Positions 1-64,000 of a stretch of 64,000 bases of DNA are shown here, piece by piece. Numbering within the stretch: position 1 is the stretch's first letter; each line of letters opens with the position of its first letter. Source of the stretch: an uncultured Actinomycetes bacterium (lineage in GTDB: Bacteria; Actinomycetota; Coriobacteriia; Coriobacteriales; Atopobiaceae). Position numbers and translations under genes: made by a program. The notes beneath the pieces were generated by a model. That model saw nothing but the letters and a program-made list of their open reading frames with translations. It was not told where the DNA came from and did no database searches. The stretch spans positions 4,893 through 68,892 of the forward strand of contig OMWB01000010.1 of the NCBI GenBank assembly GCA_900314645.1, read 5' to 3'.

Positions 1-2
1 AG

Positions 3-38
3 AAGGTCTACACAAGGGACCTGTTCAGGCGGGACTAA
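3..38 (+). CDS. Last 11 codons of a UDP-glucose 6-dehydrogenase-like gene that begins upstream of the window (partial)
   Basis: Frame 3 reads KVYTRDLFRRD-stop. This is the typical C-terminal tail of UDP-glucose/GDP-mannose dehydrogenases. A similar tail (KVYVRDLF) recurs in the remnant at 8940-9185. Confidence 0.4.
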   Translation, partial: KVYTRDLFRRD

Positions 39-45
39 CTCCCTG

Positions 46-90
46 CCCATTCGGACGTTTGATGGCGGGGTTTGGTCCGAATGAGCTGCA
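46..90. repeat. Hairpin repeat, family F (attcggac-N18-gtccgaat)
   Basis: Arms at 49-56 and 75-82. Related copies at 3901-3943, 5519-5560, 8411-8455 and 17362-17408. Confidence 0.6.
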
Positions 91-418
91 GATGGACGCG
101 TTCTGCGTGGTGAGCGACAGCGGCACGCTGCCCGAGGAGTCGAGCTTCTACCTGAGCGTCGGGCACCCGATCCCCGCCGTGTGCATCCGCACGAGCGCCG
201 AGCGCCCCGAGGCGCTGGACAAGGGGTGCTCCGTGCTGTCCGGGATCGACGAGGCTGGCCTGCTGCAGTCGGTGGACCTGGCCGTTGAGATGGTGCGCAA
301 CGGCGACCTGGGCGTGGCCGTGCCTGACTACGTGGACGAGAACGTGAGCGACAAGGTCGTGCGGATCGTGCAGGGCTACGTCGGCGTGGTGAACAAGATG
401 GTGTGGAGGAAGGGGTAG
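59..418 (+). pseudogene. C-terminal fragment (about 110 aa) of a non-hydrolysing UDP-GlcNAc 2-epimerase (Cap5G/FnlC/WecB type). The N-terminal two thirds are missing.
   Basis: DAFCVVSDSGTLPEESSF...RTSAERPEALDKG...VPDY..NVSDKVVRIV matches the epimerase C-terminal half. The first about 10 codons of the ORF come from the family F hairpin repeat, not from epimerase sequence. Confidence 0.6.
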
Positions 419-441
419 GACTGACCTCTGTTTAGCACGCT

Positions 442-499
442 ACCCATTGCTAACGTTGACTTAAACGCCCGTCGCAACACTGTCAACCAGGAGAGCTGG
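442..499. repeat. Degenerate unit of hairpin repeat family M (ccattgcgaatgttgac-N16-19-gtcaacaWcagctgg)
   Basis: acccattgctaacgttgac...tgtcaaccaggagagctgg. Lies just after the epimerase fragment. Confidence 0.5.
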
Positions 500-768
500 C
501 CAAGGTCGCTGTCACTATTGACTGAAAGTCGATGCACAATGAGATGGGGTAGGCTCATCCGTGAACGGTCGGCTGGGGTCCCGCGGTACTGTTGCTCAGC
601 CTACGAAAGCTCAACCCCAATTCAACAATTCAACGTGATAGGCAAGCCTGTCTTCCACCGCTATTGCTGGAAATTACCCCTGCGCAACAGGCATCGAGTT
701 GGCGTTGACGGAGAGTTCTCTCTCGCGATATGTTTACTGTCGTTCCAGTGGTTGTGCAAGGGGATGTG

Positions 769-1545
769 ATGGCAATGACAGACAACGATAACTTATGGCC
801 CTTCGAAGTGACGGATGTCGAAAAGGCAAAGGCGTTTGATAGCCTGCTCAGCAAATACTTCAACGCCAATTTTGGTACGTTGACAAAATCTGAGTTTGAA
901 CTCATGCTCTTCTCTTTCTACTACGACCAGTGTCAGAGGGCTGAGTGCCGCGACAGAGCAGATTACACAAGCGACTATGCACTGTCGAAGAAGCTCGGAA
1001 TAACGCAAACGAGGGTAAGATCGCTCAAGCTACGAAAGTCATTGAAGGAGCCCGAAGCAGATGACGCGTGGACGGAATTGTTTGCCCGCTCTATCGAGAA
1101 CGCAAAATACGACGATAAGAGCGGTCTCATCAAGATGATAGTCCCTGACATCACGGTTTTGGTAGAGCTCAGGCACATAGTAGAAATGCTTGGCTGGTAC
1201 GATGAGTACCAGCTCAACCCGAAACTCTTCCAGTGCCCTCCTGGATGCCTCATTGAATTGTGCAACAAGCTTTGCAAGCCCGATGAGCTCCTACTAGACA
1301 AAGAGGCAATCGAGAGGTTGCAAAAGGAAAAAGAGCGTATCGAAAAGGAAACCGGAAACGACCAAGCTTCCAAACAGATGAAGAGCCTCGCCGAGTTCAT
1401 GGGTCGCCTTGCCAGCGGCGCAACTCTCGCTGGGAAGGTGTCTGAAGTCCTTGCGCCTGAATCTTTGAAGATTGTGATCAGTCTTCTCGGGAAGGTTGGT
1501 CCAATCGCTGCGGCCTTGCAAGCATTCGCACAGGGACTGGCGTAG
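769..1545 (+). CDS. Hypothetical protein: HTH-like segment, coiled coil, hydrophobic/amphipathic C-terminal tail (low-GC cassette gene 1)
   Basis: ORF 730-1545. ATG at 769 follows aagggga. SDYALSKKLGITQTRVRSLK looks like a helix-turn-helix. EKE-rich coiled coil, then a GKVGPIAAALQAFAQGLA tail. A sampled 60-mer has 45% GC versus about 63% in the core. Confidence 0.65.
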   Translation: MAMTDNDNLWPFEVTDVEKAKAFDSLLSKYFNANFGTLTKSEFELMLFSFYYDQCQRAECRDRADYTSDYALSKKLGITQTRVRSLKLRKSLKEPEADDAWTELFARSIENAKYDDKSGLIKMIVPDITVLVELRHIVEMLGWYDEYQLNPKLFQCPPGCLIELCNKLCKPDELLLDKEAIERLQKEKERIEKETGNDQASKQMKSLAEFMGRLASGATLAGKVSEVLAPESLKIVISLLGKVGPIAAALQAFAQGLA

Positions 1546-1584
1546 CAGGAGATCTGGTGCATGACTCTTTAGAAGGAGGCGACA

Positions 1585-2304
1585 ATGCTCATTTCAGTCG
1601 ATGCTTTTGAAATATCGAACCGGGTGATGCTTGCGCTTGCCACCCAACAAGCGAATTCTCCGACCTCAGCTGCAATCGATTGGCCTACTGTTTTGCCAGT
1701 TGTGATTTCCATCGTCACTGTGCTGGTGCCACCGTTTTTTGACTATCTTGCTGAAAGGCGCGCCCTCAGGGATTGGGCCAGCATTCTCAAGGCCATTGAT
1801 GTTTACTCGCGTTGGGCGGAGATTGGTGACCTAAAGACTGTTTTACGGCTTAAAAGGTTTATAGACATTTTGATTGAGCAGCAGGCAAAAGCCCCGTCTG
1901 ATGTTTGGCGATATGCGATTCCCGTGATATGCATCCTCATCGAGGCTGCACTCGCATTGTGGGTCTTGATCCGCGGAAATCTGCTATCGGCGGTTCCGGT
2001 TATTATCGCCATTACATTGATGGTAATGATGCTTCGCAGATCGATTGCTTTCAACAACATGCGCAAACAGAGTCTTTATGGCATAGACGACATGTATGAT
2101 GAGCTAATGGGAAAAGCGGCAAATACTGCCAGTCAAATTGTCGGCTACGACTTGGTTTACAAGACGCTGGAAAAAGAGAACGAGATGGATGCCCGTATGG
2201 CCGAGATCTTTTCCTCTGGCGACCCATTAACACGAAGGTTATATCTCTCCGCTTTGGAAAAGGAGAGAAGAACTCATAGCCAAGACACGGATGAACAAGA
2301 ATAG
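1585..2304 (+). CDS. Hypothetical 3-TM membrane protein (low-GC cassette gene 2)
   Basis: RBS gaaggagg 6 nt before the ATG, 40 nt after gene 1. Three hydrophobic segments (WPTVLPVVISIVTVLVPPFF, IPVICILIEAALALWVLI, AVPVIIAITLMVMML) and an acidic C-terminus. Confidence 0.7.
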   Translation: MLISVDAFEISNRVMLALATQQANSPTSAAIDWPTVLPVVISIVTVLVPPFFDYLAERRALRDWASILKAIDVYSRWAEIGDLKTVLRLKRFIDILIEQQAKAPSDVWRYAIPVICILIEAALALWVLIRGNLLSAVPVIIAITLMVMMLRRSIAFNNMRKQSLYGIDDMYDELMGKAANTASQIVGYDLVYKTLEKENEMDARMAEIFSSGDPLTRRLYLSALEKERRTHSQDTDEQE

Positions 2305-2391
2305 TCCGATAGCGGAGGCTTCTGTCTGGATTGGCTCGCGCTGGGCGCATCGTCCCCGTCACCTTCGTCGCTAACCCCATCAGCATCCCCT

Positions 2392-2480
2392 CCCCATGCG
2401 ATTGTTGTCATTACGGGGCGGCTTTCGGTCAACAACAGCTTAAAGAGTGGGGTGGGGAGCAGGCGCTCTCCCGCCGCAGG
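2392..2480. repeat. Family M hairpin unit with G-rich tail
   Basis: ccccatgcgattgttgtc-N-ggtcaacaacagcttaaagagtggggtgggg. Near-identical tails at 3841-3860, 5481-5500 and 8361-8380. Confidence 0.65.
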
Positions 2481-2663
2481 CATCCCTGTCTGACGTAGTC
2501 TAGATTTCCCCATTCACAAACGGGTTTTCCCCACGCTCACATGGGGAAATCCCCGCTCTCACGGAGGGCGCGGCATGCCCGTCGCCCCCGCGAAGGTAGC
2601 CTCCGTAGCAAGGGTGTCCAAGCCTTTGGTTACGGAAGGACGACAGAAAGGATGGCCCTAGGC

Positions 2664-2821
2664 ATGCCGCAGATAGATGATATACGCAGGCTGTGGTTCG
2701 AGGGGCGGGGCGCTCCGAGATCGCCCGCATGACCGGCCACTACAGGAAGACGGTGAGGAGCGGTCATTCTGCGAAGGCTTCTGTAAAGACATTCCAATCT
2801 GCAGTCGATCTCATTCCATGA
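2664..2821 (+). pseudogene. 5' remnant of a transposase N-terminal HTH (IS21/IstA-like), frameshifted
   Basis: MPQIDDIRRLWFEG, then after a frame change near 2712, RSEIARMTGHYRKTVRS. This resembles the IRRL..EG.SIREIAR.TG.SRKTVRKYL pattern. No transposase body follows. Confidence 0.35.
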
Positions 2822-2881
2822 GAAAGGCCTCGCAAAGCCCTACAAGGCTATGCGAGGCCATTGTGTTCCAGCTTGCTTCCG

Positions 2882-3343
2882 TTACGCTACTGACGTTTCC
2901 TTCCGAGGCCTGCCGGGCTTGGATTTCTCGGCGAGCCTCGTCTCGACGCTTTCCACGGACACCATGCGCGTGCGTCCAACCTTCCAGCTGGTGAGTAACT
3001 CTGCCTTGCAAAGCTGGGCGACGCGCGCGGTGCTGATTCCGAGCTCCTTTGCCGCCTCTGCCGCCGTCATTGCAGGGACCTCGTCGAGGCCCGTTTCGAT
3101 GGCGATGGTGATCATGCGGCCACCCATCGTTGGGCTGGTTCCCAAGGGGAGCTCGGGCCAAGCTTCTCCCCTCATGAGGTAGTCTAGAGCGGTTTCCCTC
3201 AGCCAATCTGCGGACATTCTGATCGCATCGTTCTGGTTGTAGCCCTCGGTAACGCCGTCGAGGCCTACTGGCAACGCGACTACTCGCTCGTTGCGCTCAA
3301 GCAATTCGAAGTCGCAGACAAACACCTCCTTCTTTCCTGCCAT
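2882..3343 (-). CDS. hicB: HicB-family antitoxin with C-terminal excisionase/MerR-like HTH
   Basis: The N-terminal part fits the HicB fold pattern (VALPVGLDGVTEGYNQNDAIRMSADWLRETALDYL). The C-terminal part is MTAAEAAKELGISTARVAQLCK...RTRMVSVESVE plus a KPGRPRK tail. Lies directly downstream of hicA. Confidence 0.8.
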   Translation of the reverse strand: MAGKKEVFVCDFELLERNERVVALPVGLDGVTEGYNQNDAIRMSADWLRETALDYLMRGEAWPELPLGTSPTMGGRMITIAIETGLDEVPAMTAAEAAKELGISTARVAQLCKAELLTSWKVGRTRMVSVESVETRLAEKSKPGRPRKETSVA

Positions 3344-3398
3344 GCTGCACTCCCTTCTCCTTTCCTCGTGATCCGCCTAAGCCCCGAAGGGGGCGGGG

Positions 3399-3581
3399 CT
3401 ACAGCAGCCCCGCCTGTTTTCTGATGACCTGCGCGGTGATTTCGTCTATCTCCGCGTGTCGAGGAACCGATATCGAGCGCAACCCCGGCTTCATAAACTT
3501 GTCGTGCGGACCTTTCGTCCGCTTGACCTTTGTCCAGCCGGCCTCAATCAGTTCCTTTTCGAGGTCTCGCTTCTTAGGCAT
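3399..3581 (-). CDS. hicA: HicA-family mRNA interferase toxin
   Basis: 60 aa. KKRDLEKELIEAGWTKVKRTKGPHDKF...SVPRHAEIDEITAQVIRKQAGL is the classic HicA/YcfA pattern. RBS taggaggtga precedes the start. Confidence 0.85.
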   Translation of the reverse strand: MPKKRDLEKELIEAGWTKVKRTKGPHDKFMKPGLRSISVPRHAEIDEITAQVIRKQAGLL

Positions 3582-3613
3582 GGATCACCTCCTATAATCG
3601 AAGCGGTATTTAT

Positions 3614-3672
3614 CTTAGCACAGCTAAGGGATTACATGGCCAGAAATATTAGATTAGCTAAGGTTTTGTCAA
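3614..3672 (-). promoter_or_regulatory. Putative hicAB promoter and operator palindromes
   Basis: Minus strand has TTGACA (3667-3672) and TAATAT (3646-3651) with a 15-nt spacer. Perfect palindrome cttagcacagctaag at 3614-3628 and ttagctaa at 3654-3661. Confidence 0.35.
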
Positions 3673-3789
3673 TGGACTCGGGTGTTGGTCTTCTGTCTAG
3701 CGGCGTTGTGCGGCGCGGCTGCTGCCATCGTCTTCATGCGGTGTTAGCGTCAGACACGGAGAGGTAGGGGCCGGAGCCGCTGTCGCACC

Positions 3790-3943
3790 CCCTCATGCGA
3801 ATGCTGACATTACGCGGCCGATTTCGGTCAACAACAGCTGGAAGAGCGGGGTGGGGGCAGACGCTCTCCCACACCGCTTTTGAGGCGGACGCCTCCCAGC
3901 CCAACAGGACGTTTCTCGGCAGGTTTTAGTCTGATTGGGCTGG
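3790..3943. repeat. Composite repeat: family M unit plus family F hairpin
   Basis: ccctcatgcgaatgctgac-N-ggtcaacaacagctggaagagcggggtggggg, followed by ggacgtttctcggcaggttttagtctgattgggctgg. Confidence 0.65.
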
Positions 3944-4141
3944 ATTCCCGCTCAACCGGACATCCTCGTCCCATCCGGGGTTTACCACGGATGGGATGCT
4001 GCGACAGCCACCCTGTCCCCAACGTGCGGGCACAGCAGCACGTCTCGCAAAGAGGCGCTTGCCTCACGAGGTCTATGGGATATGATTCCTAGCATATATG
4101 TGCAGGCGGGGAACGCGAGTCGGCGATACCGCCGGAGTTCG

Positions 4142-5203
4142 ATGGGGATGGCCATGAAAGCTAAATCTGCAACAGGCCGCTTGTTGGCAGCGTTTTTGCT
4201 GGTCTGCCTACTGGGCGCTGCGGTGCTGTTCGTCCGCACAACTGGAGGGTCTACCGATCCAGGCCAAGTGATTCCCGATGAGGCGGAACACGCCGTGCAG
4301 ATCTTCGTCGAGTGCAAGGAGAATCTCAAATTCAGCAGGTATGACGTCGACGTGGAGCTGGACGGGGAGAAGATCGGCACCGTCGAGCACGGCGGCGCGC
4401 AGGCGTTCGAGCTAAGCCTCTCCATGGGCCAGCACGAGCTCGTATTCGTGAAGGAGGGCGCCTCCGAGCCTGACGGCAGGGCATCCTTCGTGGTGAAGGG
4501 CTGGGGCGACGCGTTCTCCTACCTGATTAGCTGCACGGAGGACCAGATTGGGGTCGAGGCAATCGGGGACGAGGCGGAGCCCGCAAAGGAGGAGCCCGCA
4601 AAGGAGGAGGCTACTAAGGAAGAGCCGCCTGCGGAGGAGGCGCCTACGGTTGAGGCCAAGGAAGACCCACCTGCGGAGGAAGCCACCAAGGAGGAGCCGC
4701 CAGCAGAGAAGGAATCCACTACGGAGGAGCCTGCCAAGGAGGAGTCGCTTTCGGAAGAGCCGAGGCACGCCGTGGAGCTCCTCGTGGACTGCGAGAAGAA
4801 CGTCAAGTTCAGCAGGTACGACGTCGACGTTGATGTCGACGGGGAGAGGGTCGGCACAATCGAGCACGGCGGCAGGGCGACGTTCGCGCTGAGCCTCGCC
4901 GAGGGCCAGCACGAGCTCGCGTTCAGGGAGGCCGGCGAGGCCGAGCCTGAGGGCAAGGTGGACTTCGTGGTGGAGGGCGAGGGCGATAGCTTCTCCTACG
5001 AGATCCACTGCACGAGGAACAAGATCAAGGTCGAGCCGACGACGCGAAGGAGGAGCTCGTCAAAGACGAGCCGAGGCGCGCCGTGGAGCTCCTCGTGGAC
5101 TGCGAGAAGAACGTCAAGTTCAGCAGGTACGACGTCGACGTGGAGGTCGACGGGGAGAGGGTCGGAACAATCGAGCACGGAAGCAAGGCGACGTTCGCCC
5201 TGA
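4142..5203 (+). CDS. Membrane-anchored protein with repeated beta-rich domains of about 95 aa and a Pro/Glu-rich linker. Reading frame is lost near 5038.
   Basis: MGMAMKAKSATGRLLAAFLLVCLLGAAVLFV is a signal anchor. Domain copies (VECKENLKFSRYDVDVELDGEKIG... and VDCEKNVKFSRYDVDVDVDGERVG...) are separated by an EPAKEEPAKEE linker. After KIKVEP the ORF continues as an unrelated Arg/Ser-rich sequence. Confidence 0.6.
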   Translation: MGMAMKAKSATGRLLAAFLLVCLLGAAVLFVRTTGGSTDPGQVIPDEAEHAVQIFVECKENLKFSRYDVDVELDGEKIGTVEHGGAQAFELSLSMGQHELVFVKEGASEPDGRASFVVKGWGDAFSYLISCTEDQIGVEAIGDEAEPAKEEPAKEEATKEEPPAEEAPTVEAKEDPPAEEATKEEPPAEKESTTEEPAKEESLSEEPRHAVELLVDCEKNVKFSRYDVDVDVDGERVGTIEHGGRATFALSLAEGQHELAFREAGEAEPEGKVDFVVEGEGDSFSYEIHCTRNKIKVEPTTRRRSSSKTSRGAPWSSSWTARRTSSSAGTTSTWRSTGRGSEQSSTEARRRSP

Positions 5204-5397
5204 GCCTCGCCGAGGGCCAGCACGAGCTCGCGTTCAGGGAGGCCGGCGAAACCGAGCCTGAGGGCAAGGTGGACTTCGTGGTGGAGGGCGAGGGCGATAG
5301 CTTCTCCTACGAGATCCACTGCACGAGGAACAAGATCAAGGTCGAGCCGATCCACTGCACGAGGAACAAGATCAAGGTCGAGCCGATCGGGGAGTAG
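5083..5397 (+). CDS. Third copy of the same 95-aa domain, in a different frame. Probably the 3' part of the preceding gene, separated by a 1-nt frameshift.
   Basis: ELLVDCEKNVKFSRYDVDVEVDGERVGTIEHG...SFSYEIHCTRNKIKVEP is nearly identical to copy 2. Ends with a 36-bp tandem duplication (5314-5349 and 5350-5385). Confidence 0.55.
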   Translation: MELLVDCEKNVKFSRYDVDVEVDGERVGTIEHGSKATFALSLAEGQHELAFREAGETEPEGKVDFVVEGEGDSFSYEIHCTRNKIKVEPIHCTRNKIKVEPIGE

Positions 5398-5432
5398 GGG
5401 ATACCGCTTCGAAGTGGGATGGGTCTGCCTTC

Positions 5433-5830
5433 CTTCATGCGAATGTTGACATCCCAAGGCCTTTCTCGGTCAACAACAGCTGGAAGAGCGGGGTGGGAGA
5501 GAGCGCACACCCTCCTGCCAATCCGGACGTTTCTCGGCAGGTTTTGGTCCGAATGAGTTGGCCCCCCGCCCAACCGGTCGCTCCAGCTCCCTCAATCGTC
5601 CAGTTGAGCAGGTTCTCCGCCCATCCGGACGTTTGGAGCCCCCCGTTCGACTGATTGCGCTGGTTTCCCGCCCAACCGGACGTTCCAGCCCTCCCGTTCG
5701 ACTGATTGAGCAGGTTTCCCGCCCGACCAGACGTTCTGGGCCCCGCTTGGCCCGATCGGCCCCCCACCCATTGCGAATGTTGACCTAAACGGCCGCCGTC
5801 GAAACGTCAACAACAGCCGGTCCCAGCCCC
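5433..5830. repeat. Composite intergenic repeat block: M unit, F hairpin, 4 x 51-bp tandem repeat, M unit
   Basis: M unit at 5433-5500, F hairpin at 5519-5560, and M unit at 5766-5820. The anchor ccgcccaaccgg/ccgcccatccgg recurs at 5566, 5617, 5668 and 5719, a period of 51. Confidence 0.7.
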
Positions 5831-5893
5831 GCCCGACGTGTTATCCCAATCCCCACTGCTACACTTATCCAAACTACGGGAGGGGGAGGCACC

Positions 5894-8308
5894 ATGGCCC
5901 AAGAAGCTCACATCAAACCCGACGACTTCGAAGCCCGCTATGAGCAGGCACGCGATGTGTACCAAGCAAAGGACTATGATGCGGCCTACCAACAGCTCCT
6001 TCCGCTTGCCCGCGCGGGACATGCGAGGGCGCAGCAGCTTGTAGGGTACATGTGCCGGAAGGGATGGGGCGTCCAGCAGGATTTCAGCCGCGCGTTCCTC
6101 TGGCTTTCTCGTGCAGCAGACCAGGGACTTGCCTCCTCGATAACCCAGCTTGGCATGATGTTTGACGAGGGCGAAGGCGTGCCTCAAAACTACAGGCGCT
6201 CCCATGCCCTTTACGTCGAGGCGGCAAAAAAGGGAAATGCGCTCGCCATGGCCAAGGCGGCCGAGGACTACGTGGGCTCTTGGGGGACATATAAGGACGC
6301 GTTGTACGCGCTCGAATGGTACACCAAGGCTCGTGATGCTGGACGGCAGTCCGCCTCGGAGAAGGTCGCCGAGGTAGAGGCCTTGATTTACGAACCTAAG
6401 GTGGAGATCCCAGAGGGCATGACAGCCGAGCAGTTCGTCGCAGACCTCGAGCAACGCGCGCGTGACAAAGACGTGGACGCTTCCTTTAAGTTGGCGCTCT
6501 GCGAGCGAGACGGCATCGGCACTGAGAAGCAGATGCAGTTTTTCCTCGAGCAGGTGGTCATTGCGATCAAGATGGAGAGCAGTGACGCCATGGACATGGC
6601 AAGGCGCCTAGGCAGCGAAGTCTTTGCGCGCTATGCCTTCGGTTACTACCATGCCAAGCGGTACGTGTGGGCGTGGCACTTCGCGGATGTCGCAGCAGCT
6701 TTGGGTAACCCGGACGGCAATTTTGTGAAGGGAGTACTCAAGTATCTCGGCCATGAGGTCGAGAAGGACGAGGCGGCGGGGATCGAGTACCTTCGCAAGG
6801 GCGCCGAGAAGGATTCTGCCAGAGCGTGCTTCTTCTATGGCAGGGTTTTCCTCTATGGGGAGGAGGACCAACGCGACGATGCCGAGGGCATGCGCTGGCT
6901 GTGCAGAGCCGCCATCCTCGGTGAAGAGGAGTCTGCCAAGCAGGTCATGGAGAGGATCAAAAAGGGTGAGTATGAGCTAGAGCCCGGGCAGGCTGGCGTC
7001 TACGAAACCGCGGCGCGCGCGGGTGATGGGGAGGCGCGGCGACGCCTTGCCCTGGAATACGAGCGCAGCAGTGATGACAGCTTCAGGGATATCTGCAAGG
7101 CGGCCCTTTGGTTTGAACGCGGTGTCGCTGCGGGCGATAAGGACGCGGACGATTGCCTCTCTCGGGTGTATGCCTCCGACCAGTGGAATGATGACGACAC
7201 CTTGCTGCCGCCTGCCCGGTATGGCAAGGCCGCTGAGGACGGTTGTGGCTTTGCGATTCAGCACCTTGCCGAGGCGTATCTTGAGGGCGTCGGTGTGGAG
7301 CAGGACAAGGCGAAGGCCGCCCAGCTCTTTGTGAAGGCGGGCAACGCCGGTTTGGGCGAGGGCTTTTACCGTGCCGCGTGCCTGTATAGCGAGGGCGACG
7401 GCGTGCGCAAGGATCCCGCGTGGGCGGTTTCGCTGCTCAGGAAGGGTGCCGAGCTCAAGAATGCCGACGCGCAGTATGCGTTGGGGTGCGCCTACCGCGA
7501 TGGCATAGGTGTCTCGCGAGATGTTCTCAAGGCGGTTGATTGCTTCTTTGACGCGGCGGAACAGGGTCACGTGAAGGCGCTTGCGGCGGATGCATATCTT
7601 GTCGAGGTCTACCACAAGCCGGAGGTCGCTCGCGAGCATGCCGAGATGGCCGCCCAGCTTGGCGATTCGGCCGCCAAGCTGCTCATTGCGCAGAAGAAGC
7701 TTGTGGGCAGTGCGTATGACGTTGACGCGCAGGATGCGCGCGGGCGGTTCGAGGAGCTTGCCGCGGAGGATTGCGAGCTCGCCTGCTACGCGAACCTCTT
7801 CCTCGGCGTGATCTATCTGAAGGGGCTTGGGGTCGAGGCCGACCTCTCGAAGAGCGTGGAGCTGCTTGTGCTTGCGGCAGATCAGGGCAGCCCTGCTGCC
7901 GCGCAGATCCTCGATGACCTGCATTTGGCGGAAGGGGAGGCCATCAAGGAGCGCTATCAGAAGGAATTCGAAAAGCATTATCGCGATCAGAAGTATATGG
8001 ATAGAGTCCGCGAGGAGCTTAGTCATCGGTTGATTCCCAGCGTTGATGAGGGCTGGTCCAAGCGTGCGAGCGACCTTGCGGCGGAGCGTCCGGACCATGC
8101 GAACTATGAGCTGCTGCTGGATAAGGTGTACGAGCTTGGCGAGAACCGCTACGACGCCAAGAAGCGCAGGGCAATGCTCTATGAATACGGCTATGTCAAG
8201 GTCATGCAGGTGAAGACGCAAAGGAATCGACACGGTAACTGGCGCTTTGACGGGGCAACTGACGCTGAGGTGATGTCGTTCCTGCGGTCAAGGGGGCTCG
8301 TGAAGTGA
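5894..8308 (+). CDS. Sel1-like repeat (SLR/TPR-family) protein, 804 aa
   Basis: Many Sel1 signatures (AQQLVGYMCRKGWGVQQDFSRAFLWLSRAADQG, QLGMMFDEGEGVPQNYRRSHALYVEAAKKGN, AQYALGCAYRDGIGVSRDVLKAVDCFFDAAEQGH). RBS gggaggggga precedes the start. Confidence 0.85.
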   Translation: MAQEAHIKPDDFEARYEQARDVYQAKDYDAAYQQLLPLARAGHARAQQLVGYMCRKGWGVQQDFSRAFLWLSRAADQGLASSITQLGMMFDEGEGVPQNYRRSHALYVEAAKKGNALAMAKAAEDYVGSWGTYKDALYALEWYTKARDAGRQSASEKVAEVEALIYEPKVEIPEGMTAEQFVADLEQRARDKDVDASFKLALCERDGIGTEKQMQFFLEQVVIAIKMESSDAMDMARRLGSEVFARYAFGYYHAKRYVWAWHFADVAAALGNPDGNFVKGVLKYLGHEVEKDEAAGIEYLRKGAEKDSARACFFYGRVFLYGEEDQRDDAEGMRWLCRAAILGEEESAKQVMERIKKGEYELEPGQAGVYETAARAGDGEARRRLALEYERSSDDSFRDICKAALWFERGVAAGDKDADDCLSRVYASDQWNDDDTLLPPARYGKAAEDGCGFAIQHLAEAYLEGVGVEQDKAKAAQLFVKAGNAGLGEGFYRAACLYSEGDGVRKDPAWAVSLLRKGAELKNADAQYALGCAYRDGIGVSRDVLKAVDCFFDAAEQGHVKALAADAYLVEVYHKPEVAREHAEMAAQLGDSAAKLLIAQKKLVGSAYDVDAQDARGRFEELAAEDCELACYANLFLGVIYLKGLGVEADLSKSVELLVLAADQGSPAAAQILDDLHLAEGEAIKERYQKEFEKHYRDQKYMDRVREELSHRLIPSVDEGWSKRASDLAAERPDHANYELLLDKVYELGENRYDAKKRRAMLYEYGYVKVMQVKTQRNRHGNWRFDGATDAEVMSFLRSRGLVK

Positions 8309-8510
8309 CCCATTGCGAATGTTGACCTAAGCGGTCGCTGCCTTCGGTCAACAAGAGCTAGAAGAGCGGGGTGGTGGAGCAGGGTCTCTCCCGCCTAGCT
8401 TTTGTTTTATTCCATCCGGACGTTTCTCTGCGTCTTTTGGTCCATTTGAATCGGCGCTTCTTTTGCGATTGTTGACATTGCAAGGCTATTTCGGTCAACA
8501 ACGGCCTGAG
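8309..8510. repeat. Composite repeat: M unit, F hairpin, M unit
   Basis: Starts immediately after the stop codon. cccattgcgaatgttgac...ggtcaacaagagctagaagagcggggtgg, then tccatccggacgtttctctgcgtcttttggtcc, then ttgcgattgttgac...ggtcaacaacgg. Confidence 0.7.
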
Positions 8511-8605
8511 CCTGACGCATCAAAACGGGCACCCAGGCTGTCCCATCCAGTGCGCTCAACGCCCAATGCGTCAATACCGGTGCTTCATACGTCCGGTCGG
8601 GAGCC

Positions 8606-8815
8606 CCTCCTACCGGCGGATGTTCTTATTTGGAACATTTGCCCGCGTGTGTCTGAGACGGGTTTTGGGGTACCCGGCACCCTTGATCGGACACCTCTCC
8701 TACCAGTGGATGTGCGAATTTGGAACATTTCTTGCGCTTTCCGCCGCTGAGCTTGAGGTGCGTGGATCCGCGTACGGGCGCCTCTTCTACCAGCAGATGT
8801 GCTAATTCGGAACAT
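8606..8815. repeat. Three dispersed copies (period about 88 bp) of a 35-bp motif: cctcctaccRgYggatgtKc..atttggaacat
   Basis: Copies at 8606-8640, 8696-8730 and 8781-8815. Confidence 0.6.
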
Positions 8816-8939
8816 CCTCACGCGCGCCAAGAGATGCCCCACCCCCTTGTCGCGCAGGACCTCGACAGGTATGGGGCGGGAATGCCACCCATCGCGAATG
8901 CTGACCCAGACGTCTGTTATTCGGTGTTGCTTTCTGCTG

Positions 8940-9185
8940 TACGGATACAACAGCTACCGCGCGACGAACGTCCAGGGCTTCATGAGGCGCGTGAAGGCGA
9001 AGGGTATCCCCGTGCTTGTGTGCGACCCGACGATGACTGACGATGAGTTCTTCGAGGCCGAGGTTACGCACGACCTAGGGCGGTTCAAGCAGAGAGCCAA
9101 CGTGATCGTGGCCAGCCGCTGGGGCGACTAGCTGTCGGACGTCTCGGGGAAGGTGTACGTGCGGGATCTGTTTAGAGGGGGCTGG
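8940..9185 (+). pseudogene. C-terminal remnant of UDP-glucose 6-dehydrogenase with an in-frame stop
   Basis: YNSYRATNVQGFMRRVKAKGIPVLVCDPTMTDDEFFEAEVTHDLGRFKQRANVIVASRWGD-stop-LSDVSGKVYVRDLF matches the Ugd C-terminus. The 5' boundary abuts a degenerate M unit (8885-8955). Confidence 0.7.
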
Positions 9186-9299
9186 GGCTTCGGGACGCGG
9201 ACGCTTCGCGAATGGCTTGGCGGGCCTGGACTGTTGTCTAGGTAAGGCCCGGCGCGATTTGCGGTGAGCGCATGGCCGTGGATTGCGTGTCGCGCTTTT

Positions 9300-9736
9300 T
9301 TGTGCCTCTCGGCGACCTCCTCCGCGGGCCCCGTCCTCGCCTCGAGCTCTGCGACGACCTGCACCTTCTTCTCGGTGGGGACCGCCTCCGTCCTGGGGTT
9401 CGGCCCACGGCGCCTTCGCTGGCCGGGGGCGATCTCGTCTATCCAGTCGCCCAGCACCTCGCGGCTCTTCGGATACCCCAGCGCCCTCATCGTGCGCGCC
9501 AGGCGCTTCCCATGGCTCAGGTAGTGCTCGACGGCCTCGCGCCTCATTTCCAGGGTGTACTTCGGCTCGCGCTCGTGCTTGGGGACGGGCACCTCACCCG
9601 TCTCCATGTATTCGCGCCACCAGTTTCTCAGCGAATGCCGGTCGGGGTAGCCGAGCTCCGCTATCGTGTCGGCGTAGCTATGGTCGAATCTGATGAATGT
9701 CTCTATCGCGATTCTTCTCTGCTCCTTGCTGTACAT
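9300..9736 (-). mobile_element. IS3-family transposase OrfA remnant (HTH part only; no OrfB)
   Basis: MYSKEQRRIAIETFIRFDHSYADTIAELGYPDRHSLRNWWREY...TLEMRREAVEHYLSHGKRLARTMRALGYP...KKVQVVAELEARTGPAEEVAERH. Beyond about 9300 the ORF reads through unrelated DNA antisense to the ugd remnant. Confidence 0.6.
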
Positions 9737-9993
9737 GCGGCGTCCTTCCCGTTCCGATTTGGTCCAGGATTACCACCGCAGTCCCGATGGTACTGTGGTG
9801 AGACAGGCAAACACTACCAACCGATTTCTCGTCTCGTTTTCCAGTCTCACAATTGGGCCTCTCGGCTTGCGCAGGCATCATCCCCGGTCATTTGACTGAC
9901 CAGTGCGAAGGCAGGCGCACCGTTACTCCGCGCCTGTCGAGCGGCCTTCTGCTATAGACTGTCATCTGGGTGTAGTTCCACAGCGGGAGGGCC

Positions 9994-11595
9994 ATGATGA
10001 TGGATGAGGAACTTGGCGTCAACGAGATGGAGCTTCGGCAGGAGATTGCCTTTGGCATGAGGCTGAAGCAGCTAATCGGCAACCCAGGTGAGCAACAGCA
10101 GCAGACTATCCAAAAAAACCGGGATGCTATATTCGACCTTTTGAACGAAACGGAGGTTTTCGAGGGGCTATCTCATCCCCTCGATGATATCGGCAGCTAT
10201 GCTCCAGGTGGGCAGAACGTGCCGCCCGTGGCCCATTATGTAAGCAAAGACGGCAACCACTCGTTCGTTCTGCTGCTGACCGATGCGAAGTCTGAGATCG
10301 TCAGCACCGCAATTAGCTCGCTCCCAGACAAACTGGCGGCATCCAGAAAGACGGTCGTTTTTTTGGGCCTTCAGGACCCTGAGCTGGACAGGGCAAAGAT
10401 GAACGACGCCGTGAAGCGCAGGTTGGGCGAGGGGTCGAAGGTGCCGAGTCGCTCCGTCATGCCCTGGCGATACCTTCAGGTCTACGACATACTTACGAAG
10501 GTTCCAAAAACGTCGACCTTCGGGCCGCCGTCGCTTGCGGTGCACCCCAGGGACACCTCGTTGCTGGTCGGAAACGGTTTGAACCAGCTGAACAATCACG
10601 ATCGTTCGTGGACTGACATCTTGAACCACTTGGTGACGGTCAACATCCCCGCCGCGGGCCAGGCTGAAGCGACTGATTTCGTCGACGATTGCACGATACC
10701 GTCTCCCATGAAGTTCGAGTACCTTGCTACCCATTCCGGTGGCAGCTTCATAGGAGCAAATGCGTTCGGCAAGCTCAAGGATGACATCGCCAATCTCATG
10801 GTGGTTGGTGCCTCGGGCTTGAACCTTCCACCAGCCAACATTCAAGCCCTTCTAACGAGCCGCGATGTGGACAACCTTCTGACCACAAACTACGATCTTG
10901 TGCTCGAACGCTGCTTTAGCGCGCCGACGCGCCCGGTGAGCGAGACCAAGTACATACTGCTTCCGACCACCTACGGTGCTGGGGAAGTGCCCAGCATCTA
11001 TCACGTACACGGCATAGCTGGCGTCGGAAGGAACTCCACCATATGCCTTGGGTACGAGCATTACATGGGCTACATCCAAAAGATGCGCGGCAGGCTCATC
11101 AAGGACCAGCGTCGCAAGGAGTCGGCGAAGAGGATTGTCTTCTTGCTGCTGGGGATTGTTCCGCCAAGCCTCACGTGGGAAGAGCTGTTCTTCACTACGG
11201 ACATGTACATCGTCGGCCTTGGACTGGACTTTGAAGAGACGGACCTCTGGGAGCTGCTAACCCTACGCGCCGCAGTCCTTAAAACCAGCAGCACGCTTCA
11301 GAGACTTGGACTTCCGGAGGAGTCATACACAAACGCCATTGTCTATTACGATATCGAGGTTCCTTGTGATCCGTCCGAATACGATGACAAGACTGACGAG
11401 TACATTGATGTCGCCAAGCGCATTCGCCATCTGGCCACGCCGGTTATGGATGACAACTACTGGCTGCCTATACCAAACAAGAAGGGCAAGGCAAAGTCTC
11501 TAAAGGGGCTGGGCGTCGAGGTGAAAGTGGTGCATACGGACAACTACGAGCGGGGATACGAGATGATCCTGCAGGATATCGCTGCCCGCCCGTAG
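9994..11595 (+). CDS. SIR2-family (SIR2_2-like) protein with an uncharacterised N-terminal domain of about 190 aa. Candidate NAD+-consuming defence effector.
   Basis: Ordered SIR2_2 motifs: LLVGNGLN...SWTDIL (GxG loop), LLTTNYDLVLE, IYHVHG, MYIVGLGLDFEETDLWELL. A sampled 60-mer has 48% GC. RBS gggaggg precedes the start. Confidence 0.75.
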   Translation: MMMDEELGVNEMELRQEIAFGMRLKQLIGNPGEQQQQTIQKNRDAIFDLLNETEVFEGLSHPLDDIGSYAPGGQNVPPVAHYVSKDGNHSFVLLLTDAKSEIVSTAISSLPDKLAASRKTVVFLGLQDPELDRAKMNDAVKRRLGEGSKVPSRSVMPWRYLQVYDILTKVPKTSTFGPPSLAVHPRDTSLLVGNGLNQLNNHDRSWTDILNHLVTVNIPAAGQAEATDFVDDCTIPSPMKFEYLATHSGGSFIGANAFGKLKDDIANLMVVGASGLNLPPANIQALLTSRDVDNLLTTNYDLVLERCFSAPTRPVSETKYILLPTTYGAGEVPSIYHVHGIAGVGRNSTICLGYEHYMGYIQKMRGRLIKDQRRKESAKRIVFLLLGIVPPSLTWEELFFTTDMYIVGLGLDFEETDLWELLTLRAAVLKTSSTLQRLGLPEESYTNAIVYYDIEVPCDPSEYDDKTDEYIDVAKRIRHLATPVMDDNYWLPIPNKKGKAKSLKGLGVEVKVVHTDNYERGYEMILQDIAARP

Positions 11596-11781
11596 CGCCC
11601 GATGTGTGAGAGTGGGCGGCTTGTGCAGGTGTATGCTTGTGGTGCTCGGTAGAGCAGGCCCTGCGTGGCTGACTTGGGTGGAACAAAGCTGGGTTCCCGA
11701 ATGGGAGTAGGCCGTTTGGCTTAGAATCCCCTTGCTCCTGGGGTCAGCTATGCAGGGTCTTTCTTTAGTTCAAGCTTGAGC

Positions 11782-12633
11782 CTATTCTCCATCGGGATGG
11801 GCTGCTGCGCTTGATTGGCCCCCGTCCGTCTTCGCAAGGGGTTCGCCTTTTCCTCTACGGGAGGGAAGGGCGGAACATATGGACTCGAACAACCACGAGG
11901 CAAACGATGTGATGCCACTGCCAAACCTGGATTCAGGCACCAGTCTGCGTATTTTGTCCGTGGCCCAGAAGTACGCCAAGAAGCAGAAGAAGAGGGAGAG
12001 GAAGCCAAGCGCGGTCCACGCCCGGGCTGGCAGCAGAAGGGAGCCGTCACCCTGCAAGTCTTTCACGACCGCATTCAATAGCTTACCGTTCACAATGAAG
12101 ACTATGGCCGACAGCGCTCCCAGCATCATTCCGCCCAAGGTGCAGTGGCGAGCCCTAGAGATGATCTCGCTTGCGGCGTCAAGATTCTCTTTAGTGGCCT
12201 CGTTTATATCGAGCCGAAGCTGCATCTCCTTTTTGGCCAACTCCTCTTTTGGAGTTGTTTCATTCACGCTGGAGAAGATGGTCTTTAGTTCGGGGATGCG
12301 AGGTCTTACGCAGTCAATTACCTTGAGTAGCAGCGCCAATGCTAGCACGAGAAGCCCGTTTGCAAACATCAATACACTCAAGCAACTAGAGTACCGGGGA
12401 TAATCAATATCCGAGACGGCGCTGGGGAACGCCCCCGCAATGAAGTCCATCTCGAAGAGGAACACGAAGGTTATGACAAGGGACATGAAGTTCGCGCTCT
12501 GCAGCACGGCATCCTGCTTGTTCTCTCGCTGTTCTTGTTCGAGGGCTAACAGATGGCTGCGATACTCAGTAAGACTGATGCCGTCCGTGCTACGCTCAGC
12601 TCCCTCACGCTTCGCATGATCAACGGTATCCAT
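11782..12633 (-). CDS. Hypothetical 4-TM membrane protein, convergent with the SIR2 gene
   Basis: RBS ggaggg 5 nt before the ATG. TM pairs (FMSLVITFVFLF / VLMFANGLLVLALALLL and GGMMLGALSAIVFIV / WTALGFLSLFFCFLAYFW) are separated by a charged helical segment. Lower GC, like its neighbour. Confidence 0.7.
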   Translation of the reverse strand: MDTVDHAKREGAERSTDGISLTEYRSHLLALEQEQRENKQDAVLQSANFMSLVITFVFLFEMDFIAGAFPSAVSDIDYPRYSSCLSVLMFANGLLVLALALLLKVIDCVRPRIPELKTIFSSVNETTPKEELAKKEMQLRLDINEATKENLDAASEIISRARHCTLGGMMLGALSAIVFIVNGKLLNAVVKDLQGDGSLLLPARAWTALGFLSLFFCFLAYFWATDKIRRLVPESRFGSGITSFASWLFESICSALPSRRGKGEPLAKTDGGQSSAAAHPDGE

Positions 12634-12796
12634 TCATCCCTCCAGATCATCGACCTAGATTCTGTTTGCGCAAGACCAACCACACCCTCATTCTGTCACG
12701 GCGTCGCTGTGAAACAAAGCCTCTGTTCGTTTGATCTTCCGCCGAAGGTGATGGGCGGAGGGCGCCCCTTGCGTCGAGCTTGTCAGATGGCGCGAG

Positions 12797-12892
12797 CTGT
12801 GCGCAGAATTGGTCGGTTATCTCCCGTGCTGTGCGCACAACCGGTCGGATAAGGCCCGGATTTCTCCGATAACCGACCGTCTGTGCGTACAG
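12797..12892. repeat. Mirror array, family D: 2 direct plus 1 inverted 25-bp units, direct-copy period 31 bp
   Basis: ctgtgcgcagaattggtcggttatc (12797), ctgtgcgcacaaccggtcggataag (12828), and inverted gataaccgaccgtctgtgcgtacag (12868). Confidence 0.65.
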
Positions 12893-12959
12893 TCTAGGAC
12901 GGCGATGCCTTCTCGCCTCGTCGATGCAGCTCTCTTTGTCTGACATAGACTAGGTTTCC

Positions 12960-13088
12960 TCACCAGGCCGCTTGTGCATCGCCGGATTTGTCCTTTGACG
13001 CCGCGATTGCTTTCGTTGGCATATAGCAGATGCAGAACGCGAGGAGCAGTACGTGAAGGACGGTGAGGGCGGTGCGGCTCTTCTTCAT
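12960..13088 (-). CDS. 42-aa signal-peptide-like small ORF. Either a secreted peptide or the orphaned 5' end of a surface-protein gene.
   Basis: MKKSRTALTVLHVLLLAFCICYMPTKAIAASKDKSGDAQAAW, with RBS aaggag 9 nt upstream. It is the tail of listed ORF 12960-13742. Confidence 0.3.
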   Translation of the reverse strand: MKKSRTALTVLHVLLLAFCICYMPTKAIAASKDKSGDAQAAW

Positions 13089-13177
13089 CGTGGCCCATCT
13101 CCTTTGGAGGTGCTGATTGACTCCATGGTAGTCTTCTGGGCGATGCGCGCGCCCCGTGGCTTGTGACGTGCGAGGTT

Positions 13178-13241
13178 GGTGCCCGCACTTTGCGTCGTTA
13201 GCAGCGCGATTTCGAGCTCCTAACGTCGCGAACTGCGGGCA
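13178..13241. repeat. Hairpin element, family H (gtgcccgcaSttYgcgWcgNtaRSagc arms)
   Basis: 26-bp imperfect inverted arms around a 12-nt loop. Relatives at 14439-14503 and 23922-24046. Confidence 0.65.
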
Positions 13242-13271
13242 AATGCAGCCACTGCCCATTGCGATTGTTGA

Positions 13272-14240
13272 CACTACGGAGCCGGCAAGCCCCTCGAGCC
13301 CGAGGTGACGGTCTCCCTCGCGGGGGTCGAGCTCAAGCAGGACGTTAACTACGAGCTCTCCTTCTCCAACAACATCAACGCCGGCACCGCGACCGTGACC
13401 GCGACGGGCAAGGGCGGCTACGTCGGCTTCAAGGCGGCGACCTTCCAGATCGCCAAGGCGAAGCAGACCGTGACGGCTTCCAACAAGAGCGTGGCTCTCG
13501 GCTCGACGGTGAGCCTCGGTGCCAAGGCGAGCGGCGGTGGCAAGCTGACGTACAAGTCGTCTAACACGGCGGTGGCGAAGGTGAGCGCTAAGGGCGTCGT
13601 CACGCCAGTCAAGGTCGGCACCGCCAAGGTGACCATCACGGCTGCGGGGACGGCCAACTACCTGCGGGCCACCAAGACCGTCACGGTCAAGGTCACGGCG
13701 CTGAGCCTCTCCAAGGCGACGGTGGGCAAGATTGCGGACCAAAAATACGACGGTACGGCAAAGAAGCCGACGCCGACGGTGAAGGTGGGTGGCCGGACGC
13801 TCAAGAAAGGCACTGACTACACGCTCACGTACAAGAACAACCTGCAGGCTGGAACTGCCACGGTGACCATCAAGGGCAAAGGGAAGTACTCGGGCAACAA
13901 GTCCGTTACCTTCAAGATCGTGGCCATGGCGGGGACCTGGAAGAAGAGCGGGTCGCGCTGGTGGTACGAGTGGAAGGACGGTGGCTACCCGGCCAACGTC
14001 TTCCTCGACATCGACGGCAGCACCTACCGCTTCGATGCGAGTGGCTGGATGCTGACCGGCTGGCAGCAGGTTGGTGGCAAGTGGTACTACTTCGGGTCCA
14101 GCGGCGCCATGGTGAAGTCCAAGTGGGTGGGCAACTACTGGATGGGCGCCGACGGTGTGATGGCGACCAACGCCTGGGTCGATGGCGGCAGGTACTACGT
14201 CGGCTCGGACGGAGCCTGGGTGAAGGGCAAGACAAGGTAG
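13272..14240 (+). pseudogene. 5'-truncated surface protein: Ig-like repeats, Big_2-like domain, cell-wall-binding (GW/YYF) repeats. No signal peptide.
   Basis: The frame opens directly after a partial M unit (13253-13272) in the middle of a repeat (..YGAGKPLEPEVTVSLAGVELKQDVNYELSFSNNINAGTATV). Also contains LTYKSSNTAVAKVSAKGVVTPVKVGTAKVTITA. The C-terminus is WWYEW..GWQQVGGKWYYF..WVKGKTR. Confidence 0.6.
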
Positions 14241-14262
14241 CGGGTTCCTGTTTGCAGCGAGG

Positions 14263-14378
14263 CTGCAGGTGGATTGCTACGGTTAAGAGGGGACTGCAGG
14301 TAGATCTGTACGGTTGAGCCGCGATAACCGTACAGATCTACCTGCAGTCCCTTGCTATCCGTGTGAATTCACCTTCAG
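14263..14378. repeat. Mirror array, family C: 2 direct plus 2 inverted 25-bp units, period 31 bp
   Basis: ctgcaggtggattgctacggttaag and ctgcaggtagatctgtacggttgag, then the inverted copies taaccgtacagatctacctgcag and tatccgtgtgaattcaccttcag. The central pair forms a perfect 22-bp stem. Confidence 0.7.
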
Positions 14379-14438
14379 TTGTTCGGGTTAGTCTGCCGTG
14401 ATGTCATGGTTTCGGTCGGGTTATGCATGGCTGGAACG

Positions 14439-14503
14439 GGTGCCCGCACTTTTCGCCGTTAGCAGCCCGTTTTCGGGCTCTTAGCGGCACAATCTGCGTG
14501 CAC
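14439..14503. repeat. Family H hairpin element
   Basis: ggtgcccgcacttttcgccgttagcagccc...gggctcttagcggcacaatctgcgtgcac. Confidence 0.6.
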
Positions 14504-14545
14504 GTGCCGCCGCCGGTGCGTATCGGTCCTTACCGCAGCCAACCC

Positions 14546-15163
14546 CTAGAGTGCGAACTGCCTCACTAGCAGTCCAGCGGCTGCCAAGACCATCAGCAGG
14601 AGTATCCAGTGGTTCCTCAGGAACCCGCCGCCGACGTACACCTTGCCGATTCGGTACAGCGACTGAATGATGCCGCTGCTGTTCGCTATCGCAGCCAGCT
14701 CGAGCGCGGGGATGCCCGTCTCGACGGCTACCCGGTCGAACAGCGCGGTGCCCTGCCGGCTCTCGATGCCTTCCATGGCGGCCAGCGTCCACTCTTCCAG
14801 CGGAGTCCTCTCCCGGCCCTTGATGAAGTTGATGCGTCGAGTCTGACACCCCACGATCACCCGGCCTACGCCAAAGACGATGAGGCCAATCGCCATGGTG
14901 CCAACTGACCAAAATGGCGAAAACAGCAGGCTGGTTCCGCCAAGTCCCGCACAAACCGCGGTCGCCACCAAGAGCGGAATGCTTCCCCAGACCAGGTCAA
15001 GACCGATGAACATGAGCCTGAAGCCCCTGCTGAGCTCGCTTTTTATGACCTCGGCGGGCGGCGTGACCTCTTCTTTGTCCACTTTCTGTAGGGCCCTGAA
15101 GACGAAAAACGTCGGGACCCCGCAAAGCACCGCCACAATCAGTATCGATATCAGCGTCACCAT
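14546..15163 (-). CDS. Hypothetical multi-pass membrane protein
   Basis: 205 aa. RBS aaggaag precedes the start. Hydrophobic N-terminus (LISILIVAVLCGVPTFFVF), central TM cluster, C-terminal TM (WILLLMVLAAAGLLV). Confidence 0.6.
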   Translation of the reverse strand: MVTLISILIVAVLCGVPTFFVFRALQKVDKEEVTPPAEVIKSELSRGFRLMFIGLDLVWGSIPLLVATAVCAGLGGTSLLFSPFWSVGTMAIGLIVFGVGRVIVGCQTRRINFIKGRERTPLEEWTLAAMEGIESRQGTALFDRVAVETGIPALELAAIANSSGIIQSLYRIGKVYVGGGFLRNHWILLLMVLAAAGLLVRQFAL

Positions 15164-15291
15164 GCTTGGCTTCCTTTGCCCTCGTTGCGTGCCTTGAAGC
15201 GCGAATTGTGTTAACGGGGTTACATTTTAGTACATGCCGGACATTCAGGACGGAGGCTTCTGTCCGGGATGGCTTGGTGCGAGCGCGGCGG

Positions 15292-15360
15292 TGGAACGGC
15301 ATTGCATTTCGTACCGCTGTTTCAGCTCTCGACCCGCGGTACCAAACCGAATAACGTTCC
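15292..15360. repeat. Family A repeat pair (1 direct plus 1 inverted 26-bp unit)
   Basis: tggaacggcattgcatttcgtaccgc and gcggtaccaaaccgaataacgttcc. Confidence 0.6.
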
Positions 15361-15373
15361 CGCCTCGACACCA

Positions 15374-15504
15374 CCCCTTGGCGAATGTTGACATCAGGAG
15401 GTCCCGCCAGGTCAACATCAGCTGAAGGACGGCACGAAAGCAACCCTTCTTCAAGCTGGTGTTGACCTGGCGGGACCTCCTGATGTCAACATTCGCCAAG
15501 GGGT
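15374..15504. repeat. Full palindromic dimer of family M (two 50-nt arms, 1 mismatch)
   Basis: ccccttggcgaatgttgacatcaggaggtcccgccaggtcaacatcagct (15374-15423) and its reverse complement at 15455-15504. Confidence 0.8.
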
Positions 15505-15597
15505 CAAGCCAATGTTGACCTGCCAAGCCCTTCTCCCTCCACAACAGCTGCTAGGATTGACATGGCGATGACCTGCGACTCATTGGAGGCTCCAACC

Positions 15598-16053
15598 ATG
15601 TCTGCGGACCCACGCGTACACTTCATCGAAGGCGCCGACGTCGACGAAGCCCTCGGCCCAGCCGGACGCGTCTACCTGTCGGGCCACCTCGAGCGCCCGC
15701 AGCCGCACTTCGACCACATCGGCGACCTCCCCGACCCGACGGAAGCGGGAATCACCAGGTACGCCGAGCTCACGGTGGACCAGCCGCACCTGCACGAGCT
15801 CAACACCGACTTCACCTACGTCCTGCGCGGCGCCTACGCGGTGCGCATCATCCCCACCGGGGAGGTTCGCGTCCTTGGGGAGGGCGGGCTGTGCGTCATC
15901 GAGCCCGGCCTCGCGCACGTCTGCATCGCGAGCCCGGGCACCCAGGTGATCTTCTTCAAAGTCCCCGGCGGCAACGACAAGGTCCCCGTCGAGCTGGACG
16001 GCACCTCGCGCGACTGGGTCGAGGCCTACTGCGCCACCTTCCGCCAGTCGTAA
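15598..16053 (+). CDS. Cupin-domain protein
   Basis: HLHELNTDFTYVLRGAYAVRI..GE...GGLCVIEPGLAHV fits the two cupin motifs. RBS ttggagg sits 8 nt before the ATG at 15598. Confidence 0.55.
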   Translation: MSADPRVHFIEGADVDEALGPAGRVYLSGHLERPQPHFDHIGDLPDPTEAGITRYAELTVDQPHLHELNTDFTYVLRGAYAVRIIPTGEVRVLGEGGLCVIEPGLAHVCIASPGTQVIFFKVPGGNDKVPVELDGTSRDWVEAYCATFRQS

Positions 16054-16141
16054 AAACGGTCCCTCATCATCACGCTCCACCGCCATCGGCCACGCCCTAC
16101 AATGGGAAGCCACGCAAAAGCGGCTACAAGGGGAGCGGAAG

Positions 16142-17002
16142 ATGGAGAAAAGCCAGGCGGTTGCAGAGATCAGGACCGTATTCGAGCGTGACGAGATCAT
16201 AGAGTACAACCCGGAAGACGTGGTGGAGAACGGGGACGCGCCGTTTTGCGCGGGCGTCTTCTACACCAGGCCGGGCCCGCGCGGCGACCTGCTGTGTGCG
16301 GGGGATCTGCGCGCGGAGGGCTCGCCGCCCACGCACGCGACCCTGCTGAACCTTGAGCAGCTCGTCGACATCACCTACGCATTCGTGGGCGAGGAGGGGC
16401 TGGAGATCTACTTCGAGCTCGGGGGAGATGGGGTGATCACGCACCAGGTCCGCTGGTCGTGCTCCGAGCCCGACGCCGAGACCTTCAGGCCGACGTGCTC
16501 GGAGGTCGACATCGCCTCGCTGGACACCCACAGGCGCTACCACGGCGCCTACGGCATGAGCCTGATGGAGACGCTCGCGAATGGCTACCACACGCCCAAC
16601 GTGCAGATGGCCATCGAGGAGCAGTTCGAGCACCACTTGTTCGGCAAGCGCCAGTACCCTGACATCCGGGCGCTGGAGGCCTTGGAGAAGTGCCTGCGCG
16701 CTGACGTGCTGAAGGGCGTGCAGCGCAGCGCCATGCAGTACGCGCTGCTCTGCCTGCACGGGAGCGAGGACGCGCGCTGCGTGTTCGACCGCGACATCGC
16801 GGTGCACCACGCGCTCGTGCTCGAGGGCGTACCAGCGCTGATAAGGGATTGCCTCGCGTACCACTGCTCCTGGAGGGACGTGTATGGCGGGGTGTCGAAG
16901 GCGCTGCTCGACATCGACGGGCTGGTGATTTCTGGGGAGTTGCGCGACGACTACGAGGTGACGCGCTTCGACCTGGAGTGGATTGACCGCGACGACGCGT
17001 GA
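16142..17002 (+). CDS. Conserved hypothetical protein, paralogue of 22021-22923
   Basis: 286 aa. RBS aagggga precedes the start. Collinear with the second copy (VFYT.PGPRGD.L.AGDLR, HTPNVQMAIE.QFE.HLFG, RSAMQYALL.LHGS, EGVPAL...CLAY.C.W). Confidence 0.7.
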   Translation: MEKSQAVAEIRTVFERDEIIEYNPEDVVENGDAPFCAGVFYTRPGPRGDLLCAGDLRAEGSPPTHATLLNLEQLVDITYAFVGEEGLEIYFELGGDGVITHQVRWSCSEPDAETFRPTCSEVDIASLDTHRRYHGAYGMSLMETLANGYHTPNVQMAIEEQFEHHLFGKRQYPDIRALEALEKCLRADVLKGVQRSAMQYALLCLHGSEDARCVFDRDIAVHHALVLEGVPALIRDCLAYHCSWRDVYGGVSKALLDIDGLVISGELRDDYEVTRFDLEWIDRDDA

Positions 17003-17037
17003 GGCCGCCTGTCTTCTCCCGCTGATTGATTTGCCCC

Positions 17038-17408
17038 CTACTGCGAATGTTGACAAAAACCGCCTGTTTTCGGTCAACATCAGCTGGGGCTGAGCGTGGA
17101 GGTGGAACGCCATTGCGTTTCGTGCCACTCTCGAGGTCCTGCCTGGAACCTTATTCCGCTTGGTGCCACTGTCCGAGCCCTATCTGGAACACTATTGCGT
17201 TTCGTACCACCGTTTCGGCCCTCAATCCGTGGTACCAAACTGAATACCGTTCCAGCGCCCACCCCAGCAGTGGTACCAAACTGAATACCGTTCCAGCGCC
17301 CACCCCAGCAGTGGTACCAAACTGAATACCGTTCCAGCGCTCAATTGCCCTGCACGCATCCAGCTCATTCGGACGTTTCCCGGCGCCTTTTGGTCCGATT
17401 GGGCTGGG
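17038..17408. repeat. Composite: M unit, family A mirror array (3 direct plus 3 inverted 26-bp units, period 41 bp), F hairpin
   Basis: M unit at 17038-17086. Direct units at 17103, 17144 and 17185. Inverted units at 17229, 17270 and 17311. F hairpin at 17362-17408. Confidence 0.8.
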
Positions 17409-17411
17409 CCG

Positions 17412-18278
17412 TTAGCGCTGCGGCAGGGGGATCATCACTATGGCGGTGAACACCCCGTTGCGCTCCTCAAACTGGGTAATCCCGCCGTGCCCTCGGGCGA
17501 TGTTCGTCACGATGTCGGTGCCCCATCCATGCTCGCGAAGCAGGCCGCCACGTCGGGCCGCGCCTCGCGCCTTCGCGGCCTCCGCACGGCAGGGATTGGC
17601 CACCTCGACATACAGCTGCCCCGCCTGCACCATGGAACTCACGCGCACGGTGGGGAGACTCTCAACCTCGCTGCCCTCCAGCATCGCTTCGCACTCGTGC
17701 AGCGCATTGTCGATGAGGTTGAAGAACACGGCGGCAACCTCAACATCAGGCAGCGGCAGCTCTTCAGGCAGCTTGACGTGGTGCTCAAACCCCACGCCCG
17801 CTTCGTGGCACTGGCGCTCCTTGGTCTCCAGTACCGCGGCGACTGGCACGTTATCGCAGTAAACCGTGCGCGTCTGAGACGCAATGTCCAACCCTTGCCG
17901 CAGGTGCGCGCTGGCGTCCCCGGCCTGACCCTGGTTGAGTGCCTCGCGTGCGCGGGCAAGCTCCTGGTCGACGGCACGTCCTACCTCCCGGGCGAGCGTC
18001 TGCTCGCGCTCCGTGGTGATGCGGTAGCTCTCCAGCGACCGCTCAAGCTGCGTGCTGACATCGGCGGCGTAGGCGGCCTCGGCGCGCTGCAGCGCCGCGA
18101 ACAGGTACTGCACGACGCCGGCGTCGATGACGGCAACGCCCACCGCGGCGGCAAGCGTGACGACGAGGTCGAGCGTTCGCGAGTCCTCGGGCGCTAGCGC
18201 GTGCCAATACCAGAGCAACGCAAGCTGGAGGGCATAAAACGCGCAGGTCAGCGCGATGATGACGCGGCGTCTGTTCAC
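17412..18278 (-). CDS. 2-TM protein with a long helical linker (H-box histidine absent) and a C-terminal GHKL ATPase domain of the AgrC/SpoOB-type kinase class
   Basis: N-box FFNLIDNALHE and G-box REHGWGTDIVTNIARGHGG. The linker ...LAREVGRAVDQELARAREALNQGQAGDASAHL aligns with the DHp of the three upstream paralogues but has no His at the H-box position. Its GTG start overlaps the upstream stop (GTGA). Confidence 0.75.
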   Translation of the reverse strand: MNRRRVIIALTCAFYALQLALLWYWHALAPEDSRTLDLVVTLAAAVGVAVIDAGVVQYLFAALQRAEAAYAADVSTQLERSLESYRITTEREQTLAREVGRAVDQELARAREALNQGQAGDASAHLRQGLDIASQTRTVYCDNVPVAAVLETKERQCHEAGVGFEHHVKLPEELPLPDVEVAAVFFNLIDNALHECEAMLEGSEVESLPTVRVSSMVQAGQLYVEVANPCRAEAAKARGAARRGGLLREHGWGTDIVTNIARGHGGITQFEERNGVFTAIVMIPLPQR

Positions 18279-19168
18279 TGTTCTTCTCCCATAAGTGTCT
18301 GTGCCTGAAGCTGAAGGCGCGCAAGATACTGGTCGGCGTCAGCGAAGCGCCCCTGCGCTGCCAGGCCCTCAACCACCTCCACCTGGTTTGCGATGTCGTG
18401 CCGCAGGCGGCTCATCTCCGTCGTGCGGCGGACCGAAGCCTCTATCTCGCCACGCACGTGCCGCTCCTGGCGGGCCATAGCCGCGTTGTCCGTGGCCTTG
18501 CGCGCGGCCATGGCTTCCCGTCGCGCAACGAAGATGAGGCCAGCGCAGATCGCCAGCGTGATGACGGAACACGCGAGGAGGAGCACGGGGATCGTTGCCT
18601 CATGGAGCTCCAAGGCGTTGCGCCTCACGTACAGCAGGTTGAGGAAGAGGTACGTGACCAGCGGAAGGACGATGACCGGCGGTTCCATGGTGACGTCCCG
18701 CTCATGATCGAGGTACCCGCAGAGCATGATCAGCGCCTCGTTCACGGCGATGGACAGCACGATGAGCAGGGAAAACACGGTCACCACCGAGCCGATGGTC
18801 TCGCGGTTGAGTTCGGAAGGGAAGATTTGCCCGCCCGAGATGAAGCTGTAGGTTGACCCGCCGACGTACTCGGTCACTATCGCGCCGAGACAGATGAGGC
18901 AGATCCTGACAAGGCGGGAGCGGACGGTTCCCGTCGAAAGACCTAGAGGCAAGGCGATGAGCATGGTGATCGAGGTCACGAAGCTGAGCAAACCGATGAC
19001 GATCTTGGAAAAGGGGAGGTACTTGATGAAGAAGCCAAAGCAAAAGAGGGCCAGGTGAAGAATGACGAAAAGCCTGACCGACCGCATGCGGAGGATTCTG
19101 TATGTCGCGCGCATGATGGGAAGCTCGACAAGAAGCGCGAGGAAGAAATGGAGGGCGACGTAGGTCAT
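18275..19168 (-). CDS. Polytopic (6-7 TM) sensor protein with H-box/DHp helices but no ATPase domain (paralogue 3)
   Basis: The C-terminus ARQERHVRGEIEASVRRTTEMSRLRHDIANQVEVVEGLAAQGRFADADQYL fits the SpoOB/AgrC-type phosphoacceptor helix (RHDxxN...G.....A..YL). The protein ends about 35 aa after the His. ATGA overlap with the upstream gene. Confidence 0.75.
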   Translation of the reverse strand: MTYVALHFFLALLVELPIMRATYRILRMRSVRLFVILHLALFCFGFFIKYLPFSKIVIGLLSFVTSITMLIALPLGLSTGTVRSRLVRICLICLGAIVTEYVGGSTYSFISGGQIFPSELNRETIGSVVTVFSLLIVLSIAVNEALIMLCGYLDHERDVTMEPPVIVLPLVTYLFLNLLYVRRNALELHEATIPVLLLACSVITLAICAGLIFVARREAMAARKATDNAAMARQERHVRGEIEASVRRTTEMSRLRHDIANQVEVVEGLAAQGRFADADQYLARLQLQAQTLMGEEQ

Positions 19169-20049
19169 CGGTCGCCTCCCAGCTTGCGTGCCTGGGCCTG
19201 CAGGCTCCGGAGGTACTGATCGGCCTCGGCGTAGCGTCCCTGTGCCGCGAGCTGCTCGACCACCTCGACTTGGTTCGCAAGGTCATGCCGCAGGCGGCTC
19301 ATCTCCGTCGTGCGGCGGACCGAGGCCTCTATCTCGCCGCGCACGTGACGCTCCTGGCGAATGGAAGCGGCCTGGTTGGCAGATTGGCGAGAAGCCTGGG
19401 CATCCCGCTTTGCCACGCTGATGAGGGCGAGGCTGGCCACCAGAGAAACGAATGCGTAGGCCGCCGCAACGATGTAGATGCCTGCGCCACGGTTGGGAGC
19501 CGCGTCCACGCGAAAGACGAGGGGAATGTAGAACAGGAACGAGAGGACCATCATCAGCACGCCGGGAATCTCGATCTCAGCATCGGAGCCGTCATCAATG
19601 AGCCGGCAGGCAATGACGACCATCTCCTCCACCACGGCCGCGATGGGGATGATGGCGCAGTAGATGAGGCAGATCGTCCCAGTATCGCCAGTCGCAAGGG
19701 ATGTCTGCGAAAGCTGGATGCCGGGGTGGAGGAAGATGTAGAGGAAGTCTCCCACCCCCTCGAAGATGACCGTCGCGAGGTTCACCGCAGTCATCCTGAT
19801 GAGGCGTGAACGCAGGCGCCCGCGGGAGATAACGATCGGCAGCAGGAAGTTCGTCAGGATGTTGATGACGACGATTCGCGTCACGAATGGCGTGGGGGAG
19901 AGCGAGAGGTAGTAGCTCAGGCAAAAGCACCCCAGGTGGAGCCCCACATACAAGGGATACGAGCGCATGTCGAGCACCTTGCACATGGCCCGCATGATGA
20001 TGAGCTCGAGGATGAGGCTGAGCAGTACTTGAATGACCTTGAGCTCCAT
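19165..20049 (-). CDS. Polytopic sensor protein with H-box/DHp but no ATPase domain (paralogue 2)
   Basis: Same architecture: ...SRLRHDLANQVEVVEQLAAQGRYAEADQYLRSLQ. The TM region is strongly diverged from its neighbours. Confidence 0.75.
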   Translation of the reverse strand: MELKVIQVLLSLILELIIMRAMCKVLDMRSYPLYVGLHLGCFCLSYYLSLSPTPFVTRIVVINILTNFLLPIVISRGRLRSRLIRMTAVNLATVIFEGVGDFLYIFLHPGIQLSQTSLATGDTGTICLIYCAIIPIAAVVEEMVVIACRLIDDGSDAEIEIPGVLMMVLSFLFYIPLVFRVDAAPNRGAGIYIVAAAYAFVSLVASLALISVAKRDAQASRQSANQAASIRQERHVRGEIEASVRRTTEMSRLRHDLANQVEVVEQLAAQGRYAEADQYLRSLQAQARKLGGDR

Positions 20050-20052
20050 GCG

Positions 20053-20955
20053 CTACCCCCGCGTTCCCATGGAGGGGTGCTGGCCTCCCAGCTTGCGTGC
20101 CTGAGCCTGCAAGTCTTCGAGGTACTGGTCGGCCTCATCGTAGCGCCCCTGTGCCGCGAGCTGCTCGACCACCTCGACTTGGTTTGCGAGGTCGTGCCGC
20201 AGGCGGCTCATCTGCGTGGTGCGCTGGACCGAGGCCTCTATCTCGCCGCGCACGTGGCGTTCCTGGCGAGCCACGGCCACCTGGTCGGCCGCCAGGCGGG
20301 TGGCCTCTGCGTCACGGCGCGCGACGGCAAGCAGTGCCATGCAGCTTCCCAGCGTGCAAAGGCAACAGAGGAAGCACAGGAACGGTCCCATGAGGCTGTA
20401 CACGCCCGCATCGTTGGTTCGCATCAGAAGGGCATCAAACCCGACGAACATCACGAGCGAGAGAAAGATGACGGGCGGTTCGAGCATGGCGTCGCGGTCG
20501 CGGTCGATGCGCGCGTACAGGGTGATGATGAACTCCATGACGATGCTGGCGAAGAACGCAAGCAGGGAGTAGATGACCACCACGGAAGCTATCGTGTCCT
20601 GGTTGATCTCGCTGGGGAAGAACTCGCCGCCCGAGATGAGGTGGTAGGTGGATGCTCCAACGAACTCGGTCAAGAGTCCGCCGGCGATAACTAGGACGAT
20701 GCGCGAAAGGCGTGTGAGCGCTGGGCCTCGGGACATCACGAAGGGGACTATCACGTTGGTCGCGAGGAAGAGCGCAAGCCTTATGATTCCGTTAGTGCTC
20801 GGCAGGTACCTGAACAAGAAGGAGACGCAGTCGAAAAACAGGCGCAAGGCAATAAAACGCCAGACAGAGCGCATGTCGAGCACCTTGCACATCGCTCGGA
20901 TGAGGACCGCCTCAGGAATGAGCGCAACGAGAAAGTAAATGATGTCATACGTCAT
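20053..20955 (-). CDS. Polytopic sensor protein with H-box/DHp but no ATPase domain (paralogue 1, first gene of the operon)
   Basis: Same architecture: ...SRLRHDLANQVEVVEQLAAQGRYDEADQYLEDLQ. A 3-nt gap separates it from the next gene. Confidence 0.75.
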   Translation of the reverse strand: MTYDIIYFLVALIPEAVLIRAMCKVLDMRSVWRFIALRLFFDCVSFLFRYLPSTNGIIRLALFLATNVIVPFVMSRGPALTRLSRIVLVIAGGLLTEFVGASTYHLISGGEFFPSEINQDTIASVVVIYSLLAFFASIVMEFIITLYARIDRDRDAMLEPPVIFLSLVMFVGFDALLMRTNDAGVYSLMGPFLCFLCCLCTLGSCMALLAVARRDAEATRLAADQVAVARQERHVRGEIEASVQRTTQMSRLRHDLANQVEVVEQLAAQGRYDEADQYLEDLQAQARKLGGQHPSMGTRG

Positions 20956-21099
20956 GCGCGTTGTCCCTGCGTTCTTGTTGAGTGATACACCTCAAGCATG
21001 AAGTAGGGCGGGGCTAGGCGCAAGCTGGATTTGATGGAATAGGTCGATGGTGGCGAGGCGGTTCCGGGGGACGGCTGGTTGGACTGGCCGTGGGCCTCG

Positions 21100-21440
21100 A
21101 CTCTTGCTCATGTTGACCTGAATTGCCTGCTTTTGGTCAACATTCGCTGGAGGGGTGTGGAGCGCTGGAACGTTATTCGGTTTCGTACCGGTCTGTGGGG
21201 TTGGCTGGAATCCTATTCGGTTTGGTACCAATCTGTGGGGGGCTGGCTGGAACGTTATTCGGTTTGGTACCACTCTGAGGGGGCTCGCTGGAACGCTATT
21301 GCGTGTGGTACCACCGTTTCGGACCTCGGTCCGTGGTACCAAACGGAATGGCATTCCAGCCCCCGTTCCGGCCGTGGTACCAAATGGAATGGCATTCCAG
21401 CCCCCGCCCCGGCCGTGGCACCAAACGGAATGGCGTTCCA
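21100..21440. repeat. Composite: M unit plus family A mirror array (4 direct plus 3 inverted 26-bp units, period 40-42 bp)
   Basis: M unit at 21100-21150. Direct units at 21166, 21206, 21248 and 21289. Inverted units at 21333, 21374 and 21415. Confidence 0.8.
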
Positions 21441-21479
21441 GCACCACTCCAAAACCGGCAGTTTCCCCTGCGTCAGGGT

Positions 21480-21580
21480 GCTCGCTACAAAGCCCATCGC
21501 CCTTTGGACGCCTCCCTTGCAAAGCGACCTGCGGTTTCTGCAAAAATGGCGTCCAAAGGGAGATGGGCTTTGTAGCGAGC
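21480..21580. repeat. 33-bp inverted repeat (1 mismatch) with a 35-nt loop
   Basis: gctcgctacaaagcccatcgccctttggacgcc (21480-21512) and ggcgtccaaagggagatgggctttgtagcgagc (21548-21580). Confidence 0.75.
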
Positions 21581-22020
21581 CCATTCCGGCGTCAGTTTCG
21601 ACCCACTTCGGTGCTCGCTCGACGCGCGCGACCGTTCGCCAAAAGAGCGAACCTCTTGCGCACAGAGGCCGCCTGAAGGAGTAATATCCATCTTCCCGCG
21701 ATTGGCGCAGCAGCCGCCTATGCGGCACGCCAGCGAGAGCAGACTCGGCTGGACATTATGAATCGCATGTGATTGCGACAATCCATCAACGTGCGGCACC
21801 GCCAACATACGGTGTCGCGTTCGCAGGCCAGGCGGCTCCGCCGTCCGGTCCGGTGATCGCATACCACGTTGTGGCCGCAGGCGCGAGAGAGGAGGGCAAG
21901 AACGTCGCACGAGACAGGGCCCGCGACCCATTCAAACGAATACCTGGTACAGAGCCTAGTGGAGATGCCTGACCTCGGTTGGGCAAGCGAGAGAACGCGA
22001 GACGCAGCGAGAAGGGAACG

Positions 22021-22923
22021 ATGATGGACACGAAAACAGCGATTGCAAAGCTCAAGACCATATTCGAAGAGGACGAAGTCACTGAGTACAGCCCGGACGA
22101 CGTGGTGCTGAACGATGGCCCCGTATGTCAGTCGGGCGTTTTCTATACCAAGCCGGGTCCCCGCGGCGACGTGCTGTGGGCGGGGGACCTCCGCGAGCTG
22201 GATAGGGCATCCACGCAGGTGCCGCTGCTGGAGCTCGGCCAGCTGGCTGACATCACGTACGGCCACGAGGACGAGGAGGAGCTGCAGATCTACTTCCAGC
22301 TGGGGGGCATGGGCGTGCTCACGCACGAGATCTGCTGGTCGTACTGCGGGCGCGACTTTGAGACGCATAGGCCGCCGACCTCGAGCGTCACGATTACGTC
22401 GCTTGCGACCCATCGGGTGTACCACGGCGGCGACGGCGCGAGCCTGATGGCGGCCCTTGCGTACGGTCCGCATACGCCGAACGTGCAGATGGCCATCGAG
22501 TCTCAGTTCGAGAAGCACCTCTTTGGCATGCAGCATTGCCCGGACACCCAGGCGCTGGTGATGCTCGAGAAGTGCCTGCATTTCGACGCGCATGCGGGCG
22601 TGCCGCGCAGCGCCATGCAGTACGCGCTGCTGTACCTGCACGGAAGCGGGGAGGCGCGCCGCATCTTTATTCGCGACGTCGTGCTGCGCGAGGCGTTGGC
22701 ACTTGAGGGCGTTCCAGCGCTGATGGCCGAGTGCCTGGCGTACCGCTGCTATTGGCGCGGCAACTATGGCGAGACGTCGAAGGCGCTGCTCGATGCCGAG
22801 GGGCTGGTGATTGCGCAGGCCATGGGGAAGGAGTACGCCGTGGAGCACTTCGACTTCGAGGCGATTAACCGCGACCGCGTGGAGGAGGAGCCCGACTGGG
22901 GCGGGCTTTCGCTGGCAGATTAG
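22021..22923 (+). CDS. Conserved hypothetical protein, paralogue of 16142-17002
   Basis: ATG at 22021 after gaaggga. Its N-terminus MMDTKTAIAKLKTIFEEDEVTEY aligns with MEKSQAVAEIRTVFERDEIIEY of the other copy. Confidence 0.7.
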   Translation: MMDTKTAIAKLKTIFEEDEVTEYSPDDVVLNDGPVCQSGVFYTKPGPRGDVLWAGDLRELDRASTQVPLLELGQLADITYGHEDEEELQIYFQLGGMGVLTHEICWSYCGRDFETHRPPTSSVTITSLATHRVYHGGDGASLMAALAYGPHTPNVQMAIESQFEKHLFGMQHCPDTQALVMLEKCLHFDAHAGVPRSAMQYALLYLHGSGEARRIFIRDVVLREALALEGVPALMAECLAYRCYWRGNYGETSKALLDAEGLVIAQAMGKEYAVEHFDFEAINRDRVEEEPDWGGLSLAD

Positions 22924-23051
22924 CGAGGTGCGCGCCGTGGCTGCCCGCGGCGCGCACCCACAGCCCTCGGCTGATGCCGCGCTGGCCAACTTGTGGCAAG
23001 ATACTCCCTGCGAGTAAACGACACCAAGCGAGTCACGTAGATAGGAGAATC

Positions 23052-23903
23052 ATGGCACTCTTTGGCTCAACGACTGGCGAATCCGCCTCCAACCCCTTCA
23101 GCTTCCCCGAGCTGGAGAACGACACGCGCCATTACACCCACCGGCTCGGCAGCTTCGCGGTGCTCGAGCACGACCGCGACATCAGCGTGGCGCCGGACAA
23201 CGCGGTGGAGGAGTACTTCATGGCCAAGATGGGCGTCCGCAGGCGTCAGCTGGTCATCCGCCTCGAGGGTGGGAACACGGCCACCATTCAGTCTGGCGCC
23301 ATGCAGTGGATGCTCGGCGATATCGAGATGACCACGGGCATCAAGAGCGCGGGCGACCTCTTCGGCAAGATGGTGCGCGGCGCCGTGACCGGGGAGAAGG
23401 CCATCAAGCCCGTGTATCGTGGCAACGGCCTGATCGTGCTGGAGCCCACGCACAAGCACATCATCCTGCAGAACGTCGCGTCGTGGGGCGCCGGCGGCAT
23501 GGTGGTTGAGGACGGGATGTTCTTCGCGTCCGAGGGGACGGTCCAGCACCGGCTGGTCGCGCGCTCCACGGCGTCTTCGGCGTTTGCCGGCGGCGAGGGG
23601 TTCTTCAACCTGGCGCTTGCGGGTAATGGCGTGGTTGCGTTGGAGAGCAACGTGCCCTACGAGGAGCTTATTGCGATTGACCTCGTGGGCGATACGCTCA
23701 AGATTGATGGCCACATGGCGATTGCTTGGTCCGCGTCGCTCGACTTCACGGTGGAGCGCTCGGGCAAGTCGCTGATTGGCTCGGCTGCGTCGGGCGAGGG
23801 CCTGGTCAACGTGTACCGCGGTACGGGCAGGGTGCTGATGAGCCCGGTCGCGTCGAACTTCAGCCTTGGCGCGGCCACGCACAACGTGAGCGAGAAGCTG
23901 TAG
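23052..23903 (+). CDS. AIM24/DUF124-family protein
   Basis: GGNTATIQSGAMQWMLGDIEM...YRGNGLIVLEP...GGEGFFNLALAGNGVVALES...IAWSASLDFTVERSGKS...GEGLVNVYRGTGRVLMSP is the AIM24 pattern. RBS ataggag precedes the start. Confidence 0.65.
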   Translation: MALFGSTTGESASNPFSFPELENDTRHYTHRLGSFAVLEHDRDISVAPDNAVEEYFMAKMGVRRRQLVIRLEGGNTATIQSGAMQWMLGDIEMTTGIKSAGDLFGKMVRGAVTGEKAIKPVYRGNGLIVLEPTHKHIILQNVASWGAGGMVVEDGMFFASEGTVQHRLVARSTASSAFAGGEGFFNLALAGNGVVALESNVPYEELIAIDLVGDTLKIDGHMAIAWSASLDFTVERSGKSLIGSAASGEGLVNVYRGTGRVLMSPVASNFSLGAATHNVSEKL

Positions 23904-23921
23904 GGGCTGGGCTGCGGCTAC

Positions 23922-24046
23922 GGTGCCCGCACTTTGCGACGGTAGCGAGCCAAAACCGGCTCCTTAGCGTCGAGATCTGCGTTTGCCCGCAAAAAGCGAC
24001 GTTAACAGGGCTTTTTCGAGCGCTTAGCGTCGCGAACTGCGGGCAC
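23922..24046. repeat. Two tandem family H hairpin units between convergent genes
   Basis: ggtgcccgcactttgcgacggtagcgagc...gctccttagcgtcgagatctgcg, then gcccgcaaaaagcgacgttaacaggg...cgcttagcgtcgcgaactgcgggcac. Confidence 0.7.
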
Positions 24047-24069
24047 GGACGAGCACCGACCCAGCACCC

Positions 24070-25782
24070 CTACGGCTTGCACACCTTGCACGGCTCGTAC
24101 CCCTGGTCGATCAGCTCCTGCCGGTCGATGTGCGCGTCCCAGCGGTTGTGGTCGGCAATCGTGTCCACGTACCTGCAGTTCGTTCGGTGGAACTTGCCCG
24201 TGTTCGTGTTCACCACGTAGTCCTTCGCGTTGTCAGCGGACTGCGCAGCCTGCTCCTCAGCAGCCGGCTCCTCAACAACGGGCTTCGGCGCCTCGTTCAC
24301 CGTGAGCGTGAACTCCTTGGTTTTCTGGTTCCCATTCCGGTCGCACGCGACGACCGTCAAGAAGTACACGCCTTCCTTGCTGGTGTCGTACTCGCCCTCG
24401 ATGGTGTACCAGCCGTTGCCGTTGCTGTCCGGCTTCGCGTCAACGCGCGCCAGCTCGCCGTCCACCGGGTCGGTGACCGAGCTGATATTGCCATACGGGT
24501 CGAATGCGTCGCCCTCGGTGATGGTGGGGCTGTCGCTGGCAATCTCGATGCTTGGGCCTTTGGTGTCCTTAACCGTAAACGCGACGGGCACCGTGTTGGT
24601 GCTGGTGCCCTTGGTGAGCGTGTAGGTGACCGTCTGGGTTCCGACTTTGCTCAGGTCAAGCTCGGTCGCGCTGATGTCGACGCCGTCGATTGAGCACGTA
24701 ACCAGTTTGGCGGCATCAGTCTTCTTGTTGGAGTACTCCAGCACGTCGGTTGACGGCGTCAGTTCCGCGCCTTCGAGCGGGTCAAGAATGATGATGTTGA
24801 ACTTGCCCTTGTCCTCGTTTCCGTGCTGGTCAGCAGCGTAGACGATTACCTCGTACGTGCCGGGCTTCTGCAGATTGACGTTGCTGTCATCTACCATGAA
24901 CCAGCCTGAGTCGTAGAACTGCTCAAGTCCGACGGACGTTCCGCGCGCCTTCGGCATCTCCTGCACCTGAAGGAGCGCACCGTCGACGGGGTCTTCGACG
25001 GTGAAGTACACGAGAAGGTCGATGGGCTCGCCCAGCATGACTGACCGTTTGGACGTGGTGAGGGAAACGAGGGGCGGCTGTGTGTCTTGTACCACAAACG
25101 TGACGCTTTCTGTCTTTTGGAAGGGTCCCTCGCTCACGTCGACAGCTAGGGTTTGCTCGCCCACAACCGCGGCGTTAATGGGGTCCTGTGCTGAGATGAC
25201 CACGTTTGGATTGTTGCTGCTGAGGAGGTCAGCCACATCGATGGTCTTGATGTCGTACTCGATGGGATCAGGTTGGCTGAGCGCAACGGACCGCAGGTCA
25301 AGATAGGTGTTGAGCGTGTATCCACCCTTTGCGGGGGTGACAGAGAGTCCGAGGACGGCGAGCAGTGCGGACAGCGCGGCCATGCCTACGGTTGTGGGGA
25401 TTCGCTCGGGCAGCATGCCCTCGAGTCGGCTGATTGGTCCGAGATTGCGGATTGCTTTGAGGGGACACGCCAGAGCGGCGGCGGTGATCAGCGCGAGTGA
25501 CGCGACGCTGGGGACATAGTCAATGGCGAGGAGCAGGAGGATGGCGGTTGCGAACCATCGGACGGCGGGGATGGCGAAGGGCGGGAGGGCCTTCTTTGAG
25601 TTGGCCGCCGGTGCGGGTGTCGGCTCTTCGTCTGCGGGTGTAGGCCTCTCCTGCTTAGCGGTGTCATCGAGTGTTGCCTGCTCGTCATTGTCGTCGAGAG
25701 CGTTCTCCGCAACAGCAGCATTTGCCTGCGGTTTATTTGAAAACAATTTGCCTGCGAGACGCTCAAAAAAGAACTTCGCCAT
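24070..25782 (-). CDS. Membrane-anchored surface protein with Ig-like domains and a C-terminal H..C...C..C module
   Basis: TM segment at WFATAILLLLAIDYV. Repeated beta-rich domains (..GTYEVIVYAADQHGNEDKGKFNIII.., ..GVYFLTVVACDRNGNQKTKEFTLTV..). The C-terminus is GKFHRTNCRYVDTI....GYEPCKVCKP. Confidence 0.6.
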   Translation of the reverse strand: MAKFFFERLAGKLFSNKPQANAAVAENALDDNDEQATLDDTAKQERPTPADEEPTPAPAANSKKALPPFAIPAVRWFATAILLLLAIDYVPSVASLALITAAALACPLKAIRNLGPISRLEGMLPERIPTTVGMAALSALLAVLGLSVTPAKGGYTLNTYLDLRSVALSQPDPIEYDIKTIDVADLLSSNNPNVVISAQDPINAAVVGEQTLAVDVSEGPFQKTESVTFVVQDTQPPLVSLTTSKRSVMLGEPIDLLVYFTVEDPVDGALLQVQEMPKARGTSVGLEQFYDSGWFMVDDSNVNLQKPGTYEVIVYAADQHGNEDKGKFNIIILDPLEGAELTPSTDVLEYSNKKTDAAKLVTCSIDGVDISATELDLSKVGTQTVTYTLTKGTSTNTVPVAFTVKDTKGPSIEIASDSPTITEGDAFDPYGNISSVTDPVDGELARVDAKPDSNGNGWYTIEGEYDTSKEGVYFLTVVACDRNGNQKTKEFTLTVNEAPKPVVEEPAAEEQAAQSADNAKDYVVNTNTGKFHRTNCRYVDTIADHNRWDAHIDRQELIDQGYEPCKVCKP

Positions 25783-25904
25783 GATTCGTCACCTGACTCG
25801 GGGTTTCGCGTTCCGTCAAGCGAATGGTACACCCGCCAGTTGTATTGAAACGTACGGCTTCGGTTGAGCGCACGATTACGCGGGGGATATACTGCAGGTG
25901 AGTA

Positions 25905-26879
25905 GTGGGCAGGTTTCGCCTGGGATTGCTGCGAAGGGTTGCGTCGGTGAGCAGGGCTGTTTCATCACGGAGAGCACTGTGGGCGGCGAGGGTTCTTGCC
26001 CTTGTGCTAGCCCTTTCGCTGGCGGGGTGTGCGGCGAAGCCGTCTGGGACGGCTGGGCCGGAGGCTTCCGATCACGCGGCGGGGGAGACCGAAGAGATTC
26101 GCGTGCTCGAGGAACCTGAGGTGGAAACGGTGCCTGAGCCTGAGGCGGAGGCTGAGCCGGAGTCAGAGCCTGAGGCCGCGGCAGAACCAGAATCCACGAC
26201 TGAGCCTGATCCCGAACTCGAGAAAACCCCCGCCACCACAGCCACGTACCAATACACGGACTGGTCCGAAGAGGTTGCGCCAGAGTACTACCGCATCGTC
26301 GACTATTCGCAGGTCACGTGGTCTCCGCCGGTGGGCACGGCCGTCTATGCGCCGCTCGATGAGTTGGGTCGTTCGGGCCAAGCGGCAGCGTGTGTGACCT
26401 ACGAGATGATGCAGGCCGGCCGCGCGCGGGACCGCAAATCGACATCGGGCATCTCGCCGTCGGGGTGGGGCCACAACGAGGAGGTCGACATCGAGCTCGT
26501 TGACGGCAGCTTCTATCACGGCCAGTTTTGGAACCGATCGCACCTGATTGCCAAGTCGCTGGGAGGCGACGAAGTTGTCGAGAATCTGGTGACCGGTACG
26601 CGCATGCAGAACGTGGGAAGCAATCGCGGCGGCGGCATTTCGGGCGGCATGGCGTACTGCGAGAACCTCGCGCGCATGTGGCTTGAGGACAACCAAGACG
26701 GCTATCTGACGTACATCGCGACCCCGGTTTATGAGGGCGACGAGTTGGTGTGCCGAAGCGTCATCGTGGACATACTGTCGTCCGACGGCGAGATGAACGT
26801 GCGAATCGAGGTCTTCAACGCGGCGAAAGGCTACGAGGTCAACTACGCCGACGGCACGTTTACGGCGAGTGGGGCGTGA
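25905..26879 (+). CDS. Secreted lipoprotein DNA/RNA non-specific endonuclease (EndA/DNA-entry-nuclease type)
   Basis: Lipobox LSLAGC, acidic PE-rich linker, and a nuclease core FWNRSHLIAKSLGGDEVVENLVTGTRMQN...YLTYIATPVY. Confidence 0.75.
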   Translation: MGRFRLGLLRRVASVSRAVSSRRALWAARVLALVLALSLAGCAAKPSGTAGPEASDHAAGETEEIRVLEEPEVETVPEPEAEAEPESEPEAAAEPESTTEPDPELEKTPATTATYQYTDWSEEVAPEYYRIVDYSQVTWSPPVGTAVYAPLDELGRSGQAAACVTYEMMQAGRARDRKSTSGISPSGWGHNEEVDIELVDGSFYHGQFWNRSHLIAKSLGGDEVVENLVTGTRMQNVGSNRGGGISGGMAYCENLARMWLEDNQDGYLTYIATPVYEGDELVCRSVIVDILSSDGEMNVRIEVFNAAKGYEVNYADGTFTASGA

Positions 26880-27048
26880 CAGAGCCTCCGTGCTTCGTGA
26901 GGTGTGCAGAAGAGTGCGAGGAATTCCCTCAACGATCGGGCGAGCCTCTACAGCCGTGAATCACGTCGCGCCAATGTGGTTAAAGTACTAATATCAGCGA
27001 TAGTGCCGCGAGTTCTGCGGTGAGTCCTCTGTCGAATGGAGCGCGAGC

Positions 27049-28584
27049 ATGATTAGGACGAAGGAACGGTTGCTCTCGGCCGTGCTGGCTCTTGTGCTGG
27101 CTACGAGCAGCCTGTCAATGAGGGCATTTGCAGAGACGGAAGCTGATTCTGTCGAAGAGGCCCCAACTGTTGAGGTCGTTGAAGCCATAACCGAAGGCGA
27201 GGTGGCGGAAGAAGACCTGTCCGCTCAGGCGTCTGAGCCAGGGGACGATTCCGTCTTAGACGAGCTCATCGTTGAAGAACCAGTCGCTAACAGCGATGAG
27301 ATGCCCGCGTCCGAGCCCGAAGACCCGCAGAATGAGCCTGATCTTCTCGCTGCTGCCACTACCGAAGACGAATACGACCACCACGACATCAGCAACGCCA
27401 CGGTGACCATCGAAGACGTGACCTACACGGGCGACTATCTGGAGCCCGTTCCCGTAGTGGTTATCGAGGGCTACCAGCTCGAGCCAGATTATGACTTCTA
27501 CTGTGACTATGAGAACAACATCGATGCTGGGACGGCAACCGTTGTCATCTACGGCACCGGGGACTTCTACGGCGACATCACCGCGAGCTTCACTATCAAG
27601 GCACGCCCAATCGCGAAGGCCACAGTGACCGGCGTTGTGAACAAGACGTACACGGGGAAGGCGCTCAAGCAAGCTCCGGAGGTTGAGCTGAACGGTCAGT
27701 ACCTTGAACTTGGCGTTGATTACACGCTCTCGTATAAAAGCAACGTGAATGCGGGGACGGCGACCGTCATCATTAAGGGCAAGGGCAACTACACGGGCAC
27801 AATTAATAAGTCGTTCAAGATTGCGCAGGCCAGCATCTCGAAGGCGAGTGTCGCAAAGGTTGGCACGCAGGCGTGGACTGGCAAGGTGATTAAGCCAAAG
27901 CCCGTGGTTAAGTATGGTGGCAAGACCATTAAGCTGGGCACGGATTACACGCTCTCGTACAAGAACAACAAGAAGGCCGGCGCGACCGCGACGATAACCA
28001 TCACCGGAAAAGGCAACTTCAAGGGGACGAAGACCGTCACCTTTAAGATTGGGCCCAAGACCGGAGCGTGGAAGAAGTCTGGCGGGCGTTGGTGGTACAG
28101 GTACAAGGACGGCACCTATCCCAAGTCCGAGTGGAAGAGGATTGACGGCTCGTGGTACTACTTCGACGGCTCGGGCTGGATGGTCACTGGTTGGCGCTCC
28201 GTGTCCGGTACCTGGTATTACTTCAACTCAGGTGGGGCCATGGTCACTGGTTGGAAGTCCATCAGCGGTTCTTGGTACTACTTTGATTCAAACGGCGCGA
28301 TGGCGAGAAACAGGTGGGTTGGCGACTACTACCTAGGCTCGAGTGGTGCGATGCTGAGGAACACCACGACGCCGGACGGATATAGGGTTGACTCGAACGG
28401 GAAGTGGATTCGCGGGTCTAGCGGCTCTGGCGGATCTGGTAGCTACGATATCGTGTACTGGGTGCCCAATGGCGAGGTGTGGCACAGTACGCCCAATTGC
28501 CGCTCCTTGGCGCGGTCAAGCGGCATTCAGAGCGGTACCATCGCGCAGAGTGGCAAGTCTCGTGGATGCAAGAACTGCACGTAA
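27049..28584 (+). CDS. Surface protein: signal peptide, Ig-like YTG...GTATV repeats, cell-wall-binding repeats, C-terminal H..C...C..C module
   Basis: MIRTKERLLSAVLALVLATSSLSMRAFA. Repeats of the form KTYTGKALKQ..V.LNG..L..GVDYTLSYKSNVNAGTATVIIKGKGNYTG. Then GWRSVSGTWYYF and GWKSISGSWYYF. Ends EVWHSTPNCRSLARS...GCKNCT. Confidence 0.75.
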   Translation: MIRTKERLLSAVLALVLATSSLSMRAFAETEADSVEEAPTVEVVEAITEGEVAEEDLSAQASEPGDDSVLDELIVEEPVANSDEMPASEPEDPQNEPDLLAAATTEDEYDHHDISNATVTIEDVTYTGDYLEPVPVVVIEGYQLEPDYDFYCDYENNIDAGTATVVIYGTGDFYGDITASFTIKARPIAKATVTGVVNKTYTGKALKQAPEVELNGQYLELGVDYTLSYKSNVNAGTATVIIKGKGNYTGTINKSFKIAQASISKASVAKVGTQAWTGKVIKPKPVVKYGGKTIKLGTDYTLSYKNNKKAGATATITITGKGNFKGTKTVTFKIGPKTGAWKKSGGRWWYRYKDGTYPKSEWKRIDGSWYYFDGSGWMVTGWRSVSGTWYYFNSGGAMVTGWKSISGSWYYFDSNGAMARNRWVGDYYLGSSGAMLRNTTTPDGYRVDSNGKWIRGSSGSGGSGSYDIVYWVPNGEVWHSTPNCRSLARSSGIQSGTIAQSGKSRGCKNCT

Positions 28585-28608
28585 GCGCTGGTAGATTGCT
28601 TAGTTATC

Positions 28609-28650
28609 GATGCCGACTGACGAGGTTCGTCAGCCGGCATCGTCTTTTTT
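28609..28650 (+). terminator. Rho-independent terminator
   Basis: 14-bp stem gatgccgactgacg / cgtcagccggcatc (1 mismatch), 5-nt loop, T6 tract. Confidence 0.7.
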
Positions 28651-28794
28651 GAGTGAGCTGCCAGCTAAAGATGCGAGCTCAAACCGCCTGATATGATGCA
28701 TAAGAATAGCAATTTTCAGCATCCCTGAGACGTCACCGGAGGAGCCACGATGCATCGCGGGAGCACCCGACTGTCCGCCATAGCGCGGAGCGGT

Positions 28795-28860
28795 CTTACT
28801 GACGGCGGCAAGTACTGGGTTGGCGCGAACGGCGCCTGGGTGAAGGGCAAGACGAGGTAG
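28795..28860 (+). pseudogene. Orphan 3' end of a cell-wall-binding-repeat gene
   Basis: ..LTDGGKYWVGANGAWVKGKTR-stop is the same C-terminal module as at 14240 and 41403. It sits inside a 36-codon ORF (28750-28860) that has a ggaggag RBS. Confidence 0.5.
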
Positions 28861-28925
28861 TCACTAAAGCTGTAGACTAAGGTAGACACTGTGCAACACA
28901 AGTCGCATGTTGGAGGTAGGTTCAA

Positions 28926-30590
28926 ATGAAGCGCAGCTCAGAAGCTTGCTCACCTCTTGTCTCCAAGGCTTTGGCGGCCGCGTTGTGTGCGGTGCTGAGC
29001 CTTACGTTCCTGGGGGTGAATGCTCGCGCAGAAGAGGCGAACGGCATCGCCGTCGAGGCTGTACAAGTTGAGCAGGTGGAAGCCCCAGAGGAGGAGTTCC
29101 TCGACGAGCTGGAGGAGGACGCCGTTGACGTCGCTCCAGAGGTCGAGCCCTCGGCTCCAGAGCAAGAGCCGGCGAGCGAGGCTCCCGAAGCAACAGAGCA
29201 GTCCGATCCTGAGCAGGAGCTCGTGCTTGAGACACAGGCAACGAGCATCAGCCTCAAGCAATGCGACATCACGTGGCCGGAGGATCAGGAGTACACCGGA
29301 CAGCCAGTGACGCCTCCCGTGACGATTACCTACAGCTGGACTACCCTGAGGGAGGGCGTCGACTATACCGTCACGTACGAGGACAACGTAGAGGAGGGCC
29401 TGGCTACTGTCACCGTTGTCGGCAAGGGCGTCTACTACGGCAGCGACTATAGCTTCTTCTGGATCAACAAGCGCCAGGTTTCCGACTGTGACATCACGTG
29501 GCCAGCCGACCAGGAATACGCAGGCAAGCCCCTCACCCCGGCCGTGGTGGTCAAGTACCACGGGGTAACGCTCAAAAAGGGGCGTGATTACACCGTTACT
29601 TATGCGAACAATGCCGAGGGCGGCCTTGCCACCGTCACCGTCGAAGGCATCGGGGTGTACGGGGGCAGCAGAGACGGTTACTTCTACATCGATGCAGTCT
29701 CGCTGTGGGATTGCAGCATCTCCAGCATCCCTGACCAGTATTTCACTGGTGAGTTTCTCAAGCCAAGGGTGACCGTGACGTGGGGCGGAGAAAAGCTGCG
29801 CGCGGGTGTGGATTACACCCTGACCTATAGGGATAACGCGGACACCGGTACCGCCTCGGTCACCATCAAGGGCAAGGGAAAGTATTACGGCGAGAGGACC
29901 GAGTATTTCAACATCGTGTTGGACGAAGGCGGATGGAAGAAGTCGGGCAACAAGTGGTGGTACAGCTACGGCCACGGCGGCTACGCCAAGTTGGTGTTTC
30001 TGTCGTTTGATGACAATACCTACTACTTTGACCAGAGCGGATACATGGTAACTGGCTGGCGCAAGGTGTATGGCAACTGGTTCTACTTCAAGTCGAACGG
30101 CATCATGGTCAGAGGCTGGCAGAAGATTGGCGGAAAGTGGTACTACTTCGACCGCGACACGGGCATCATGGCGATAGGGCTCCGCAAGCTTGGCATTGAC
30201 CGTTACTACTTTGCTTCGTCAGGCGTGATGAAGACGGGATGGCAGAAGGTGTCGGGCAAGTGGGCATACTTCACGCCGTCGGGACCCATGCCCAAGGGCT
30301 GGCAGAAGGTTGGCGGCTCGTGGTACTACTTCGATCTGGGCACCGGTGCCATGCAGACCGGATGGAAGAACATCTCGGGCAAGCGCTACTGGTTTGCGAA
30401 CTCCGGTGCGATGGCTACGGGCTGGAAGCAGATCGGTGGCAAGTACTACTACTTCGAGTCCAACGGCGTCATGGCGAAGAGCAAGTGGGTTGGCAGCTAC
30501 TACGTCCAGTCCAACGGCGTGATGGCCACCAACACGTGGATCGGCAAGTACCACGTGAACGCCAACGGCAAGTGGGACAAGACCCGGTAA
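28926..30590 (+). CDS. Surface protein: signal peptide, acidic linker, Ig-like repeats, about 10 cell-wall-binding repeats
   Basis: Signal peptide MKRSSEACSPLVSKALAAALCAVLSLTFLGVNARA. Repeats CDITWPxDQEYxGxPxTP. Then GWRKVYGNWFYF, GWQKIGGKWYYF and GWKQIGGKYYYF. Confidence 0.8.
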   Translation: MKRSSEACSPLVSKALAAALCAVLSLTFLGVNARAEEANGIAVEAVQVEQVEAPEEEFLDELEEDAVDVAPEVEPSAPEQEPASEAPEATEQSDPEQELVLETQATSISLKQCDITWPEDQEYTGQPVTPPVTITYSWTTLREGVDYTVTYEDNVEEGLATVTVVGKGVYYGSDYSFFWINKRQVSDCDITWPADQEYAGKPLTPAVVVKYHGVTLKKGRDYTVTYANNAEGGLATVTVEGIGVYGGSRDGYFYIDAVSLWDCSISSIPDQYFTGEFLKPRVTVTWGGEKLRAGVDYTLTYRDNADTGTASVTIKGKGKYYGERTEYFNIVLDEGGWKKSGNKWWYSYGHGGYAKLVFLSFDDNTYYFDQSGYMVTGWRKVYGNWFYFKSNGIMVRGWQKIGGKWYYFDRDTGIMAIGLRKLGIDRYYFASSGVMKTGWQKVSGKWAYFTPSGPMPKGWQKVGGSWYYFDLGTGAMQTGWKNISGKRYWFANSGAMATGWKQIGGKYYYFESNGVMAKSKWVGSYYVQSNGVMATNTWIGKYHVNANGKWDKTR

Positions 30591-30602
30591 CCTCACAGCG
30601 TT

Positions 30603-30716
30603 AGCGCATGTTGACACCGAGGGGCCCGTCTGGGTCAACATCAGCAGAAAGAGCAGCTGATGTTGACCCAGACCCAATGTTGACGTGCCGGGGCCTCCCC
30701 GTGTCAACATGCGCTG
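30603..30716. repeat. Nested palindrome of family M units between convergent genes (likely bidirectional terminator)
   Basis: Outer arms agcgcatgttgacac.g.ggggcc / ggcctccccgtgtcaacatgcgct. Inner arms gtctgggtcaacatcagc / gctgatgttgacccagac. Confidence 0.75.
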
Positions 30717-30726
30717 TAGGGGCGGC

Positions 30727-31689
30727 TTACCACTCGTCGAGGGGGATTCCGTTGGCCCAGCCCCAGTGCGGAGCTTCCAGCGTGCCGTACCACGCGAACC
30801 ACGAACCGAGCGTGACCCAGCGTGTGCTTGTGGCGCCGCTGTCCCGCACAAGGCCGTTACCTGCGTAAATGCAGACGTGTCCCCAGATGAGCCCGTTCTC
30901 CGTCCGCTCGTGCGTGGTCACGGCGATCACCATGCCGGGCTTGAGCTCGCTCAGGTCGTCTGAGGTGCACCACGCCCGCGCGATGTCACACGCGTCGCCG
31001 TCCACGGCGGGCTCGCCCGCGTTGACGAACACGTCGGATACCCATGCGGCGCAGTAGCCGCGACCCGGCCACGGCGTGATGTCGCACGCATCGATCACAG
31101 CCTGCTGTCGCGCGGTCATGTTCGCCATGTTCTCAGCATCGTTTGGCGGCATGACCTCGCCGTTATTGACCCATGCGCCGTCATCGTCAAAGGGCTCGAA
31201 CACCCCGTCAATCTCAATCCACTCGTGATGCGGCAGCGTCTTGTCCTCCGGCCGCACCCAGTAGCGCTTGCCGCTCCCGTCATCAATCCAGCCGGTCTGC
31301 AGCGCAGCCTGCTCATCAAAGAAGTACCAGCTGTCGTCAATCTGCTTCCATCCCACTGCAGCAGATCCATCGGACGTAAGGTAGTGCTCACCCGTCTCGT
31401 CCGTGACCCATTGGTCCTTGAGAAGCGTGTCCTCGGTCTCGCTCGTCCCTTCGTCAACCTCGGGCTTGGCTGCGGGCTCGGCCACCTCCTCCGCTGACGA
31501 CGATTCAGGAGCACCCGGCCTCACGAGCATCCGATACGCAAATGCCCCGCAACCAAGCGCTACGCCCACCACGACCAGCGCAGCGAGCAACCACTTCAGC
31601 GGCCCCATTCCCGCGCGCCGGCGGTCCCGAGCCTGCTCCGTCCGAAAGTGCTTGCCGCCCTGCGCCGCGTTGTTTCGAGATGCCATCAT
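30727..31689 (-). CDS. Cell-wall hydrolase candidate: TM anchor, cell-wall-binding repeats, C-terminal papain-fold (NlpC/P60- or CHAP-like) domain
   Basis: GWKQIDDSWYFF and GWIDDGSGKRYW. Cys/His pair in GYCAAWVSDVF ... LIWGHVCIYAGNG. Starts at ATG 31689 (MMASRNN) after the RBS. Confidence 0.55.
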   Translation of the reverse strand: MMASRNNAAQGGKHFRTEQARDRRRAGMGPLKWLLAALVVVGVALGCGAFAYRMLVRPGAPESSSAEEVAEPAAKPEVDEGTSETEDTLLKDQWVTDETGEHYLTSDGSAAVGWKQIDDSWYFFDEQAALQTGWIDDGSGKRYWVRPEDKTLPHHEWIEIDGVFEPFDDDGAWVNNGEVMPPNDAENMANMTARQQAVIDACDITPWPGRGYCAAWVSDVFVNAGEPAVDGDACDIARAWCTSDDLSELKPGMVIAVTTHERTENGLIWGHVCIYAGNGLVRDSGATSTRWVTLGSWFAWYGTLEAPHWGWANGIPLDEW

Positions 31690-31863
31690 CGGTGGCTCCA
31701 CGCTCCTTACCTCTGATTTGACGGCTGGGAGTGTACATTTATTCGCAGTTATTTGGGCTCTTCAAAATAGAGGCCAAATAACCGAAAACAAATGTACACT
31801 AACGCGCCCCAGCGCCCCGAGCCGGCGCGCAGCCGGCCCCCGCAAAACCCCGCCGCGGCGTCA

Positions 31864-33327
31864 TCACCCAACGATGACCGGCGACGCCCCAGGTGTGTCC
31901 AGCGGCACCTTGACCAGACGGTGGGTATCCACCAGGCCAAAGAACAGCAGGTCATCCTGCACGGACGGATAAAGCACGGTCTCGTTCTGCGAGCCGCTGT
32001 AGTAGACCGTCGGCCTCGTACTGTTCTTGGTGATCATCTCCACGCGCGTCTCGTCCTGCGTCTTGACGACCAGCACGATGCCTCGGTCGTTCACGTTCAT
32101 GCGCACGACCGGCCCCGAGCAGGTCGCAAACTTCTTAATCTGGCTGCCGTCCACGCTGGAAAGGAAGATCTCGTCGCCCCTGCCGTCGTCGTCGCTATCC
32201 GCAAGGATCCAAAGCCCCTCGTGGTTGGGCACGACGTTCACAATCGTGCGACCGTCCGGAAGACTCGCCACCGTCTGCTCGTCAAACGAGCCGCCGTTCC
32301 AGCGGTCGCCATACAGCGTCGTGCCTCCCTGCTCAAAGAAGAATGCCACGTCACCAGCCTGACGGTCGTCGGTGTCCTCGGCGCTCCAGACCCTCCATAG
32401 CTCGCCGTCACGGAATCCCCCGAAGAACAGCCAGCTGTCGCCCGTCTGGGGGTCGTACCCGGTGAGGCCGTCGGGGGACATGTAGTACAGCACGCCCTTG
32501 TGCACCTGGCAGAGCGTTCCGGGGAGGCAGGTGCCGATGACCTGCCGGTCGGTCCCGTCGAGCGCAAGCGAAACGACGGACGACTCCACGTCACCGACGT
32601 CCTCGTTGAAGTAAAGCCTGCCGTCGAGCACGTTGAGATGCCAGATGAGCGTGCCTTCGTCGCTCGCGTGGTAGATGATGGACTGCACGGTGCCGTCGTG
32701 CTTCATGCGGCCGATGGACGATGTGTACCACCCGGGGCTCGTGGTCGGGACGGCGTAGAAGATCCACTCGTCGTCCGACGCGGTGTAGCCTCCGTTGATG
32801 AGGTTGCCGACGGGCGTGGTACGTCCGTCCGGGACGTACTTGCTGGTAGATGGCGTGGTGCTGGGGGAGTCTTGCGTGGACGTCGTGGCGGGCTCTTGCT
32901 GCTCGACGGATGGCGTGGCGGGGGAGGCGCCCTTGGGCCTGGTCATGATGCTCACGAAGGTGGCGATGGCGAACAGGCCCACCGCGATGCAGAGGCAGAA
33001 GGCGATGAACATGGGGATGCGGCCAGAGATGAGGCTAGAGATGCTGCTGGAGAGGCTGGAGATGCGCTCGCGCAGCGGGCTCGGTGTGGTGGCCGCACGC
33101 GGTTCAGGGGCCGCTTCTTGCGCCGGCGCGCTGACCAGCTCTGGCGCCTCGTTGACTGGCTCCAGTTCCTCGCTCTCGGGCTCCAGCGCCGGCTCCGGCA
33201 CGGGCCCCGGCGCCTCGCTTTCGGGCTCCGCGCTGGGCTCCACGATGTCCCAGGTGATGCGCTGCCCACAATTGGCGCAGTAGTTGCTGCCCTTTTCGAC
33301 GAAGGCCCCACAGTTCTTGCAGTACAT
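31864..33327 (-). CDS. Zinc-ribbon plus TM plus beta-propeller-like (DUF5050-type) protein
   Basis: MYCKNCGAFVEKGSNYCANCG. TM at IPMFIAFCLCIAVGLFAIATFV. Repeated ..IYY..DG.. strands in the C-terminal 330 aa. RBS gggagga precedes the start. Confidence 0.55.
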   Translation of the reverse strand: MYCKNCGAFVEKGSNYCANCGQRITWDIVEPSAEPESEAPGPVPEPALEPESEELEPVNEAPELVSAPAQEAAPEPRAATTPSPLRERISSLSSSISSLISGRIPMFIAFCLCIAVGLFAIATFVSIMTRPKGASPATPSVEQQEPATTSTQDSPSTTPSTSKYVPDGRTTPVGNLINGGYTASDDEWIFYAVPTTSPGWYTSSIGRMKHDGTVQSIIYHASDEGTLIWHLNVLDGRLYFNEDVGDVESSVVSLALDGTDRQVIGTCLPGTLCQVHKGVLYYMSPDGLTGYDPQTGDSWLFFGGFRDGELWRVWSAEDTDDRQAGDVAFFFEQGGTTLYGDRWNGGSFDEQTVASLPDGRTIVNVVPNHEGLWILADSDDDGRGDEIFLSSVDGSQIKKFATCSGPVVRMNVNDRGIVLVVKTQDETRVEMITKNSTRPTVYYSGSQNETVLYPSVQDDLLFFGLVDTHRLVKVPLDTPGASPVIVG

Positions 33328-33409
33328 GCGTCCTCCCGAGGTCGTCCATCAGACTGATGGTACTTCTTTTGGAGCTTAAGCAGATAAGTGTGACCAGACC
33401 CGAAACAGC

Positions 33410-33569
33410 ACGGTACGTCTAAAGCGCCATTAGCGAGGGACAGTACGTTCAAAGTGCCATTACGAGGCGAAAAACGAGCTGTAGTGGCACTCTGGACGTA
33501 CAGTCGTCGCCAAACGGTACTTCGTACGTACAGTCGACGCGAAACGGCACTCTGGACGTTCAGCAGACG
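33410..33569. repeat. Mirror array, family B: 2 direct plus 3 inverted units of about 29 bp, period 30-31 bp, in a divergent promoter region
   Basis: Direct units cacggtacgtctaaagcgccatta and gacagtacgttcaaagtgccatta. Inverted units tagtggcactctggacgtacagt, aacggtacttcgtacgtacagt and aacggcactctggacgttcagc. Confidence 0.65.
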
Positions 33570-33621
33570 TATCTTTATCCTCGTGAAAGACCCCGCGCCA
33601 CACTCCCCAGAAAGGACCGCC

Positions 33622-34260
33622 ATGGAAACTCCCAGCTCACGCTATGCCAGTCGCTGCGCGGTCTGCGGCAAGCCCGCGCGCGTCTTTCTGGGGAGCACCT
33701 CGTACTGCCAGGACTGCTACAACCGCCTGGCCGACTACCTCGCCGGCGTGCAGAGCCCAAGCAACGACAGCTATCAGATCCTCGCGCTTGACCCCGCGGG
33801 GCACACGGTGGAGTTCTCGCTGGAGCGCTACTCGTTTGGCGCGCGCTCGGTGTGGACCGCCGTTGAGCAGGTGCCCGCCGATGACCCGCGCAGGGAGTGG
33901 GGCTACGTTGGCAGGTCGGTGAGCATTGCAGTGGACGCGAGCAAGGTGTCGCAGGACGAGGCGTACGACGCGTTGATGGTGAAGGTCCAGCACATGGTGG
34001 GCCACGCGAGCATGCGGACGGCGCCGCTGAGCCTAGGCGAGGCCGAGGCGACGACCGCCCAGCGGCCGGGCCGCGCCTTGCATGCCAACGAGACGGGCGT
34101 CGCGCGCGTTGAGGTTGACGAGGATGGCGGCAAGTCCGTGGTGGTGGACGGACAGCGCTTCACGCCGGAGCAGTTCGTTGACCTGCTGAGCTGTTGGGAT
34201 GGCTTTGATGTGTACTGGCAGGTGCGTGGCGTCGCCGACGAGCCGCCCGCGTGGCTGTGA
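33622..34260 (+). CDS. Hypothetical protein with N-terminal CxxC...CxxC zinc-ribbon
   Basis: METPSSRYASRCAVCGKPARVFLGSTSYCQDCYNRL. The listed ORF start at 33454 lies inside repeat family B, so the ATG at 33622 is preferred. Confidence 0.55.
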   Translation: METPSSRYASRCAVCGKPARVFLGSTSYCQDCYNRLADYLAGVQSPSNDSYQILALDPAGHTVEFSLERYSFGARSVWTAVEQVPADDPRREWGYVGRSVSIAVDASKVSQDEAYDALMVKVQHMVGHASMRTAPLSLGEAEATTAQRPGRALHANETGVARVEVDEDGGKSVVVDGQRFTPEQFVDLLSCWDGFDVYWQVRGVADEPPAWL

Positions 34261-34422
34261 ACCTGACGCAACAGTCACCCCCAACAAGTGATTCCTTGTT
34301 AAACCCACTCGCTGCGGCCCCAGCGGCTAATACCTCATAGTATGATTACTGGTTAGGACCTTAGCGTGGGCTCTGCCCACGGGTTTGACGTTCTGGTTTG
34401 CATCGCGTGTTGGGGAGAAGCA

Positions 34423-37400
34423 ATGAGAGAACACAAGGCGCTTCGTGCCGCACTAAGCACCATCCTGTCCGTCTCGATGGTGATGGGAAGTGTGCCCACG
34501 GCCGCAATCGCGGAGGTGTTGGACGAGGACACTCCGTCGGTTGTCGAGGTTGTTGAGGAAGGTGCTCCTGAGGAGGAGGCTGTTTCGGTAGAGGAGGAGG
34601 TTGCTCCCGAGGAAGCCACTCCGGTAGAGGAGGAGGTCGCTCCCGAGGAGGAGGCCGCCCCTGCCGAAGAGGCTACTGCAATTGAGGAGCCTGCTACCGT
34701 AGAGGAGGTCGCTCCTGAAGAGGAAGCCGCTCCTGCGGACGAGCCTGCCGCTCTCGAGCTGACGGCCGCGTCTGACGAAGAGACCATCGTCGCGACCTAC
34801 GAGTTCCCCACGACCACCACGATTGTCGACGAGGGCGAAGAGGGCGACCTCCTCGGCCGCTACGTCGAGCAGCTCTTTGAGGAGGCGCTGCCCGGCAACG
34901 ACGAGCCCACCATGACCGCGCAGATGGTCGCGCTCACGGGCATAGAGGCCACAGCCTTCGATGCGCTGGGGCCCATGATTGCCGAAATCGCTCACGGATC
35001 TCACCCGTCAACGGTGGTCGAGATTCCCCTCAGTCGAATCACAAACAAGACAAGGTTTACGGCTGCGGAGCTGGGCGTCGATTGGGTTTATAGGGACGGC
35101 CAATACAACCAGGAGGCCGTTGACGCCGCCGTTGCCATGGTACGTCCTAACACGACACTTCTGCTCAAGTATCTACTGTATTCCTATCCCTACGAGATGT
35201 ACTGGTTTGACAAGACCGCAGGCGTGCAATGTGGGGGCCCGAGGTATGGCGCTGTTTACTCGGGTGGCGAATATGCGCTGAATCTGTCGGGCAGCATTAC
35301 GTACGTCTTCGCGGTCGCGTCCGCTTACTCCGCGGGTGAAAACCTCGTGGACACTTCTCAGGCATCCAGGGCACAGGCGGCCGTCGAAAGGGCCCAGGGA
35401 ATTGCCGCGCAGGGCGCCTCGGACTCCCCGTACTACCGCCTGAAGCTGTTCAACGACACCATCTGCTCGATGGTGAGCTACAACGACGATGCTGCTGGTG
35501 ACGGGGTTGATTACGGTGACCCGTGGCAGCTCGTGTACGTGTTCGACAACGATGACACCACCAACGTGGTCTGCGAGGGATACTCCAAGGCCTTCAAGTA
35601 CCTGTGCGATCTGGCGAACATCACGGGCGTGACCTGCAGCACGATGTCGGGCACGATGGACGGTGGAACCGGTGCTGGCGCGCACATGTGGGACGTCGTC
35701 AACATGGACGACGGCAAGAACTACCTCGTGGACGTCACCAACTGCGACCAGGGTACCGTTGGCTATCCGTACCAGCTGTTTATTGTTCCGTTCAGCTCCG
35801 GTTCGGTGAGCGACGGTTACGTGTTCCAAACTGCGAGCAAGCCCATCACGTACGTGTATGACGCAGACATGTCGCAGCTCTACACCAACAGTGAGATGAC
35901 GATTTCCGACACTGAGTACGACCCGAGCCAGTACGATCCGGATGCGGCTGCGGCACAGGTCGTGATTGACCAGATTGCTGCGCTGCCTGCGGTGGCAAAC
36001 CTGACGCTGGATAACGCGAATGCGGTTTCCGCCGCGCGCGCCGCGTACGACGCGCTGACCGAGGCGCAGAAGGCGCTCGTTGCCAACTACGAGACGTTGA
36101 CTGCCGCCGAGGCCAAGATTGCCGAGCTCCAGCAGGCTGCTGAAGACGCCGCCGCGGCTCAAGGGGTCATCGAGATGATCTCGCACCTGCCTGCCGTGAA
36201 CCGACTGACACTGGGTGACCAGGGGCGTGTCGCGGCGGCACGATCCGCATATGAGAATCTAACTGAGGCCCAGCAGGCACTTGTCACCAACTACGAGACC
36301 TTGACCGCTGCCGAGGCGAAGATCGCACAGCTTCAGGCTGCCGCCGACCAGAACGCAGCGCAGCCGATCATCAACGCAATCGCAGCACTGCCCGAGGTTG
36401 ACCAGCTGACCCTCGCCAACGCCGACGCCGTCACCGCGGCCCGCACCGCCTACGACGAGCTGACCGAGGCGCAACAGGCGCTCGTCACCAACTACGAGAC
36501 CTTGTTCGCTGCCGAGGCGAAGATTGCCCAGCTCCAGCAGCAGGCTGCCGCAGACCAGACAGCCGCGCAGCAGGTCATCGATGCGATTGCCGCGCTGACC
36601 GCCGTCAATGAGCTCACCCTTGACGATGCGGCTGACGTCTCCGCGGCCCGCACCGCCTACAACGCGCTGACCGAGTCGCAACAGGCGCTCGTCACCAACT
36701 ACGAGACCTTGACCGCTGCCGAGGCGAAGATCGCCGACCTCACCGCCGCGAATGCGGTTGACGAGCAGATTGCCGCGCTGCCCGCTGTTGACGACCTCAC
36801 GCTGGGCAACGCGGAGGCCGTTGCCACTGCGAACTCCGCATACGCTGCGCTGACCGACGCCCAGAAGGCCCTCGTGCAGAACGTTGACATCCTGACCGCT
36901 GCCGCGGACAAGATCGCCGAGCTCCAGGCCGCCGCGGATGAGCAGGCCGCGAACCAGGCCGCCGCGGATTCCGTGATCGCAAAGATCGCCGCGATTCCCG
37001 CGCTGGCTGACCTCACGCTGGCCAACTCCGGCCTCGTCACCACCGCCCGCACCGCGTACGACGCGCTGACCGACGCGCAGAAGGCGCTCGTCACCAACTA
37101 CGAGACGCTGACCGATGCCGAGACGAAGATTGCCGACCTCACCGCAGCACATGCGGTCGACGAGCTGATCGCCGACCTGCCCGACACTAACGACCTCACG
37201 CTTGAGGATGCCGACGACGTGGCCGCTGTCCGTGCTTCCTTCAACTCCTTGACCGATGCTCAGAAGATGCTGGTCGAGAACCTTGACGCTCTCGTGGATG
37301 CTGAGGAGCGCATCGAAGAGCTCCAGGCAGCCGCAGCGCAGCACGAGATCGACCTTGCTGCAGCCAAGGCGGTTGACGACGAAATTGCCGACCTGCCCGC

Positions 37401-40400
37401 TGTTGAGGACCTCACGCTTAACGACGCCGACGCCGTGGCTGCTGCCCGCACAGCCTACAATGCCCTGACCGACACGCAGAAGGACCTTGTCGAGAACCTC
37501 GCGACGCTGGCTGCCGCCGAGGCGCGCATCGCCGACCTCACCGCCGCCCAGGCTGTCGAGGTCAAGATTGCTGCGCTTCCGCAGGTCGATGAACTTACGC
37601 TTGACGACCAGACGCAGGTCATGACCGCGCGCGCAGCGTACGACGACCTGACCGAGGCACAGCAGCAGCTGGTCCAGAACTACGACGTCCTCAAGGCCGC
37701 GGAAGCGAAGATTGCCGAGCTGTGGAAGCAGGAAGCCGACAAGGAGGCCGCGAGCATCGTCGATGGACAGATTGACATGCTGCCCGCCGTCGAGGCGCTT
37801 ACGCTTGGTGATGCAGACGCCGTCGCAGCCGTGCGCGCCGCGTACGACGAGCTGACTGCCGAACAGAAGGCGTACGTGACGAAGCTCGACGAGCTCGTTG
37901 CTGCTGAGACGAGGATTGCAGACCTTACCGCCGCGAAGGCCGTAGACACGAAGATCGCGGAGCTCCCGCAGGTCGACGCGCTGACGCTCGAAGACGCTGA
38001 CTTGGTCGCGGATGCCCGTAGTGCGTACGAGGGCCTGACCGAAACCCAGAAGGGGCTCGTCGCCAACTACGACACGCTGATCGCTGCCGAGGCAAAGATC
38101 GCCCAGCTCCAGCAGGCCGCCGCAGACGCCGCGGCCGCGAAGGCCGTGGACGATGCCATCGCCGCGCTGCCCGTCGTTGACGCGCTGACGCTCAGCGACC
38201 AGGCCCAGGTCGCAGCCGCACGCGCCGCGTACGACGCGCTCACCGATACGCAGAAGGGTCTGGTTGAGAACCTCGACACGCTGACCGCCGCTGAGGCCCG
38301 CATCCAGGAGCTGCAGGAAGCCGCCGAGCAGCAGGCCATCGACGAGGCTGCCGCGAGGGGAGTGGACGCAAAGATCGAGGCGCTACCCGCCGTTGACGAG
38401 CTGACGCTCGACAATGCGGCCGCTGTCGCTGAGGCCCGCAGCGCTTACAATGCCCTGACCGAGACGCAGAAGGGCCTGGTGGAGAAGCTCTCCACGCTCG
38501 AAGCAGCCGAGGCGAAGATTGCCGCACTCCAGCAGGCTGCGGATGACCTTGCCGCCGCGCAGGCCGTGGACGCCAAGATCAACGCGCTGCCCGCCGTTGA
38601 CGAGCTGACACTGGACAACGCCGCCGCCGTCGCCGAGGCCCGCAGCGCTTACAATGCTCTGACCGACGCGCAGAAGCCTCTCGTCACCAACTACGAGACC
38701 CTGACCGCCGCCGAGGCCAAGATCGCAGACCTGACCGCCGCACAAGCCGTGGACGCCAAGATTGCGGGGCTCCCGCAGGTTGATGTCCTGACGCTCGATG
38801 ACGCCAACGACGTCGCGGACGCCCGCAGCGCGTACGACGCCCTGAGCGACGCTCAGAAGGACCTCGTCATCAACTACGATGCGCTCAAGGCCGCCGAGGT
38901 TCGCATCGCCGACCTCACCGCCGCGAAGGCCGTGGAAGACGCCATCGCAGCGCTGCCCGCCGTCGACGATCTCACACTTGAGAACGCCGACGCCGTCTCT
39001 GCCGCTCGCGCCGCCTATGAAGCATTGACCGACGCGCAGAAGCCGCTGGTCACGAAGCTCAGCGTCCTTGAGGCTGCCGAGGCGAAGATCGCAGACCTCA
39101 CCTCCGCGAAGGCCGTTGACGACGCCATCGCAGCGCTGCCGGCCGTTGATGAGCTCACGCTTGACAACGGCGACGCCGTGACGGCTGCACGCACCGCGTA
39201 CAACGCCCTGACCGACACGCAGAAGCCGCTGGTCACGAAGCTCAGCGTCCTCGAGGCCGCCGAAGCCAAGATCGCCGACCTCACCGCTGCGAATGCGGTT
39301 GACGAGCAAATCGCCGACCTGCCCGCCGTTGATGAGCTGACGCTCGACGACGTCGACGACGTTGCCGCAGTCCGCGCCGCCTACAACGCCCTGACCGACG
39401 CGCAAAAGTCGCTGGTCCAGAAGCTCGATGTGCTCACTGCTGCCGAGGCCAAGATTGCCGAGCTCCAGCAGCAGGCTGAAGACCGAGCTGCTGCCCAGCC
39501 GGTCATTGACGCAATCGCGGCTCTGCCCGCTATTGACGAGCTCACGCTCAACGACGCCAACGACGTCGCGGCGGCTCGAACTACGTACAACACGCTCACC
39601 GACGCCCAGAAGGCGTACGTCACCAACTACGAGACTCTGACCGCCGCCGAGGCGAAGATCACTGACCTCATCGCCGCGAATGCTGTTGACGAGCAGATCG
39701 CCGACCTGCCCGCTGTCGATCAGCTGACGCTCGGCGATGCTGAAGACGTCGCGGATGCCCGCGCCGCATACGACGCTCTGAGTGACGCGCAGCAGGCGCT
39801 CGTGACTAACTATCCCGTGCTCAAGGCTGCTGAGCAGAAGATCGCCGACCTCCAGCAGGCCGCTGCCGACCAGGCTGCGGCCCAGACTGTCATCGACGCG
39901 ATTGCAGCCTTGCAGCCGACCGACGAGCTCACGCTCGACGACGCCGACGAAGTCGCGGCCGCCCGCAGCGCGTACGACGCCCTGACCGACGCCCAGAAGG
40001 CCCTCGTCACCAACTACGAGACGCTGGCCGCCGCCGAGGCCAAGATTGCCTCGATCCGCATCCCGCTCACGGACGCTGTCGTCAAGGTGACCAGAAAGGT
40101 CTACAACGGCAAGGCCCAGACGCCGCAGGTGACGGTGACCTTGAATGGCGCCCAGCTCACCGAGGGTACCGACTTCACGGTTGCCGACGGCACCTACATC
40201 AACGTTGGCACCTACGAGGTGACCGTCACCGGTACGGGCAAGTACGAGGGCACCGCCACCGGCACGTTCACCATCACGCCGAAGGCCGTCACGGTCACGG
40301 CGAACGACCTCAGCAAGACCTACGGCGAGACCGATCCCGAGCTTACCGCCGCCGTCAAGGGCACGCTCAATTCCGACAAGGTCAACTACACGCTTGCTCG

Positions 40401-41403
40401 CGCCGAGGGCGAGAACGTCGGCGAGTACGCCATAACTCTCACAGGCGCGAAAAAGCAGGGCAACTACACCGTGACGTTTGTGTCCGGTACGTTCACCATC
40501 GCGGCCAAGGACATCGCCACCACGACCGTGGCGTCCATCGGCGCCAAGACCTACACCGGCAGTGCGCTCAAGCCCACGCCGACCGTGAAGGACAACGGCA
40601 CGAAGCTCGTGAAGGGAACCGACTATACGGTCTCCTACAAGAACAACACCAAGGCCGGCACGGCCACGGTCACCATCACCGGCAAGGGCAACTACACCGG
40701 TACCAAGACCGCCACGTTCAAGATCAATCCCAAGTCCATCGCTGCGAGCAGCGTGACCGTCTCGTCCATCGCCAAGCAGAAGTGGACCGGCAAGGCCATC
40801 AAGCCCACGCCGGTGGTGAAGGACGGCACCAAGACGCTGAAGAGCGGCACCGACTACAAGCTTACGTACAAGAACAACAAAGAGCCCGGCACCGCCACCA
40901 TCACCATCACGGGTACGGGCAACTACACCGGGGCGAGGACCACGACGTTCAGGATCGGTGCCAAGACTGGCACGTGGAAGAAGAGCGGATCCAAGTGGTG
41001 GTACCAGTACGCAGACAATACGTATCCCAAGAGCCAGTTTGCCGACATCGACGGCGCGCGCTACTACTTCGACGGGAGCGGCTGGATGGTGACCGGCTGG
41101 AAGAAGGTCGGCAACTACTGGTACTACTTCCGCTCCGACGGCAAGATGGGCGCCAACGACTGGGCCAAGTCTGGCTCTAAGTGGTGCTTCCTCGACTCGG
41201 TCGGCAGGATGGTGACTGGTTGGCGGACCATCAGCAACGTGCGTTACTACTTCGACGCCAACGGCTACATGGTCACCGGTTGGAAGACCATCGGCGGCAA
41301 GGACTACTACTTCAAGTCGTCCGGCGCCATGGCCAAGTCCGAGTGGATTGGCAACTACTACGTAGGAGCCGACGGCGCGTGGGTGAAGGGCAAGACTAAG
41401 TAG
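34423..41403 (+). CDS. Giant (2,326 aa) cell-wall-anchored adhesin: signal peptide, acidic repeats, transglutaminase-like Cys/His/Asp core, 21 helical repeats, Ig-like/MBG-like repeats, cell-wall-binding repeats
   Basis: MREHKALRAALSTILSVSMVMGSVPTAAIA. Core VVCEGYSKAFKYLCD...GAHMWDVVNMDDGKNYLVDVTNCD. Repeats of the form I.ALPAVDELTLD.A.AV..AR.AY.ALTDAQK.LV.NYETLTAAEAKIA. Also TYGETDPELTA..KG and GWKKVGNYWYYF. Confidence 0.85.
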   Translation: MREHKALRAALSTILSVSMVMGSVPTAAIAEVLDEDTPSVVEVVEEGAPEEEAVSVEEEVAPEEATPVEEEVAPEEEAAPAEEATAIEEPATVEEVAPEEEAAPADEPAALELTAASDEETIVATYEFPTTTTIVDEGEEGDLLGRYVEQLFEEALPGNDEPTMTAQMVALTGIEATAFDALGPMIAEIAHGSHPSTVVEIPLSRITNKTRFTAAELGVDWVYRDGQYNQEAVDAAVAMVRPNTTLLLKYLLYSYPYEMYWFDKTAGVQCGGPRYGAVYSGGEYALNLSGSITYVFAVASAYSAGENLVDTSQASRAQAAVERAQGIAAQGASDSPYYRLKLFNDTICSMVSYNDDAAGDGVDYGDPWQLVYVFDNDDTTNVVCEGYSKAFKYLCDLANITGVTCSTMSGTMDGGTGAGAHMWDVVNMDDGKNYLVDVTNCDQGTVGYPYQLFIVPFSSGSVSDGYVFQTASKPITYVYDADMSQLYTNSEMTISDTEYDPSQYDPDAAAAQVVIDQIAALPAVANLTLDNANAVSAARAAYDALTEAQKALVANYETLTAAEAKIAELQQAAEDAAAAQGVIEMISHLPAVNRLTLGDQGRVAAARSAYENLTEAQQALVTNYETLTAAEAKIAQLQAAADQNAAQPIINAIAALPEVDQLTLANADAVTAARTAYDELTEAQQALVTNYETLFAAEAKIAQLQQQAAADQTAAQQVIDAIAALTAVNELTLDDAADVSAARTAYNALTESQQALVTNYETLTAAEAKIADLTAANAVDEQIAALPAVDDLTLGNAEAVATANSAYAALTDAQKALVQNVDILTAAADKIAELQAAADEQAANQAAADSVIAKIAAIPALADLTLANSGLVTTARTAYDALTDAQKALVTNYETLTDAETKIADLTAAHAVDELIADLPDTNDLTLEDADDVAAVRASFNSLTDAQKMLVENLDALVDAEERIEELQAAAAQHEIDLAAAKAVDDEIADLPAVEDLTLNDADAVAAARTAYNALTDTQKDLVENLATLAAAEARIADLTAAQAVEVKIAALPQVDELTLDDQTQVMTARAAYDDLTEAQQQLVQNYDVLKAAEAKIAELWKQEADKEAASIVDGQIDMLPAVEALTLGDADAVAAVRAAYDELTAEQKAYVTKLDELVAAETRIADLTAAKAVDTKIAELPQVDALTLEDADLVADARSAYEGLTETQKGLVANYDTLIAAEAKIAQLQQAAADAAAAKAVDDAIAALPVVDALTLSDQAQVAAARAAYDALTDTQKGLVENLDTLTAAEARIQELQEAAEQQAIDEAAARGVDAKIEALPAVDELTLDNAAAVAEARSAYNALTETQKGLVEKLSTLEAAEAKIAALQQAADDLAAAQAVDAKINALPAVDELTLDNAAAVAEARSAYNALTDAQKPLVTNYETLTAAEAKIADLTAAQAVDAKIAGLPQVDVLTLDDANDVADARSAYDALSDAQKDLVINYDALKAAEVRIADLTAAKAVEDAIAALPAVDDLTLENADAVSAARAAYEALTDAQKPLVTKLSVLEAAEAKIADLTSAKAVDDAIAALPAVDELTLDNGDAVTAARTAYNALTDTQKPLVTKLSVLEAAEAKIADLTAANAVDEQIADLPAVDELTLDDVDDVAAVRAAYNALTDAQKSLVQKLDVLTAAEAKIAELQQQAEDRAAAQPVIDAIAALPAIDELTLNDANDVAAARTTYNTLTDAQKAYVTNYETLTAAEAKITDLIAANAVDEQIADLPAVDQLTLGDAEDVADARAAYDALSDAQQALVTNYPVLKAAEQKIADLQQAAADQAAAQTVIDAIAALQPTDELTLDDADEVAAARSAYDALTDAQKALVTNYETLAAAEAKIASIRIPLTDAVVKVTRKVYNGKAQTPQVTVTLNGAQLTEGTDFTVADGTYINVGTYEVTVTGTGKYEGTATGTFTITPKAVTVTANDLSKTYGETDPELTAAVKGTLNSDKVNYTLARAEGENVGEYAITLTGAKKQGNYTVTFVSGTFTIAAKDIATTTVASIGAKTYTGSALKPTPTVKDNGTKLVKGTDYTVSYKNNTKAGTATVTITGKGNYTGTKTATFKINPKSIAASSVTVSSIAKQKWTGKAIKPTPVVKDGTKTLKSGTDYKLTYKNNKEPGTATITITGTGNYTGARTTTFRIGAKTGTWKKSGSKWWYQYADNTYPKSQFADIDGARYYFDGSGWMVTGWKKVGNYWYYFRSDGKMGANDWAKSGSKWCFLDSVGRMVTGWRTISNVRYYFDANGYMVTGWKTIGGKDYYFKSSGAMAKSEWIGNYYVGADGAWVKGKTK
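35935..40055 (+). repeat. Intragenic tandem array: 21 copies of a 55-70 codon helical repeat
   Basis: Counted from the LP(A/Q/E)V(D/N)xL anchors in the translation. Several neighbouring copies are near-identical at the nucleotide level (for example 38380-38480 versus 38590-38690). Confidence 0.85.
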
Positions 41404-41411
41404 CCCCTACA

Positions 41412-41508
41412 AGCGCATGTTGACACGGGGAGGCCCCCGCACGTCAACATTGGCATCAAGAACCTGCCAATGTTGACGTGCGGGGGCCTCCCCGTGTCAA
41501 CATGCGCT
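41412..41508. repeat. Perfect 44-bp-arm palindrome built from two family M units (terminator-like)
   Basis: agcgcatgttgacacggggaggcccccgcacgtcaacattggca (41412-41455), a 9-nt loop, then the exact reverse complement (41465-41508). Confidence 0.85.
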
Positions 41509-41522
41509 GTGCTTGCGGGGGA

Positions 41523-41638
41523 CTGCAGGTGAATACATACGGTTAGCCAGGGGTTGCAGGTGGATCCGTACGGTTAAGGGGCCTTATCCGTACAGATCCA
41601 CCTGCAACTCCTCCTTATCCGTACCAAATCACCTGCAG
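41523..41638. repeat. Mirror array, family C: 2 direct plus 2 inverted 25-bp units, period 31 bp
   Basis: ctgcaggtgaatacatacggttagc and ttgcaggtggatccgtacggttaag, then the inverted copies ttatccgtacagatccacctgcaa and ttatccgtaccaaatcacctgcag. Same layout as 14263-14378. Confidence 0.75.
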
Positions 41639-41690
41639 CTCAGCGATAGCCGGACTAGGCAGCCCCTACCACACGTCCCGTTCAGCTCGT

Positions 41691-41845
41691 TCCGCACCCA
41701 ATGCGACCAAACCGGCCCCCACAACGTCGCAGTAGGTGCACTCCGCACCCAATGAGTCACAACACGGGGCCAAAACGTCGCATTAAGCGCGCCACGCACC
41801 TGATGCGACCAAACCGGGCTCCAAAAGGTCGCATCAAGCTCCGTC
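41691..41845. repeat. Three tandem units of about 52 bp (family E), each with an internal tgcgac...gtcgca hairpin
   Basis: ccgcacccaatgcgaccaaaccgg..aacgtcgca, then ccgcacccaatgagtcacaacacgg..aaacgtcgca, then cgcacctgatgcgaccaaaccgg..aaggtcgca. Confidence 0.65.
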
Positions 41846-41971
41846 CCGTGTCCGTCCCACACCCGCCGCACCTGCCACATTCTCAAATCCTTCGCAGCTC
41901 ATGTGAAATACCGCACATCAACATGGGTACGTACCGAAACGTTTGCTATCATTCATAAGCTGTGTGACTAA

Positions 41972-42056
41972 GCGGGCGTGGTGGAATTGGCAGACACGCT
42001 GGATTTAGGTTCCAGTGGGGCAACCCGTGAAGGTTCGAGTCCTTTCGCCCGCACCA
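41972..42056 (+). tRNA. tRNA-Leu (anticodon UAG), class II with long variable arm and encoded CCA
   Basis: Acceptor stem GCGGGCG/CGCCCGC, anticodon stem-loop CTGGA-TTTAGGT-TCCAG, variable arm GGGGCAACCC, T-arm GAAGGTTCGAGTCCTTT. Confidence 0.9.
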
Positions 42057-42120
42057 GTCACAGCTTCAAAACCGCACGGGGCGCGGCTGCGCCAGCCGCG
42101 CACGAGACACTGGAGGAACG

Positions 42121-43503
42121 TTGAAGATCACCGTCACCACCGAGAGGCCCGAGGCCAACAAGGTCATTGCTAAGATCGTCGTTGCCGCTGAGGAAGTCAA
42201 CAAGGCTATCGACAAGACCTACAAGGACATCGCACATCGCTACAACTTCCAGGGCTTCCGCCGTGGCCGCACTCCGCGCCCGGTCATTGACGGCATCATC
42301 GGCAAGCAGGCGGTTATGGCTCAGGCCACCAACGACCTTCTCACCGAGGTCGAGCCTCAGGTTCTCGACGACCTCGACCTCGTTGCCATCGAGCAGCCCA
42401 GCTTTGGCGACGAGCCGGCGCTCGTCGAGCAGGGCAATGACTACGAGGCCGAGCTGACCGTCACCGTCATGCCCGAGTGCGAGCTCGAGAGCTATGACGC
42501 TCCCGCCATCAACATGCCGCCGCAGGAGGCCACCGAGGCCGAGATTGACCACCAGATCGAGCAGCTCCTGTCCTACCAGACCACCTTCGAGGACGACGAC
42601 ACCGATCGCGCCTGCGAGGCTGGCGACGTTGTCTCTTGCGACATCGCTGACAAGGAGGGCGCTGCCCACCTGGCTGGCAAGAACCGCACCCTCAGCCTCA
42701 ACCCGGCTGGCGCGGGCGTGCCAGAGCAGCTCGTCAACGGCATCATCGGCATGAAGGCCGGCGAGACCAAGGACATCACCTGGACCGTCTCCCACACCCA
42801 TGACGACGAGACCATCGAGCACACCTTCTCCGTCGACGTCACCCTCAACTCCATCAAGAAGGCCGTCACCCCCGAGCTTACCGACGAGCTCGCCAAGAAC
42901 AGCTTTGGCTTCGACACCGTCGCCGAGCTGCGTGACGCCGTCAAGGAGGAGATCGAGGAGGACAAGGTCAACAGCCTGCCGCGCCTCAAGGAGGACCGCG
43001 CTGTTGAGGCCCTCGGTGAGCAGCTCGTCCTCGAGGAGCTCCCCGAGCCCTACCTGAACCAGGTCATGAACGACCTCGCCAACGAGTTCCTGCAGCAGCT
43101 GCAGAGCCAGGGCATGACGCTCGACATGTATCTGGGCGCCCGTGGCCTCAAGACCGACGACTTCATGGCTGACCTCCGCCGTCAGGCTACCGACCGCGCC
43201 CGTCAGTCCCTCGCGCTCGACGCGCTCGCCAAGAAGCTCGACTTCGTGGCCACCGAGGCCGACGTCATCGCCGAGATCACCAAGGCCGGTGTTGACAACG
43301 TCAAGGACATGTTCGCGCAGCTCAAGAACGAGGGCCGTCTCCCGGCCATCCGCGAGGCCATCCGTCGTTCCAAGGCCGTTGACTGGCTGGTCGAGAACGC
43401 TGCCGTGACCGAGGTTGACGAGATCGCCGAGCGCCGCGCTGCCGCCGAGTCTGAAGAGGCCGAGGAGGCCGCCGCGCCTGAGGTTACCGAGGACGCAGAG
43501 TAG
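42121..43503 (+). CDS. tig: Trigger factor
   Basis: MKITVTTERPEANKV...YNFQGFRRGRTPRPVIDGIIGKQ, a PPIase middle domain, and an acidic C-terminus. TTG start after ggagga. Confidence 0.9.
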   Translation: MKITVTTERPEANKVIAKIVVAAEEVNKAIDKTYKDIAHRYNFQGFRRGRTPRPVIDGIIGKQAVMAQATNDLLTEVEPQVLDDLDLVAIEQPSFGDEPALVEQGNDYEAELTVTVMPECELESYDAPAINMPPQEATEAEIDHQIEQLLSYQTTFEDDDTDRACEAGDVVSCDIADKEGAAHLAGKNRTLSLNPAGAGVPEQLVNGIIGMKAGETKDITWTVSHTHDDETIEHTFSVDVTLNSIKKAVTPELTDELAKNSFGFDTVAELRDAVKEEIEEDKVNSLPRLKEDRAVEALGEQLVLEELPEPYLNQVMNDLANEFLQQLQSQGMTLDMYLGARGLKTDDFMADLRRQATDRARQSLALDALAKKLDFVATEADVIAEITKAGVDNVKDMFAQLKNEGRLPAIREAIRRSKAVDWLVENAAVTEVDEIAERRAAAESEEAEEAAAPEVTEDAE

Positions 43504-43581
43504 GGTACATACCCCTCATATTGCAGACGCATGCCCCGGGTGCGCCAGCACCTGGGGCATGTTCACAAGAGGAGGAAACAG

Positions 43582-44205
43582 ATGCATACCCCAACCAACA
43601 TCCCGCTGATTCCCTACGTGGTGGAGCAGACCCCGCGTGGTGAGCGCAGCTACGACATCTACTCGCGCTTGCTCAACGACCGCATCGTCTTCATCGGCGA
43701 GCCCATCACCCGCGAGAGCGCCAACCTGGTGATCGCGCAGCTCCTGCACCTCGAGTCGCAGGATCCCGACAAGGACATCTCGCTGTACATCGACTCGCCC
43801 GGTGGCGAGGTCTATGCTGGCCTGGGCATCCTTGACACCATGAACTTCATCAAGCCCGAGGTTTCCACCATCTGCGTGGGCATGGCCGCCTCCATGGCCG
43901 CCGTCCTTCTGGCTTCCGGCGCCAAGGGCAAGCGCATGTGCCTGCCCAACTCCATGGTGCTCATCCATCAGCCCAGCTCTGGCGTCGAGGGACAGCAGAC
44001 CGACATCCAGATCGTGGCCGAGGAGACCAAGTACATCCGCGAGCACCTCAACGAGATTCTGGCCAACGCGACCGGCCAGCCCATTGAGAAGATCAACGCC
44101 GACACCGAGCGCGACAACTACCTGCGTGCGCAGCAGGCGCTCGAGTATGGCCTGGTTGACCGCGTGATCACCTCGCGCACCGACCAGTTCGACACCGAGG
44201 AGTAG
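43582..44205 (+). CDS. clpP: ATP-dependent Clp protease proteolytic subunit
   Basis: [30 protein letters not shown]...[18 protein letters not shown]...[15 protein letters not shown]...LIHQP. ATG at 43582 after aggagga. Confidence 0.95.
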
Positions 44206-44210
44206 CCCAT

Positions 44211-45491
44211 ATGGCGCAAAACGAGTCAGAGCTGCACTGCTCATTTTGCGGAAAGCCCCGCAGCCAGGTTCAGAAGCTCATCAGGTCCCCGCACGGCGTC
44301 TTCATCTGCGACGAGTGCGTGGAGGCCTGTGGGCAGATTATCGCTGAGACTAAGGCCGACGAGGAAGTCGACGACATCGACCTCACCGAGCCCCTTCTCT
44401 CCGAGCTGCCCACACCGCACCAGATCTATGAGGAGCTCTCGCAGTACGTCATGGGTCAGGAGCAGGCGAAGCGCGCGATGAGCGTGGCCGTGTACAACCA
44501 CTACCGCCGCATCATCACGGGCAACGACCAGGTTGACGAGGACGAGGAAGAGGTCGAGATCGCCAAGAGCAACATCTTGCTGCTGGGCCCCACGGGCACG
44601 GGCAAGACGCTTCTGGCCCAGACGCTCGCGCGCTTCCTCGAGGTCCCGTTTGCCATCGCAGACGCCACCACGTTGACCGAGGCTGGCTACGTGGGCGAGG
44701 ACGTGGAGAACATCCTGCTCAAGCTCATTACCGCCGCCGACGGCGATGTCGAGCGCGCCGAGATGGGCATCGTCTACGTGGACGAGATCGACAAGATCGC
44801 CCGCAAGGCCGAGAACCTCTCCATCACGCGCGACGTCTCAGGCGAGGGCGTGCAACAGGCGCTGCTCAAGATCCTTGAGGGCACCGAGGCGAGCGTCCCG
44901 CCGCAGGGCGGCCGTAAGCACCCCCAGCAGGAGCTCATCCACATCGACACCACCAACATCCTGTTCATCTGCGCTGGCGCCTTCGTCGGCCTGGACAAGA
45001 TCGTGGCGGACCGCATCGGCAAGAAGGGCATTGGTTTCAATGGCACGCTTGCCAAGAAGGTCGAGGACGACCAGGACAACCTGATGGAGCAGGTTATGCC
45101 TCAGGACCTGCACAGCTTTGGCATGATCCCGGAGTTCGTGGGCCGCATCCCCGTCATCACCTCCACCAAGCAGCTGACCGAGTCCGACCTGGTGGACATC
45201 CTCACCAAGCCCAAGAACGCGCTGGTCAAGCAGTACACGCGCATGTTTGAGCTTGAGGGCGTGCGCCTTGAGTTTGAACCCGATGCCCTGACCGAGATTG
45301 CCCACCAGGCCATCGAGCGCGGAACGGGCGCCCGCGGCCTGCGTTCCATCTGCGAGGCGACGCTGCAGCAGGTGATGTTTGACATCCCGAGTGATATGGA
45401 CATCACGGGCGTGGTGGTCACCAAGGAAAGCGTGGGCGGCGCGCAGCTGCCGAAGCTTCTGCGGCAGGGTGCCGCGAAGCACCGCAAATAG
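44211..45491 (+). CDS. clpX: ATP-dependent Clp protease ATP-binding subunit ClpX
   Basis: Zinc finger CSFCGK...CDEC, Walker A GPTGTGKT, Walker [18 protein letters not shown]. Confidence 0.95.
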
Positions 45492-45514
45492 CACCGCGCA
45501 AGGCATTTCTTGTC

Positions 45515-45567
45515 GGGCCCCAATTTCGCACGGTTAGCGTGCGGGATTGGGGCCCTCGCCGTTTCTT
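45515..45567 (+). terminator. Hairpin terminator after clpX
   Basis: gggccccaat...attggggccc stem with an inner cgcac/gtgcg stem, followed by tcgccgtttctt. Confidence 0.5.
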
Positions 45568-45604
45568 GCACTATCATGGGGCACGACATGTGGGCTAGAA
45601 GGCC

Positions 45605-46510
45605 ATGAAGGGGATGGTTTCTATGGCAGAGCAGGGCGAGAAGCGCAGGGTCAAGCGCGTCTTCATTGACGCCGACACCGGCAAGCAGATTTCCGAGCAG
45701 ACCGTCGTGACCGATGCGAAGGACGTTGCGACTGAGGTCAAGATCAAGAATGTCGAGGCTACTGGCGAGGTGGGCAACAAGCGCATCATCGCGGTGGTCC
45801 TCTGGATCGTGGCCATCATCCTTGAGGCGCTGGCCATCTGCTCGGTTATGCAGTCCAGCCCCCTCTATGGCAATCTGCCGTTCTTCGAGCCGCTCGTATG
45901 GATGATCATCTTCCTCGTGCTCGACCTCGTGTGCGTTATCATTGCGGGCCAGCTTTGGAAGAAGGCCAACCACATCGATCCGCCGTCGGAGAAGAACGCC
46001 TTCGAGTTCTTTGTGAAGTCGCAACTCGGCGCCATCCTCTCCGTGGTCGCCTTCCTTCCGTTCCTGATTATTGCCCTGCTTGACAAGGACGCTGATCAGA
46101 GGACGAAGACCATCGCCGCCATTGTTGCTGGTGTCGCCCTTGCCGTTGGTGTGGGAACATCCGCAGACTTCAACCCTGTTTCGTCCGAGGACCTGCAGGC
46201 CATGCAGCAGAACGCCATCGAGCTTGGCGACGGCACGGTGTACTGGACCGAGCACGGCACGGTCTATCACCTGAATCCGAATTGTCGGGCAATCATCAAC
46301 TCCGCAACCATCTACTCGGGTGACGCGGCGGCCGCCTACGAGCATGGTCTTTCCCGTCCCTGCAAGTTCTGTGCGGCCGAGTCGGGAAGCGACACCATCA
46401 AGAAGATGTCCGAGGCCGGCACCGTGACCGAAGCGCCCGCAGCGGATACGACCGAGGCTGAGGCAGAGCCCGAAGCTGAGGCCGAGGCCGAAGTGGACGA
46501 GGCTGCGTAA
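45605..46510 (+). CDS. Multi-pass membrane protein with an extracytoplasmic H..C...C..C module and an acidic tail
   Basis: Four hydrophobic segments, then [20 protein letters not shown]...[10 protein letters not shown]. The start is uncertain (45605 or 45623). Confidence 0.65.
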
Positions 46511-46536
46511 GCGGATTCACGCGCGTATAATGCCAG

Positions 46537-46573
46537 CGGGGCGAGGGGAGACCCTCGCCCCGTTTTCGTTCTT
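46537..46573 (+). terminator. Rho-independent terminator
   Basis: Perfect 11-bp stem cggggcgaggg / ccctcgccccg, loop gaga, then ttttcgttctt. Confidence 0.75.
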
Positions 46574-46669
46574 GAAGAAACCGTGGTGGGGTTCGGTCGA
46601 AGGGCTCCTATCCGCAAATGGGTACCATCCAACTCAAGGCAGTTTCCTTGAGCCAGAAGGAGGAATGAG

Positions 46670-47665
46670 ATGTATCTCGACTTTGGGGAGCTTGTCTCTA
46701 TGATCATGGGCGTTTTGGTGCCCATCATCTTCGTCGTGGTCGTGCTTCGAATTGTTGCCGCCGCCATTGGTGGAGCAACGCGTCACAGCGGCACGGTCAA
46801 CGACTCGTATCAGGGCTGGTTCTATGTGATCCAGCAGCAGCACGTGGGCGTGGTCGAGCGCCTCGGCCGCTTCTACCAGGTGGTTGGCCCGGGCTTCCAT
46901 GTACGTGTTCCGATCATCGACCGCGTCCGTGACGTGAGCCTCATGACCGAGGACGAGCACATCACCTTTGATGCTAAGACCGAGGACAACGTCACCATCG
47001 AGCTGGACGTCTCCGTGCAGTACCACGTTGACTACTCGCAGCCCGTCGACGGCCCCAGCGGCATCTACAAGAGCCTGTACACGCTGACCGACCCGGTTGC
47101 GCAGATGAAGGACTACTTCGCTGACGCACTGCGCTCGCAGATCCCGAGCCGCAAGCTTGACGAGGTCTTCACCGAGAAGGACGCCATTGCGCGCGCCATC
47201 GACGAGATCGTCTCGGAGAAGATGAACGAGTATGGCTATGTCATCGTGACCACGCTCATCACGTCCATCAAGCTTCCCAAGGACGTCCAGCAGTCGATGA
47301 ACCGCATCATCGCCTCCAAGAACGACCTTGAGAGCGCCAAGAACGAGGCCGAGGCCGAGCGCCAGAAGACCGTCATCGCGGCTGCCGCAAAGGCCGAGGC
47401 CATGGAGAAGGAGGGCGAGGGCATCGCCAAGCAGCGTGTTGCCATCGCGCAGGGCATCCGCGACTCCATCGACGTCATCCAGGGTGCCGAGCTCGATGCC
47501 GAGGAAGCCAACCGCCTCTTCGAGTTCACGCAGTACATCGGCATGATGGAGGAGTTCGCCCACAAGGGTGCCTCCACGGTCGTCCTGCCGAGCGAGTTCT
47601 CGCAGGCCTCACCGATGCTGCGCGACCTGCTGGTGAGCGACGCCAACCAAAAGGCCGAAGAGTAG
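46670..47665 (+). CDS. SPFH/Band 7 (stomatin/prohibitin-like) membrane protein
   Basis: N-terminal TM, then FYVIQQQHVGVVERLGRFYQVVGPGFHVRVPIIDRV and an Ala/Glu-rich coiled coil. RBS aaggagg precedes the start. Confidence 0.85.
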   Translation: MYLDFGELVSMIMGVLVPIIFVVVVLRIVAAAIGGATRHSGTVNDSYQGWFYVIQQQHVGVVERLGRFYQVVGPGFHVRVPIIDRVRDVSLMTEDEHITFDAKTEDNVTIELDVSVQYHVDYSQPVDGPSGIYKSLYTLTDPVAQMKDYFADALRSQIPSRKLDEVFTEKDAIARAIDEIVSEKMNEYGYVIVTTLITSIKLPKDVQQSMNRIIASKNDLESAKNEAEAERQKTVIAAAAKAEAMEKEGEGIAKQRVAIAQGIRDSIDVIQGAELDAEEANRLFEFTQYIGMMEEFAHKGASTVVLPSEFSQASPMLRDLLVSDANQKAEE

Positions 47666-47690
47666 CCCGTAGCCTCTTAGAAACTGAGAA

Positions 47691-47727
47691 AGGGCTGCCT
47701 CCATGCGTGGGGGCGGCCCTTTCGTTT
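47691..47727. terminator. Bidirectional hairpin terminator between convergent genes
   Basis: agggctgcc / ggcggccct stem (one G-U pair), followed by ttcgttt. Confidence 0.55.
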
Positions 47728-47747
47728 GAGCGAAGCGCAAGCGGGTC

Positions 47748-48365
47748 CTATGCCAGCATCTCGTCAACTTCGAGCGGTGCGAAGGACGTGAGCGCCGGAT
47801 GGTTCGTCAACGTCCGCACGATGCGCCAGCCGGTCTCACTCTCCACGGCGTTCTCTGGGGTCGGCCGGCAACCGAGGTTGAGATAGATTTTCACTGCGAG
47901 CCACGTGTTTGTCTGCGTGGGAATAATCACGTTGGTGTAGCCGAGCTCGCGCATGATGCGGAACGCCTCGCAGACCAGCGGCTTTGAGAGCCCGCAGCCC
48001 TGCTGGTCCCTTCGGACCGAGACCCAATGGAGCCAAGCTGACCCTGAGGTGTCCTGCCCGAACGGGTCATAGTACGCCGTGGCAGTTGCGACCTTCGTGC
48101 CAGATTCGTCCTCGATAAAGATCATCCGCTCCGGGAGCTCGGTCTCATGGCCCCCAAAGTAGCGGGCCCAGGCCGCCTCGCCCTGCTCGCGAGTGTCGAA
48201 CTCCTTTGCGCTCTGCTCGATTTCGATCCACGTGTCACGGTCTCCGGGCTCATAGAAGACGAAGTGGTAGCCTTCGGGGAGCTTGTACTCGGGAATGTCG
48301 TCGAGCGAGCGGCAGAGCCTGAGTCTCCAATGAGCGATACGCTTGTCGTTGTTGTCAAATACCAC
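47748..48365 (-). CDS. GNAT-family N-acetyltransferase
   Basis: WLHWVSVRRDQQGCGLSKPLVCEAFRIMRELGY fits the acetyl-CoA motif A (Q/RxxGxG/A). Confidence 0.75.
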   Translation of the reverse strand: MVFDNNDKRIAHWRLRLCRSLDDIPEYKLPEGYHFVFYEPGDRDTWIEIEQSAKEFDTREQGEAAWARYFGGHETELPERMIFIEDESGTKVATATAYYDPFGQDTSGSAWLHWVSVRRDQQGCGLSKPLVCEAFRIMRELGYTNVIIPTQTNTWLAVKIYLNLGCRPTPENAVESETGWRIVRTLTNHPALTSFAPLEVDEMLA

Positions 48366-48484
48366 GGTGTTCCTCCCGTCGCGCAGAAAACGGCCCCTTT
48401 TCCACTATACCGAATGCGGAACCATCCGTGTGAGCCCAACGCAGCCCGACCGAGCGACCGGTCGCGTGCGAGAGATTGGAGCTT

Positions 48485-48641
48485 AGTTACCACGAACTAC
48501 GGTTTCCGTCTCGCAATCCTGCGATACGTTCAAAATCGATGCGTTCTGTGGTAACTAGCTAAAACACACAGTTACCACGAAGTGCATCAATACTGAAAGA
48601 ATCCCAGTTGAGCCACGCCACATCCGAGTTTCGTGGTAACT
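48485..48641. promoter_or_regulatory. Four copies of the 12-mer AGTTACCACGAA as two inverted pairs (candidate operators or small hairpin elements)
   Basis: 48485-48496 (+), 48546-48556 (inverted), 48570-48581 (+), 48630-48641 (inverted). The intervening sequences of about 48 bp are unrelated. Lies upstream of the GNAT gene. Confidence 0.4.
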
Positions 48642-48699
48642 ATTTGCCTCAGCGCAGGATGGCCGACGGACAAAACCCCGCCTGGACGGGAAAAATGTC

Positions 48700-49467
48700 T
48701 CAGCCCAACAGGGTCTGGGCGTTCTTTGCGGCAATTTCGCGCACGTCCTTCCCGCGGATCGCCTCAAGTTGCGAGAGCGTACGCTCCAGAGACGCGACGA
48801 TTTCCGCTGCGGAGAAGGGTTCGCCCTCCTTGGGCGGCAGATCGGTCTCGGTGAGCAGCTTGCCTTCGGGAATCTGGCGCGCGTACTCGCGCCCACGGCG
48901 CGTTGAAAGCATCATCTCGTTGATGGAGAACCAGCAGCCCGCGCGAACAGCGCGATGCAGCTCGTCGCTCGTGCCGCTGAACCAGTGGAAGATGCAGTGG
49001 CACTCAGAGAAGCAGTCCGTTCGTTCGAGCACGTCAAGTACGGCAGACGCGGACCGCACCGCATGGATGGAGATGACCCTGGTGCGTTCGGGGTGCGGCT
49101 CGAAGGTACAGGCGCGGATGATGCGCTCGAAGACGCACAGCTGCCGTGCATAGGACGAGGGGTCGGCATGGGCGGGGGAGTAGTCCAGGCCCACCTCACC
49201 CACATACGCCGAAGCGTCCACCTGTGCCACGGCAAGGTCGACGTCGTTGGCCGTGACGCGTCCGTCCGCGATCCACCACGGATGGAGTCCCACGCCGATG
49301 CGCACATTGGGCTGGTGGGCAAGCTCCCGCAGCGACGCCTTGTACTCATGCGGTGTCACCGTGTTGGCAAACAGCGCGAGGCCAAGCGCTTCAGCATCGC
49401 GCGCTACCTCAAGAGCGTTTGACATGAAGCCCAGGTGGCAGTGCATGTCGTAAAGCTCGTACGCCAT
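48700..49467 (-). CDS. TatD-family metal-dependent hydrolase
   Basis: YDMHCHLGF at the N-terminus, plus GLHPW, ISIHAV, HWFSG and TETDLPP motifs in TatD order. Confidence 0.8.
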   Translation of the reverse strand: MAYELYDMHCHLGFMSNALEVARDAEALGLALFANTVTPHEYKASLRELAHQPNVRIGVGLHPWWIADGRVTANDVDLAVAQVDASAYVGEVGLDYSPAHADPSSYARQLCVFERIIRACTFEPHPERTRVISIHAVRSASAVLDVLERTDCFSECHCIFHWFSGTSDELHRAVRAGCWFSINEMMLSTRRGREYARQIPEGKLLTETDLPPKEGEPFSAAEIVASLERTLSQLEAIRGKDVREIAAKNAQTLLG

Positions 49468-49472
49468 GGCAA

Positions 49473-50207
49473 TCAGAGCCCCGCCAGGTCGCGGATGACC
49501 TTGCTCGCGAGCATCTGCCCCATGATGGGCGGCAGGTAGCTCATGGTGCCCAGGATAGAGGCGCCCTCGCGCACAAAGCCGCGTTCGTCGATGTTGTCAC
49601 GCTTGCCCTCGGCCTCGCGCGGCGGCTCGTCAGACCACAGCACCGTCAGCCCCTTGATGCCGCGCTTGCGGCACTCCTTGCGCATCACGCGCGCGATGGG
49701 GTCAATCGAGGTCTTCTCGATGGGGGAGAAGCGGAAGCGCGTGGGGTCCAGCTTGTTGGCGCCGCCCATGGCGCTCACCTCGCGCAGGCCCTCGCTCTGG
49801 CACCAGGCGGCGATCCGCAGCTTCTGCGAGATGGTGTCGATGGCGTCCACCACGTAGTCGGGCCGCGGGAAGGCGCCCAGCTGCTCGGCGATGCGGTCTT
49901 TGTCAATAAAGGCCTGCTCAGCGACCACGTCGCATGCGGGGTTGATGTCGGCCACCATGTCACGCATGACCTCGGCCTTAGGGCGCCCCACCGTGCTGTG
50001 AAACGCGAGCGCCTGTCGGTTGATGTTTGATGGCGTGACCACGTCGCGGTCGATGAGCACGAGTGACCCCACGCCACCGCGCGCCAGAGCCTCGGCACAC
50101 GCGGAGCCAACCCCACCCAGCCCCAGCACCATGACGCGCGCCGACGCAAGGCGCGCCAGCCCCTCGTCACCCAGGATGAGCCTGAGCCTGTCACGTGCCG
50201 TCTCCAT
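49473..50207 (-). CDS. tcdA: tRNA threonylcarbamoyladenosine dehydratase (ThiF/E1-like, TcdA/CsdL family)
   Basis: VMVLGLGGVGSACAEALARGGVGSLVLIDRDVVTPSNINRQ. ATG at 50207 after ggaggga. A 5-nt gap separates it from the tatD-like gene. Confidence 0.75.
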   Translation of the reverse strand: METARDRLRLILGDEGLARLASARVMVLGLGGVGSACAEALARGGVGSLVLIDRDVVTPSNINRQALAFHSTVGRPKAEVMRDMVADINPACDVVAEQAFIDKDRIAEQLGAFPRPDYVVDAIDTISQKLRIAAWCQSEGLREVSAMGGANKLDPTRFRFSPIEKTSIDPIARVMRKECRKRGIKGLTVLWSDEPPREAEGKRDNIDERGFVREGASILGTMSYLPPIMGQMLASKVIRDLAGL

Positions 50208-50555
50208 AGCGTCCCTCCGTTCCCTCACCTCCCACTGTAGCAATTCCTCGCCCGACGTGGCACATCCCCACGTTTACCGTGCGTTTGTGGCGCTCGCCAG
50301 AGGACGACCACGCCGTATCCGGCTGACGGAGAGGGACCCCTCTGCCCTCCTGCATGTGGAGCCGCATGAACCTTTGAAGGAATGGTGGAAGGCGGGCCCA
50401 TCGCGACAACGTATCCCTCTCGCTCGTACTTATGGTGAGGAGATGCGAGAGACGAGCAGTGGAACCTCATGACTCGAAGTTGGTAAGATGGAGCTACGCG
50501 TCTCGATTGTGTTCGCATGACAGGACAGGCATTCGCGCGGCAGGGGGCGGTTCGG

Positions 50556-50996
50556 ATGACGGGCAGGGAGAAGTGCAACAAGCTGAAGAAGATCAGGGCG
50601 GCCGTTGCCGAGAAGCTTGGGATCGACCTGCATCAAGTTGAGTGCACGTTTGAGGGGGAGTGCACGGGCACATGCCCGAAGTGCAAGCAGGAAGAGGATA
50701 TCCTGAACGGAGCTATCCTTCACAAGGGTGCGGCTCTGGCTGGGGCGATGATGCTCGCAACGTCCATGTCGGCATGCGTCCCGTTTGGTGGCAACAGGAC
50801 TGGCCTGGGCGGCAATGAACTCTCCGGCGCAATCGAGGTTGATACCGACAGCTGTCCTCCTACGGAAGGAGACGACGTCGAAGTCCTTTCCGGCGAGGTT
50901 GACGAGCAGGCGCTGCAGGACGTGGACGTCACGACGAGCAACGACAACAAGGTCGAGGATATCTACGTAGAAGACCTTACGGGCTATGTAGGGTGA
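50556..50996 (+). CDS. Small membrane protein with an N-terminal Cys-rich zinc-ribbon-like motif
   Basis: MTGREKCNKLKKIRAAVAEKLGIDLHQVECTFEGECTGTCPKCKQEE, one TM (GAALAGAMMLATSMSA) and an acidic tail. Overlaps the next gene. Confidence 0.55.
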   Translation: MTGREKCNKLKKIRAAVAEKLGIDLHQVECTFEGECTGTCPKCKQEEDILNGAILHKGAALAGAMMLATSMSACVPFGGNRTGLGGNELSGAIEVDTDSCPPTEGDDVEVLSGEVDEQALQDVDVTTSNDNKVEDIYVEDLTGYVG

Positions 50997-51595
50997 CGTG
51001 CATGAGGATCCACGGGATATCACGCAGGAGGCTCGGCACTGATGGCCGTGGCGTGACGGATCTTGTGGCCATGGCCGGTTGCCCCCTTGCATGCACGTAT
51101 TGCCTGAACGGGAGGCTTCTCGCCGAGGGCAGCACCATAGAGATCACCGCAGGCGACCTTCTCGCTTCCGTTATGCAGGAGGCATGCTACTTCGTGGGCA
51201 CCGGTGGGGGAGTGACCTTCGGCGGTGGCGAGCCGCTCCTTCAAGGGGAGGGCATCAAGGAGTTTGCGGCCCTGCGGCCCGAGTGGATGAGCCTTTCCAT
51301 AGAGACTGCGCTCCAGGTGCCACAGGATGTGGTCGATGCCCTGATTCCGACGGTTGACCTGTGGATTGTTGACATCAAGTCGCTTGATCAAGATGTCTAT
51401 CGCGGGTATGCGCACGGGAGCCTGTCCGTCGCACTGCGGAACCTCGAGGCCCTTATGGGGGTCAAAGAGAAGGTGCTTGTCAGGGTGCCCATCATCCCTG
51501 GATATAAGGACGAGCAAACGGCGCGCGCCGAGGCGGAGGCGCTGGTGAAGATGGGCTTCGAGAGGATTGATGTGTTTCCGTACGTCGTACGGTAA
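50993..51595 (+). CDS. Small radical SAM protein of the glycyl-radical-enzyme-activase type (about 200 aa)
   Basis: RIHGISRRRLGTDGRGVTDLVAMAGCPLACTYCLN (CxxxCxxC) and GGGVTFGGGEPLLQ. The start is 50993 (GTG) or 51002 (ATG). Confidence 0.7.
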   Translation: MTCMRIHGISRRRLGTDGRGVTDLVAMAGCPLACTYCLNGRLLAEGSTIEITAGDLLASVMQEACYFVGTGGGVTFGGGEPLLQGEGIKEFAALRPEWMSLSIETALQVPQDVVDALIPTVDLWIVDIKSLDQDVYRGYAHGSLSVALRNLEALMGVKEKVLVRVPIIPGYKDEQTARAEAEALVKMGFERIDVFPYVVR

Positions 51596-51736
51596 CGGTT
51601 GGGCTTGGAACAGGCTCTTCAGGAGGAGCTTCCACCTGCATGAAACATGGTGTATGGGCATCTCATAGCATGTGATGCCCCTGACGTGCTATTATTCTTA
51701 GGTTGCAGGTAAGATGACTCACTGAGAGGCACATTG

Positions 51737-54424
51737 ATGGAAGAGATGCCCAAGACATACGATCCGCAAGAGGTCGAGCCCGAGCTCGTTGAGCAGTGGA
51801 GGGAGGCCGGTTGCTATAAGCGCTCCAAGGGCGCTGAGGACCGCACCATCGTCATTCCGCCGCCCAACGTGACCGGCGTGCTGCATATGGGCCACGCCAT
51901 GGACGACACCATCCAGGACACCCTCACGCGCTACTACCGCATGCGCGGATTCTCCACCCGCTGGATTCTCGGCACCGACCACGCCGGCATCGCCACGCAG
52001 ACCAAGGTGGACAAGAAGTTGAAGGAAGAGGGCATCTCCCGTCTGGAGATTGGCCGCGAGAAGTTCCTGGACGCATGCTGGGATTGGCGCCGTGAGTACG
52101 GCGGCATCATCATCGACCAGATCAACCGCATGGGCTGCTCCATCGACTTCGATGACGAGAAGTTCACCATGAGCCCCGAGTACGCGAAGGCCGTTCGTAA
52201 GGTCTTCTGCGACTGGTATCACGATGGCCTCATCTATCGTGGCAAGCGCATCGTCAACTGGTGCCCCAGCTGCACCACCGCTATCTCTGACGACGAGGCA
52301 GAGTATCGCGACGAGAAGGGCCACCTGTGGCACCTGCGCTACCCGCTGACCGAGCCAGTCGACGGCGTCGAGTACATCGAGGTCGCCACCACCCGTCCCG
52401 AGACCATGCTGGGCGACACGGGCATCGCCGTCTCCCCTCAGGACCCGGACAAGGCCAAGTTCGTGGGCAAGACCGTCATGCTGCCCATCGTCAATCGCGA
52501 GATCCCCATCTTCGCCGACTGGCACGTTGACGCGGGCTTCGGCACCGGCTTCGTGAAGGTCACCCCGGCGCACGACCCCAATGACTACGCCATGGGCCAG
52601 ACGCACGGCCTGCCGCAGATCAACATCTTCGACGAGCACGCGGTGGTCGTCGAGGGCTACGGCGAGTTCACCGGCATGGATCGCGACGAGTGCCGCGAGG
52701 CCGTCGTCAAGTGGTTTGACGAGCACGGCCTGCTGGGTGACGTCGACGAGCACCAGCACTCCGTCATGCATTGCTACCGCTGCGACTCCACGCTGGAGCC
52801 CTGGCTCTCCGAGCAGTGGTTTGTTGCCGTTGACCGCCTGAAGGGGCCCGCGATCGAGGCCGTCAAGAGCGGCGCGGTCACCTTCCATCCGGCGCGTTGG
52901 ACCGACACGTATCTCACCTGGATGGAGAACCTCAAGGACTGGTGCATCAGCCGCCAGCTGTGGTGGGGTCACCGCATCCCGGTCTTCACGTGCGAGGACT
53001 GCGGCTGGGAGGACGCCCTCATGGAGGACACGGATGTCTGCCCGCACTGCGGCGGCCATCACGTGCATCAGGACGAGGGCGTGCTCGACACCTGGTTCAG
53101 CTCGCAGCTGTGGACGTTTGCCACGCAGGGCTGGCCCGATCACCCCGAGCAGATGGTCGGCCATCATCCCACCAAGGTGCTGGTCACCGCTCGCGACATC
53201 ATCGCCCTGTGGGTTGCCCGCATGGTCATGAGCTCGCTCTACTTCGTTGACCAGATCCCCTTCGAGGATGTCTACATCTACGCGACCATTCTCGCCAAGG
53301 ACGGCAGCCGCATGAGCAAGTCCAAGGGCAACGGCGTTGACCCCATGGACCTCATGAAGAAGTACGGCGCTGACGCCATGCGCTTCAACCTGCTCACGCT
53401 CATCACCAACAACCAGGACGTCAAGTTCGACGCCAACATCGACAAGAAGACGCACGAACTCATCGACAGCCCGCGTACCGAGCAGGCCCGCGGCTTCGTC
53501 ACCAAGATCTGGAACGCGAGCCGCTTCGTGCAGATGAACCTCGACGGTTACGAGCCTGGCGCGCCCAAGGCCGAGACGCCCGAGGACGCCTGGATGCTTT
53601 CGCGCCTTGCCAAGATGGTCGCTTCCGCAACCAATGCGCTCGAGACTTACCAGCTGGGCGACTACTCACGCGATATCCAGGCATTCTTCTGGAACGAGGT
53701 CTGCGACTGGTACATCGAGCTCTGCAAGGGACGCCTGCTGGGCGGCGACGCCGAGGAGAAGCTGCAGGTGCAGCGCAACCTCGTGTACGTGCTCGACGTC
53801 TCGCTGCGTCTGCTGCACCCGGTGATGCCGTTCGTGACCGAGAAGGTCTGGGACGCGCTGCCCGCAAGTGGCCTCGACGCGCACGATGCTCCGTTCCTGA
53901 TGCTTGCCGCCTGGCCCGATCCTGACGCACTGGCCGGCTTTGTGAACGACGCAGCCGAGCGCGAGTTCGAGCTTGCCCGCCGCGTGATCTCCGCCGCTCG
54001 CTCGACGCGTGCTCGCTACCGTCTGTCTCCCAAGACCGAGCTGGACATCTGCGTGCGTTCGTCCGTTGAGGATGCCGCGGTGCTCGAGCGCCAGCGCGGC
54101 TTCATCACGAGCGTCGGCCGCGTGGACCAGCTTGCGCTGGGTGCCCGTCAGGACAAGCCGATGGGCTCCATCACGGTGCTCGACGGCGGTCTCGAGATCT
54201 TCGTCGTGGTCGGTGGCCTGGTTGACCTCGCTGCCGAGGCCAAGCGCGTGGAGAAGGATCTCGCCAAGGCGGAGAAGGACCTCGCCAGCGTGACGCGCAC
54301 CCTCAACAACCAGGGCTTTGTTGCCAAGGCAGCGCCCGAGGTCATTGAGAAGAAGCGCGCCCAGGCGGCCGAGCTCGAGCAGACCATCGCGCAGCTCAAG
54401 GCTCAGGCCCAGGACCTGGCATAA
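51737..54424 (+). CDS. valS: Valine--tRNA ligase
   Basis: PPPNVTGVLHMGHAM (HIGH), KMSKSKGN (KMSKS), and a C-terminal coiled coil. 895 aa. Confidence 0.95.
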   Translation: MEEMPKTYDPQEVEPELVEQWREAGCYKRSKGAEDRTIVIPPPNVTGVLHMGHAMDDTIQDTLTRYYRMRGFSTRWILGTDHAGIATQTKVDKKLKEEGISRLEIGREKFLDACWDWRREYGGIIIDQINRMGCSIDFDDEKFTMSPEYAKAVRKVFCDWYHDGLIYRGKRIVNWCPSCTTAISDDEAEYRDEKGHLWHLRYPLTEPVDGVEYIEVATTRPETMLGDTGIAVSPQDPDKAKFVGKTVMLPIVNREIPIFADWHVDAGFGTGFVKVTPAHDPNDYAMGQTHGLPQINIFDEHAVVVEGYGEFTGMDRDECREAVVKWFDEHGLLGDVDEHQHSVMHCYRCDSTLEPWLSEQWFVAVDRLKGPAIEAVKSGAVTFHPARWTDTYLTWMENLKDWCISRQLWWGHRIPVFTCEDCGWEDALMEDTDVCPHCGGHHVHQDEGVLDTWFSSQLWTFATQGWPDHPEQMVGHHPTKVLVTARDIIALWVARMVMSSLYFVDQIPFEDVYIYATILAKDGSRMSKSKGNGVDPMDLMKKYGADAMRFNLLTLITNNQDVKFDANIDKKTHELIDSPRTEQARGFVTKIWNASRFVQMNLDGYEPGAPKAETPEDAWMLSRLAKMVASATNALETYQLGDYSRDIQAFFWNEVCDWYIELCKGRLLGGDAEEKLQVQRNLVYVLDVSLRLLHPVMPFVTEKVWDALPASGLDAHDAPFLMLAAWPDPDALAGFVNDAAEREFELARRVISAARSTRARYRLSPKTELDICVRSSVEDAAVLERQRGFITSVGRVDQLALGARQDKPMGSITVLDGGLEIFVVVGGLVDLAAEAKRVEKDLAKAEKDLASVTRTLNNQGFVAKAAPEVIEKKRAQAAELEQTIAQLKAQAQDLA

Positions 54425-54445
54425 CCAATCGGAGGTACGCCGGAC

Positions 54446-55804
54446 ATGGCGCACAAACTGATGGAAAAGGTTCTCAAGCTCTTTCGTCAACGGGGCACGA
54501 TCTCAAGCTCACGCGTGATACTGGCCCTGTTTGGCGGGCTTATCATAGTGGGCACGCTGCTCCTCATGCTGCCGTTCTCCTATGCGGGTGAACAGCACGT
54601 CAGGTTCATTGACGCGCTGTTCACCTCCACCTCGGCGGTCTGCGTGACCGGTTTGGTGGTGCATGACTCGGCAACGGCATGGACGCCCTTTGGCCAGTTC
54701 GTCATCCTCGCGCTTATCGAGCTGGGTGGCTTGGGCTTTGTGACCAGCGTACTCTTCTTCCGCGTACTCGCAGATCGGGGTCGCAGCATCATCCGGCGCA
54801 GCATCCTGCGCGACGCGGTCTCGGTTCCGCAGATTGGTGGCATCAACCAGCTGCTGAGCTTCATCTTGTCGGTGTCGCTCGCGGCAGAGCTCATCGGCGC
54901 CGCGTTGGTCGCGCCGGCATTTGTTCGCGACTACGGGCTCATGGGCATCTGGTACGCCGTCTTCCACTCGGTCTCGGCCTTCTGTAACGCCGGATTCGAC
55001 ATTCTGGGCGGGCACGTGGAGTTCAGCTCGCTCATCGCGTACCAGACCGACCCGGTGGTCATCCTGGTGACGGCAGGACTCATCATCTTTGGTGGCATCG
55101 GCTTTCTTACCTGGGACGACGTGCGCAAGCACGGGCGCCACATCCGCCGTTACCGCCTACAGACCAAGCTCGTGCTCGCGGGCACGTTCTTCCTGCTGCT
55201 CATTCCGTTCTTGCTCTTCTTCTACTACGAGTTCCGCGGCATCGGGCTCAAGCGTCGACTGCTGCTGTCGTTCTTCTGCGCGGTCACGCCGCGTACGGCC
55301 GGCTTCGCCTCGGTTGATTACGGCGTCATGAGCGAGAGCGGCCGCCTCCTCACGGGCATGCTCATGCTCATCGGCGGCTCCTCGGGCTCGACGGCCGGCG
55401 GCATCAAGGTCACCACGCTGATGGTTGTCCTGATGGCAACGCGCGCTGTGCTCAAGCAGGAGCGCGACACCACGGCCTTTGGTCGCCGCGTCGAGCCAGA
55501 GCTCGTCCGCAAGGCCTTCGTGTTCTTCGTGATCTACGTGTCGCTGTGGGCCATCGGGTCGCTCTTCATCTGCGTGTATGAGGAGGTGCCGGCGCTCAAT
55601 GCCATGTTTGAGTGCGCGTCGGCCCTCGCCACCGTCGGACTCAGCACCGGCATCACGCCGTCGCTGAGGATGCGCTCAAAGCTGCTGCTCATCGCGTTCA
55701 TGTTCTTTGGCCGCATCGGCGGACTCACAATGGCGTATGCTTTCTCACAGCCCGCTTCCGTGTCGGCTGCGAAGTATCCCACCGAGCGCCTGGCCGTAGG
55801 ATAG
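54446..55804 (+). CDS. trkH: TrkH/KtrB-family potassium uptake membrane subunit
   Basis: Repeated pore-loop signatures: SAVCVTGL, NAGFD, TAGFASVD, STAGGIKVTT and LATVGLSTG. Confidence 0.85.
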   Translation: MAHKLMEKVLKLFRQRGTISSSRVILALFGGLIIVGTLLLMLPFSYAGEQHVRFIDALFTSTSAVCVTGLVVHDSATAWTPFGQFVILALIELGGLGFVTSVLFFRVLADRGRSIIRRSILRDAVSVPQIGGINQLLSFILSVSLAAELIGAALVAPAFVRDYGLMGIWYAVFHSVSAFCNAGFDILGGHVEFSSLIAYQTDPVVILVTAGLIIFGGIGFLTWDDVRKHGRHIRRYRLQTKLVLAGTFFLLLIPFLLFFYYEFRGIGLKRRLLLSFFCAVTPRTAGFASVDYGVMSESGRLLTGMLMLIGGSSGSTAGGIKVTTLMVVLMATRAVLKQERDTTAFGRRVEPELVRKAFVFFVIYVSLWAIGSLFICVYEEVPALNAMFECASALATVGLSTGITPSLRMRSKLLLIAFMFFGRIGGLTMAYAFSQPASVSAAKYPTERLAVG

Positions 55805-55850
55805 GCAGGCATATCGCTCCAACGTTTCTCACCTCGAGGAAAGGAATTCC

Positions 55851-56501
55851 ATGGGCAAAAACGTCCTGGTGGTAGGTACCGGTAGATTTGGCCGTTACAC
55901 CATCGAGACCCTTAACAAGCTTGGCCACGAGATTCTTGCGGTTGACCAGAGCGAAGAGAAGGTCGACAAGGTGCTTCCGTTTGTCGCGGGCGCAGAGATT
56001 GGCGATAGCACGGACGAGGAGTTTCTCCAGACCTTGGGCATCGACGACTTTGACCTCTGCATCGTGGCCATCGGAGATAACTTCATGGCGTCCCTCGAGA
56101 CGGCGTCGCTCCTCAAGGACATGGGAGCGCGCAAGGTTGTTGCCCGCGCTACGAGCGATCTGCAGGAACGGCTCCTGCTGCGCTGTGGCGCGGACGAGGT
56201 GGTCTTCCCGGAGCGTCAGATGGGCCGTTGGACGGCCATCCGCTTCAGCGCAGATAACATCATCGACTACATCGAGCTTGCCGACGGCTACACCATCTTT
56301 GAGGTGGAAGTGCCGCTGGCGTGGATGGGCAAGCGCATCGTCGACCTCGACATCCGTCGAAACTACGATGCCAACATCTTGGGCGTGAGCGAGAACGGCA
56401 AGATGAACATGAGCATTTCCGCCGAAACCGTACTGAACAGGGGAGAGAAGGTCCTCGTGCTGGGGCCGCTCGAGCAGATGCGCAGGCTGTTCAGGCTGTA
56501 G
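55851..56501 (+). CDS. trkA: TrkA/KtrA-family potassium uptake regulatory subunit (RCK N plus C domains)
   Basis: VLVVGTGRFGRYT Rossmann motif. C-terminal RCK_C (ELADGYTIFEVEVP...GKRIVDLDIR). Confidence 0.85.
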   Translation: MGKNVLVVGTGRFGRYTIETLNKLGHEILAVDQSEEKVDKVLPFVAGAEIGDSTDEEFLQTLGIDDFDLCIVAIGDNFMASLETASLLKDMGARKVVARATSDLQERLLLRCGADEVVFPERQMGRWTAIRFSADNIIDYIELADGYTIFEVEVPLAWMGKRIVDLDIRRNYDANILGVSENGKMNMSISAETVLNRGEKVLVLGPLEQMRRLFRL

Positions 56502-56663
56502 GGCTGTTCGCTCGTCCACATAAGCGCCATCTTTACGGCTTCAAAACTGCCGATTGCGATGTGCCAGATACCGCCCACGCGACAGCGTGGGCGGTTCTCT
56601 TTTGCTGGGTATCATTACGCCATGCGTTTGTTCTGGCAATGACCGCACGAGGAGTTGATACGG

Positions 56664-57287
56664 ATGAGTCGCGCGAGCAACAAAGAAGACCAGTTCTACA
56701 GCCTGTTGCTTACCTTGAGCAAGAACGTCTTGGCCGCCGTCACCGTGTGGGACGAGATCACTCGCGGCTGGCCCGAGACGAAGGCCCGCATCCCGGAGGT
56801 TCTCGATCTTGAGAACCGCTGCGATGCCACGGAGAACGAGATTCTCAGCGAGCTCAACACGAGCTTCATTACCCCGTTTGACCGCGATGACCTCGATGCC
56901 CTTGCGCGAAACCTGGGCGAGGTGGGCGACCTCGCAGAGGGGACGTCCGCCCGTTACGAGATCTTTGACGTGCACGACATGGTGCCCGAGGCGGCAACCA
57001 TGACAGGGCTTATCGTTGAGTCGATGACCGACATGGTGGCACTCTTCGAGCGTTTCCACGACTTCAGGAAGGACCCGGTGGTCAAGGAGCTGGTCAAGAA
57101 GATTGGCGCCTTGGAGGACGAGGGCGACATCGTGTACCGCAATGCGCTCGGACGTATCTTCAACGAGCCCGATGATCCCATCCACGTCCTGAAGTGGAAG
57201 AGCCTGCTCGACCAGATGGAGCATACGCTCGACTACTGCAAGACCATCGTCAACAACGTGTCGGCCGTCATCATGAAGAACGCCTAA
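56664..57287 (+). CDS. DUF47-family (PhoU-like, Pit-accessory type) protein
   Basis: FYSLL...E..CD..E.EI...L...FITPFDRDDL..LA..L.EV.D...G and YRNAL..IF match the DUF47 pattern. No phosphate permease gene follows. Confidence 0.7.
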   Translation: MSRASNKEDQFYSLLLTLSKNVLAAVTVWDEITRGWPETKARIPEVLDLENRCDATENEILSELNTSFITPFDRDDLDALARNLGEVGDLAEGTSARYEIFDVHDMVPEAATMTGLIVESMTDMVALFERFHDFRKDPVVKELVKKIGALEDEGDIVYRNALGRIFNEPDDPIHVLKWKSLLDQMEHTLDYCKTIVNNVSAVIMKNA

Positions 57288-57304
57288 AGAACGTCGAAAT
57301 CAAA

Positions 57305-57352
57305 CAGCAGGTCCCCATGACACAAGGTGTGGCATGGGGACCTGCTGTTCTA
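57305..57352 (+). terminator. Hairpin terminator
   Basis: cagcaggtccccatg / catggggacctgctg, a perfect 15-bp stem, followed by ttct. Confidence 0.55.
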
Positions 57353-57565
57353 CAGAACTGCCTGTGGCACCAAGAAGGTTCTGCTCGCTCACAATGTCCC
57401 CTCTTCGAGCGTCCTCTCACTTAAGGACGGTGAGAAGCCTTTCACCGATTCTGTCGCATGAAATGACTACAACGTTCCATGACGAAATATGACAGTAGCT
57501 AACAGGTATAAAATTAGCTACATGTTGTATATCTGGAGCTCTACGGAGCAAGAAGGGGGGAAGCC

Positions 57566-58435
57566 ATGGATTTCGTGTCAAGGAGGGGCTTCATAAGGCT
57601 TGCTGGTATGGGAGCTATTTCGGCAGTTCTCACGGCCTGCGGGTCGTCCGGTTCGGGCGGTGGCGAGGAGGTCGAGAAGTGGGGACCCGGAGCGACGCTG
57701 CGTGTGGGCTCGGACTGTGACTATGCCCCTCACAGCTGGATTCAGACCGATGATGCCAATGGCGCTATCGCGCTCCAGGATGGTAGCGGGTTCGTGGGCG
57801 GTTATGACACCAAGGTCGCCCAGATGATTGGCGATGCATACGAATGGAACGTCACGTTTATCAAGGTTGATTGGGATGGTCTCATCCCAGCTCTCAATGC
57901 GGGAAAGATTGACTGCATCATCGATGGTATGGGCGTCACGGAGGAGCGCAAGCAGTCCGTAGACTTCTCCAACTACTATTGGTCCAGCGAACAGGGCATC
58001 GTTTGCCTGAAGGATTCCCCCTACGTCAACGCCAAGAGCCTTGAGGATCTCGCTGGGGCAAAGGTTGCTGCGCAGATTGGTTCGATGTGGGAGGCCATGG
58101 TCGACCAAATCCCGGGTGTCGATAAGCAGGACTCTCTGGTCGACGGTAACACCATCATTGCCGCGCTGCGTGCCGGCAAGATTGACGCCACCATCATGGG
58201 CGAGACCGAAGCAAAATCGTGGATGATTTCCAACCCGGACATGCAGTATGTGACGTTCGAAGAGGGCAAAGGCTTCGAGGTTGACCTCTCCGATTGCTCC
58301 GCGGGCATTGCTGTTGCCAAGGGCAATGACGAGCTACTTAACAAGATCAATGCTGTCGTCGACACCATCACGCGCGAGATGCAGGAAGAGATGATGGACG
58401 CCGCGTTTGCTGAGCAGCCGCTCTCCGTCGCTTAG
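57566..58435 (+). CDS. Amino-acid-type ABC transporter substrate-binding lipoprotein
   Basis: Lipobox VLTACGSS. Family-3 SBP motifs (WDGLIPALNAGKIDCIIDGMGVTEERK). Confidence 0.8.
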   Translation: MDFVSRRGFIRLAGMGAISAVLTACGSSGSGGGEEVEKWGPGATLRVGSDCDYAPHSWIQTDDANGAIALQDGSGFVGGYDTKVAQMIGDAYEWNVTFIKVDWDGLIPALNAGKIDCIIDGMGVTEERKQSVDFSNYYWSSEQGIVCLKDSPYVNAKSLEDLAGAKVAAQIGSMWEAMVDQIPGVDKQDSLVDGNTIIAALRAGKIDATIMGETEAKSWMISNPDMQYVTFEEGKGFEVDLSDCSAGIAVAKGNDELLNKINAVVDTITREMQEEMMDAAFAEQPLSVA

Positions 58436-58519
58436 TCGCCATGTAGCAGCCGGCATCGCTGTCCGCCATCAGGGTGACGCGCGATGCCGGCTGTTTGCTT
58501 TAGGAAGGGAGGGGTTTGC

Positions 58520-59278
58520 ATGGGAGATATACCGACCACATTTACCGGGTGGGTGAGCTTCCTCGTTGAGCGCTTCGGTGCGCAGTTTGCGAAAGGTACC
58601 GTTACCACACTTGAGATCGCCTTCCTAGGCACGCTCTTTGGATGCCTGTTGGGATTCCTTGTGGGCATTGTCCAAAGTCTCACGGTTGACCAACACTCGT
58701 CGCCCCTGATGCGCGTGCTGGTGAAGGGGCTCAAGGCGATCGTTGCCGTATACGTCGAGGTGTTCCGAGGCACACCAATGATGGTGCAGGCTATGGTTAT
58801 CTATTATGGCTCTGCACAGGCGTGGGGCATCGACCTCAACCCGTTTATCTCGGGCATTCTGGTGCTGTCGCTCAACACGGGCGCCTACATGGCAGAGTCG
58901 GTGCGCGGTGCCATCACCGGCATTGACCCGGGCCAGCTTGAGGGCGCTTACGCAATCGGCTTCACACACGTCCAGGCAATGCTGCGTGTCGTCATTCCGC
59001 AAGCGTTCCGCAACTTGATTCCTCAGATAGGCAATACGTTCATTTCGGCTATCAAGGACACGTCCGTCTTGAACGTCATCTCGGTCACCGAGCTGTACTT
59101 CATTGGCCGTGGTGTCTCGAGCGCCTACTATCGTTTCTTCGAGACGTACTTCATCATCTCGATGATCTACCTGTTCCTCACCTTCGTGACCTCGCGACTG
59201 CTTGGAATCATGGAGAAGCACCTTGATGGTGCGAAGGACTACGAGCTCGTAGTCGATGACCTTGCGGAGGTGGCATAG
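58520..59278 (+). CDS. Amino-acid ABC transporter permease (His/Glu/Gln/Arg/opine family)
   Basis: EVFRGTPMMVQ and the EAA loop EGAYAIGFTHVQAMLRVVIPQAFRN. ATG at 58520 after gggagggg. Confidence 0.85.
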   Translation: MGDIPTTFTGWVSFLVERFGAQFAKGTVTTLEIAFLGTLFGCLLGFLVGIVQSLTVDQHSSPLMRVLVKGLKAIVAVYVEVFRGTPMMVQAMVIYYGSAQAWGIDLNPFISGILVLSLNTGAYMAESVRGAITGIDPGQLEGAYAIGFTHVQAMLRVVIPQAFRNLIPQIGNTFISAIKDTSVLNVISVTELYFIGRGVSSAYYRFFETYFIISMIYLFLTFVTSRLLGIMEKHLDGAKDYELVVDDLAEVA

Positions 59279-60022
59279 ATGGCAGATGAGATCCTGAACG
59301 TCGAGCATCTGGGGAAGAGCTTTGGTACGCACGAGGTGCTGAAGGACATCCACTTCTCCGTCGAGCGCGGCGAGGTCATCAGCATTATCGGTTCGTCAGG
59401 CTCTGGTAAGTCCACGCTTCTACGCTGCATCAACATGCTCGAGGAACCGAGCTCCGGCACCATCTACTTTGAAGGGAAGCCTATCTCCTATGCCCCCAAA
59501 GATCGTAGTGCGTTCCGCGCGCGTGTGGGCATGGTGTTCCAGAGCTTCAACCTCTTCAACAACATGACGGTCCTCAAGAACTGCATGGTGGGCGTCGAGG
59601 TGGTTAAGCACGGAAGCAAGGCCGAGGCAGAGCAGCTCGCCAAGAAATACCTGCGTCAGGTGGGTATGTACGCCTATCAGAACGCTCGTCCCAGCCAGCT
59701 TTCAGGCGGACAGAAGCAGCGCGTGGCCATCGCGCGTGCACTTTGCATGAAGCCCGACGTCATTCTCTTTGACGAGCCCACGTCGGCACTTGATCCCGAG
59801 ATGGTGGGCGAGGTGCTTGCCGTCATCAAGGAGCTTGCCGAGGCCGGCATGACCATGGTCATCGTTACGCATGAGATGCTCTTCGCACGGGATATCTCTA
59901 CGCGCGTGGTCTTCATGGACAAAGGCGTAATCGTGGAGGAAGGCCCGCCCGAGCAGCTCTTCAACAATCCCAAGCACCAGCGTACGGCTGAGTTCTTGAG
60001 CAGGTATCGCCAGGGGGAGTGA
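59279..60022 (+). CDS. Amino-acid ABC transporter ATP-binding protein
   Basis: Walker [10 protein letters not shown], signature [15 protein letters not shown], Walker [12 protein letters not shown]. Confidence 0.9.
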
Positions 60023-60076
60023 CAACATGACGAGGAGATTCGTACGCTCCTCAGACTTTCAGACAAGGAGATTCAC

Positions 60077-61045
60077 ATGGATGCCCGTGAAGCCGTTGCG
60101 AAGGCTTTGGAAACACATGGTCCCATAGAGCAGATTTACTGGATTGGTTGTGGTGGGTCGCTCATCGACCTTATACCTGCCGACTACATGATGAATGCGG
60201 AGTCCGCCAAGGTGGAGAGCCGCGCCTATACCGCCAAGGAGTTTGTTGTTGCCACGCCCAAGAAGCTCGGGGCCCACAGCATGGTGGTGGCATTGAGCCA
60301 TTCCGGTGGCACCCCCGAGGTGGTCGAGGCCTTGAAGCTAGCTGAGGAGCGTGGCGCGTTCATCTGGGTCATGACCTCAGGTGAGGGGAGTGCCGTAACA
60401 CAAGGTCCATGGGACACCTACATCTACGTGTGGGAGGACGAAACGCCTCAGCGCGAGCTGGACTCAGCGCAGGCCATCATGGTGTGTGCCGAGCTTATGA
60501 AGGCACAGGAGGGTTTTGACGCCTACGATGCGGTCTACGAAGGCATCGAGAAGCTGGACGGCATTATCGCTGGGGCGAAGGCGAAGGTGGAGTCGGAGCT
60601 TTGTAAGCGCTTTGCCGAGCTTTGCACAAAGCACGACTTCTTCTACATCATGGGCTCAGGAGCTGCGTTTGCGCAAACGTACGGCTTCTCGATCTGCTCG
60701 CTCATGGAAATGCAGTGGCAGAGCTGCTGCTACATACACTCGGCTGAGTACTTCCATGGCCCGTTTGAGGTAACCGAGCCTGGCGTGTTCTACTTCCTGC
60801 AGATGAGCTCTGGCCCCTCGCGCGTGGAGGACGAGCGCGCGCTTGCCTTCGTGAAGACCCACACCGACACCTATATGGTTCTGGACGCGTTGGCGTATGG
60901 CATGGACGCCGTGGACGCACGCGTACGTGCCTACCTTGAGCCCATCATGATCTACTACATGAACGTGAAGTTGCGCGCCGCACGCGGGAAGGTGTTTGAC
61001 CATGACCCGCACATCAGGCGCTACATGGGCATCGAGCAGTACTGA
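60077..61045 (+). CDS. SIS-domain protein, fructosamine-6-phosphate deglycase (FrlB)-like
   Basis: Two SIS halves (VVALSHSGGTPE; FFYIMGSGAAFAQ). Genomic pairing with a PfkB kinase. Confidence 0.6.
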   Translation: MDAREAVAKALETHGPIEQIYWIGCGGSLIDLIPADYMMNAESAKVESRAYTAKEFVVATPKKLGAHSMVVALSHSGGTPEVVEALKLAEERGAFIWVMTSGEGSAVTQGPWDTYIYVWEDETPQRELDSAQAIMVCAELMKAQEGFDAYDAVYEGIEKLDGIIAGAKAKVESELCKRFAELCTKHDFFYIMGSGAAFAQTYGFSICSLMEMQWQSCCYIHSAEYFHGPFEVTEPGVFYFLQMSSGPSRVEDERALAFVKTHTDTYMVLDALAYGMDAVDARVRAYLEPIMIYYMNVKLRAARGKVFDHDPHIRRYMGIEQY

Positions 61046-61105
61046 CGCGCATGCCCCGGCAGGCATCCGCCCGCCGGGGCATCTTCCTGGAGGAGGAGGT
61101 CTCGC

Positions 61106-61963
61106 ATGGGCATCGACGTGAGCGTGCTTGGATTCGGCGACAACGTGGTGGATATTTACGAGCACACGAACACCATGTATCCCGGCGGAAATGCGGTCAA
61201 CTTTGCCGTGGCGGCTCGGCGCTGTGGAGTCGCGCGGAGTGCCTACATGGGTTATTTCGGAAGCGATGCGGCTGGCGAGCACGTGATTCGCTCCCTCGAG
61301 GAGGAAGGTATCGAGCTTGTCAAGTGCCGCCAGCTGCTCGGTCCTAATGGGGCGGCTTGGGTCACGGTCGTTGATGGTGACAGGGTGTTTCTCGGGTCAA
61401 ATGGAGGGGGAATCCGCGGCGAGACGAGTTTCGTGCTCGACCGCTTCGATGTGGCCTACATCCGCCAGTTCGACGTGGTGCACACGGGCAACTACTGCTT
61501 CACCGAGCGCCAGCTGCCCAAGATTCGCGAGGCTGGGGTGCCCCTTTCGTTTGACTTCAGCGACGACTCGTCCGAGGCATACTACGACCGCATTGCCCCG
61601 CTTGTCGATTTTGCCTTCATGAGCTGCGGGGACATGACCGTTGCGGAAACCGAGGACCAGTTGAGGCGCGTGGTTGCGCGTGGCCCGCGCTACGCCAACG
61701 CAACGCGTGGAGCCGAAGGCGCCATTGGCTACGACGGGGAGCGCTTCTATCGCAGGGCTCCCGATCCGGTAAGAAACCTCAAGGACACCATGGCCGCGGG
61801 CGACACCTTCATCGCCGGCTTCGTGGTGAGCTGGTTCGACCTGTCCAAGCGGGGAATAACCGGTCCTGAGCGTGTCGAGCAATCACTTGACTTTGCTGCG
61901 GCAGCCGCGGCTCGTGCCTGCGAGACCGATGGGTCTTGGGGCCACGGTGTACCAGCCATCTAA
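61106..61963 (+). CDS. PfkB-family sugar kinase, fructosamine kinase (FrlD)-like
   Basis: GGNAVNFAV near the N-terminus. The C-terminal motif is DTMAAGDTFIAGF (the PfkB DTxGAGD signature). Confidence 0.65.
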   Translation: MGIDVSVLGFGDNVVDIYEHTNTMYPGGNAVNFAVAARRCGVARSAYMGYFGSDAAGEHVIRSLEEEGIELVKCRQLLGPNGAAWVTVVDGDRVFLGSNGGGIRGETSFVLDRFDVAYIRQFDVVHTGNYCFTERQLPKIREAGVPLSFDFSDDSSEAYYDRIAPLVDFAFMSCGDMTVAETEDQLRRVVARGPRYANATRGAEGAIGYDGERFYRRAPDPVRNLKDTMAAGDTFIAGFVVSWFDLSKRGITGPERVEQSLDFAAAAAARACETDGSWGHGVPAI

Positions 61964-62042
61964 GGCATCGGAGAACTCTGTCGTTTTGTCTTACGCCTGG
62001 CCAACCAGTACGATACTGATGGACCGAGACCAGGAGGTTCCG

Positions 62043-63497
62043 ATGAACAAGATGGTAAAGAAGGCTCTTGCTGGAGCGATTGCGACCATGGGCACGGGTG
62101 CTTTGGCGGGGCTTGCCACGCGGACCGTCCAGTTCGTGCCGCCTAAGGAGGAGCCGCGCAACCCTGAGCCCGTGACCGTTGACATGGACACGCTCGTTGA
62201 TGTCTTCTCACGCATCATCCAGTGCAAGACAGTCTCGTACTACGACCATTCCCTTGAGGACGAGTCTGAGTTCGATAAGCTCGTCGCCATGCTCCCGGAA
62301 CTCTATCCGCAGGTATACAAGGCATGTACGCTTACGCGTCTTGACGGACGTGCGCTGCTCTACAAGTGGCCTGGTCGCGAGCCCGGTAACCCCGCCGTGC
62401 TCATGGCCCACTACGATGTGGTGCCCGTTGAGGAAGACGAATGGGATCACGACCCCTTCTGCGGCGAGGTCATTGATGGCGTGCTTTGGGGTCGCGGCTG
62501 CCTAGATACTAAGGTCACCTTCAACGGCGTCCTGTTCTCGGCAAATGTCCTCATTGCCGAGGGATTCGTACCTGAGCATGACGTGTACTTCGCCTTTTCT
62601 GGAGGCGAGGAAGTGAGCGGCATCGGGGCGGTCAAGATCGTCGACTGGTTTGTCGAGCAGGGCATCGAGCCCGAGCTCGTTCTTGACGAGGGCGGTGCCG
62701 TGGTTGCCGATGTGTTCCCTGGCGTGACGCAGCCTTGCGGCCTCATTGGCATCGCGGAGAAGGGCAACATGTTCGTGCGCCTTTCGGCCAAGTCGGGCGG
62801 GGGACATGCGTCTGCGCCTAAGCCGAACTCTCCTATCGTCGCGCTCTCCGAGGCCGTCGATGCAATAGAGACCAACCCCATGCCGATCAAGATGAGCGAG
62901 CCGGTTTCCAAGATGTTTGACACGCTGGGGCGCTACGCTTCACCGGCCTACCGCATGCTTTTCGCAAATCTTGATGTCTTCCTGCCGGTGCTTGACCTGA
63001 TCTGCCGAAAGACCGGGGGCAACCTCAACGCCTTGATGCGCACGACCATTGCGTTTACGCAGATGAAGGGCAGCGCGGCACCCAATGTGATTCCACCGAC
63101 TGCCGAGGTTGTCACCAACGTCCGCATCAATCCCGAGGACACGGTGGACGACGTGATGGCCTATCTGAAGGACGCGATTGACGATCCGCAGATTACGGTC
63201 GAGATGCTCGATGGCTGGAACCCGAGCCCCGTCTCGCGCACCGACTGCGAGGGCTACGAGCGCATCGCGCGCGCCGTGGCTGACACATGGACCGACTGCA
63301 TCGTCAGCCCCTACGTCATGGTGCAGTACTCTGACAGCCGCCATTACGGCAAGCTGTCCGACCGCGTCTATCGGTTCTCAGCATATGACGCCACCTCGGA
63401 GGAGCTTGGCACCATCCACGGCAACAACGAGTGCATCCGTCTTGATGCCCTGCGTCACTCCATCGAGTTCTACACACGCCTGATGCGTCAGTGCTGA
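62043..63497 (+). CDS. M20/M25/M40-family metallopeptidase with an N-terminal anchor
   Basis: MAHYDVVPV...WDHDPF...WGRGCLDTK...FSGGEEV. ATG at 62043 after aggagg. Confidence 0.8.
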   Translation: MNKMVKKALAGAIATMGTGALAGLATRTVQFVPPKEEPRNPEPVTVDMDTLVDVFSRIIQCKTVSYYDHSLEDESEFDKLVAMLPELYPQVYKACTLTRLDGRALLYKWPGREPGNPAVLMAHYDVVPVEEDEWDHDPFCGEVIDGVLWGRGCLDTKVTFNGVLFSANVLIAEGFVPEHDVYFAFSGGEEVSGIGAVKIVDWFVEQGIEPELVLDEGGAVVADVFPGVTQPCGLIGIAEKGNMFVRLSAKSGGGHASAPKPNSPIVALSEAVDAIETNPMPIKMSEPVSKMFDTLGRYASPAYRMLFANLDVFLPVLDLICRKTGGNLNALMRTTIAFTQMKGSAAPNVIPPTAEVVTNVRINPEDTVDDVMAYLKDAIDDPQITVEMLDGWNPSPVSRTDCEGYERIARAVADTWTDCIVSPYVMVQYSDSRHYGKLSDRVYRFSAYDATSEELGTIHGNNECIRLDALRHSIEFYTRLMRQC

Positions 63498-63676
63498 GAT
63501 GTGGGCTGTTTGGATTATCGCAAGGTTGATGTGCCTGCATTCGAGGGTTTCTAGGAAGTAACCCCTGCGATTTGTTGGTATGAGGCCTAAAAATACTCGA
63601 CATTCAGCTGGATGGGGATACTCCTTGCCGGACGGCACAATAGACTCAACGTCCACGTCCAGACAAGGAGGACACC

Positions 63677-63892
63677 ATGCCGTTTTCTGTTGATGATAAG
63701 TGCAGGAAGCTCGCGAAGAATCCCGAGGCTGCGGCCATCATTAGCGAGTACAGCCCCGGCTTTACCAAGGACCCGCAGATGAAGATGGTCATGGGGCTTA
63801 CCCTGCGTAAGCTTGCGAGCTTCCCGCAGGCAAAGGAGCTGGCAGACAATCTTGACGCGATTGACGAGCGCCTGAAGGCTATCGAAGGCTAG
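63677..63892 (+). CDS. Small hypothetical protein (71 aa)
   Basis: Strong RBS aaggagg 7 nt upstream, followed by a hairpin terminator. No recognisable motif. Confidence 0.5.
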   Translation: MPFSVDDKCRKLAKNPEAAAIISEYSPGFTKDPQMKMVMGLTLRKLASFPQAKELADNLDAIDERLKAIEG

Positions 63893-63916
63893 TGCTGCAA
63901 AAGAACGCGCGTGTTG

Positions 63917-63953
63917 AGGCGAGGCATACCTACGGGGTGCCTCGCCTTTGTCG
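63917..63953 (+). terminator. Hairpin terminator
   Basis: aggcgaggca / tgcctcgcct, a 10-bp stem, then ttgtcgt. Confidence 0.5.
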
Positions 63954-64000
63954 TATGCCTAGAGTGCTTCTCGGATCGTCAATGCCTTCAAGACGATTTG

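Follow-up and report, generated by a model that had tools for sequence, protein, structure and literature searches.

Among abortive-infection effectors, SIR2 NADases are a major class; the systems built around them differ in how infection is sensed. In ThsA of the Thoeris system (PDB 6LHX, 7UXT, 8BTO/8BTP), an N-terminal SIR2 domain is followed by a C-terminal SLOG (or Macro) domain, which binds gcADPR from ThsB. KomC of the Kongming system (PDB 8ZSF, 9XVC) is a bare SIR2 of 264 residues that requires KomB and the dITP signal; it has been described as a ThsA-like SIR2 that forms filaments on activation (PMC13454610). DSR1 and DSR2 are one-gene systems with sensor and SIR2 NADase in a single polypeptide. 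DSR2 comprises about 1000 residues, its N-terminal SIR2 domain being followed by a large C-terminal helical-repeat sensor for the phage tail tube protein. What is new in the locus described here is a SIR2 protein with an N-terminal sensor candidate; the architecture originates from Atopobiaceae of the gut, which have been little studied.

The window, i.e. the whole stretch of 64,000 nucleotides that was analysed, contains on the forward strand a complete open reading frame (9994..11595) for a two-domain SIR2_2 (SIRim) protein of 533 residues, which would constitute the whole defence system proposed below. Both this frame and the convergent one for a 283-residue membrane protein (11782..12633, reverse strand) are located where the original prediction had placed them. 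Reading the sequence further revealed a Shine-Dalgarno-like GGGAGG (9985..9990, forward strand) directly 5' of three in-frame ATG codons at 9994, 9997 and 10000; a homologue with 94% identity (P0001) was called from the second of these. The GGGAGG lies within the 54 nt upstream of the SIR2 ATG (from 9940) that the window has in common with a 97%-identical strain contig (L016). The gene is under purifying selection, with dN/dS values of 0.21–0.47. Because of these values and the Shine-Dalgarno sequence, it is considered intact. Scans for promoters and terminators around the gene yielded counts no better than those of shuffled sequence.

The C-terminal two thirds of the protein (residues 186–533; 10549..11595, forward strand) form the SIR2_2/SIRim catalytic domain. 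The match to Pfam SIR2_2 (PF13289) reaches 29.6 bits at a gathering cut-off of 24.5, and all four motifs quoted in the original prediction are present, namely GNG at position 193 (G193-N-G195), TTNYD at 297 (T297-T-N299-Y-D301), HVHG at 337 (H337-V-H339-G340) and IVGLGLDFEETD at 406. Conservation of the SIR2 columns was read from alignments of 10 and 58 sequences. T297, N299, Y300, H339 and G340 are invariant among the 58 homologues, and G193/N194/G195, D301 and H337 are conserved to at least 90%. With the full protein as a single sequence, a search of the PDB gave 0 matches and a profile was required; the family profile matched ThsA (7e-5), FAM118B and KomC, and its TTNYD and HG motifs were aligned with the N112/H152 region of ThsA. 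The AF2 model of the protein has a pLDDT of 90.6 and a pTM of 0.91. According to DSSP it contains nine strands within residues 187–514, SIRim proteins being characterized by a Rossmann sheet of at least seven strands. The best 42 matches of the model in a Foldseek search of the PDB are all anti-phage NADases (ThsA, KomC, DSR2, Avs5 and SIR2-HerA). The protein clearly belongs to this anti-phage branch (SIRim/SIR2_2), apart from the housekeeping sirtuins, as had been anticipated.

By sequence profile as well as by structure, ThsA is the best match to the window protein, and both share the SIR2_2 fold and the aligned GxG, TTNYD and HG motifs. The likeness may extend to function, that is, to an NAD+-depleting abortive-infection effector that stays switched off as long as its sensor domain is not engaged. 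In contrast to ThsA, the SIR2 domain of the window protein is C-terminal and is combined with an unrelated N-terminal domain. A SLOG/Macro domain is not contained in the protein; the sequence of the extra domain matches nothing in Pfam or the PDB, and its fold signal is weak and REase-like instead. There was no TIR match and no TIR/ThsB gene nearby, the neighbours being Sel1, an IS remnant, the membrane protein gene and the gene of a choline-binding protein, and the PADLOC models of ThsA matched the SIR2 protein with an E-value of 5e-3 only. KomC has the highest target-normalised TM-score (0.68–0.70 over the SIR2 core). Unlike KomC, the window protein possesses an extra domain of its own, and no homologues of KomA or KomB were seen beside it. 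The structural match to DSR2 has an E-value of about 3e-6; here the window protein differs in its length, in the C-terminal position of SIR2, and in its sensor candidate, a small N-terminal alpha/beta domain. The original prediction had listed no SLOG, HerA, STAND or Argonaute partner, and none is found beside the gene. HerA ATPase, pAgo (APAZ), STAND NTPase and KomA/KomB are absent from the SIR2 protein and its neighbours in the window, and none of them is conserved beside its homologues.

The best PADLOC match is the candidate system PDC-S25 (E = 4.5e-6, 24 bits), a single gene of similar length with a profile of 517–528 positions. The match comprises just residues 285–341 around TTNYD, which align with profile positions 132–185 of 517, whereas the remainder of the profile, including its N-terminal part, does not align with the window protein. 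The PADLOC matches to PDC-S25 and ThsA being weak and partial, no validated system covers the SIR2 protein. NCBIfam contains no model that matches either the SIR2 protein or the membrane protein. Literature searches on PDC-S25, on the combination of SIR2 with Type III, with BREX or with Hma, and on REase-like N-terminal domains with SIR2 yielded no description of the architecture; a paper on S. thermophilus deals with SIR2-HerA only.

The SIR2 core begins at about residue 186, which leaves 185 residues (9994..10548, forward strand) for a family-specific domain with a proposed sensory or regulatory role. A domain of about 190 residues without assignment had been predicted, and indeed none of the 10 family members gave a Pfam match below E = 0.1 in this part, while the profile of the domain had 0 matches in the PDB and 0 in PHROGs. 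An exhaustive search with this profile detected six matches in 1.84 billion representative proteins, every one of them fused to this SIR2; the sensor candidate is thus seen nowhere else in this collection. The fusion is monophyletic. The N-terminal domain evolves faster than the SIR2 core (pN 0.41 versus 0.25), as is expected for a sensor.

The model of the domain (pLDDT 77.8) displays an alpha-beta-beta-beta-alpha-beta topology that fits the PD-(D/E)XK core. The top five Foldseek matches in the PDB are EcoO109I (two chains), EcoT38I and NucS/EndoMS, and the matches in BFVD include the Rpb5 N-terminal domain, VRR-NUC, nucleases and a Res subunit of Type III; all are weak, with E-values of at least 0.007. 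The matches are consistently PD-(D/E)XK proteins, yet their TM-scores are just 0.3–0.36. Conserved D...(D/E)xK residues were not found, D97 being replaced by H or N and K99 by R, N, L or V within the family. Judged from the model, the domain weakly resembles a restriction-endonuclease-like fold that would be catalytically dead; should this fold be correct, it would not be that of an active nuclease, because the positions of D97 and K99 vary.

As had been predicted, homologues of the SIR2 gene occur in defence islands. Their neighbours include Kiwa (L001), a PDC-S60-like Metallophos protein (L008) and two PDC-S31 genes (L009); the homologue on L021 lies in a polysaccharide locus, where none of its neighbours can be recognised as a defence gene. 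A tblastx comparison of the full-length loci identified the SIR2 gene as the only common element, except for Sel1 in the window and L001 and for the pair L009/L012, which is from the same organism. This argues for a single-gene system, although the family comprises only about 10 protein clusters and the statistics on its neighbourhoods are thin. The nearest relatives in sequence are short SIR2_2 genes (~300 residues) with 31–37% identity over residues 187–529, which share the blocks GYEHYxGY and DLWxLL with the window protein. They are located inside Type III R-M, BREX, Hma and Lamassu loci (L013, L045, L038, L068, L025), and no publication describing them was found. In contrast to the stand-alone window protein, they have no N-terminal domain and are parts of multi-gene operons in which start and stop codons often overlap. 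In a tree of SIR2 cores, the sister group consists of short SIR2s from Atopobiaceae that are linked to Type III and Hma.

The locus is probably a single-protein abortive-infection NADase defence system with a novel sensor domain. The family relationship, the motifs and the fold suggest NADase activity and an anti-phage role for the SIR2 gene. Residues 186–533 would be the effector, a SIR2_2/SIRim domain consuming NAD+, against which the N-terminal 185 residues are predicted to pack, probably keeping the enzyme silent in the absence of an infection cue. A phage protein or foreign DNA may serve as this cue. Activation would deplete NAD+ and stop the infected cell before phage release; it may involve oligomers or filaments such as those of ThsA, KomC, Avs5 and FAM118B. 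The gene itself is accessory cargo that was inserted beside IS elements in a variable hotspot, which is rich in defence genes and lies downstream of a conserved Sel1-repeat gene; the membrane protein and Sel1 genes would be neighbours rather than components. The sensor role of the N-terminal domain, its fold class and the mode of activation are likewise what we infer.

A more far-reaching version of this proposal may be put forward tentatively, although it is the less probable one. The N-terminal domain could be a nuclease-dead, REase-like DNA sensor that replaces in cis what the short sister SIR2s receive in trans from the R-M, BREX or Hma machinery. The whole clade would then be a hitherto unrecognised class of NAD+-depleting 'second-line' effectors coupled to the discrimination of self and non-self by DNA modification, with the window protein as the form that is fused and autonomous. 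If the link of the short SIR2s to Type III R-M, BREX and Hma operons is functional, NAD+ depletion would be tied to methylation-based immunity in a testable layered defence.

Not all SIR2_2 enzymes simply hydrolyse NAD+; some of them ADP-ribosylate targets or produce signalling molecules. The window enzyme might likewise use NAD+ in another way, to modify a target by ADP-ribosylation or to produce a signal, or else be an addiction or toxin module of a mobile element and not an anti-phage protein. The SIR2 superfamily does include ADP-ribosyltransferases (SirTM), the FAM118 proteins have been termed 'NAD processing' (PMC12700824), and IS elements flank the gene. On the side of the Sel1 gene these are represented by an IS3 OrfA-like remnant between SIR2 and a remnant of ugd (9128..9736, reverse strand; NCBIfam transpos_IS3 with 40.9 bits over profile positions 1–85 of 369 only, Pfam HTH_Tnp_1 with 22.9 bits), in place of which strain contig L016 carries an IS256-type transposase. 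However, the close structural matches are all NAD+-depleting defence effectors, and relatives are found in defence operons. Hardly any relatives are carried by plasmids or phages either; collections of both contained just four weak partial matches, and a plasmid or phage origin is not evident. No tRNA integration site is near the locus, the sole tRNA lying at 41972. On the whole, another use of NAD+ or a role as an addiction or toxin module is unlikely.

A partnership with the Sel1 gene (5894..8308, forward strand; Pfam Sel1, 1.6e-50) is quite unlikely. According to this explanation, the 804-residue helical-repeat protein would sense a phage protein, like the C-terminal repeats of DSR2, the SIR2 protein would be the effector, and in the window IS debris would have separated the two genes of the operon. 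Sel1 precedes SIR2 on the same strand both in the window, with a 1.7-kb insertion, and in L001, where Sel1 is 75% identical and SIR2 follows next after a gap of 264 bp. The two loci have nothing else in common around these genes, and both families are very rare. Yet Sel1 orthologues with 74% identity (L063–L066) are followed by other cargo and not by SIR2, no Sel1 accompanies the SIR2 homologues of L007, L008, L009–L012 and L021, and PADLOC has no match for Sel1. Moreover, the dS of Sel1 is 0.47 whereas the adjacent SIR2 genes are saturated (pS 0.75), which indicates separate histories of the two genes. The orthologue contigs that lack SIR2, together with this dS comparison, rule out Sel1 as an obligate partner; as an accessory partner it is possible but unlikely. 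Sel1 is instead the conserved anchor upstream of a variable hotspot, and the region downstream of it is a defence hotspot worth mining. Synteny with the Sel1 loci that lack SIR2 ends at the C-terminal remnant of ugd (UDP-glucose dehydrogenase; 8943..9176, forward strand), which resembles a UDPG_MGDP_dh_C fragment in L063 (tblastn, 67% over 78 residues); the blastn match of the window to L063 and L064 stops at 9183. The IS3 OrfA and ugd debris described in the original prediction for one side of the island is thus present.

The original prediction combined the SIR2 gene with the convergent membrane protein gene to a candidate defence module. In such a two-gene module the membrane protein could be a co-sensor or an effector, either SLATT-like or pore-forming. 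This is highly improbable. The predicted layout itself was found, with four hydrophobic segments (about 45–68, 84–106, 165–187 and 205–225) in two pairs that are separated by a charged stretch. The genes are adjacent, only 187 bp apart and both of lower GC, and contigs from at least five metagenome samples show them in the same order. These contigs (L015–L020), however, are 93–98% identical to the window and are the only ones in which the pair is adjacent; together with the window they are one lineage and provide no independent evidence for the pair. Orthologues of the membrane protein gene with 74% amino acid identity (L002–L004, L006) follow a gene for an 851-residue protein and an EAL gene in contigs without SIR2, and no such gene lies beside the SIR2 homologues of five other lineages (L001, L007, L008, L009–L012, L021). 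Each gene is thus found elsewhere without the other. Positions 12966–13284 of the window correspond to 8343–8660 of L006 with 88% identity, and the membrane protein gene is inverted relative to L006. Next to it lies what is left of a gene for a 415-residue protein, namely its first 25 codons (13014..13088, reverse strand; tblastn, 84% over 25 residues); L006 has this gene in intact form. The truncated gene and the inversion show that a rearrangement brought the membrane protein gene beside SIR2. In addition, the membrane protein has no family match in PADLOC, Pfam or PHROG, and convergent genes cannot form one operon. Given the missing co-occurrence, the module is largely refuted; the membrane protein is not supported as a partner and appears to be an unrelated bystander.

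That the protein is a housekeeping deacylase of the sirtuin type has a practically negligible probability: it falls in the SIR2 superfamily and SIRT1 appears in the Foldseek list, but only at rank 44 with an E-value of 1.6e-2 compared to 2e-7 for ThsA, defence NADases being ahead of sirtuins by 4–5 orders of magnitude; its Pfam match is SIR2_2 while SIR2 (PF02146) is not listed; its gene is a rare, accessory one that is carried in a hotspot; and it lacks the zinc-binding Cys tetrad, whose absence is part of the SIRim definition (bioRxiv 10.1101/2024.09.18.613514; PMC12700824), as it contains four Cys residues (233, 307, 351, 458), three of them not conserved, and no CxxC.

Three further features of the surroundings had been described correctly at least in part. 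HicA is encoded at 3399–3581 (reverse strand), about 6.4 kb from SIR2 and close to the predicted 6 kb; next to it is the gene of an HTH_17 protein. Repeats do exist on the far side of the island, but they code for the Ig-like repeats of the choline-binding protein, and the true intergenic array, with a period of ~88–90 nt, is located on the Sel1 side of SIR2 (8597–8817). The lower GC of the SIR2 gene (GC 0.554, GC3 0.70) and of the membrane protein gene (0.545 and 0.655) is real but modest compared to a GC of 0.608 for the whole window and to GC3 values of 0.78–0.91 for core genes. The GC3 of Sel1 is reduced as well (0.73).

The SIR2 gene (window positions 9994-11595, plus strand, 533 aa) has a GGGAGG Shine-Dalgarno sequence upstream of three in-frame ATG codons. 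Its product scores 29.6 bits against Pfam SIR2_2 (curated cut-off 24.5) and contains all motifs quoted in the original prediction, namely GNG (193), TTNYD (297), HVHG (337) and IVGLGLDFEETD (406). In an alignment of ten full-length homologues, the SIR2 core begins at LLVGNGLN, approximately residue 186. Among 58 aligned sequences, T297, N299, Y300, H339 and G340 are invariant, and G193, N194, G195, D301 and H337 are conserved to at least 90%. Comparison of the family profile with the PDB yielded ThsA (6LHX, 7e-5), SeThsA, FAM118B and KomC. The corresponding alignment pairs TTNYD and HG with one ThsA segment, the site of the catalytic residues N112 and H152. An AlphaFold2 model was confident (pLDDT 90.6, pTM 0.91). 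When it was compared with the PDB by means of Foldseek, ranks 1-42 were occupied exclusively by anti-phage SIR2 NADases, namely ThsA, KomC/HAM-SIR2, DSR2, Avs5/AVAST5 and SIR2-HerA; the first SIRT1 followed at rank 44 (E = 0.016). The gene is under purifying selection (dN/dS 0.21-0.47).

For the N-terminal domain (residues 1-185), sequence searches of Pfam, PHROG and the PDB gave no match. When 1.84 billion representative proteins were searched exhaustively with a profile, six proteins were identified, all belonging to the same SIR2 family and one being a truncated fragment. The SIR2-core phylogeny groups the carriers of this domain in one clade; the fusion therefore arose once. Modelled alone (pLDDT 77.8), the domain adopts an alpha-beta-beta-beta-alpha-beta topology. 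Its Foldseek matches are weak (E at least 0.007, TM-scores at most 0.36), yet consistently restriction-endonuclease-fold proteins: EcoO109I, EcoT38I and NucS/EndoMS in the PDB, and the Rpb5 N-domain, a Type III Res subunit, nucleases and VRR-NUC in BFVD. If this fold is correct, the domain is no nuclease, because the would-be catalytic positions vary (position 97 is D, H or N). The N-domain evolves faster than the catalytic core, with a long-range pN of 0.41 versus 0.25 and a short-range dN/dS of 0.65-0.75 versus 0.39.

The most likely reading, which we hold with moderate confidence, is a one-gene abortive-infection system that combines sensing by the N-domain with NAD+ consumption by the SIR2 domain. 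The N-domain, with its putative fold and ligand, would detect an infection cue and then release or assemble the SIR2 domain, which would consume NAD+. The gene would encode an NADase and protect against phages. Other NAD+-using chemistry, or an addiction role, is unlikely next to structural matches that are headed by defence NADases. The SIRim effector is already known; the fused N-domain and the architecture are undescribed. A further SIR2 architecture as such will not surprise the specialist. The points that merit experiment are the unique N-domain and the repeated insertion of the clade into methylation-based systems.

The SIR2 family is rare (about 10 clusters in 5.8 billion proteins) and occurs in Atopobiaceae. 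Full-length members lie in defence islands, beside Kiwa, a PDC-S60-like Metallophos protein and PDC-S31 genes, and the assignment of the gene to defence is supported. Closest to the window protein are short SIR2_2 genes (about 300-320 aa), which comprise residues 187-529 only and are inserted in other defence loci (L013 2938-8942; L014; L030; L045 8358-13583; L038 1258-8640; L035; L048; L068 1-8942; L025 9974-13790). They are found in Type III R-M operons (Mod-Res-SIR2, where stop and start codons overlap, or Mod-SIR2-Res; 16 loci), in BREX (BrxC-PglX-SIR2; 5 loci), on a TraG-bearing element directly upstream of LmuA-LmuB (8 loci) and in an Hma operon (HmaB-HmaC-HEC-07-like-SIR2). In the SIR2-core tree, the sister group of the window's clade includes Atopobiaceae Type III and Hma-linked forms. 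In the literature searched, we found no description of short SIR2 genes within Type III R-M, BREX, Hma or Lamassu loci. Many copies on the TraG-bearing element are split or truncated (214 aa + 122 aa, with a match to residues 187-392 only; L050-L059, e.g. L054 9974-11011), which suggests that the short SIR2 next to Lamassu was repeatedly pseudogenised.

A pair of SIR2 with the upstream Sel1-repeat gene would fit locus L001, where a 75%-identical Sel1 directly precedes a 51%-identical SIR2, next to Kiwa; L001 and the window locus have nothing in common beyond these genes. The Sel1 orthologues of L063-L066 are followed by other cargo, such as a Schlafen/AlbA_2 ATPase (L063 and L064) or Rce1-like and DUF7713 genes (L066); in L063, the upstream side carries an nSTAND NTPase and an Abi_2 gene. 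Sel1 is absent beside the SIR2 homologues of L007, L008, L009-L012 and L021. Between the window and L001, the dS of Sel1 is 0.47, whereas the neighbouring SIR2 genes have reached saturation (pS 0.75), which makes the SIR2 alleles older than the anchor that both loci share. Sel1 is therefore the anchor of a variable, defence-rich hotspot, and a Sel1-SIR2 pair is quite improbable. The relevant positions for the hotspot downstream of the conserved Sel1 gene are 8308-9990 in the window, 3982-9000 in L001, 1-15300 in L063 and 2760-7200 in L066. Its cargo differs by lineage: SIR2 (window), SIR2 with KwaA/KwaB (L001) and a Schlafen/AlbA_2-HATPase protein (L063); ugd fragments recur at its edges. Synteny of the window with SIR2-less loci stops at the ugd remnant (approximately 9183), and the strain contig L016 matches positions 9940-12962 only, another IS being present on its left side. 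Across the SIR2 family, none of the neighbours is conserved.

The second gene of the proposed module (11782-12633, minus strand, 283 aa) is, as predicted, convergent with SIR2, at a distance of 187 bp. Its product has the two-hairpin layout claimed for it: four hydrophobic segments arranged as two pairs, with a charged stretch between them. The two genes are adjacent only in contigs that are 93-98% identical to the window (L015-L020). In related genomes (L002-L004 and L006), a 74%-identical orthologue occurs without SIR2, behind an 851-aa gene and a gene for an EAL protein, a c-di-GMP phosphodiesterase. Over window positions 14440-18328, L002 otherwise shows 92-95% identity. The membrane gene is inverted compared with L006, and a neighbouring 415-aa gene is reduced to its first 25 codons, a scar at 13014-13088. 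The membrane protein matched no defence or phage family. A two-gene module is thus not supported and very improbable; the real functional link of the 4-TM protein may be the EAL operon. The 4-TM family is very small (5 clusters), and its gene is tandemly duplicated in L002 (288 + 265 aa); the loci in relatives are L002 6593-8798 and L006 1295-6941. Least probable is a housekeeping sirtuin: defence NADases lead the Foldseek matches, and the protein has no CxxC pair and only four scattered cysteines. It is therefore devoid of the zinc module by which canonical deacylase sirtuins are defined and which the SIR2_2/SIRim subfamily does not have (PMC12700824; bioRxiv 10.1101/2024.09.18.613514). Its SIR2 domain does not group with the housekeeping sirtuins, the first outcome that the original prediction named as refuting it.

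The predicted lower-GC island exists as a dip of modest size, the GC content being 0.554 for SIR2 and 0.545 for the membrane gene versus 0.608 for the window. The GC3 values are 0.70 and 0.66 versus 0.78-0.91 for core genes, and that of Sel1 is likewise reduced (0.73). The flanking debris is real and consists of an IS3 OrfA-like remnant (9128-9736) and a ugd C-terminal remnant (8943-9176). A HicA toxin (60 aa) adjoins a 153-aa HTH_17 protein (2882-3581, minus strand); Pfam did not detect the usual HicB. In L067, this pair is again found upstream of Sel1. Two ORFs of 271 and 239 aa at 730-2304 show the lowest GC of the window (GC 0.50 and 0.48; GC3 0.61 and 0.53) and have no Pfam or PADLOC match; the first only has a weak PHROG HTH match. 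This region is likely another foreign insert.

An intergenic repeat (period about 88-90 nt, conserved core …TTTGGAACATTT) is located at 8597-8817. Members of its family also occupy other intergenic regions of the window (2390-2440, 3764-3844 and 5436-5480) and occur in related genomes (L001 8997-9266; L006 8554-8685); the family may represent an element of REP or MITE type. Other repeats lie at 4757-5350, 5565-5736, 17229-17340 and 14263-14378. They comprise a 311-bp unit duplicated in tandem almost perfectly (1.9 copies, 96%), either within ORF 3935-5203 or after it, an array of 3.4 copies of 51 nt, a tandem repeat of 2.7 perfect copies of 41 nt and, downstream of the choline-binding gene, an inverted repeat of 53 nt. 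A 286-aa gene is duplicated: 22020-22875, about 6 kb downstream, is a diverged copy of 16142-17002 (about 73% DNA identity via L002), and the repeat-bearing spacers 17092-17338 and 21135-21445 are also related.

Follow-up and report, generated by a model that had tools for sequence, protein, structure and literature searches.

A putative split AgrC-type histidine kinase with three sensor subunits and one shared catalytic subunit in an uncultured member of the Atopobiaceae

Based on a check of the open reading frames in the window, which is the whole 64-kb stretch of DNA analysed here, we confirmed four genes on the minus strand in the order S1, S2, S3, K. The genes S1 (20053..20955, 300 aa), S2 (19165..20049, 294 aa) and S3 (18275..19168, 297 aa) are predicted to encode sensor/phosphoacceptor subunits, and K (17412..18278, 288 aa) is predicted to encode a catalytic subunit. 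On the minus strand the S1/S2 junction reads TAG-CGC-ATG, leaving a 3-nt gap, and it is followed by an ATGA overlap between S2 and S3 and a GTGA overlap between S3 and K. Both the coordinates and the junctions agreed exactly with the first-pass annotation of this DNA. No sigma-70 promoter was recognisable upstream of S1, and the candidate LytTR box of the relatives had no copy in the 64-kb window. The first-pass annotation had also noted a missing response regulator and AgrB-like gene. Indeed, no REC or LytTR domain was found across the 64 kb, and no AgrB-family match turned up, either for the proteins flanking the locus in the window or in the Pfam lists precomputed for related loci. AgrB/AgrD-like genes were not seen in any locus, small-peptide genes not having been searched systematically.

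Hydropathy analysis gave 6-7 transmembrane (TM) segments for each of the three sensor subunits. In the AlphaFold model of S2 (pLDDT 76), seven TM helices precede a helix-turn-helix, with TM7 continuous with a helix that reaches residue 269, a turn at residues 270-272 and a second helix at residues 273-291. The H-box histidine is H254 in S1 (codon 20194-20196), H255 in S2 (codon 19285-19287) and H257 in S3 (codon 18398-18400). The RHDxANQ H-box was invariant in the alignment of the S family, with H-D-L-A-N in S1 and S2 and H-D-I-A-N in S3. The His-bearing subunits thus contain the motif H-[E/D]-x-x-[N/T], which is linked to phosphatase activity and serves as a criterion for bifunctional split kinases (PMC3591291). 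The Pfam domain SPOB_a covered the S hairpins at 27, 22 and 21 bits in S1, S2 and S3 (26.9 bits at aa 248-287 of S1, 21.1 bits in S3), just under the gathering score of 28.1 bits. As this sub-threshold helical segment is all that they share with the Spo0B type, and as they are 7-TM membrane proteins that end 39-46 residues after the histidine, the S proteins did not qualify as Spo0B-type phosphotransferases. None of the three has an ATPase (GHKL) domain. Hydropathy, AlphaFold, Pfam and alignment therefore agreed with the earlier description of 6-7 TM helices and an intact H-box hairpin without GHKL domain. The early stop after the histidine was also correct, but the figure of about 35 residues was slightly low, the actual numbers being 46 (S1), 39 (S2) and 40 (S3).

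Hydropathy and AlphaFold (pLDDT 82) placed two TM helices in K, and Pfam assigned it a HATPase_c_5 domain (PF14501) at 33.8 bits against a cut-off of 22. The N-box lies at aa 185-195 and the HGWG motif at aa 250-253, and FFNLIDNA..E and HGWG were invariant or nearly so in the K-family alignment. This alignment contained no conserved histidine in the hairpin: REVGRAVDQ corresponds to K residues 97-105, and R101 occupies the column of the H-box histidine of canonical relatives. The best Foldseek matches of the K model were the cytoplasmic module of AgrC (DHp-CA, 6E52/6E95) and the AgrC CA domain (4BXI, TM 0.74). The two TM helices, the His-less H-box position and the ATPase domain had all been predicted correctly. 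Profile searches, proposed earlier as a check, put K above the HATPase_c_5 threshold and S1-S3 below that of SPOB_a. The lack of an ATP-binding fold in K, which would have spoken against a split kinase, was not observed, given the Pfam score and the match to the AgrC CA domain. The alignment of the K linker with the S DHp segment, however, did not hold at the sequence level, since profile comparison with hhalign covered 15 columns at a probability of 1.4% and was not significant. Equivalence of the two hairpins is nevertheless supported by the K model, its AgrC match and the canonical kinases in which one and the same stretch matches both the S and the K profile. In the AlphaFold models the helix from the membrane exit to the hairpin turn measures ~57 residues in K and ~58 in S.

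We found the division into two proteins to be conserved in related genomes. All 30 K homologues (274-327 aa, identity down to 42%) and all 14 S homologues (293-304 aa, identity down to 32%) are stand-alone proteins, and an exhaustive profile search returned ~31 K clusters, all of 269-299 aa. In every locus examined S adjoins K, usually with translational coupling, and the gene orders, with RR for the response regulator, include K-S-RR, RR-S-K, RR-K-S, K-S-S-RR, RR-S-S-K, RR-S-S-S-K and a divergent S|RR-K, S and K being on opposite strands in one locus. The survey, also proposed in the first-pass annotation, recovered in addition eight natural S-K tandem fusions, which keep both TM/hairpin modules and have the H-box in the S half only; one fusion gene lies directly behind a LytTR regulator gene. 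Relatives with both domains on one chain are ordinary AgrC-type kinases. In these canonical 440-aa kinases, residues ~1-284 match the S profile and residues ~170-434 that of K, and 20 of 36 have RHDxxNQ in the column of K R101. In just 2 of 75 short K-like proteins is that column a histidine; K has R, A or another residue there. S and K both derive from a canonical one-chain kinase, each having kept the last two TM helices and a copy of the hairpin. Judging by these homologues, the split is ancient and not a lesion.

The three sensor genes have in common a 271-nt direct repeat (family D2) of 72-75% nucleotide identity, which corresponds to the DHp-coding tails of S1 (20097..20367), S2 (19188..19458) and S3 (18301..18571) on the minus strand. 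Amino acid identity among S1-S3 was 70-81% in the tails versus 28-41% in the TM bodies. Within one genome the tails evolve in concert, and the TM bodies follow orthology. The S3 orthologue in locus L019 has 87.5% amino acid identity. Strains were found with the arrays S1-S2-S3-K, S1-S3-K and S1/S3 chimera-K, and with hybrid tails. In two-sensor strains the S1 gene terminates in the LGGDR of S2, and one-sensor strains carry a chimera of the S1 body and the S3 tail. All sensor deletions are in frame and each regenerates a complete sensor coupled to K. The ORFs were intact in at least eight independent assemblies, and S1 was frameshifted in one (L024). As judged by sequence comparison, recombination within the conserved part that encodes the DHp tail connects the one-, two- and three-sensor arrays of these strains.

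The usual partner is a LytTR response regulator. In the close relatives L019 and L030, whose operons are syntenic or near-identical, its gene heads the operon, and such a regulator is present at loci L001, L004, L006-8, L010, L011, L013, L017, L019, L021 and L030. Upstream of S1 in the window we identified ~11 codons reading LEVYHSTRTQGQRA*, with a shifted stop codon, that match the C-terminus of the L019 regulator (LLVYLSTRTQG*) at 9 of 11 residues. The DNA aligned with the regulator/sensor junction of L019 and L030, homology ending upstream of the remnant, and strains L023 and L028 carry the same remnant. The segment 20956..20996 on the minus strand is thus a putative 3' remnant of a deleted LytTR regulator gene, for which the support is only moderate because the match is so short. 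Such a deletion would account for the absence of a regulator from the window. The regulator-less strains all share one breakpoint, and among them K, S1 and S3 had dN/dS values of 0.11-0.23 at dS 0.2-0.3. Furthermore, in one other genome a locus with a regulator (L010) occurs together with one that lacks it (L012). In view of the purifying selection on K and the sensors, the array probably still works, with its regulator encoded at another site, but without a regulator, promoter or LytTR box in the window its expression and output in this genome remain unproven.

Taken as a whole, the data make it likely that the locus encodes a heteromeric membrane kinase of AgrC/HPK10 descent, in which S1, S2 and S3 are alternative receptors of one shared K. 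This split kinase had been the central claim of the first-pass annotation, and conservation, adjacency, selection and fusions support it as far as computation reaches. The TM pair and hairpin of K would pack against their S counterparts and rebuild the four-helix bundle of the canonical homodimer, although there is no biochemical evidence for this. The ATPase domain of K would then phosphorylate the S histidine in trans, for which phosphotransfer data are lacking, and phosphorylated S would in turn phosphorylate a response regulator of the LytTR type. Given their very different TM bodies and near-identical tails, the three sensors would either share the one K or compete for it, and would pass different signals to a common output. 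As the regulator seems to have been deleted in the lineage of the window, the array would have to use one encoded elsewhere, and the number of sensors (1-3) shifts between strains by tail recombination, with an intact sensor gene regenerated each time. Trans-phosphorylation and the stoichiometry of the complex are inferred; complex formation and phosphorylation in trans have only indirect support, from adjacency, coupling, fusions and the matching hairpin geometry. For AgrC itself, trans-autophosphorylation inside the dimer is established (George Cisar et al. 2009, as cited in PMC6066662).

Other arrangements of the same proteins have to be weighed against this heteromeric kinase. K could homodimerise by way of its His-less hairpin and each S by way of its DHp, and these dimers could dock next to each other in the membrane as a hetero-tetramer or larger array, K phosphorylating S across bundles and not within a mixed S:K bundle. 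Canonical DHp domains homodimerise, and docking of this kind would fit that behaviour, the presence of three sensors per K in the window, which suggests a stoichiometry other than 1:1, and the conservation of the K hairpin as a family without detectable sequence similarity to that of S. The matching helix lengths and the presence of both hairpins in the fusions are more simply accounted for by an intramolecular or heteromeric bundle but are not decisive, and we regard docked homodimers as possible, though unlikely. It is very improbable that S and K do not form one kinase at all, with K as a pseudokinase or ATP-dependent modulator and S as Spo0B-like phosphotransfer or phosphatase modules served by another kinase. 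The Spo0B-type Pfam match, the H-D-x-x-N motif associated with phosphatase activity (PMC3591291) and the missing phosphoacceptor histidine of K would be in line with this, but K has kept its ATP-binding motifs invariant, S lies next to K in every locus, mostly with translational coupling, natural fusions join exactly these two modules, and the canonical relatives with both domains are ordinary one-chain AgrC-type kinases.

The array may also be a decaying leftover of the deletion of its regulator and promoter, piecemeal loss explaining the presence of three, two or one sensors. The reduction of the regulator to a remnant, the lack of any regulator in 64 kb and of a promoter-like site, the frameshifted S1 in L024 and the sensor deletions among strains are all compatible with decay. 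We nevertheless consider it improbable, since the strains that share the breakpoint retain low dN/dS values, at least eight independent assemblies have intact ORFs, all deletions keep the frame and restore a K-coupled sensor, and loci with and without regulator coexist in another genome. Finally, apart from the superficial look of adjacent partial kinases, nothing suggests a single ordinary kinase gene broken by a recent frameshift or nonsense mutation, or an assembly artefact. Such a lesion at the ORF boundaries was ruled out by the alignment to split homologues of uniform length, and the permuted gene orders, including opposite strands, the TM pair of K itself and the recovery of the locus in independent assemblies refute both variants, leaving practically no room for them. 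The first-pass annotation had likewise argued that this is not one frameshifted kinase.

Textbook histidine kinases are homodimers in which each chain senses the signal, holds the histidine and carries the ATPase. The proposed heteromeric S/K kinase illustrates a way for several signals to be channelled into a single catalytic unit, and the copy of the dimerisation hairpin in each half would provide a model for asymmetric, hemi-phosphorylating kinase signalling. Modelling predicts that ultrasensitive or bistable behaviour is possible in split, bifunctional kinases (PMC3591291), and several sensors competing for one K would add signal competition or priority. Sensor gain and loss at the strain level suggests rapidly evolving ligand specificity, as with the agr specificity groups. 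Public data give no annotation for the S proteins, which are unnamed and below the Pfam threshold, so that two-component censuses of gut Coriobacteriia overlook the receptors and list K as an orphan "GHKL protein". More broadly, the locus could represent a widespread family of modular receptor kinases, not described in the literature searched, with one catalytic subunit for several interchangeable 7-TM receptors, a sensory repertoire edited by cassette-like recombination in the constant DHp-coding tail, so that strains have 1-3 sensors and species differ in their order, and an obligate heteromeric, intrinsically asymmetric S:K four-helix bundle of one histidine and one ATPase; the chances that this wider picture is right seem even to us. 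Such a kinase would parallel, in the DHp class, the way in which a single CheA serves many chemoreceptors, and the range of the family would cover gut Coriobacteriia and a more distant RR-S-K clade.

The first-pass annotation knew of no described system with this architecture. Split kinases as such are known (PMC3591291, PMC7656254), but for the AgrC-type multi-sensor form the statement held in the literature searched; this layout is undescribed there, and it is conserved in related bacteria. The locus resembles AgrC/HPK10 kinases (AgrC-AgrA, ComD-ComE, PlnB, FsrC) in its polytopic 6-7 TM sensors with an R-H-D-x-x-N H-box, in the HATPase_c_5 domain of K with N-box and G-box, whose best structural matches are the three AgrC entries named above, in the LytTR partner of its relatives, and in the combination of a hypervariable sensor with a conserved cytoplasmic module. 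It differs in that the kinase is divided over two polypeptides that overlap in content, each with two TM helices and a hairpin, in the presence of as many as three sensor subunits for one catalytic subunit, and in the lack of visible AgrB/AgrD-like genes and of an adjacent LytTR regulator in the window. As every family member has its histidine and its ATPase on two different proteins, and no single homodimerising chain exists, the locus is not a canonical AgrC/HPK10 member despite its descent.

The criterion for a split kinase, a phosphoacceptor histidine and an ATPase on separate polypeptides with neither protein having both, is met. In Mycobacterium tuberculosis, the ATP-binding domain belongs to HK1 and the phosphorylatable histidine to HK2. 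The system is of the OmpR class and HisKA type, a simple split without the duplicated TM/hairpin module of S and K; there is only one His subunit, and the arrangement has been reported as strain-specific and not as a conserved family trait. HK1 (Rv0600c), HK2 (Rv0601c) and TcrA are a two-component system of three genes, two for kinase-type proteins and one for a regulator (PMC3544749). Genome surveys have predicted pairs of HisKA-only and HATPase-only genes: 1.7-3.7% of HisKA proteins are without a catalytic domain and are candidates for split bifunctional kinases (Amin et al. 2013). The survey relied on the motif H-[E/D]-x-x-[N/T], which S also has. Based on SMART HisKA domains, it would have missed sub-threshold SPOB_a-like DHp proteins such as S, and it described no multi-sensor arrays or His-less partner hairpin. 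CheA3/CheA4 of Rhodobacter sphaeroides and Hik36/Hik43 of Synechocystis likewise have the phosphoacceptor and the catalytic domain on separate proteins, neither of which is competent alone, and phosphorylation in trans is followed by transfer to a response regulator (PMC3591291, PMC7656254). These are soluble proteins of the CheA class (HPt/P1) attached to chemoreceptor arrays, whereas S and K both belong to the DHp class and are integral to the membrane, the His-bearing S subunit being itself the receptor.

Based on the ORF check, four minus-strand genes form the operon: three encode sensor/phosphoacceptor subunits, S1 (20053-20955, 300 aa), S2 (19165-20049, 294 aa) and S3 (18275-19168, 297 aa), and the fourth encodes a shared ATPase (GHKL) subunit, K (17412-18278, 288 aa, GTG start). 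The coordinates of this layout in the first-pass annotation were exact. In this gene order the minus-strand junctions read TAG-CGC-ATG, ATGA and GTGA, and public sources hold no names for S1, S2, S3 or K. By hydropathy, S has 6-7 TM segments and K has 2. With Pfam, HATPase_c_5 was found in K above threshold (33.8 bits vs 22), and the C-termini of S1-S3 gave a Spo0B-type helical segment (27, 22 and 21 bits, just below the gathering score of 28.1) resembling the DHp, the two-helix hairpin that carries the phosphoacceptor His in canonical kinases; both assignments had been made earlier from the sequence by eye. The H-box His (H254 in S1, H255 in S2, H257 in S3) is followed by 46, 39 and 40 residues, so the short tail described previously was correct, although its length had been put at about 35 residues. 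A second invariant His (H234, H235 and H237; motif RQxRHV) sits 20 residues upstream within the same long helix; R231, Q232 and H235 do not vary across the close S family, and this His is missing from the more distant sensor of the related locus L017.

In the AlphaFold model of K (pLDDT 82), TM1 is followed by TM2, which extends without a break into a long helix ending at residue 115; after a turn (116-118) come a second helix (119-135) and an alpha/beta domain. Among solved structures the model came closest to AgrC, both to the cytoplasmic DHp-CA module (6E52 and 6E95, E about 1e-10) and to the CA domain (4BXI, TM 0.74). The S2 model (pLDDT 76) has 7 TM helices, with TM7 continuing through His255 to residue 269, and ends in a turn (270-272) and a helix (273-291). 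The distance between membrane exit and hairpin turn is nearly equal in the two, about 57 residues for K and about 58 for S. Nothing significant came from a fold search using the S model (top rows E 0.5 or worse, mostly generic 7-TM proteins), and PDB sequence searches with the K and S profiles gave no significant match. The first-pass annotation had aligned the K linker by hand with the DHp segment of S; this cannot stand alone, as comparison of the two profiles with hhalign was not significant (15 columns, probability 1.4%). The equivalence of the hairpins was established by third-party canonical kinases of 430-450 aa: these hit the S profile with about residues 1-284 and the K profile with about residues 170-434, bear the SPOB_a and HATPase_c_5 pair, and align their RHDxxNQ to the column of K Arg101. 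Among mid-length proteins 20 of 36 have a His in this column, among short K-like proteins 2 of 75 do, and no K half of a long protein has one. Judged by these alignments, S and K are overlapping halves of an AgrC-type kinase, each keeping the hairpin together with the final two TM helices. The library also contains full-length multi-TM AgrC-like proteins (P0082, P0095, P0104 and P0123, 430-450 aa) with Q or K at the H-box column, e.g. VRQELSSEI; these may be one-chain His-less kinases, perhaps also needing a separate His-bearing partner.

Homology searches returned 30 relatives of K (42-96% identity, 274-327 aa) and 14 of S (32-100% identity, 293-304 aa), all stand-alone, and an exhaustive K profile search of 1.84 billion representatives gave about 31 clusters, all of 269-299 aa, after which the score fell sharply. 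A metagenome scan added two short loci only. Every fetched related locus was scanned with S, K and RR (LytTR response regulator) profiles, and S adjoined K in each, in permuted order: K-S-RR (L001), RR-S-K (L004, L007, L008, L010, L021), RR-K-S (L013), K-S-S-RR (L006), RR-S-S-K (L030), RR-S-S-S-K (L019), and RR-K with S alongside on the other strand (L011). Named records come from uncultured Coriobacteriaceae, Atopobiaceae and Cryptobacterium genomes of the ruminant gut. Since the order is permuted and adjacency is conserved, a recent lesion is excluded, as the first-pass annotation had held in rejecting a single frameshifted kinase, and S and K can be argued to work together. A programmed frameshift joining S3 to K was also rejected as a requirement, because K precedes S, or S is on the opposite strand, in other genomes.

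The split is thus the conserved state among relatives, and in addition eight S-K tandem fusions (581-674 aa) were found in the representative library, six of which also passed the domain threshold applied for the S profile. Their layout is a full S module with an RHDxxN H-box, a linker, the K TM pair, the His-less hairpin and the ATPase domain. Fusion P0070 (locus L016) lies directly behind a LytTR regulator gene, and in L017, from a more distant human-gut clade, RR is followed by S (275 aa, LRHDMRNH) and a K-like protein (322 aa). Because exactly the S and K modules are fused and both hairpins are retained, the fusions argue for a physical complex, which is evidence of the classical kind without biochemical data, and by their domain layout they show the His-less hairpin to be functional, not vestigial.

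In the mechanism that we infer, the TM pair and hairpin of K would pack with those of S, rebuilding a four-helix bundle, the ATPase domain of K would phosphorylate the S histidine in trans, and phosphorylated S would hand the phosphoryl group to a LytTR regulator. The complex could alternatively be a K2/S2 hetero-tetramer. A non-kinase role is another alternative. FFNLIDNA..E (N-box), N228 and HGWG are invariant or nearly so in the K family, the helical region of which has no conserved His, and RHDxANQ is invariant in the S family.

A decaying locus is the remaining alternative, and bears on the regulator gene. Neither tblastn nor REC/LytTR profile scans found a REC or LytTR domain in the window, in agreement with the first-pass annotation, which had seen no response regulator there. 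The L019 operon, about 84-89% identical in DNA, reads RR (240 aa, LytTR)-S2'-S1'-S3'-K and that of L030 reads RR-S2''-S1''-K, the primes marking sensor counterparts; downstream genes of the window are common to L030 (cupin 89%, 205-aa protein 92% identity). The 38 nt upstream of window S1 align to the regulator/sensor junction of both operons and translate as LEVYHSTRTQG vs LLVYLSTRTQG of the regulator C-terminus, with an altered stop codon, and just upstream of them this homology stops. The match is short and gives moderate support to a putative remnant of a deleted regulator gene; other strains share both the remnant and its breakpoint. In regulator-less strains dN/dS was 0.11-0.20 for K, 0.18-0.23 for S1 and 0.12 for S3 (at dS about 0.2-0.3), indicating purifying selection on these genes since the regulator was lost. 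For the split kinase, this selection points to a regulator encoded elsewhere in the genome. Both kinds of locus can co-exist, as one MAG holds a regulator-containing (L010) and a regulator-less (L012) locus. This genome's trans-acting regulator was not identified in the database search, in which the closest regulators (93%, 83% and 82% identity) lay either on very small contigs or within regulator-containing operons belonging to sister lineages. A sigma-70 promoter scan found no site.

S1-S3 share 28-41% identity in their TM bodies, where synonymous sites are saturated, and 70-81% in their tails, which form a 271-nt direct-repeat family. Across genomes the bodies track orthology and the tails share genome-specific substitutions between paralogues, a substitution pattern by which the tails are in concerted evolution. 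The array is S1-S2-S3-K in the window and L015, S1-S3-K with S1 ending in S2 terminal residues in L023, L025, L026 and L027, S1-S3-K with a frameshifted S1 in L024, and a single chimeric sensor (S1 body, S3 tail) directly coupled to K in L028 and L029; these are independent assemblies in the same genomic context. The S1/S2 order of the window is reversed vs L019 and L030. Judging from these varying arrays, hybrid tails and the swap, recombination within the constant tail brings about gain, loss and reordering of sensors, always leaving genes intact.

A candidate LytTR box, CAAATACGG-N12-CAAATACGG, stands out in L019, L020 and L030 (written CAAATACGG-N12-CAAGTTCGG in L030), is faint or missing in more remote loci, and has no copy in the window. 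It is a direct repeat, TA[AG]CAAATACGG x2, of 9 bp with 21-bp spacing (L019 238-270), and in the three loci it precedes the regulator gene by about 143 nt. Direct repeats with 21-nt spacing are the geometry of LytTR boxes, and this position suggests autoregulation in those genomes.

Composite intergenic repeat elements (17035-17340 and 21106-21442; partial copy 15338-15504) are found on either side of the operon, each with a ATGTTGAC...GTCAACAT hairpin, 3-4 copies of a 41-42-nt unit and about 3 inverted copies. The unit core GGTACCAAACNGAATNNCGTTCCAGC occurs 11 times in the window vs 0 expected, confined to these three intergenic regions. When folded, the arrays form hairpins of great size (dG -127 and -148 kcal/mol; z -7.2 and -8.4). 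Near the locus, copies are also present in the same-species strains L015, L023, L024 and L028, and array C sits where the regulator gene would have stood. They may be a REP/MITE-like element, a terminator or protein-binding arrays, and the first is more likely than operator sites, since the arrays occur on promoter sides and also in the 3'-3' gap behind K. Intergenic tandem arrays of 51-nt period are located at 5565-5736 and 41693-41839, and the former has a motif, ...CCAACCGGACGTTCCAGCC..., that also occurs ahead of S1 in L023 and L028; this resemblance suggests a genome-wide family of related intergenic repeats.

The kinase array is bracketed by two plus-strand paralogues of unknown function (16142-17002, 286 aa; 21979-22923, 314 aa; 72% nt identity over 300 nt) without Pfam, NCBIfam or PADLOC matches, and in other strains it is accompanied by a 300-aa homologue and an AIM24-family gene. 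In L004 a 301-aa unannotated gene, whose kinship to the paralogues is unestablished, lies beside an AIM24 gene near the RR-S-K operon, among TIR-domain genes. TIR-domain proteins adjoin the RR-S-K operon in two relatives (L004 12627-13745 and 16809-19310; L030 2274-3836), which may be a coincidental defence-island setting; PADLOC gave no match for anti-phage defence. An identical 42-aa ORF (MSPDESVSSPRYSSRISLVLSFLLANLVFSHHKVPTCTMRLQ) directly downstream of K in an RR-S-K locus (L021 9811-9939, L022 4077-4205) may encode a small membrane peptide or be a spurious call. At 13305-14240, 27049-30590 and 34366-41403 the window encodes large surface proteins that carry Ig-like domains and choline-binding (cell-wall-binding) repeats; among them, a 2345-aa ORF has long tandem repeats within it (periods 183-387 nt). 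Such proteins are typical of cell-surface repertoires in gut Coriobacteriia.

Split histidine kinases are already known, Rv0600c/Rv0601c/TcrA of M. tuberculosis being a further case. The latter system is covered in PMC3544749, the CheA class is represented by CheA3/CheA4 and Hik36/Hik43 (PMC3591291, PMC7656254), and surveys have counted HisKA-only proteins (PMC3591291). In the literature searched we found no account of a split kinase of AgrC/HPK10 type, nor of multi-sensor arrays or a partner hairpin that lacks the His. According to PMC6066662, which cites George Cisar et al. 2009, AgrC phosphorylates in trans across its homodimer, and the action of K on S in trans is the proposed parallel. 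The S/K system challenges the homodimer paradigm of histidine kinases and is directly testable.
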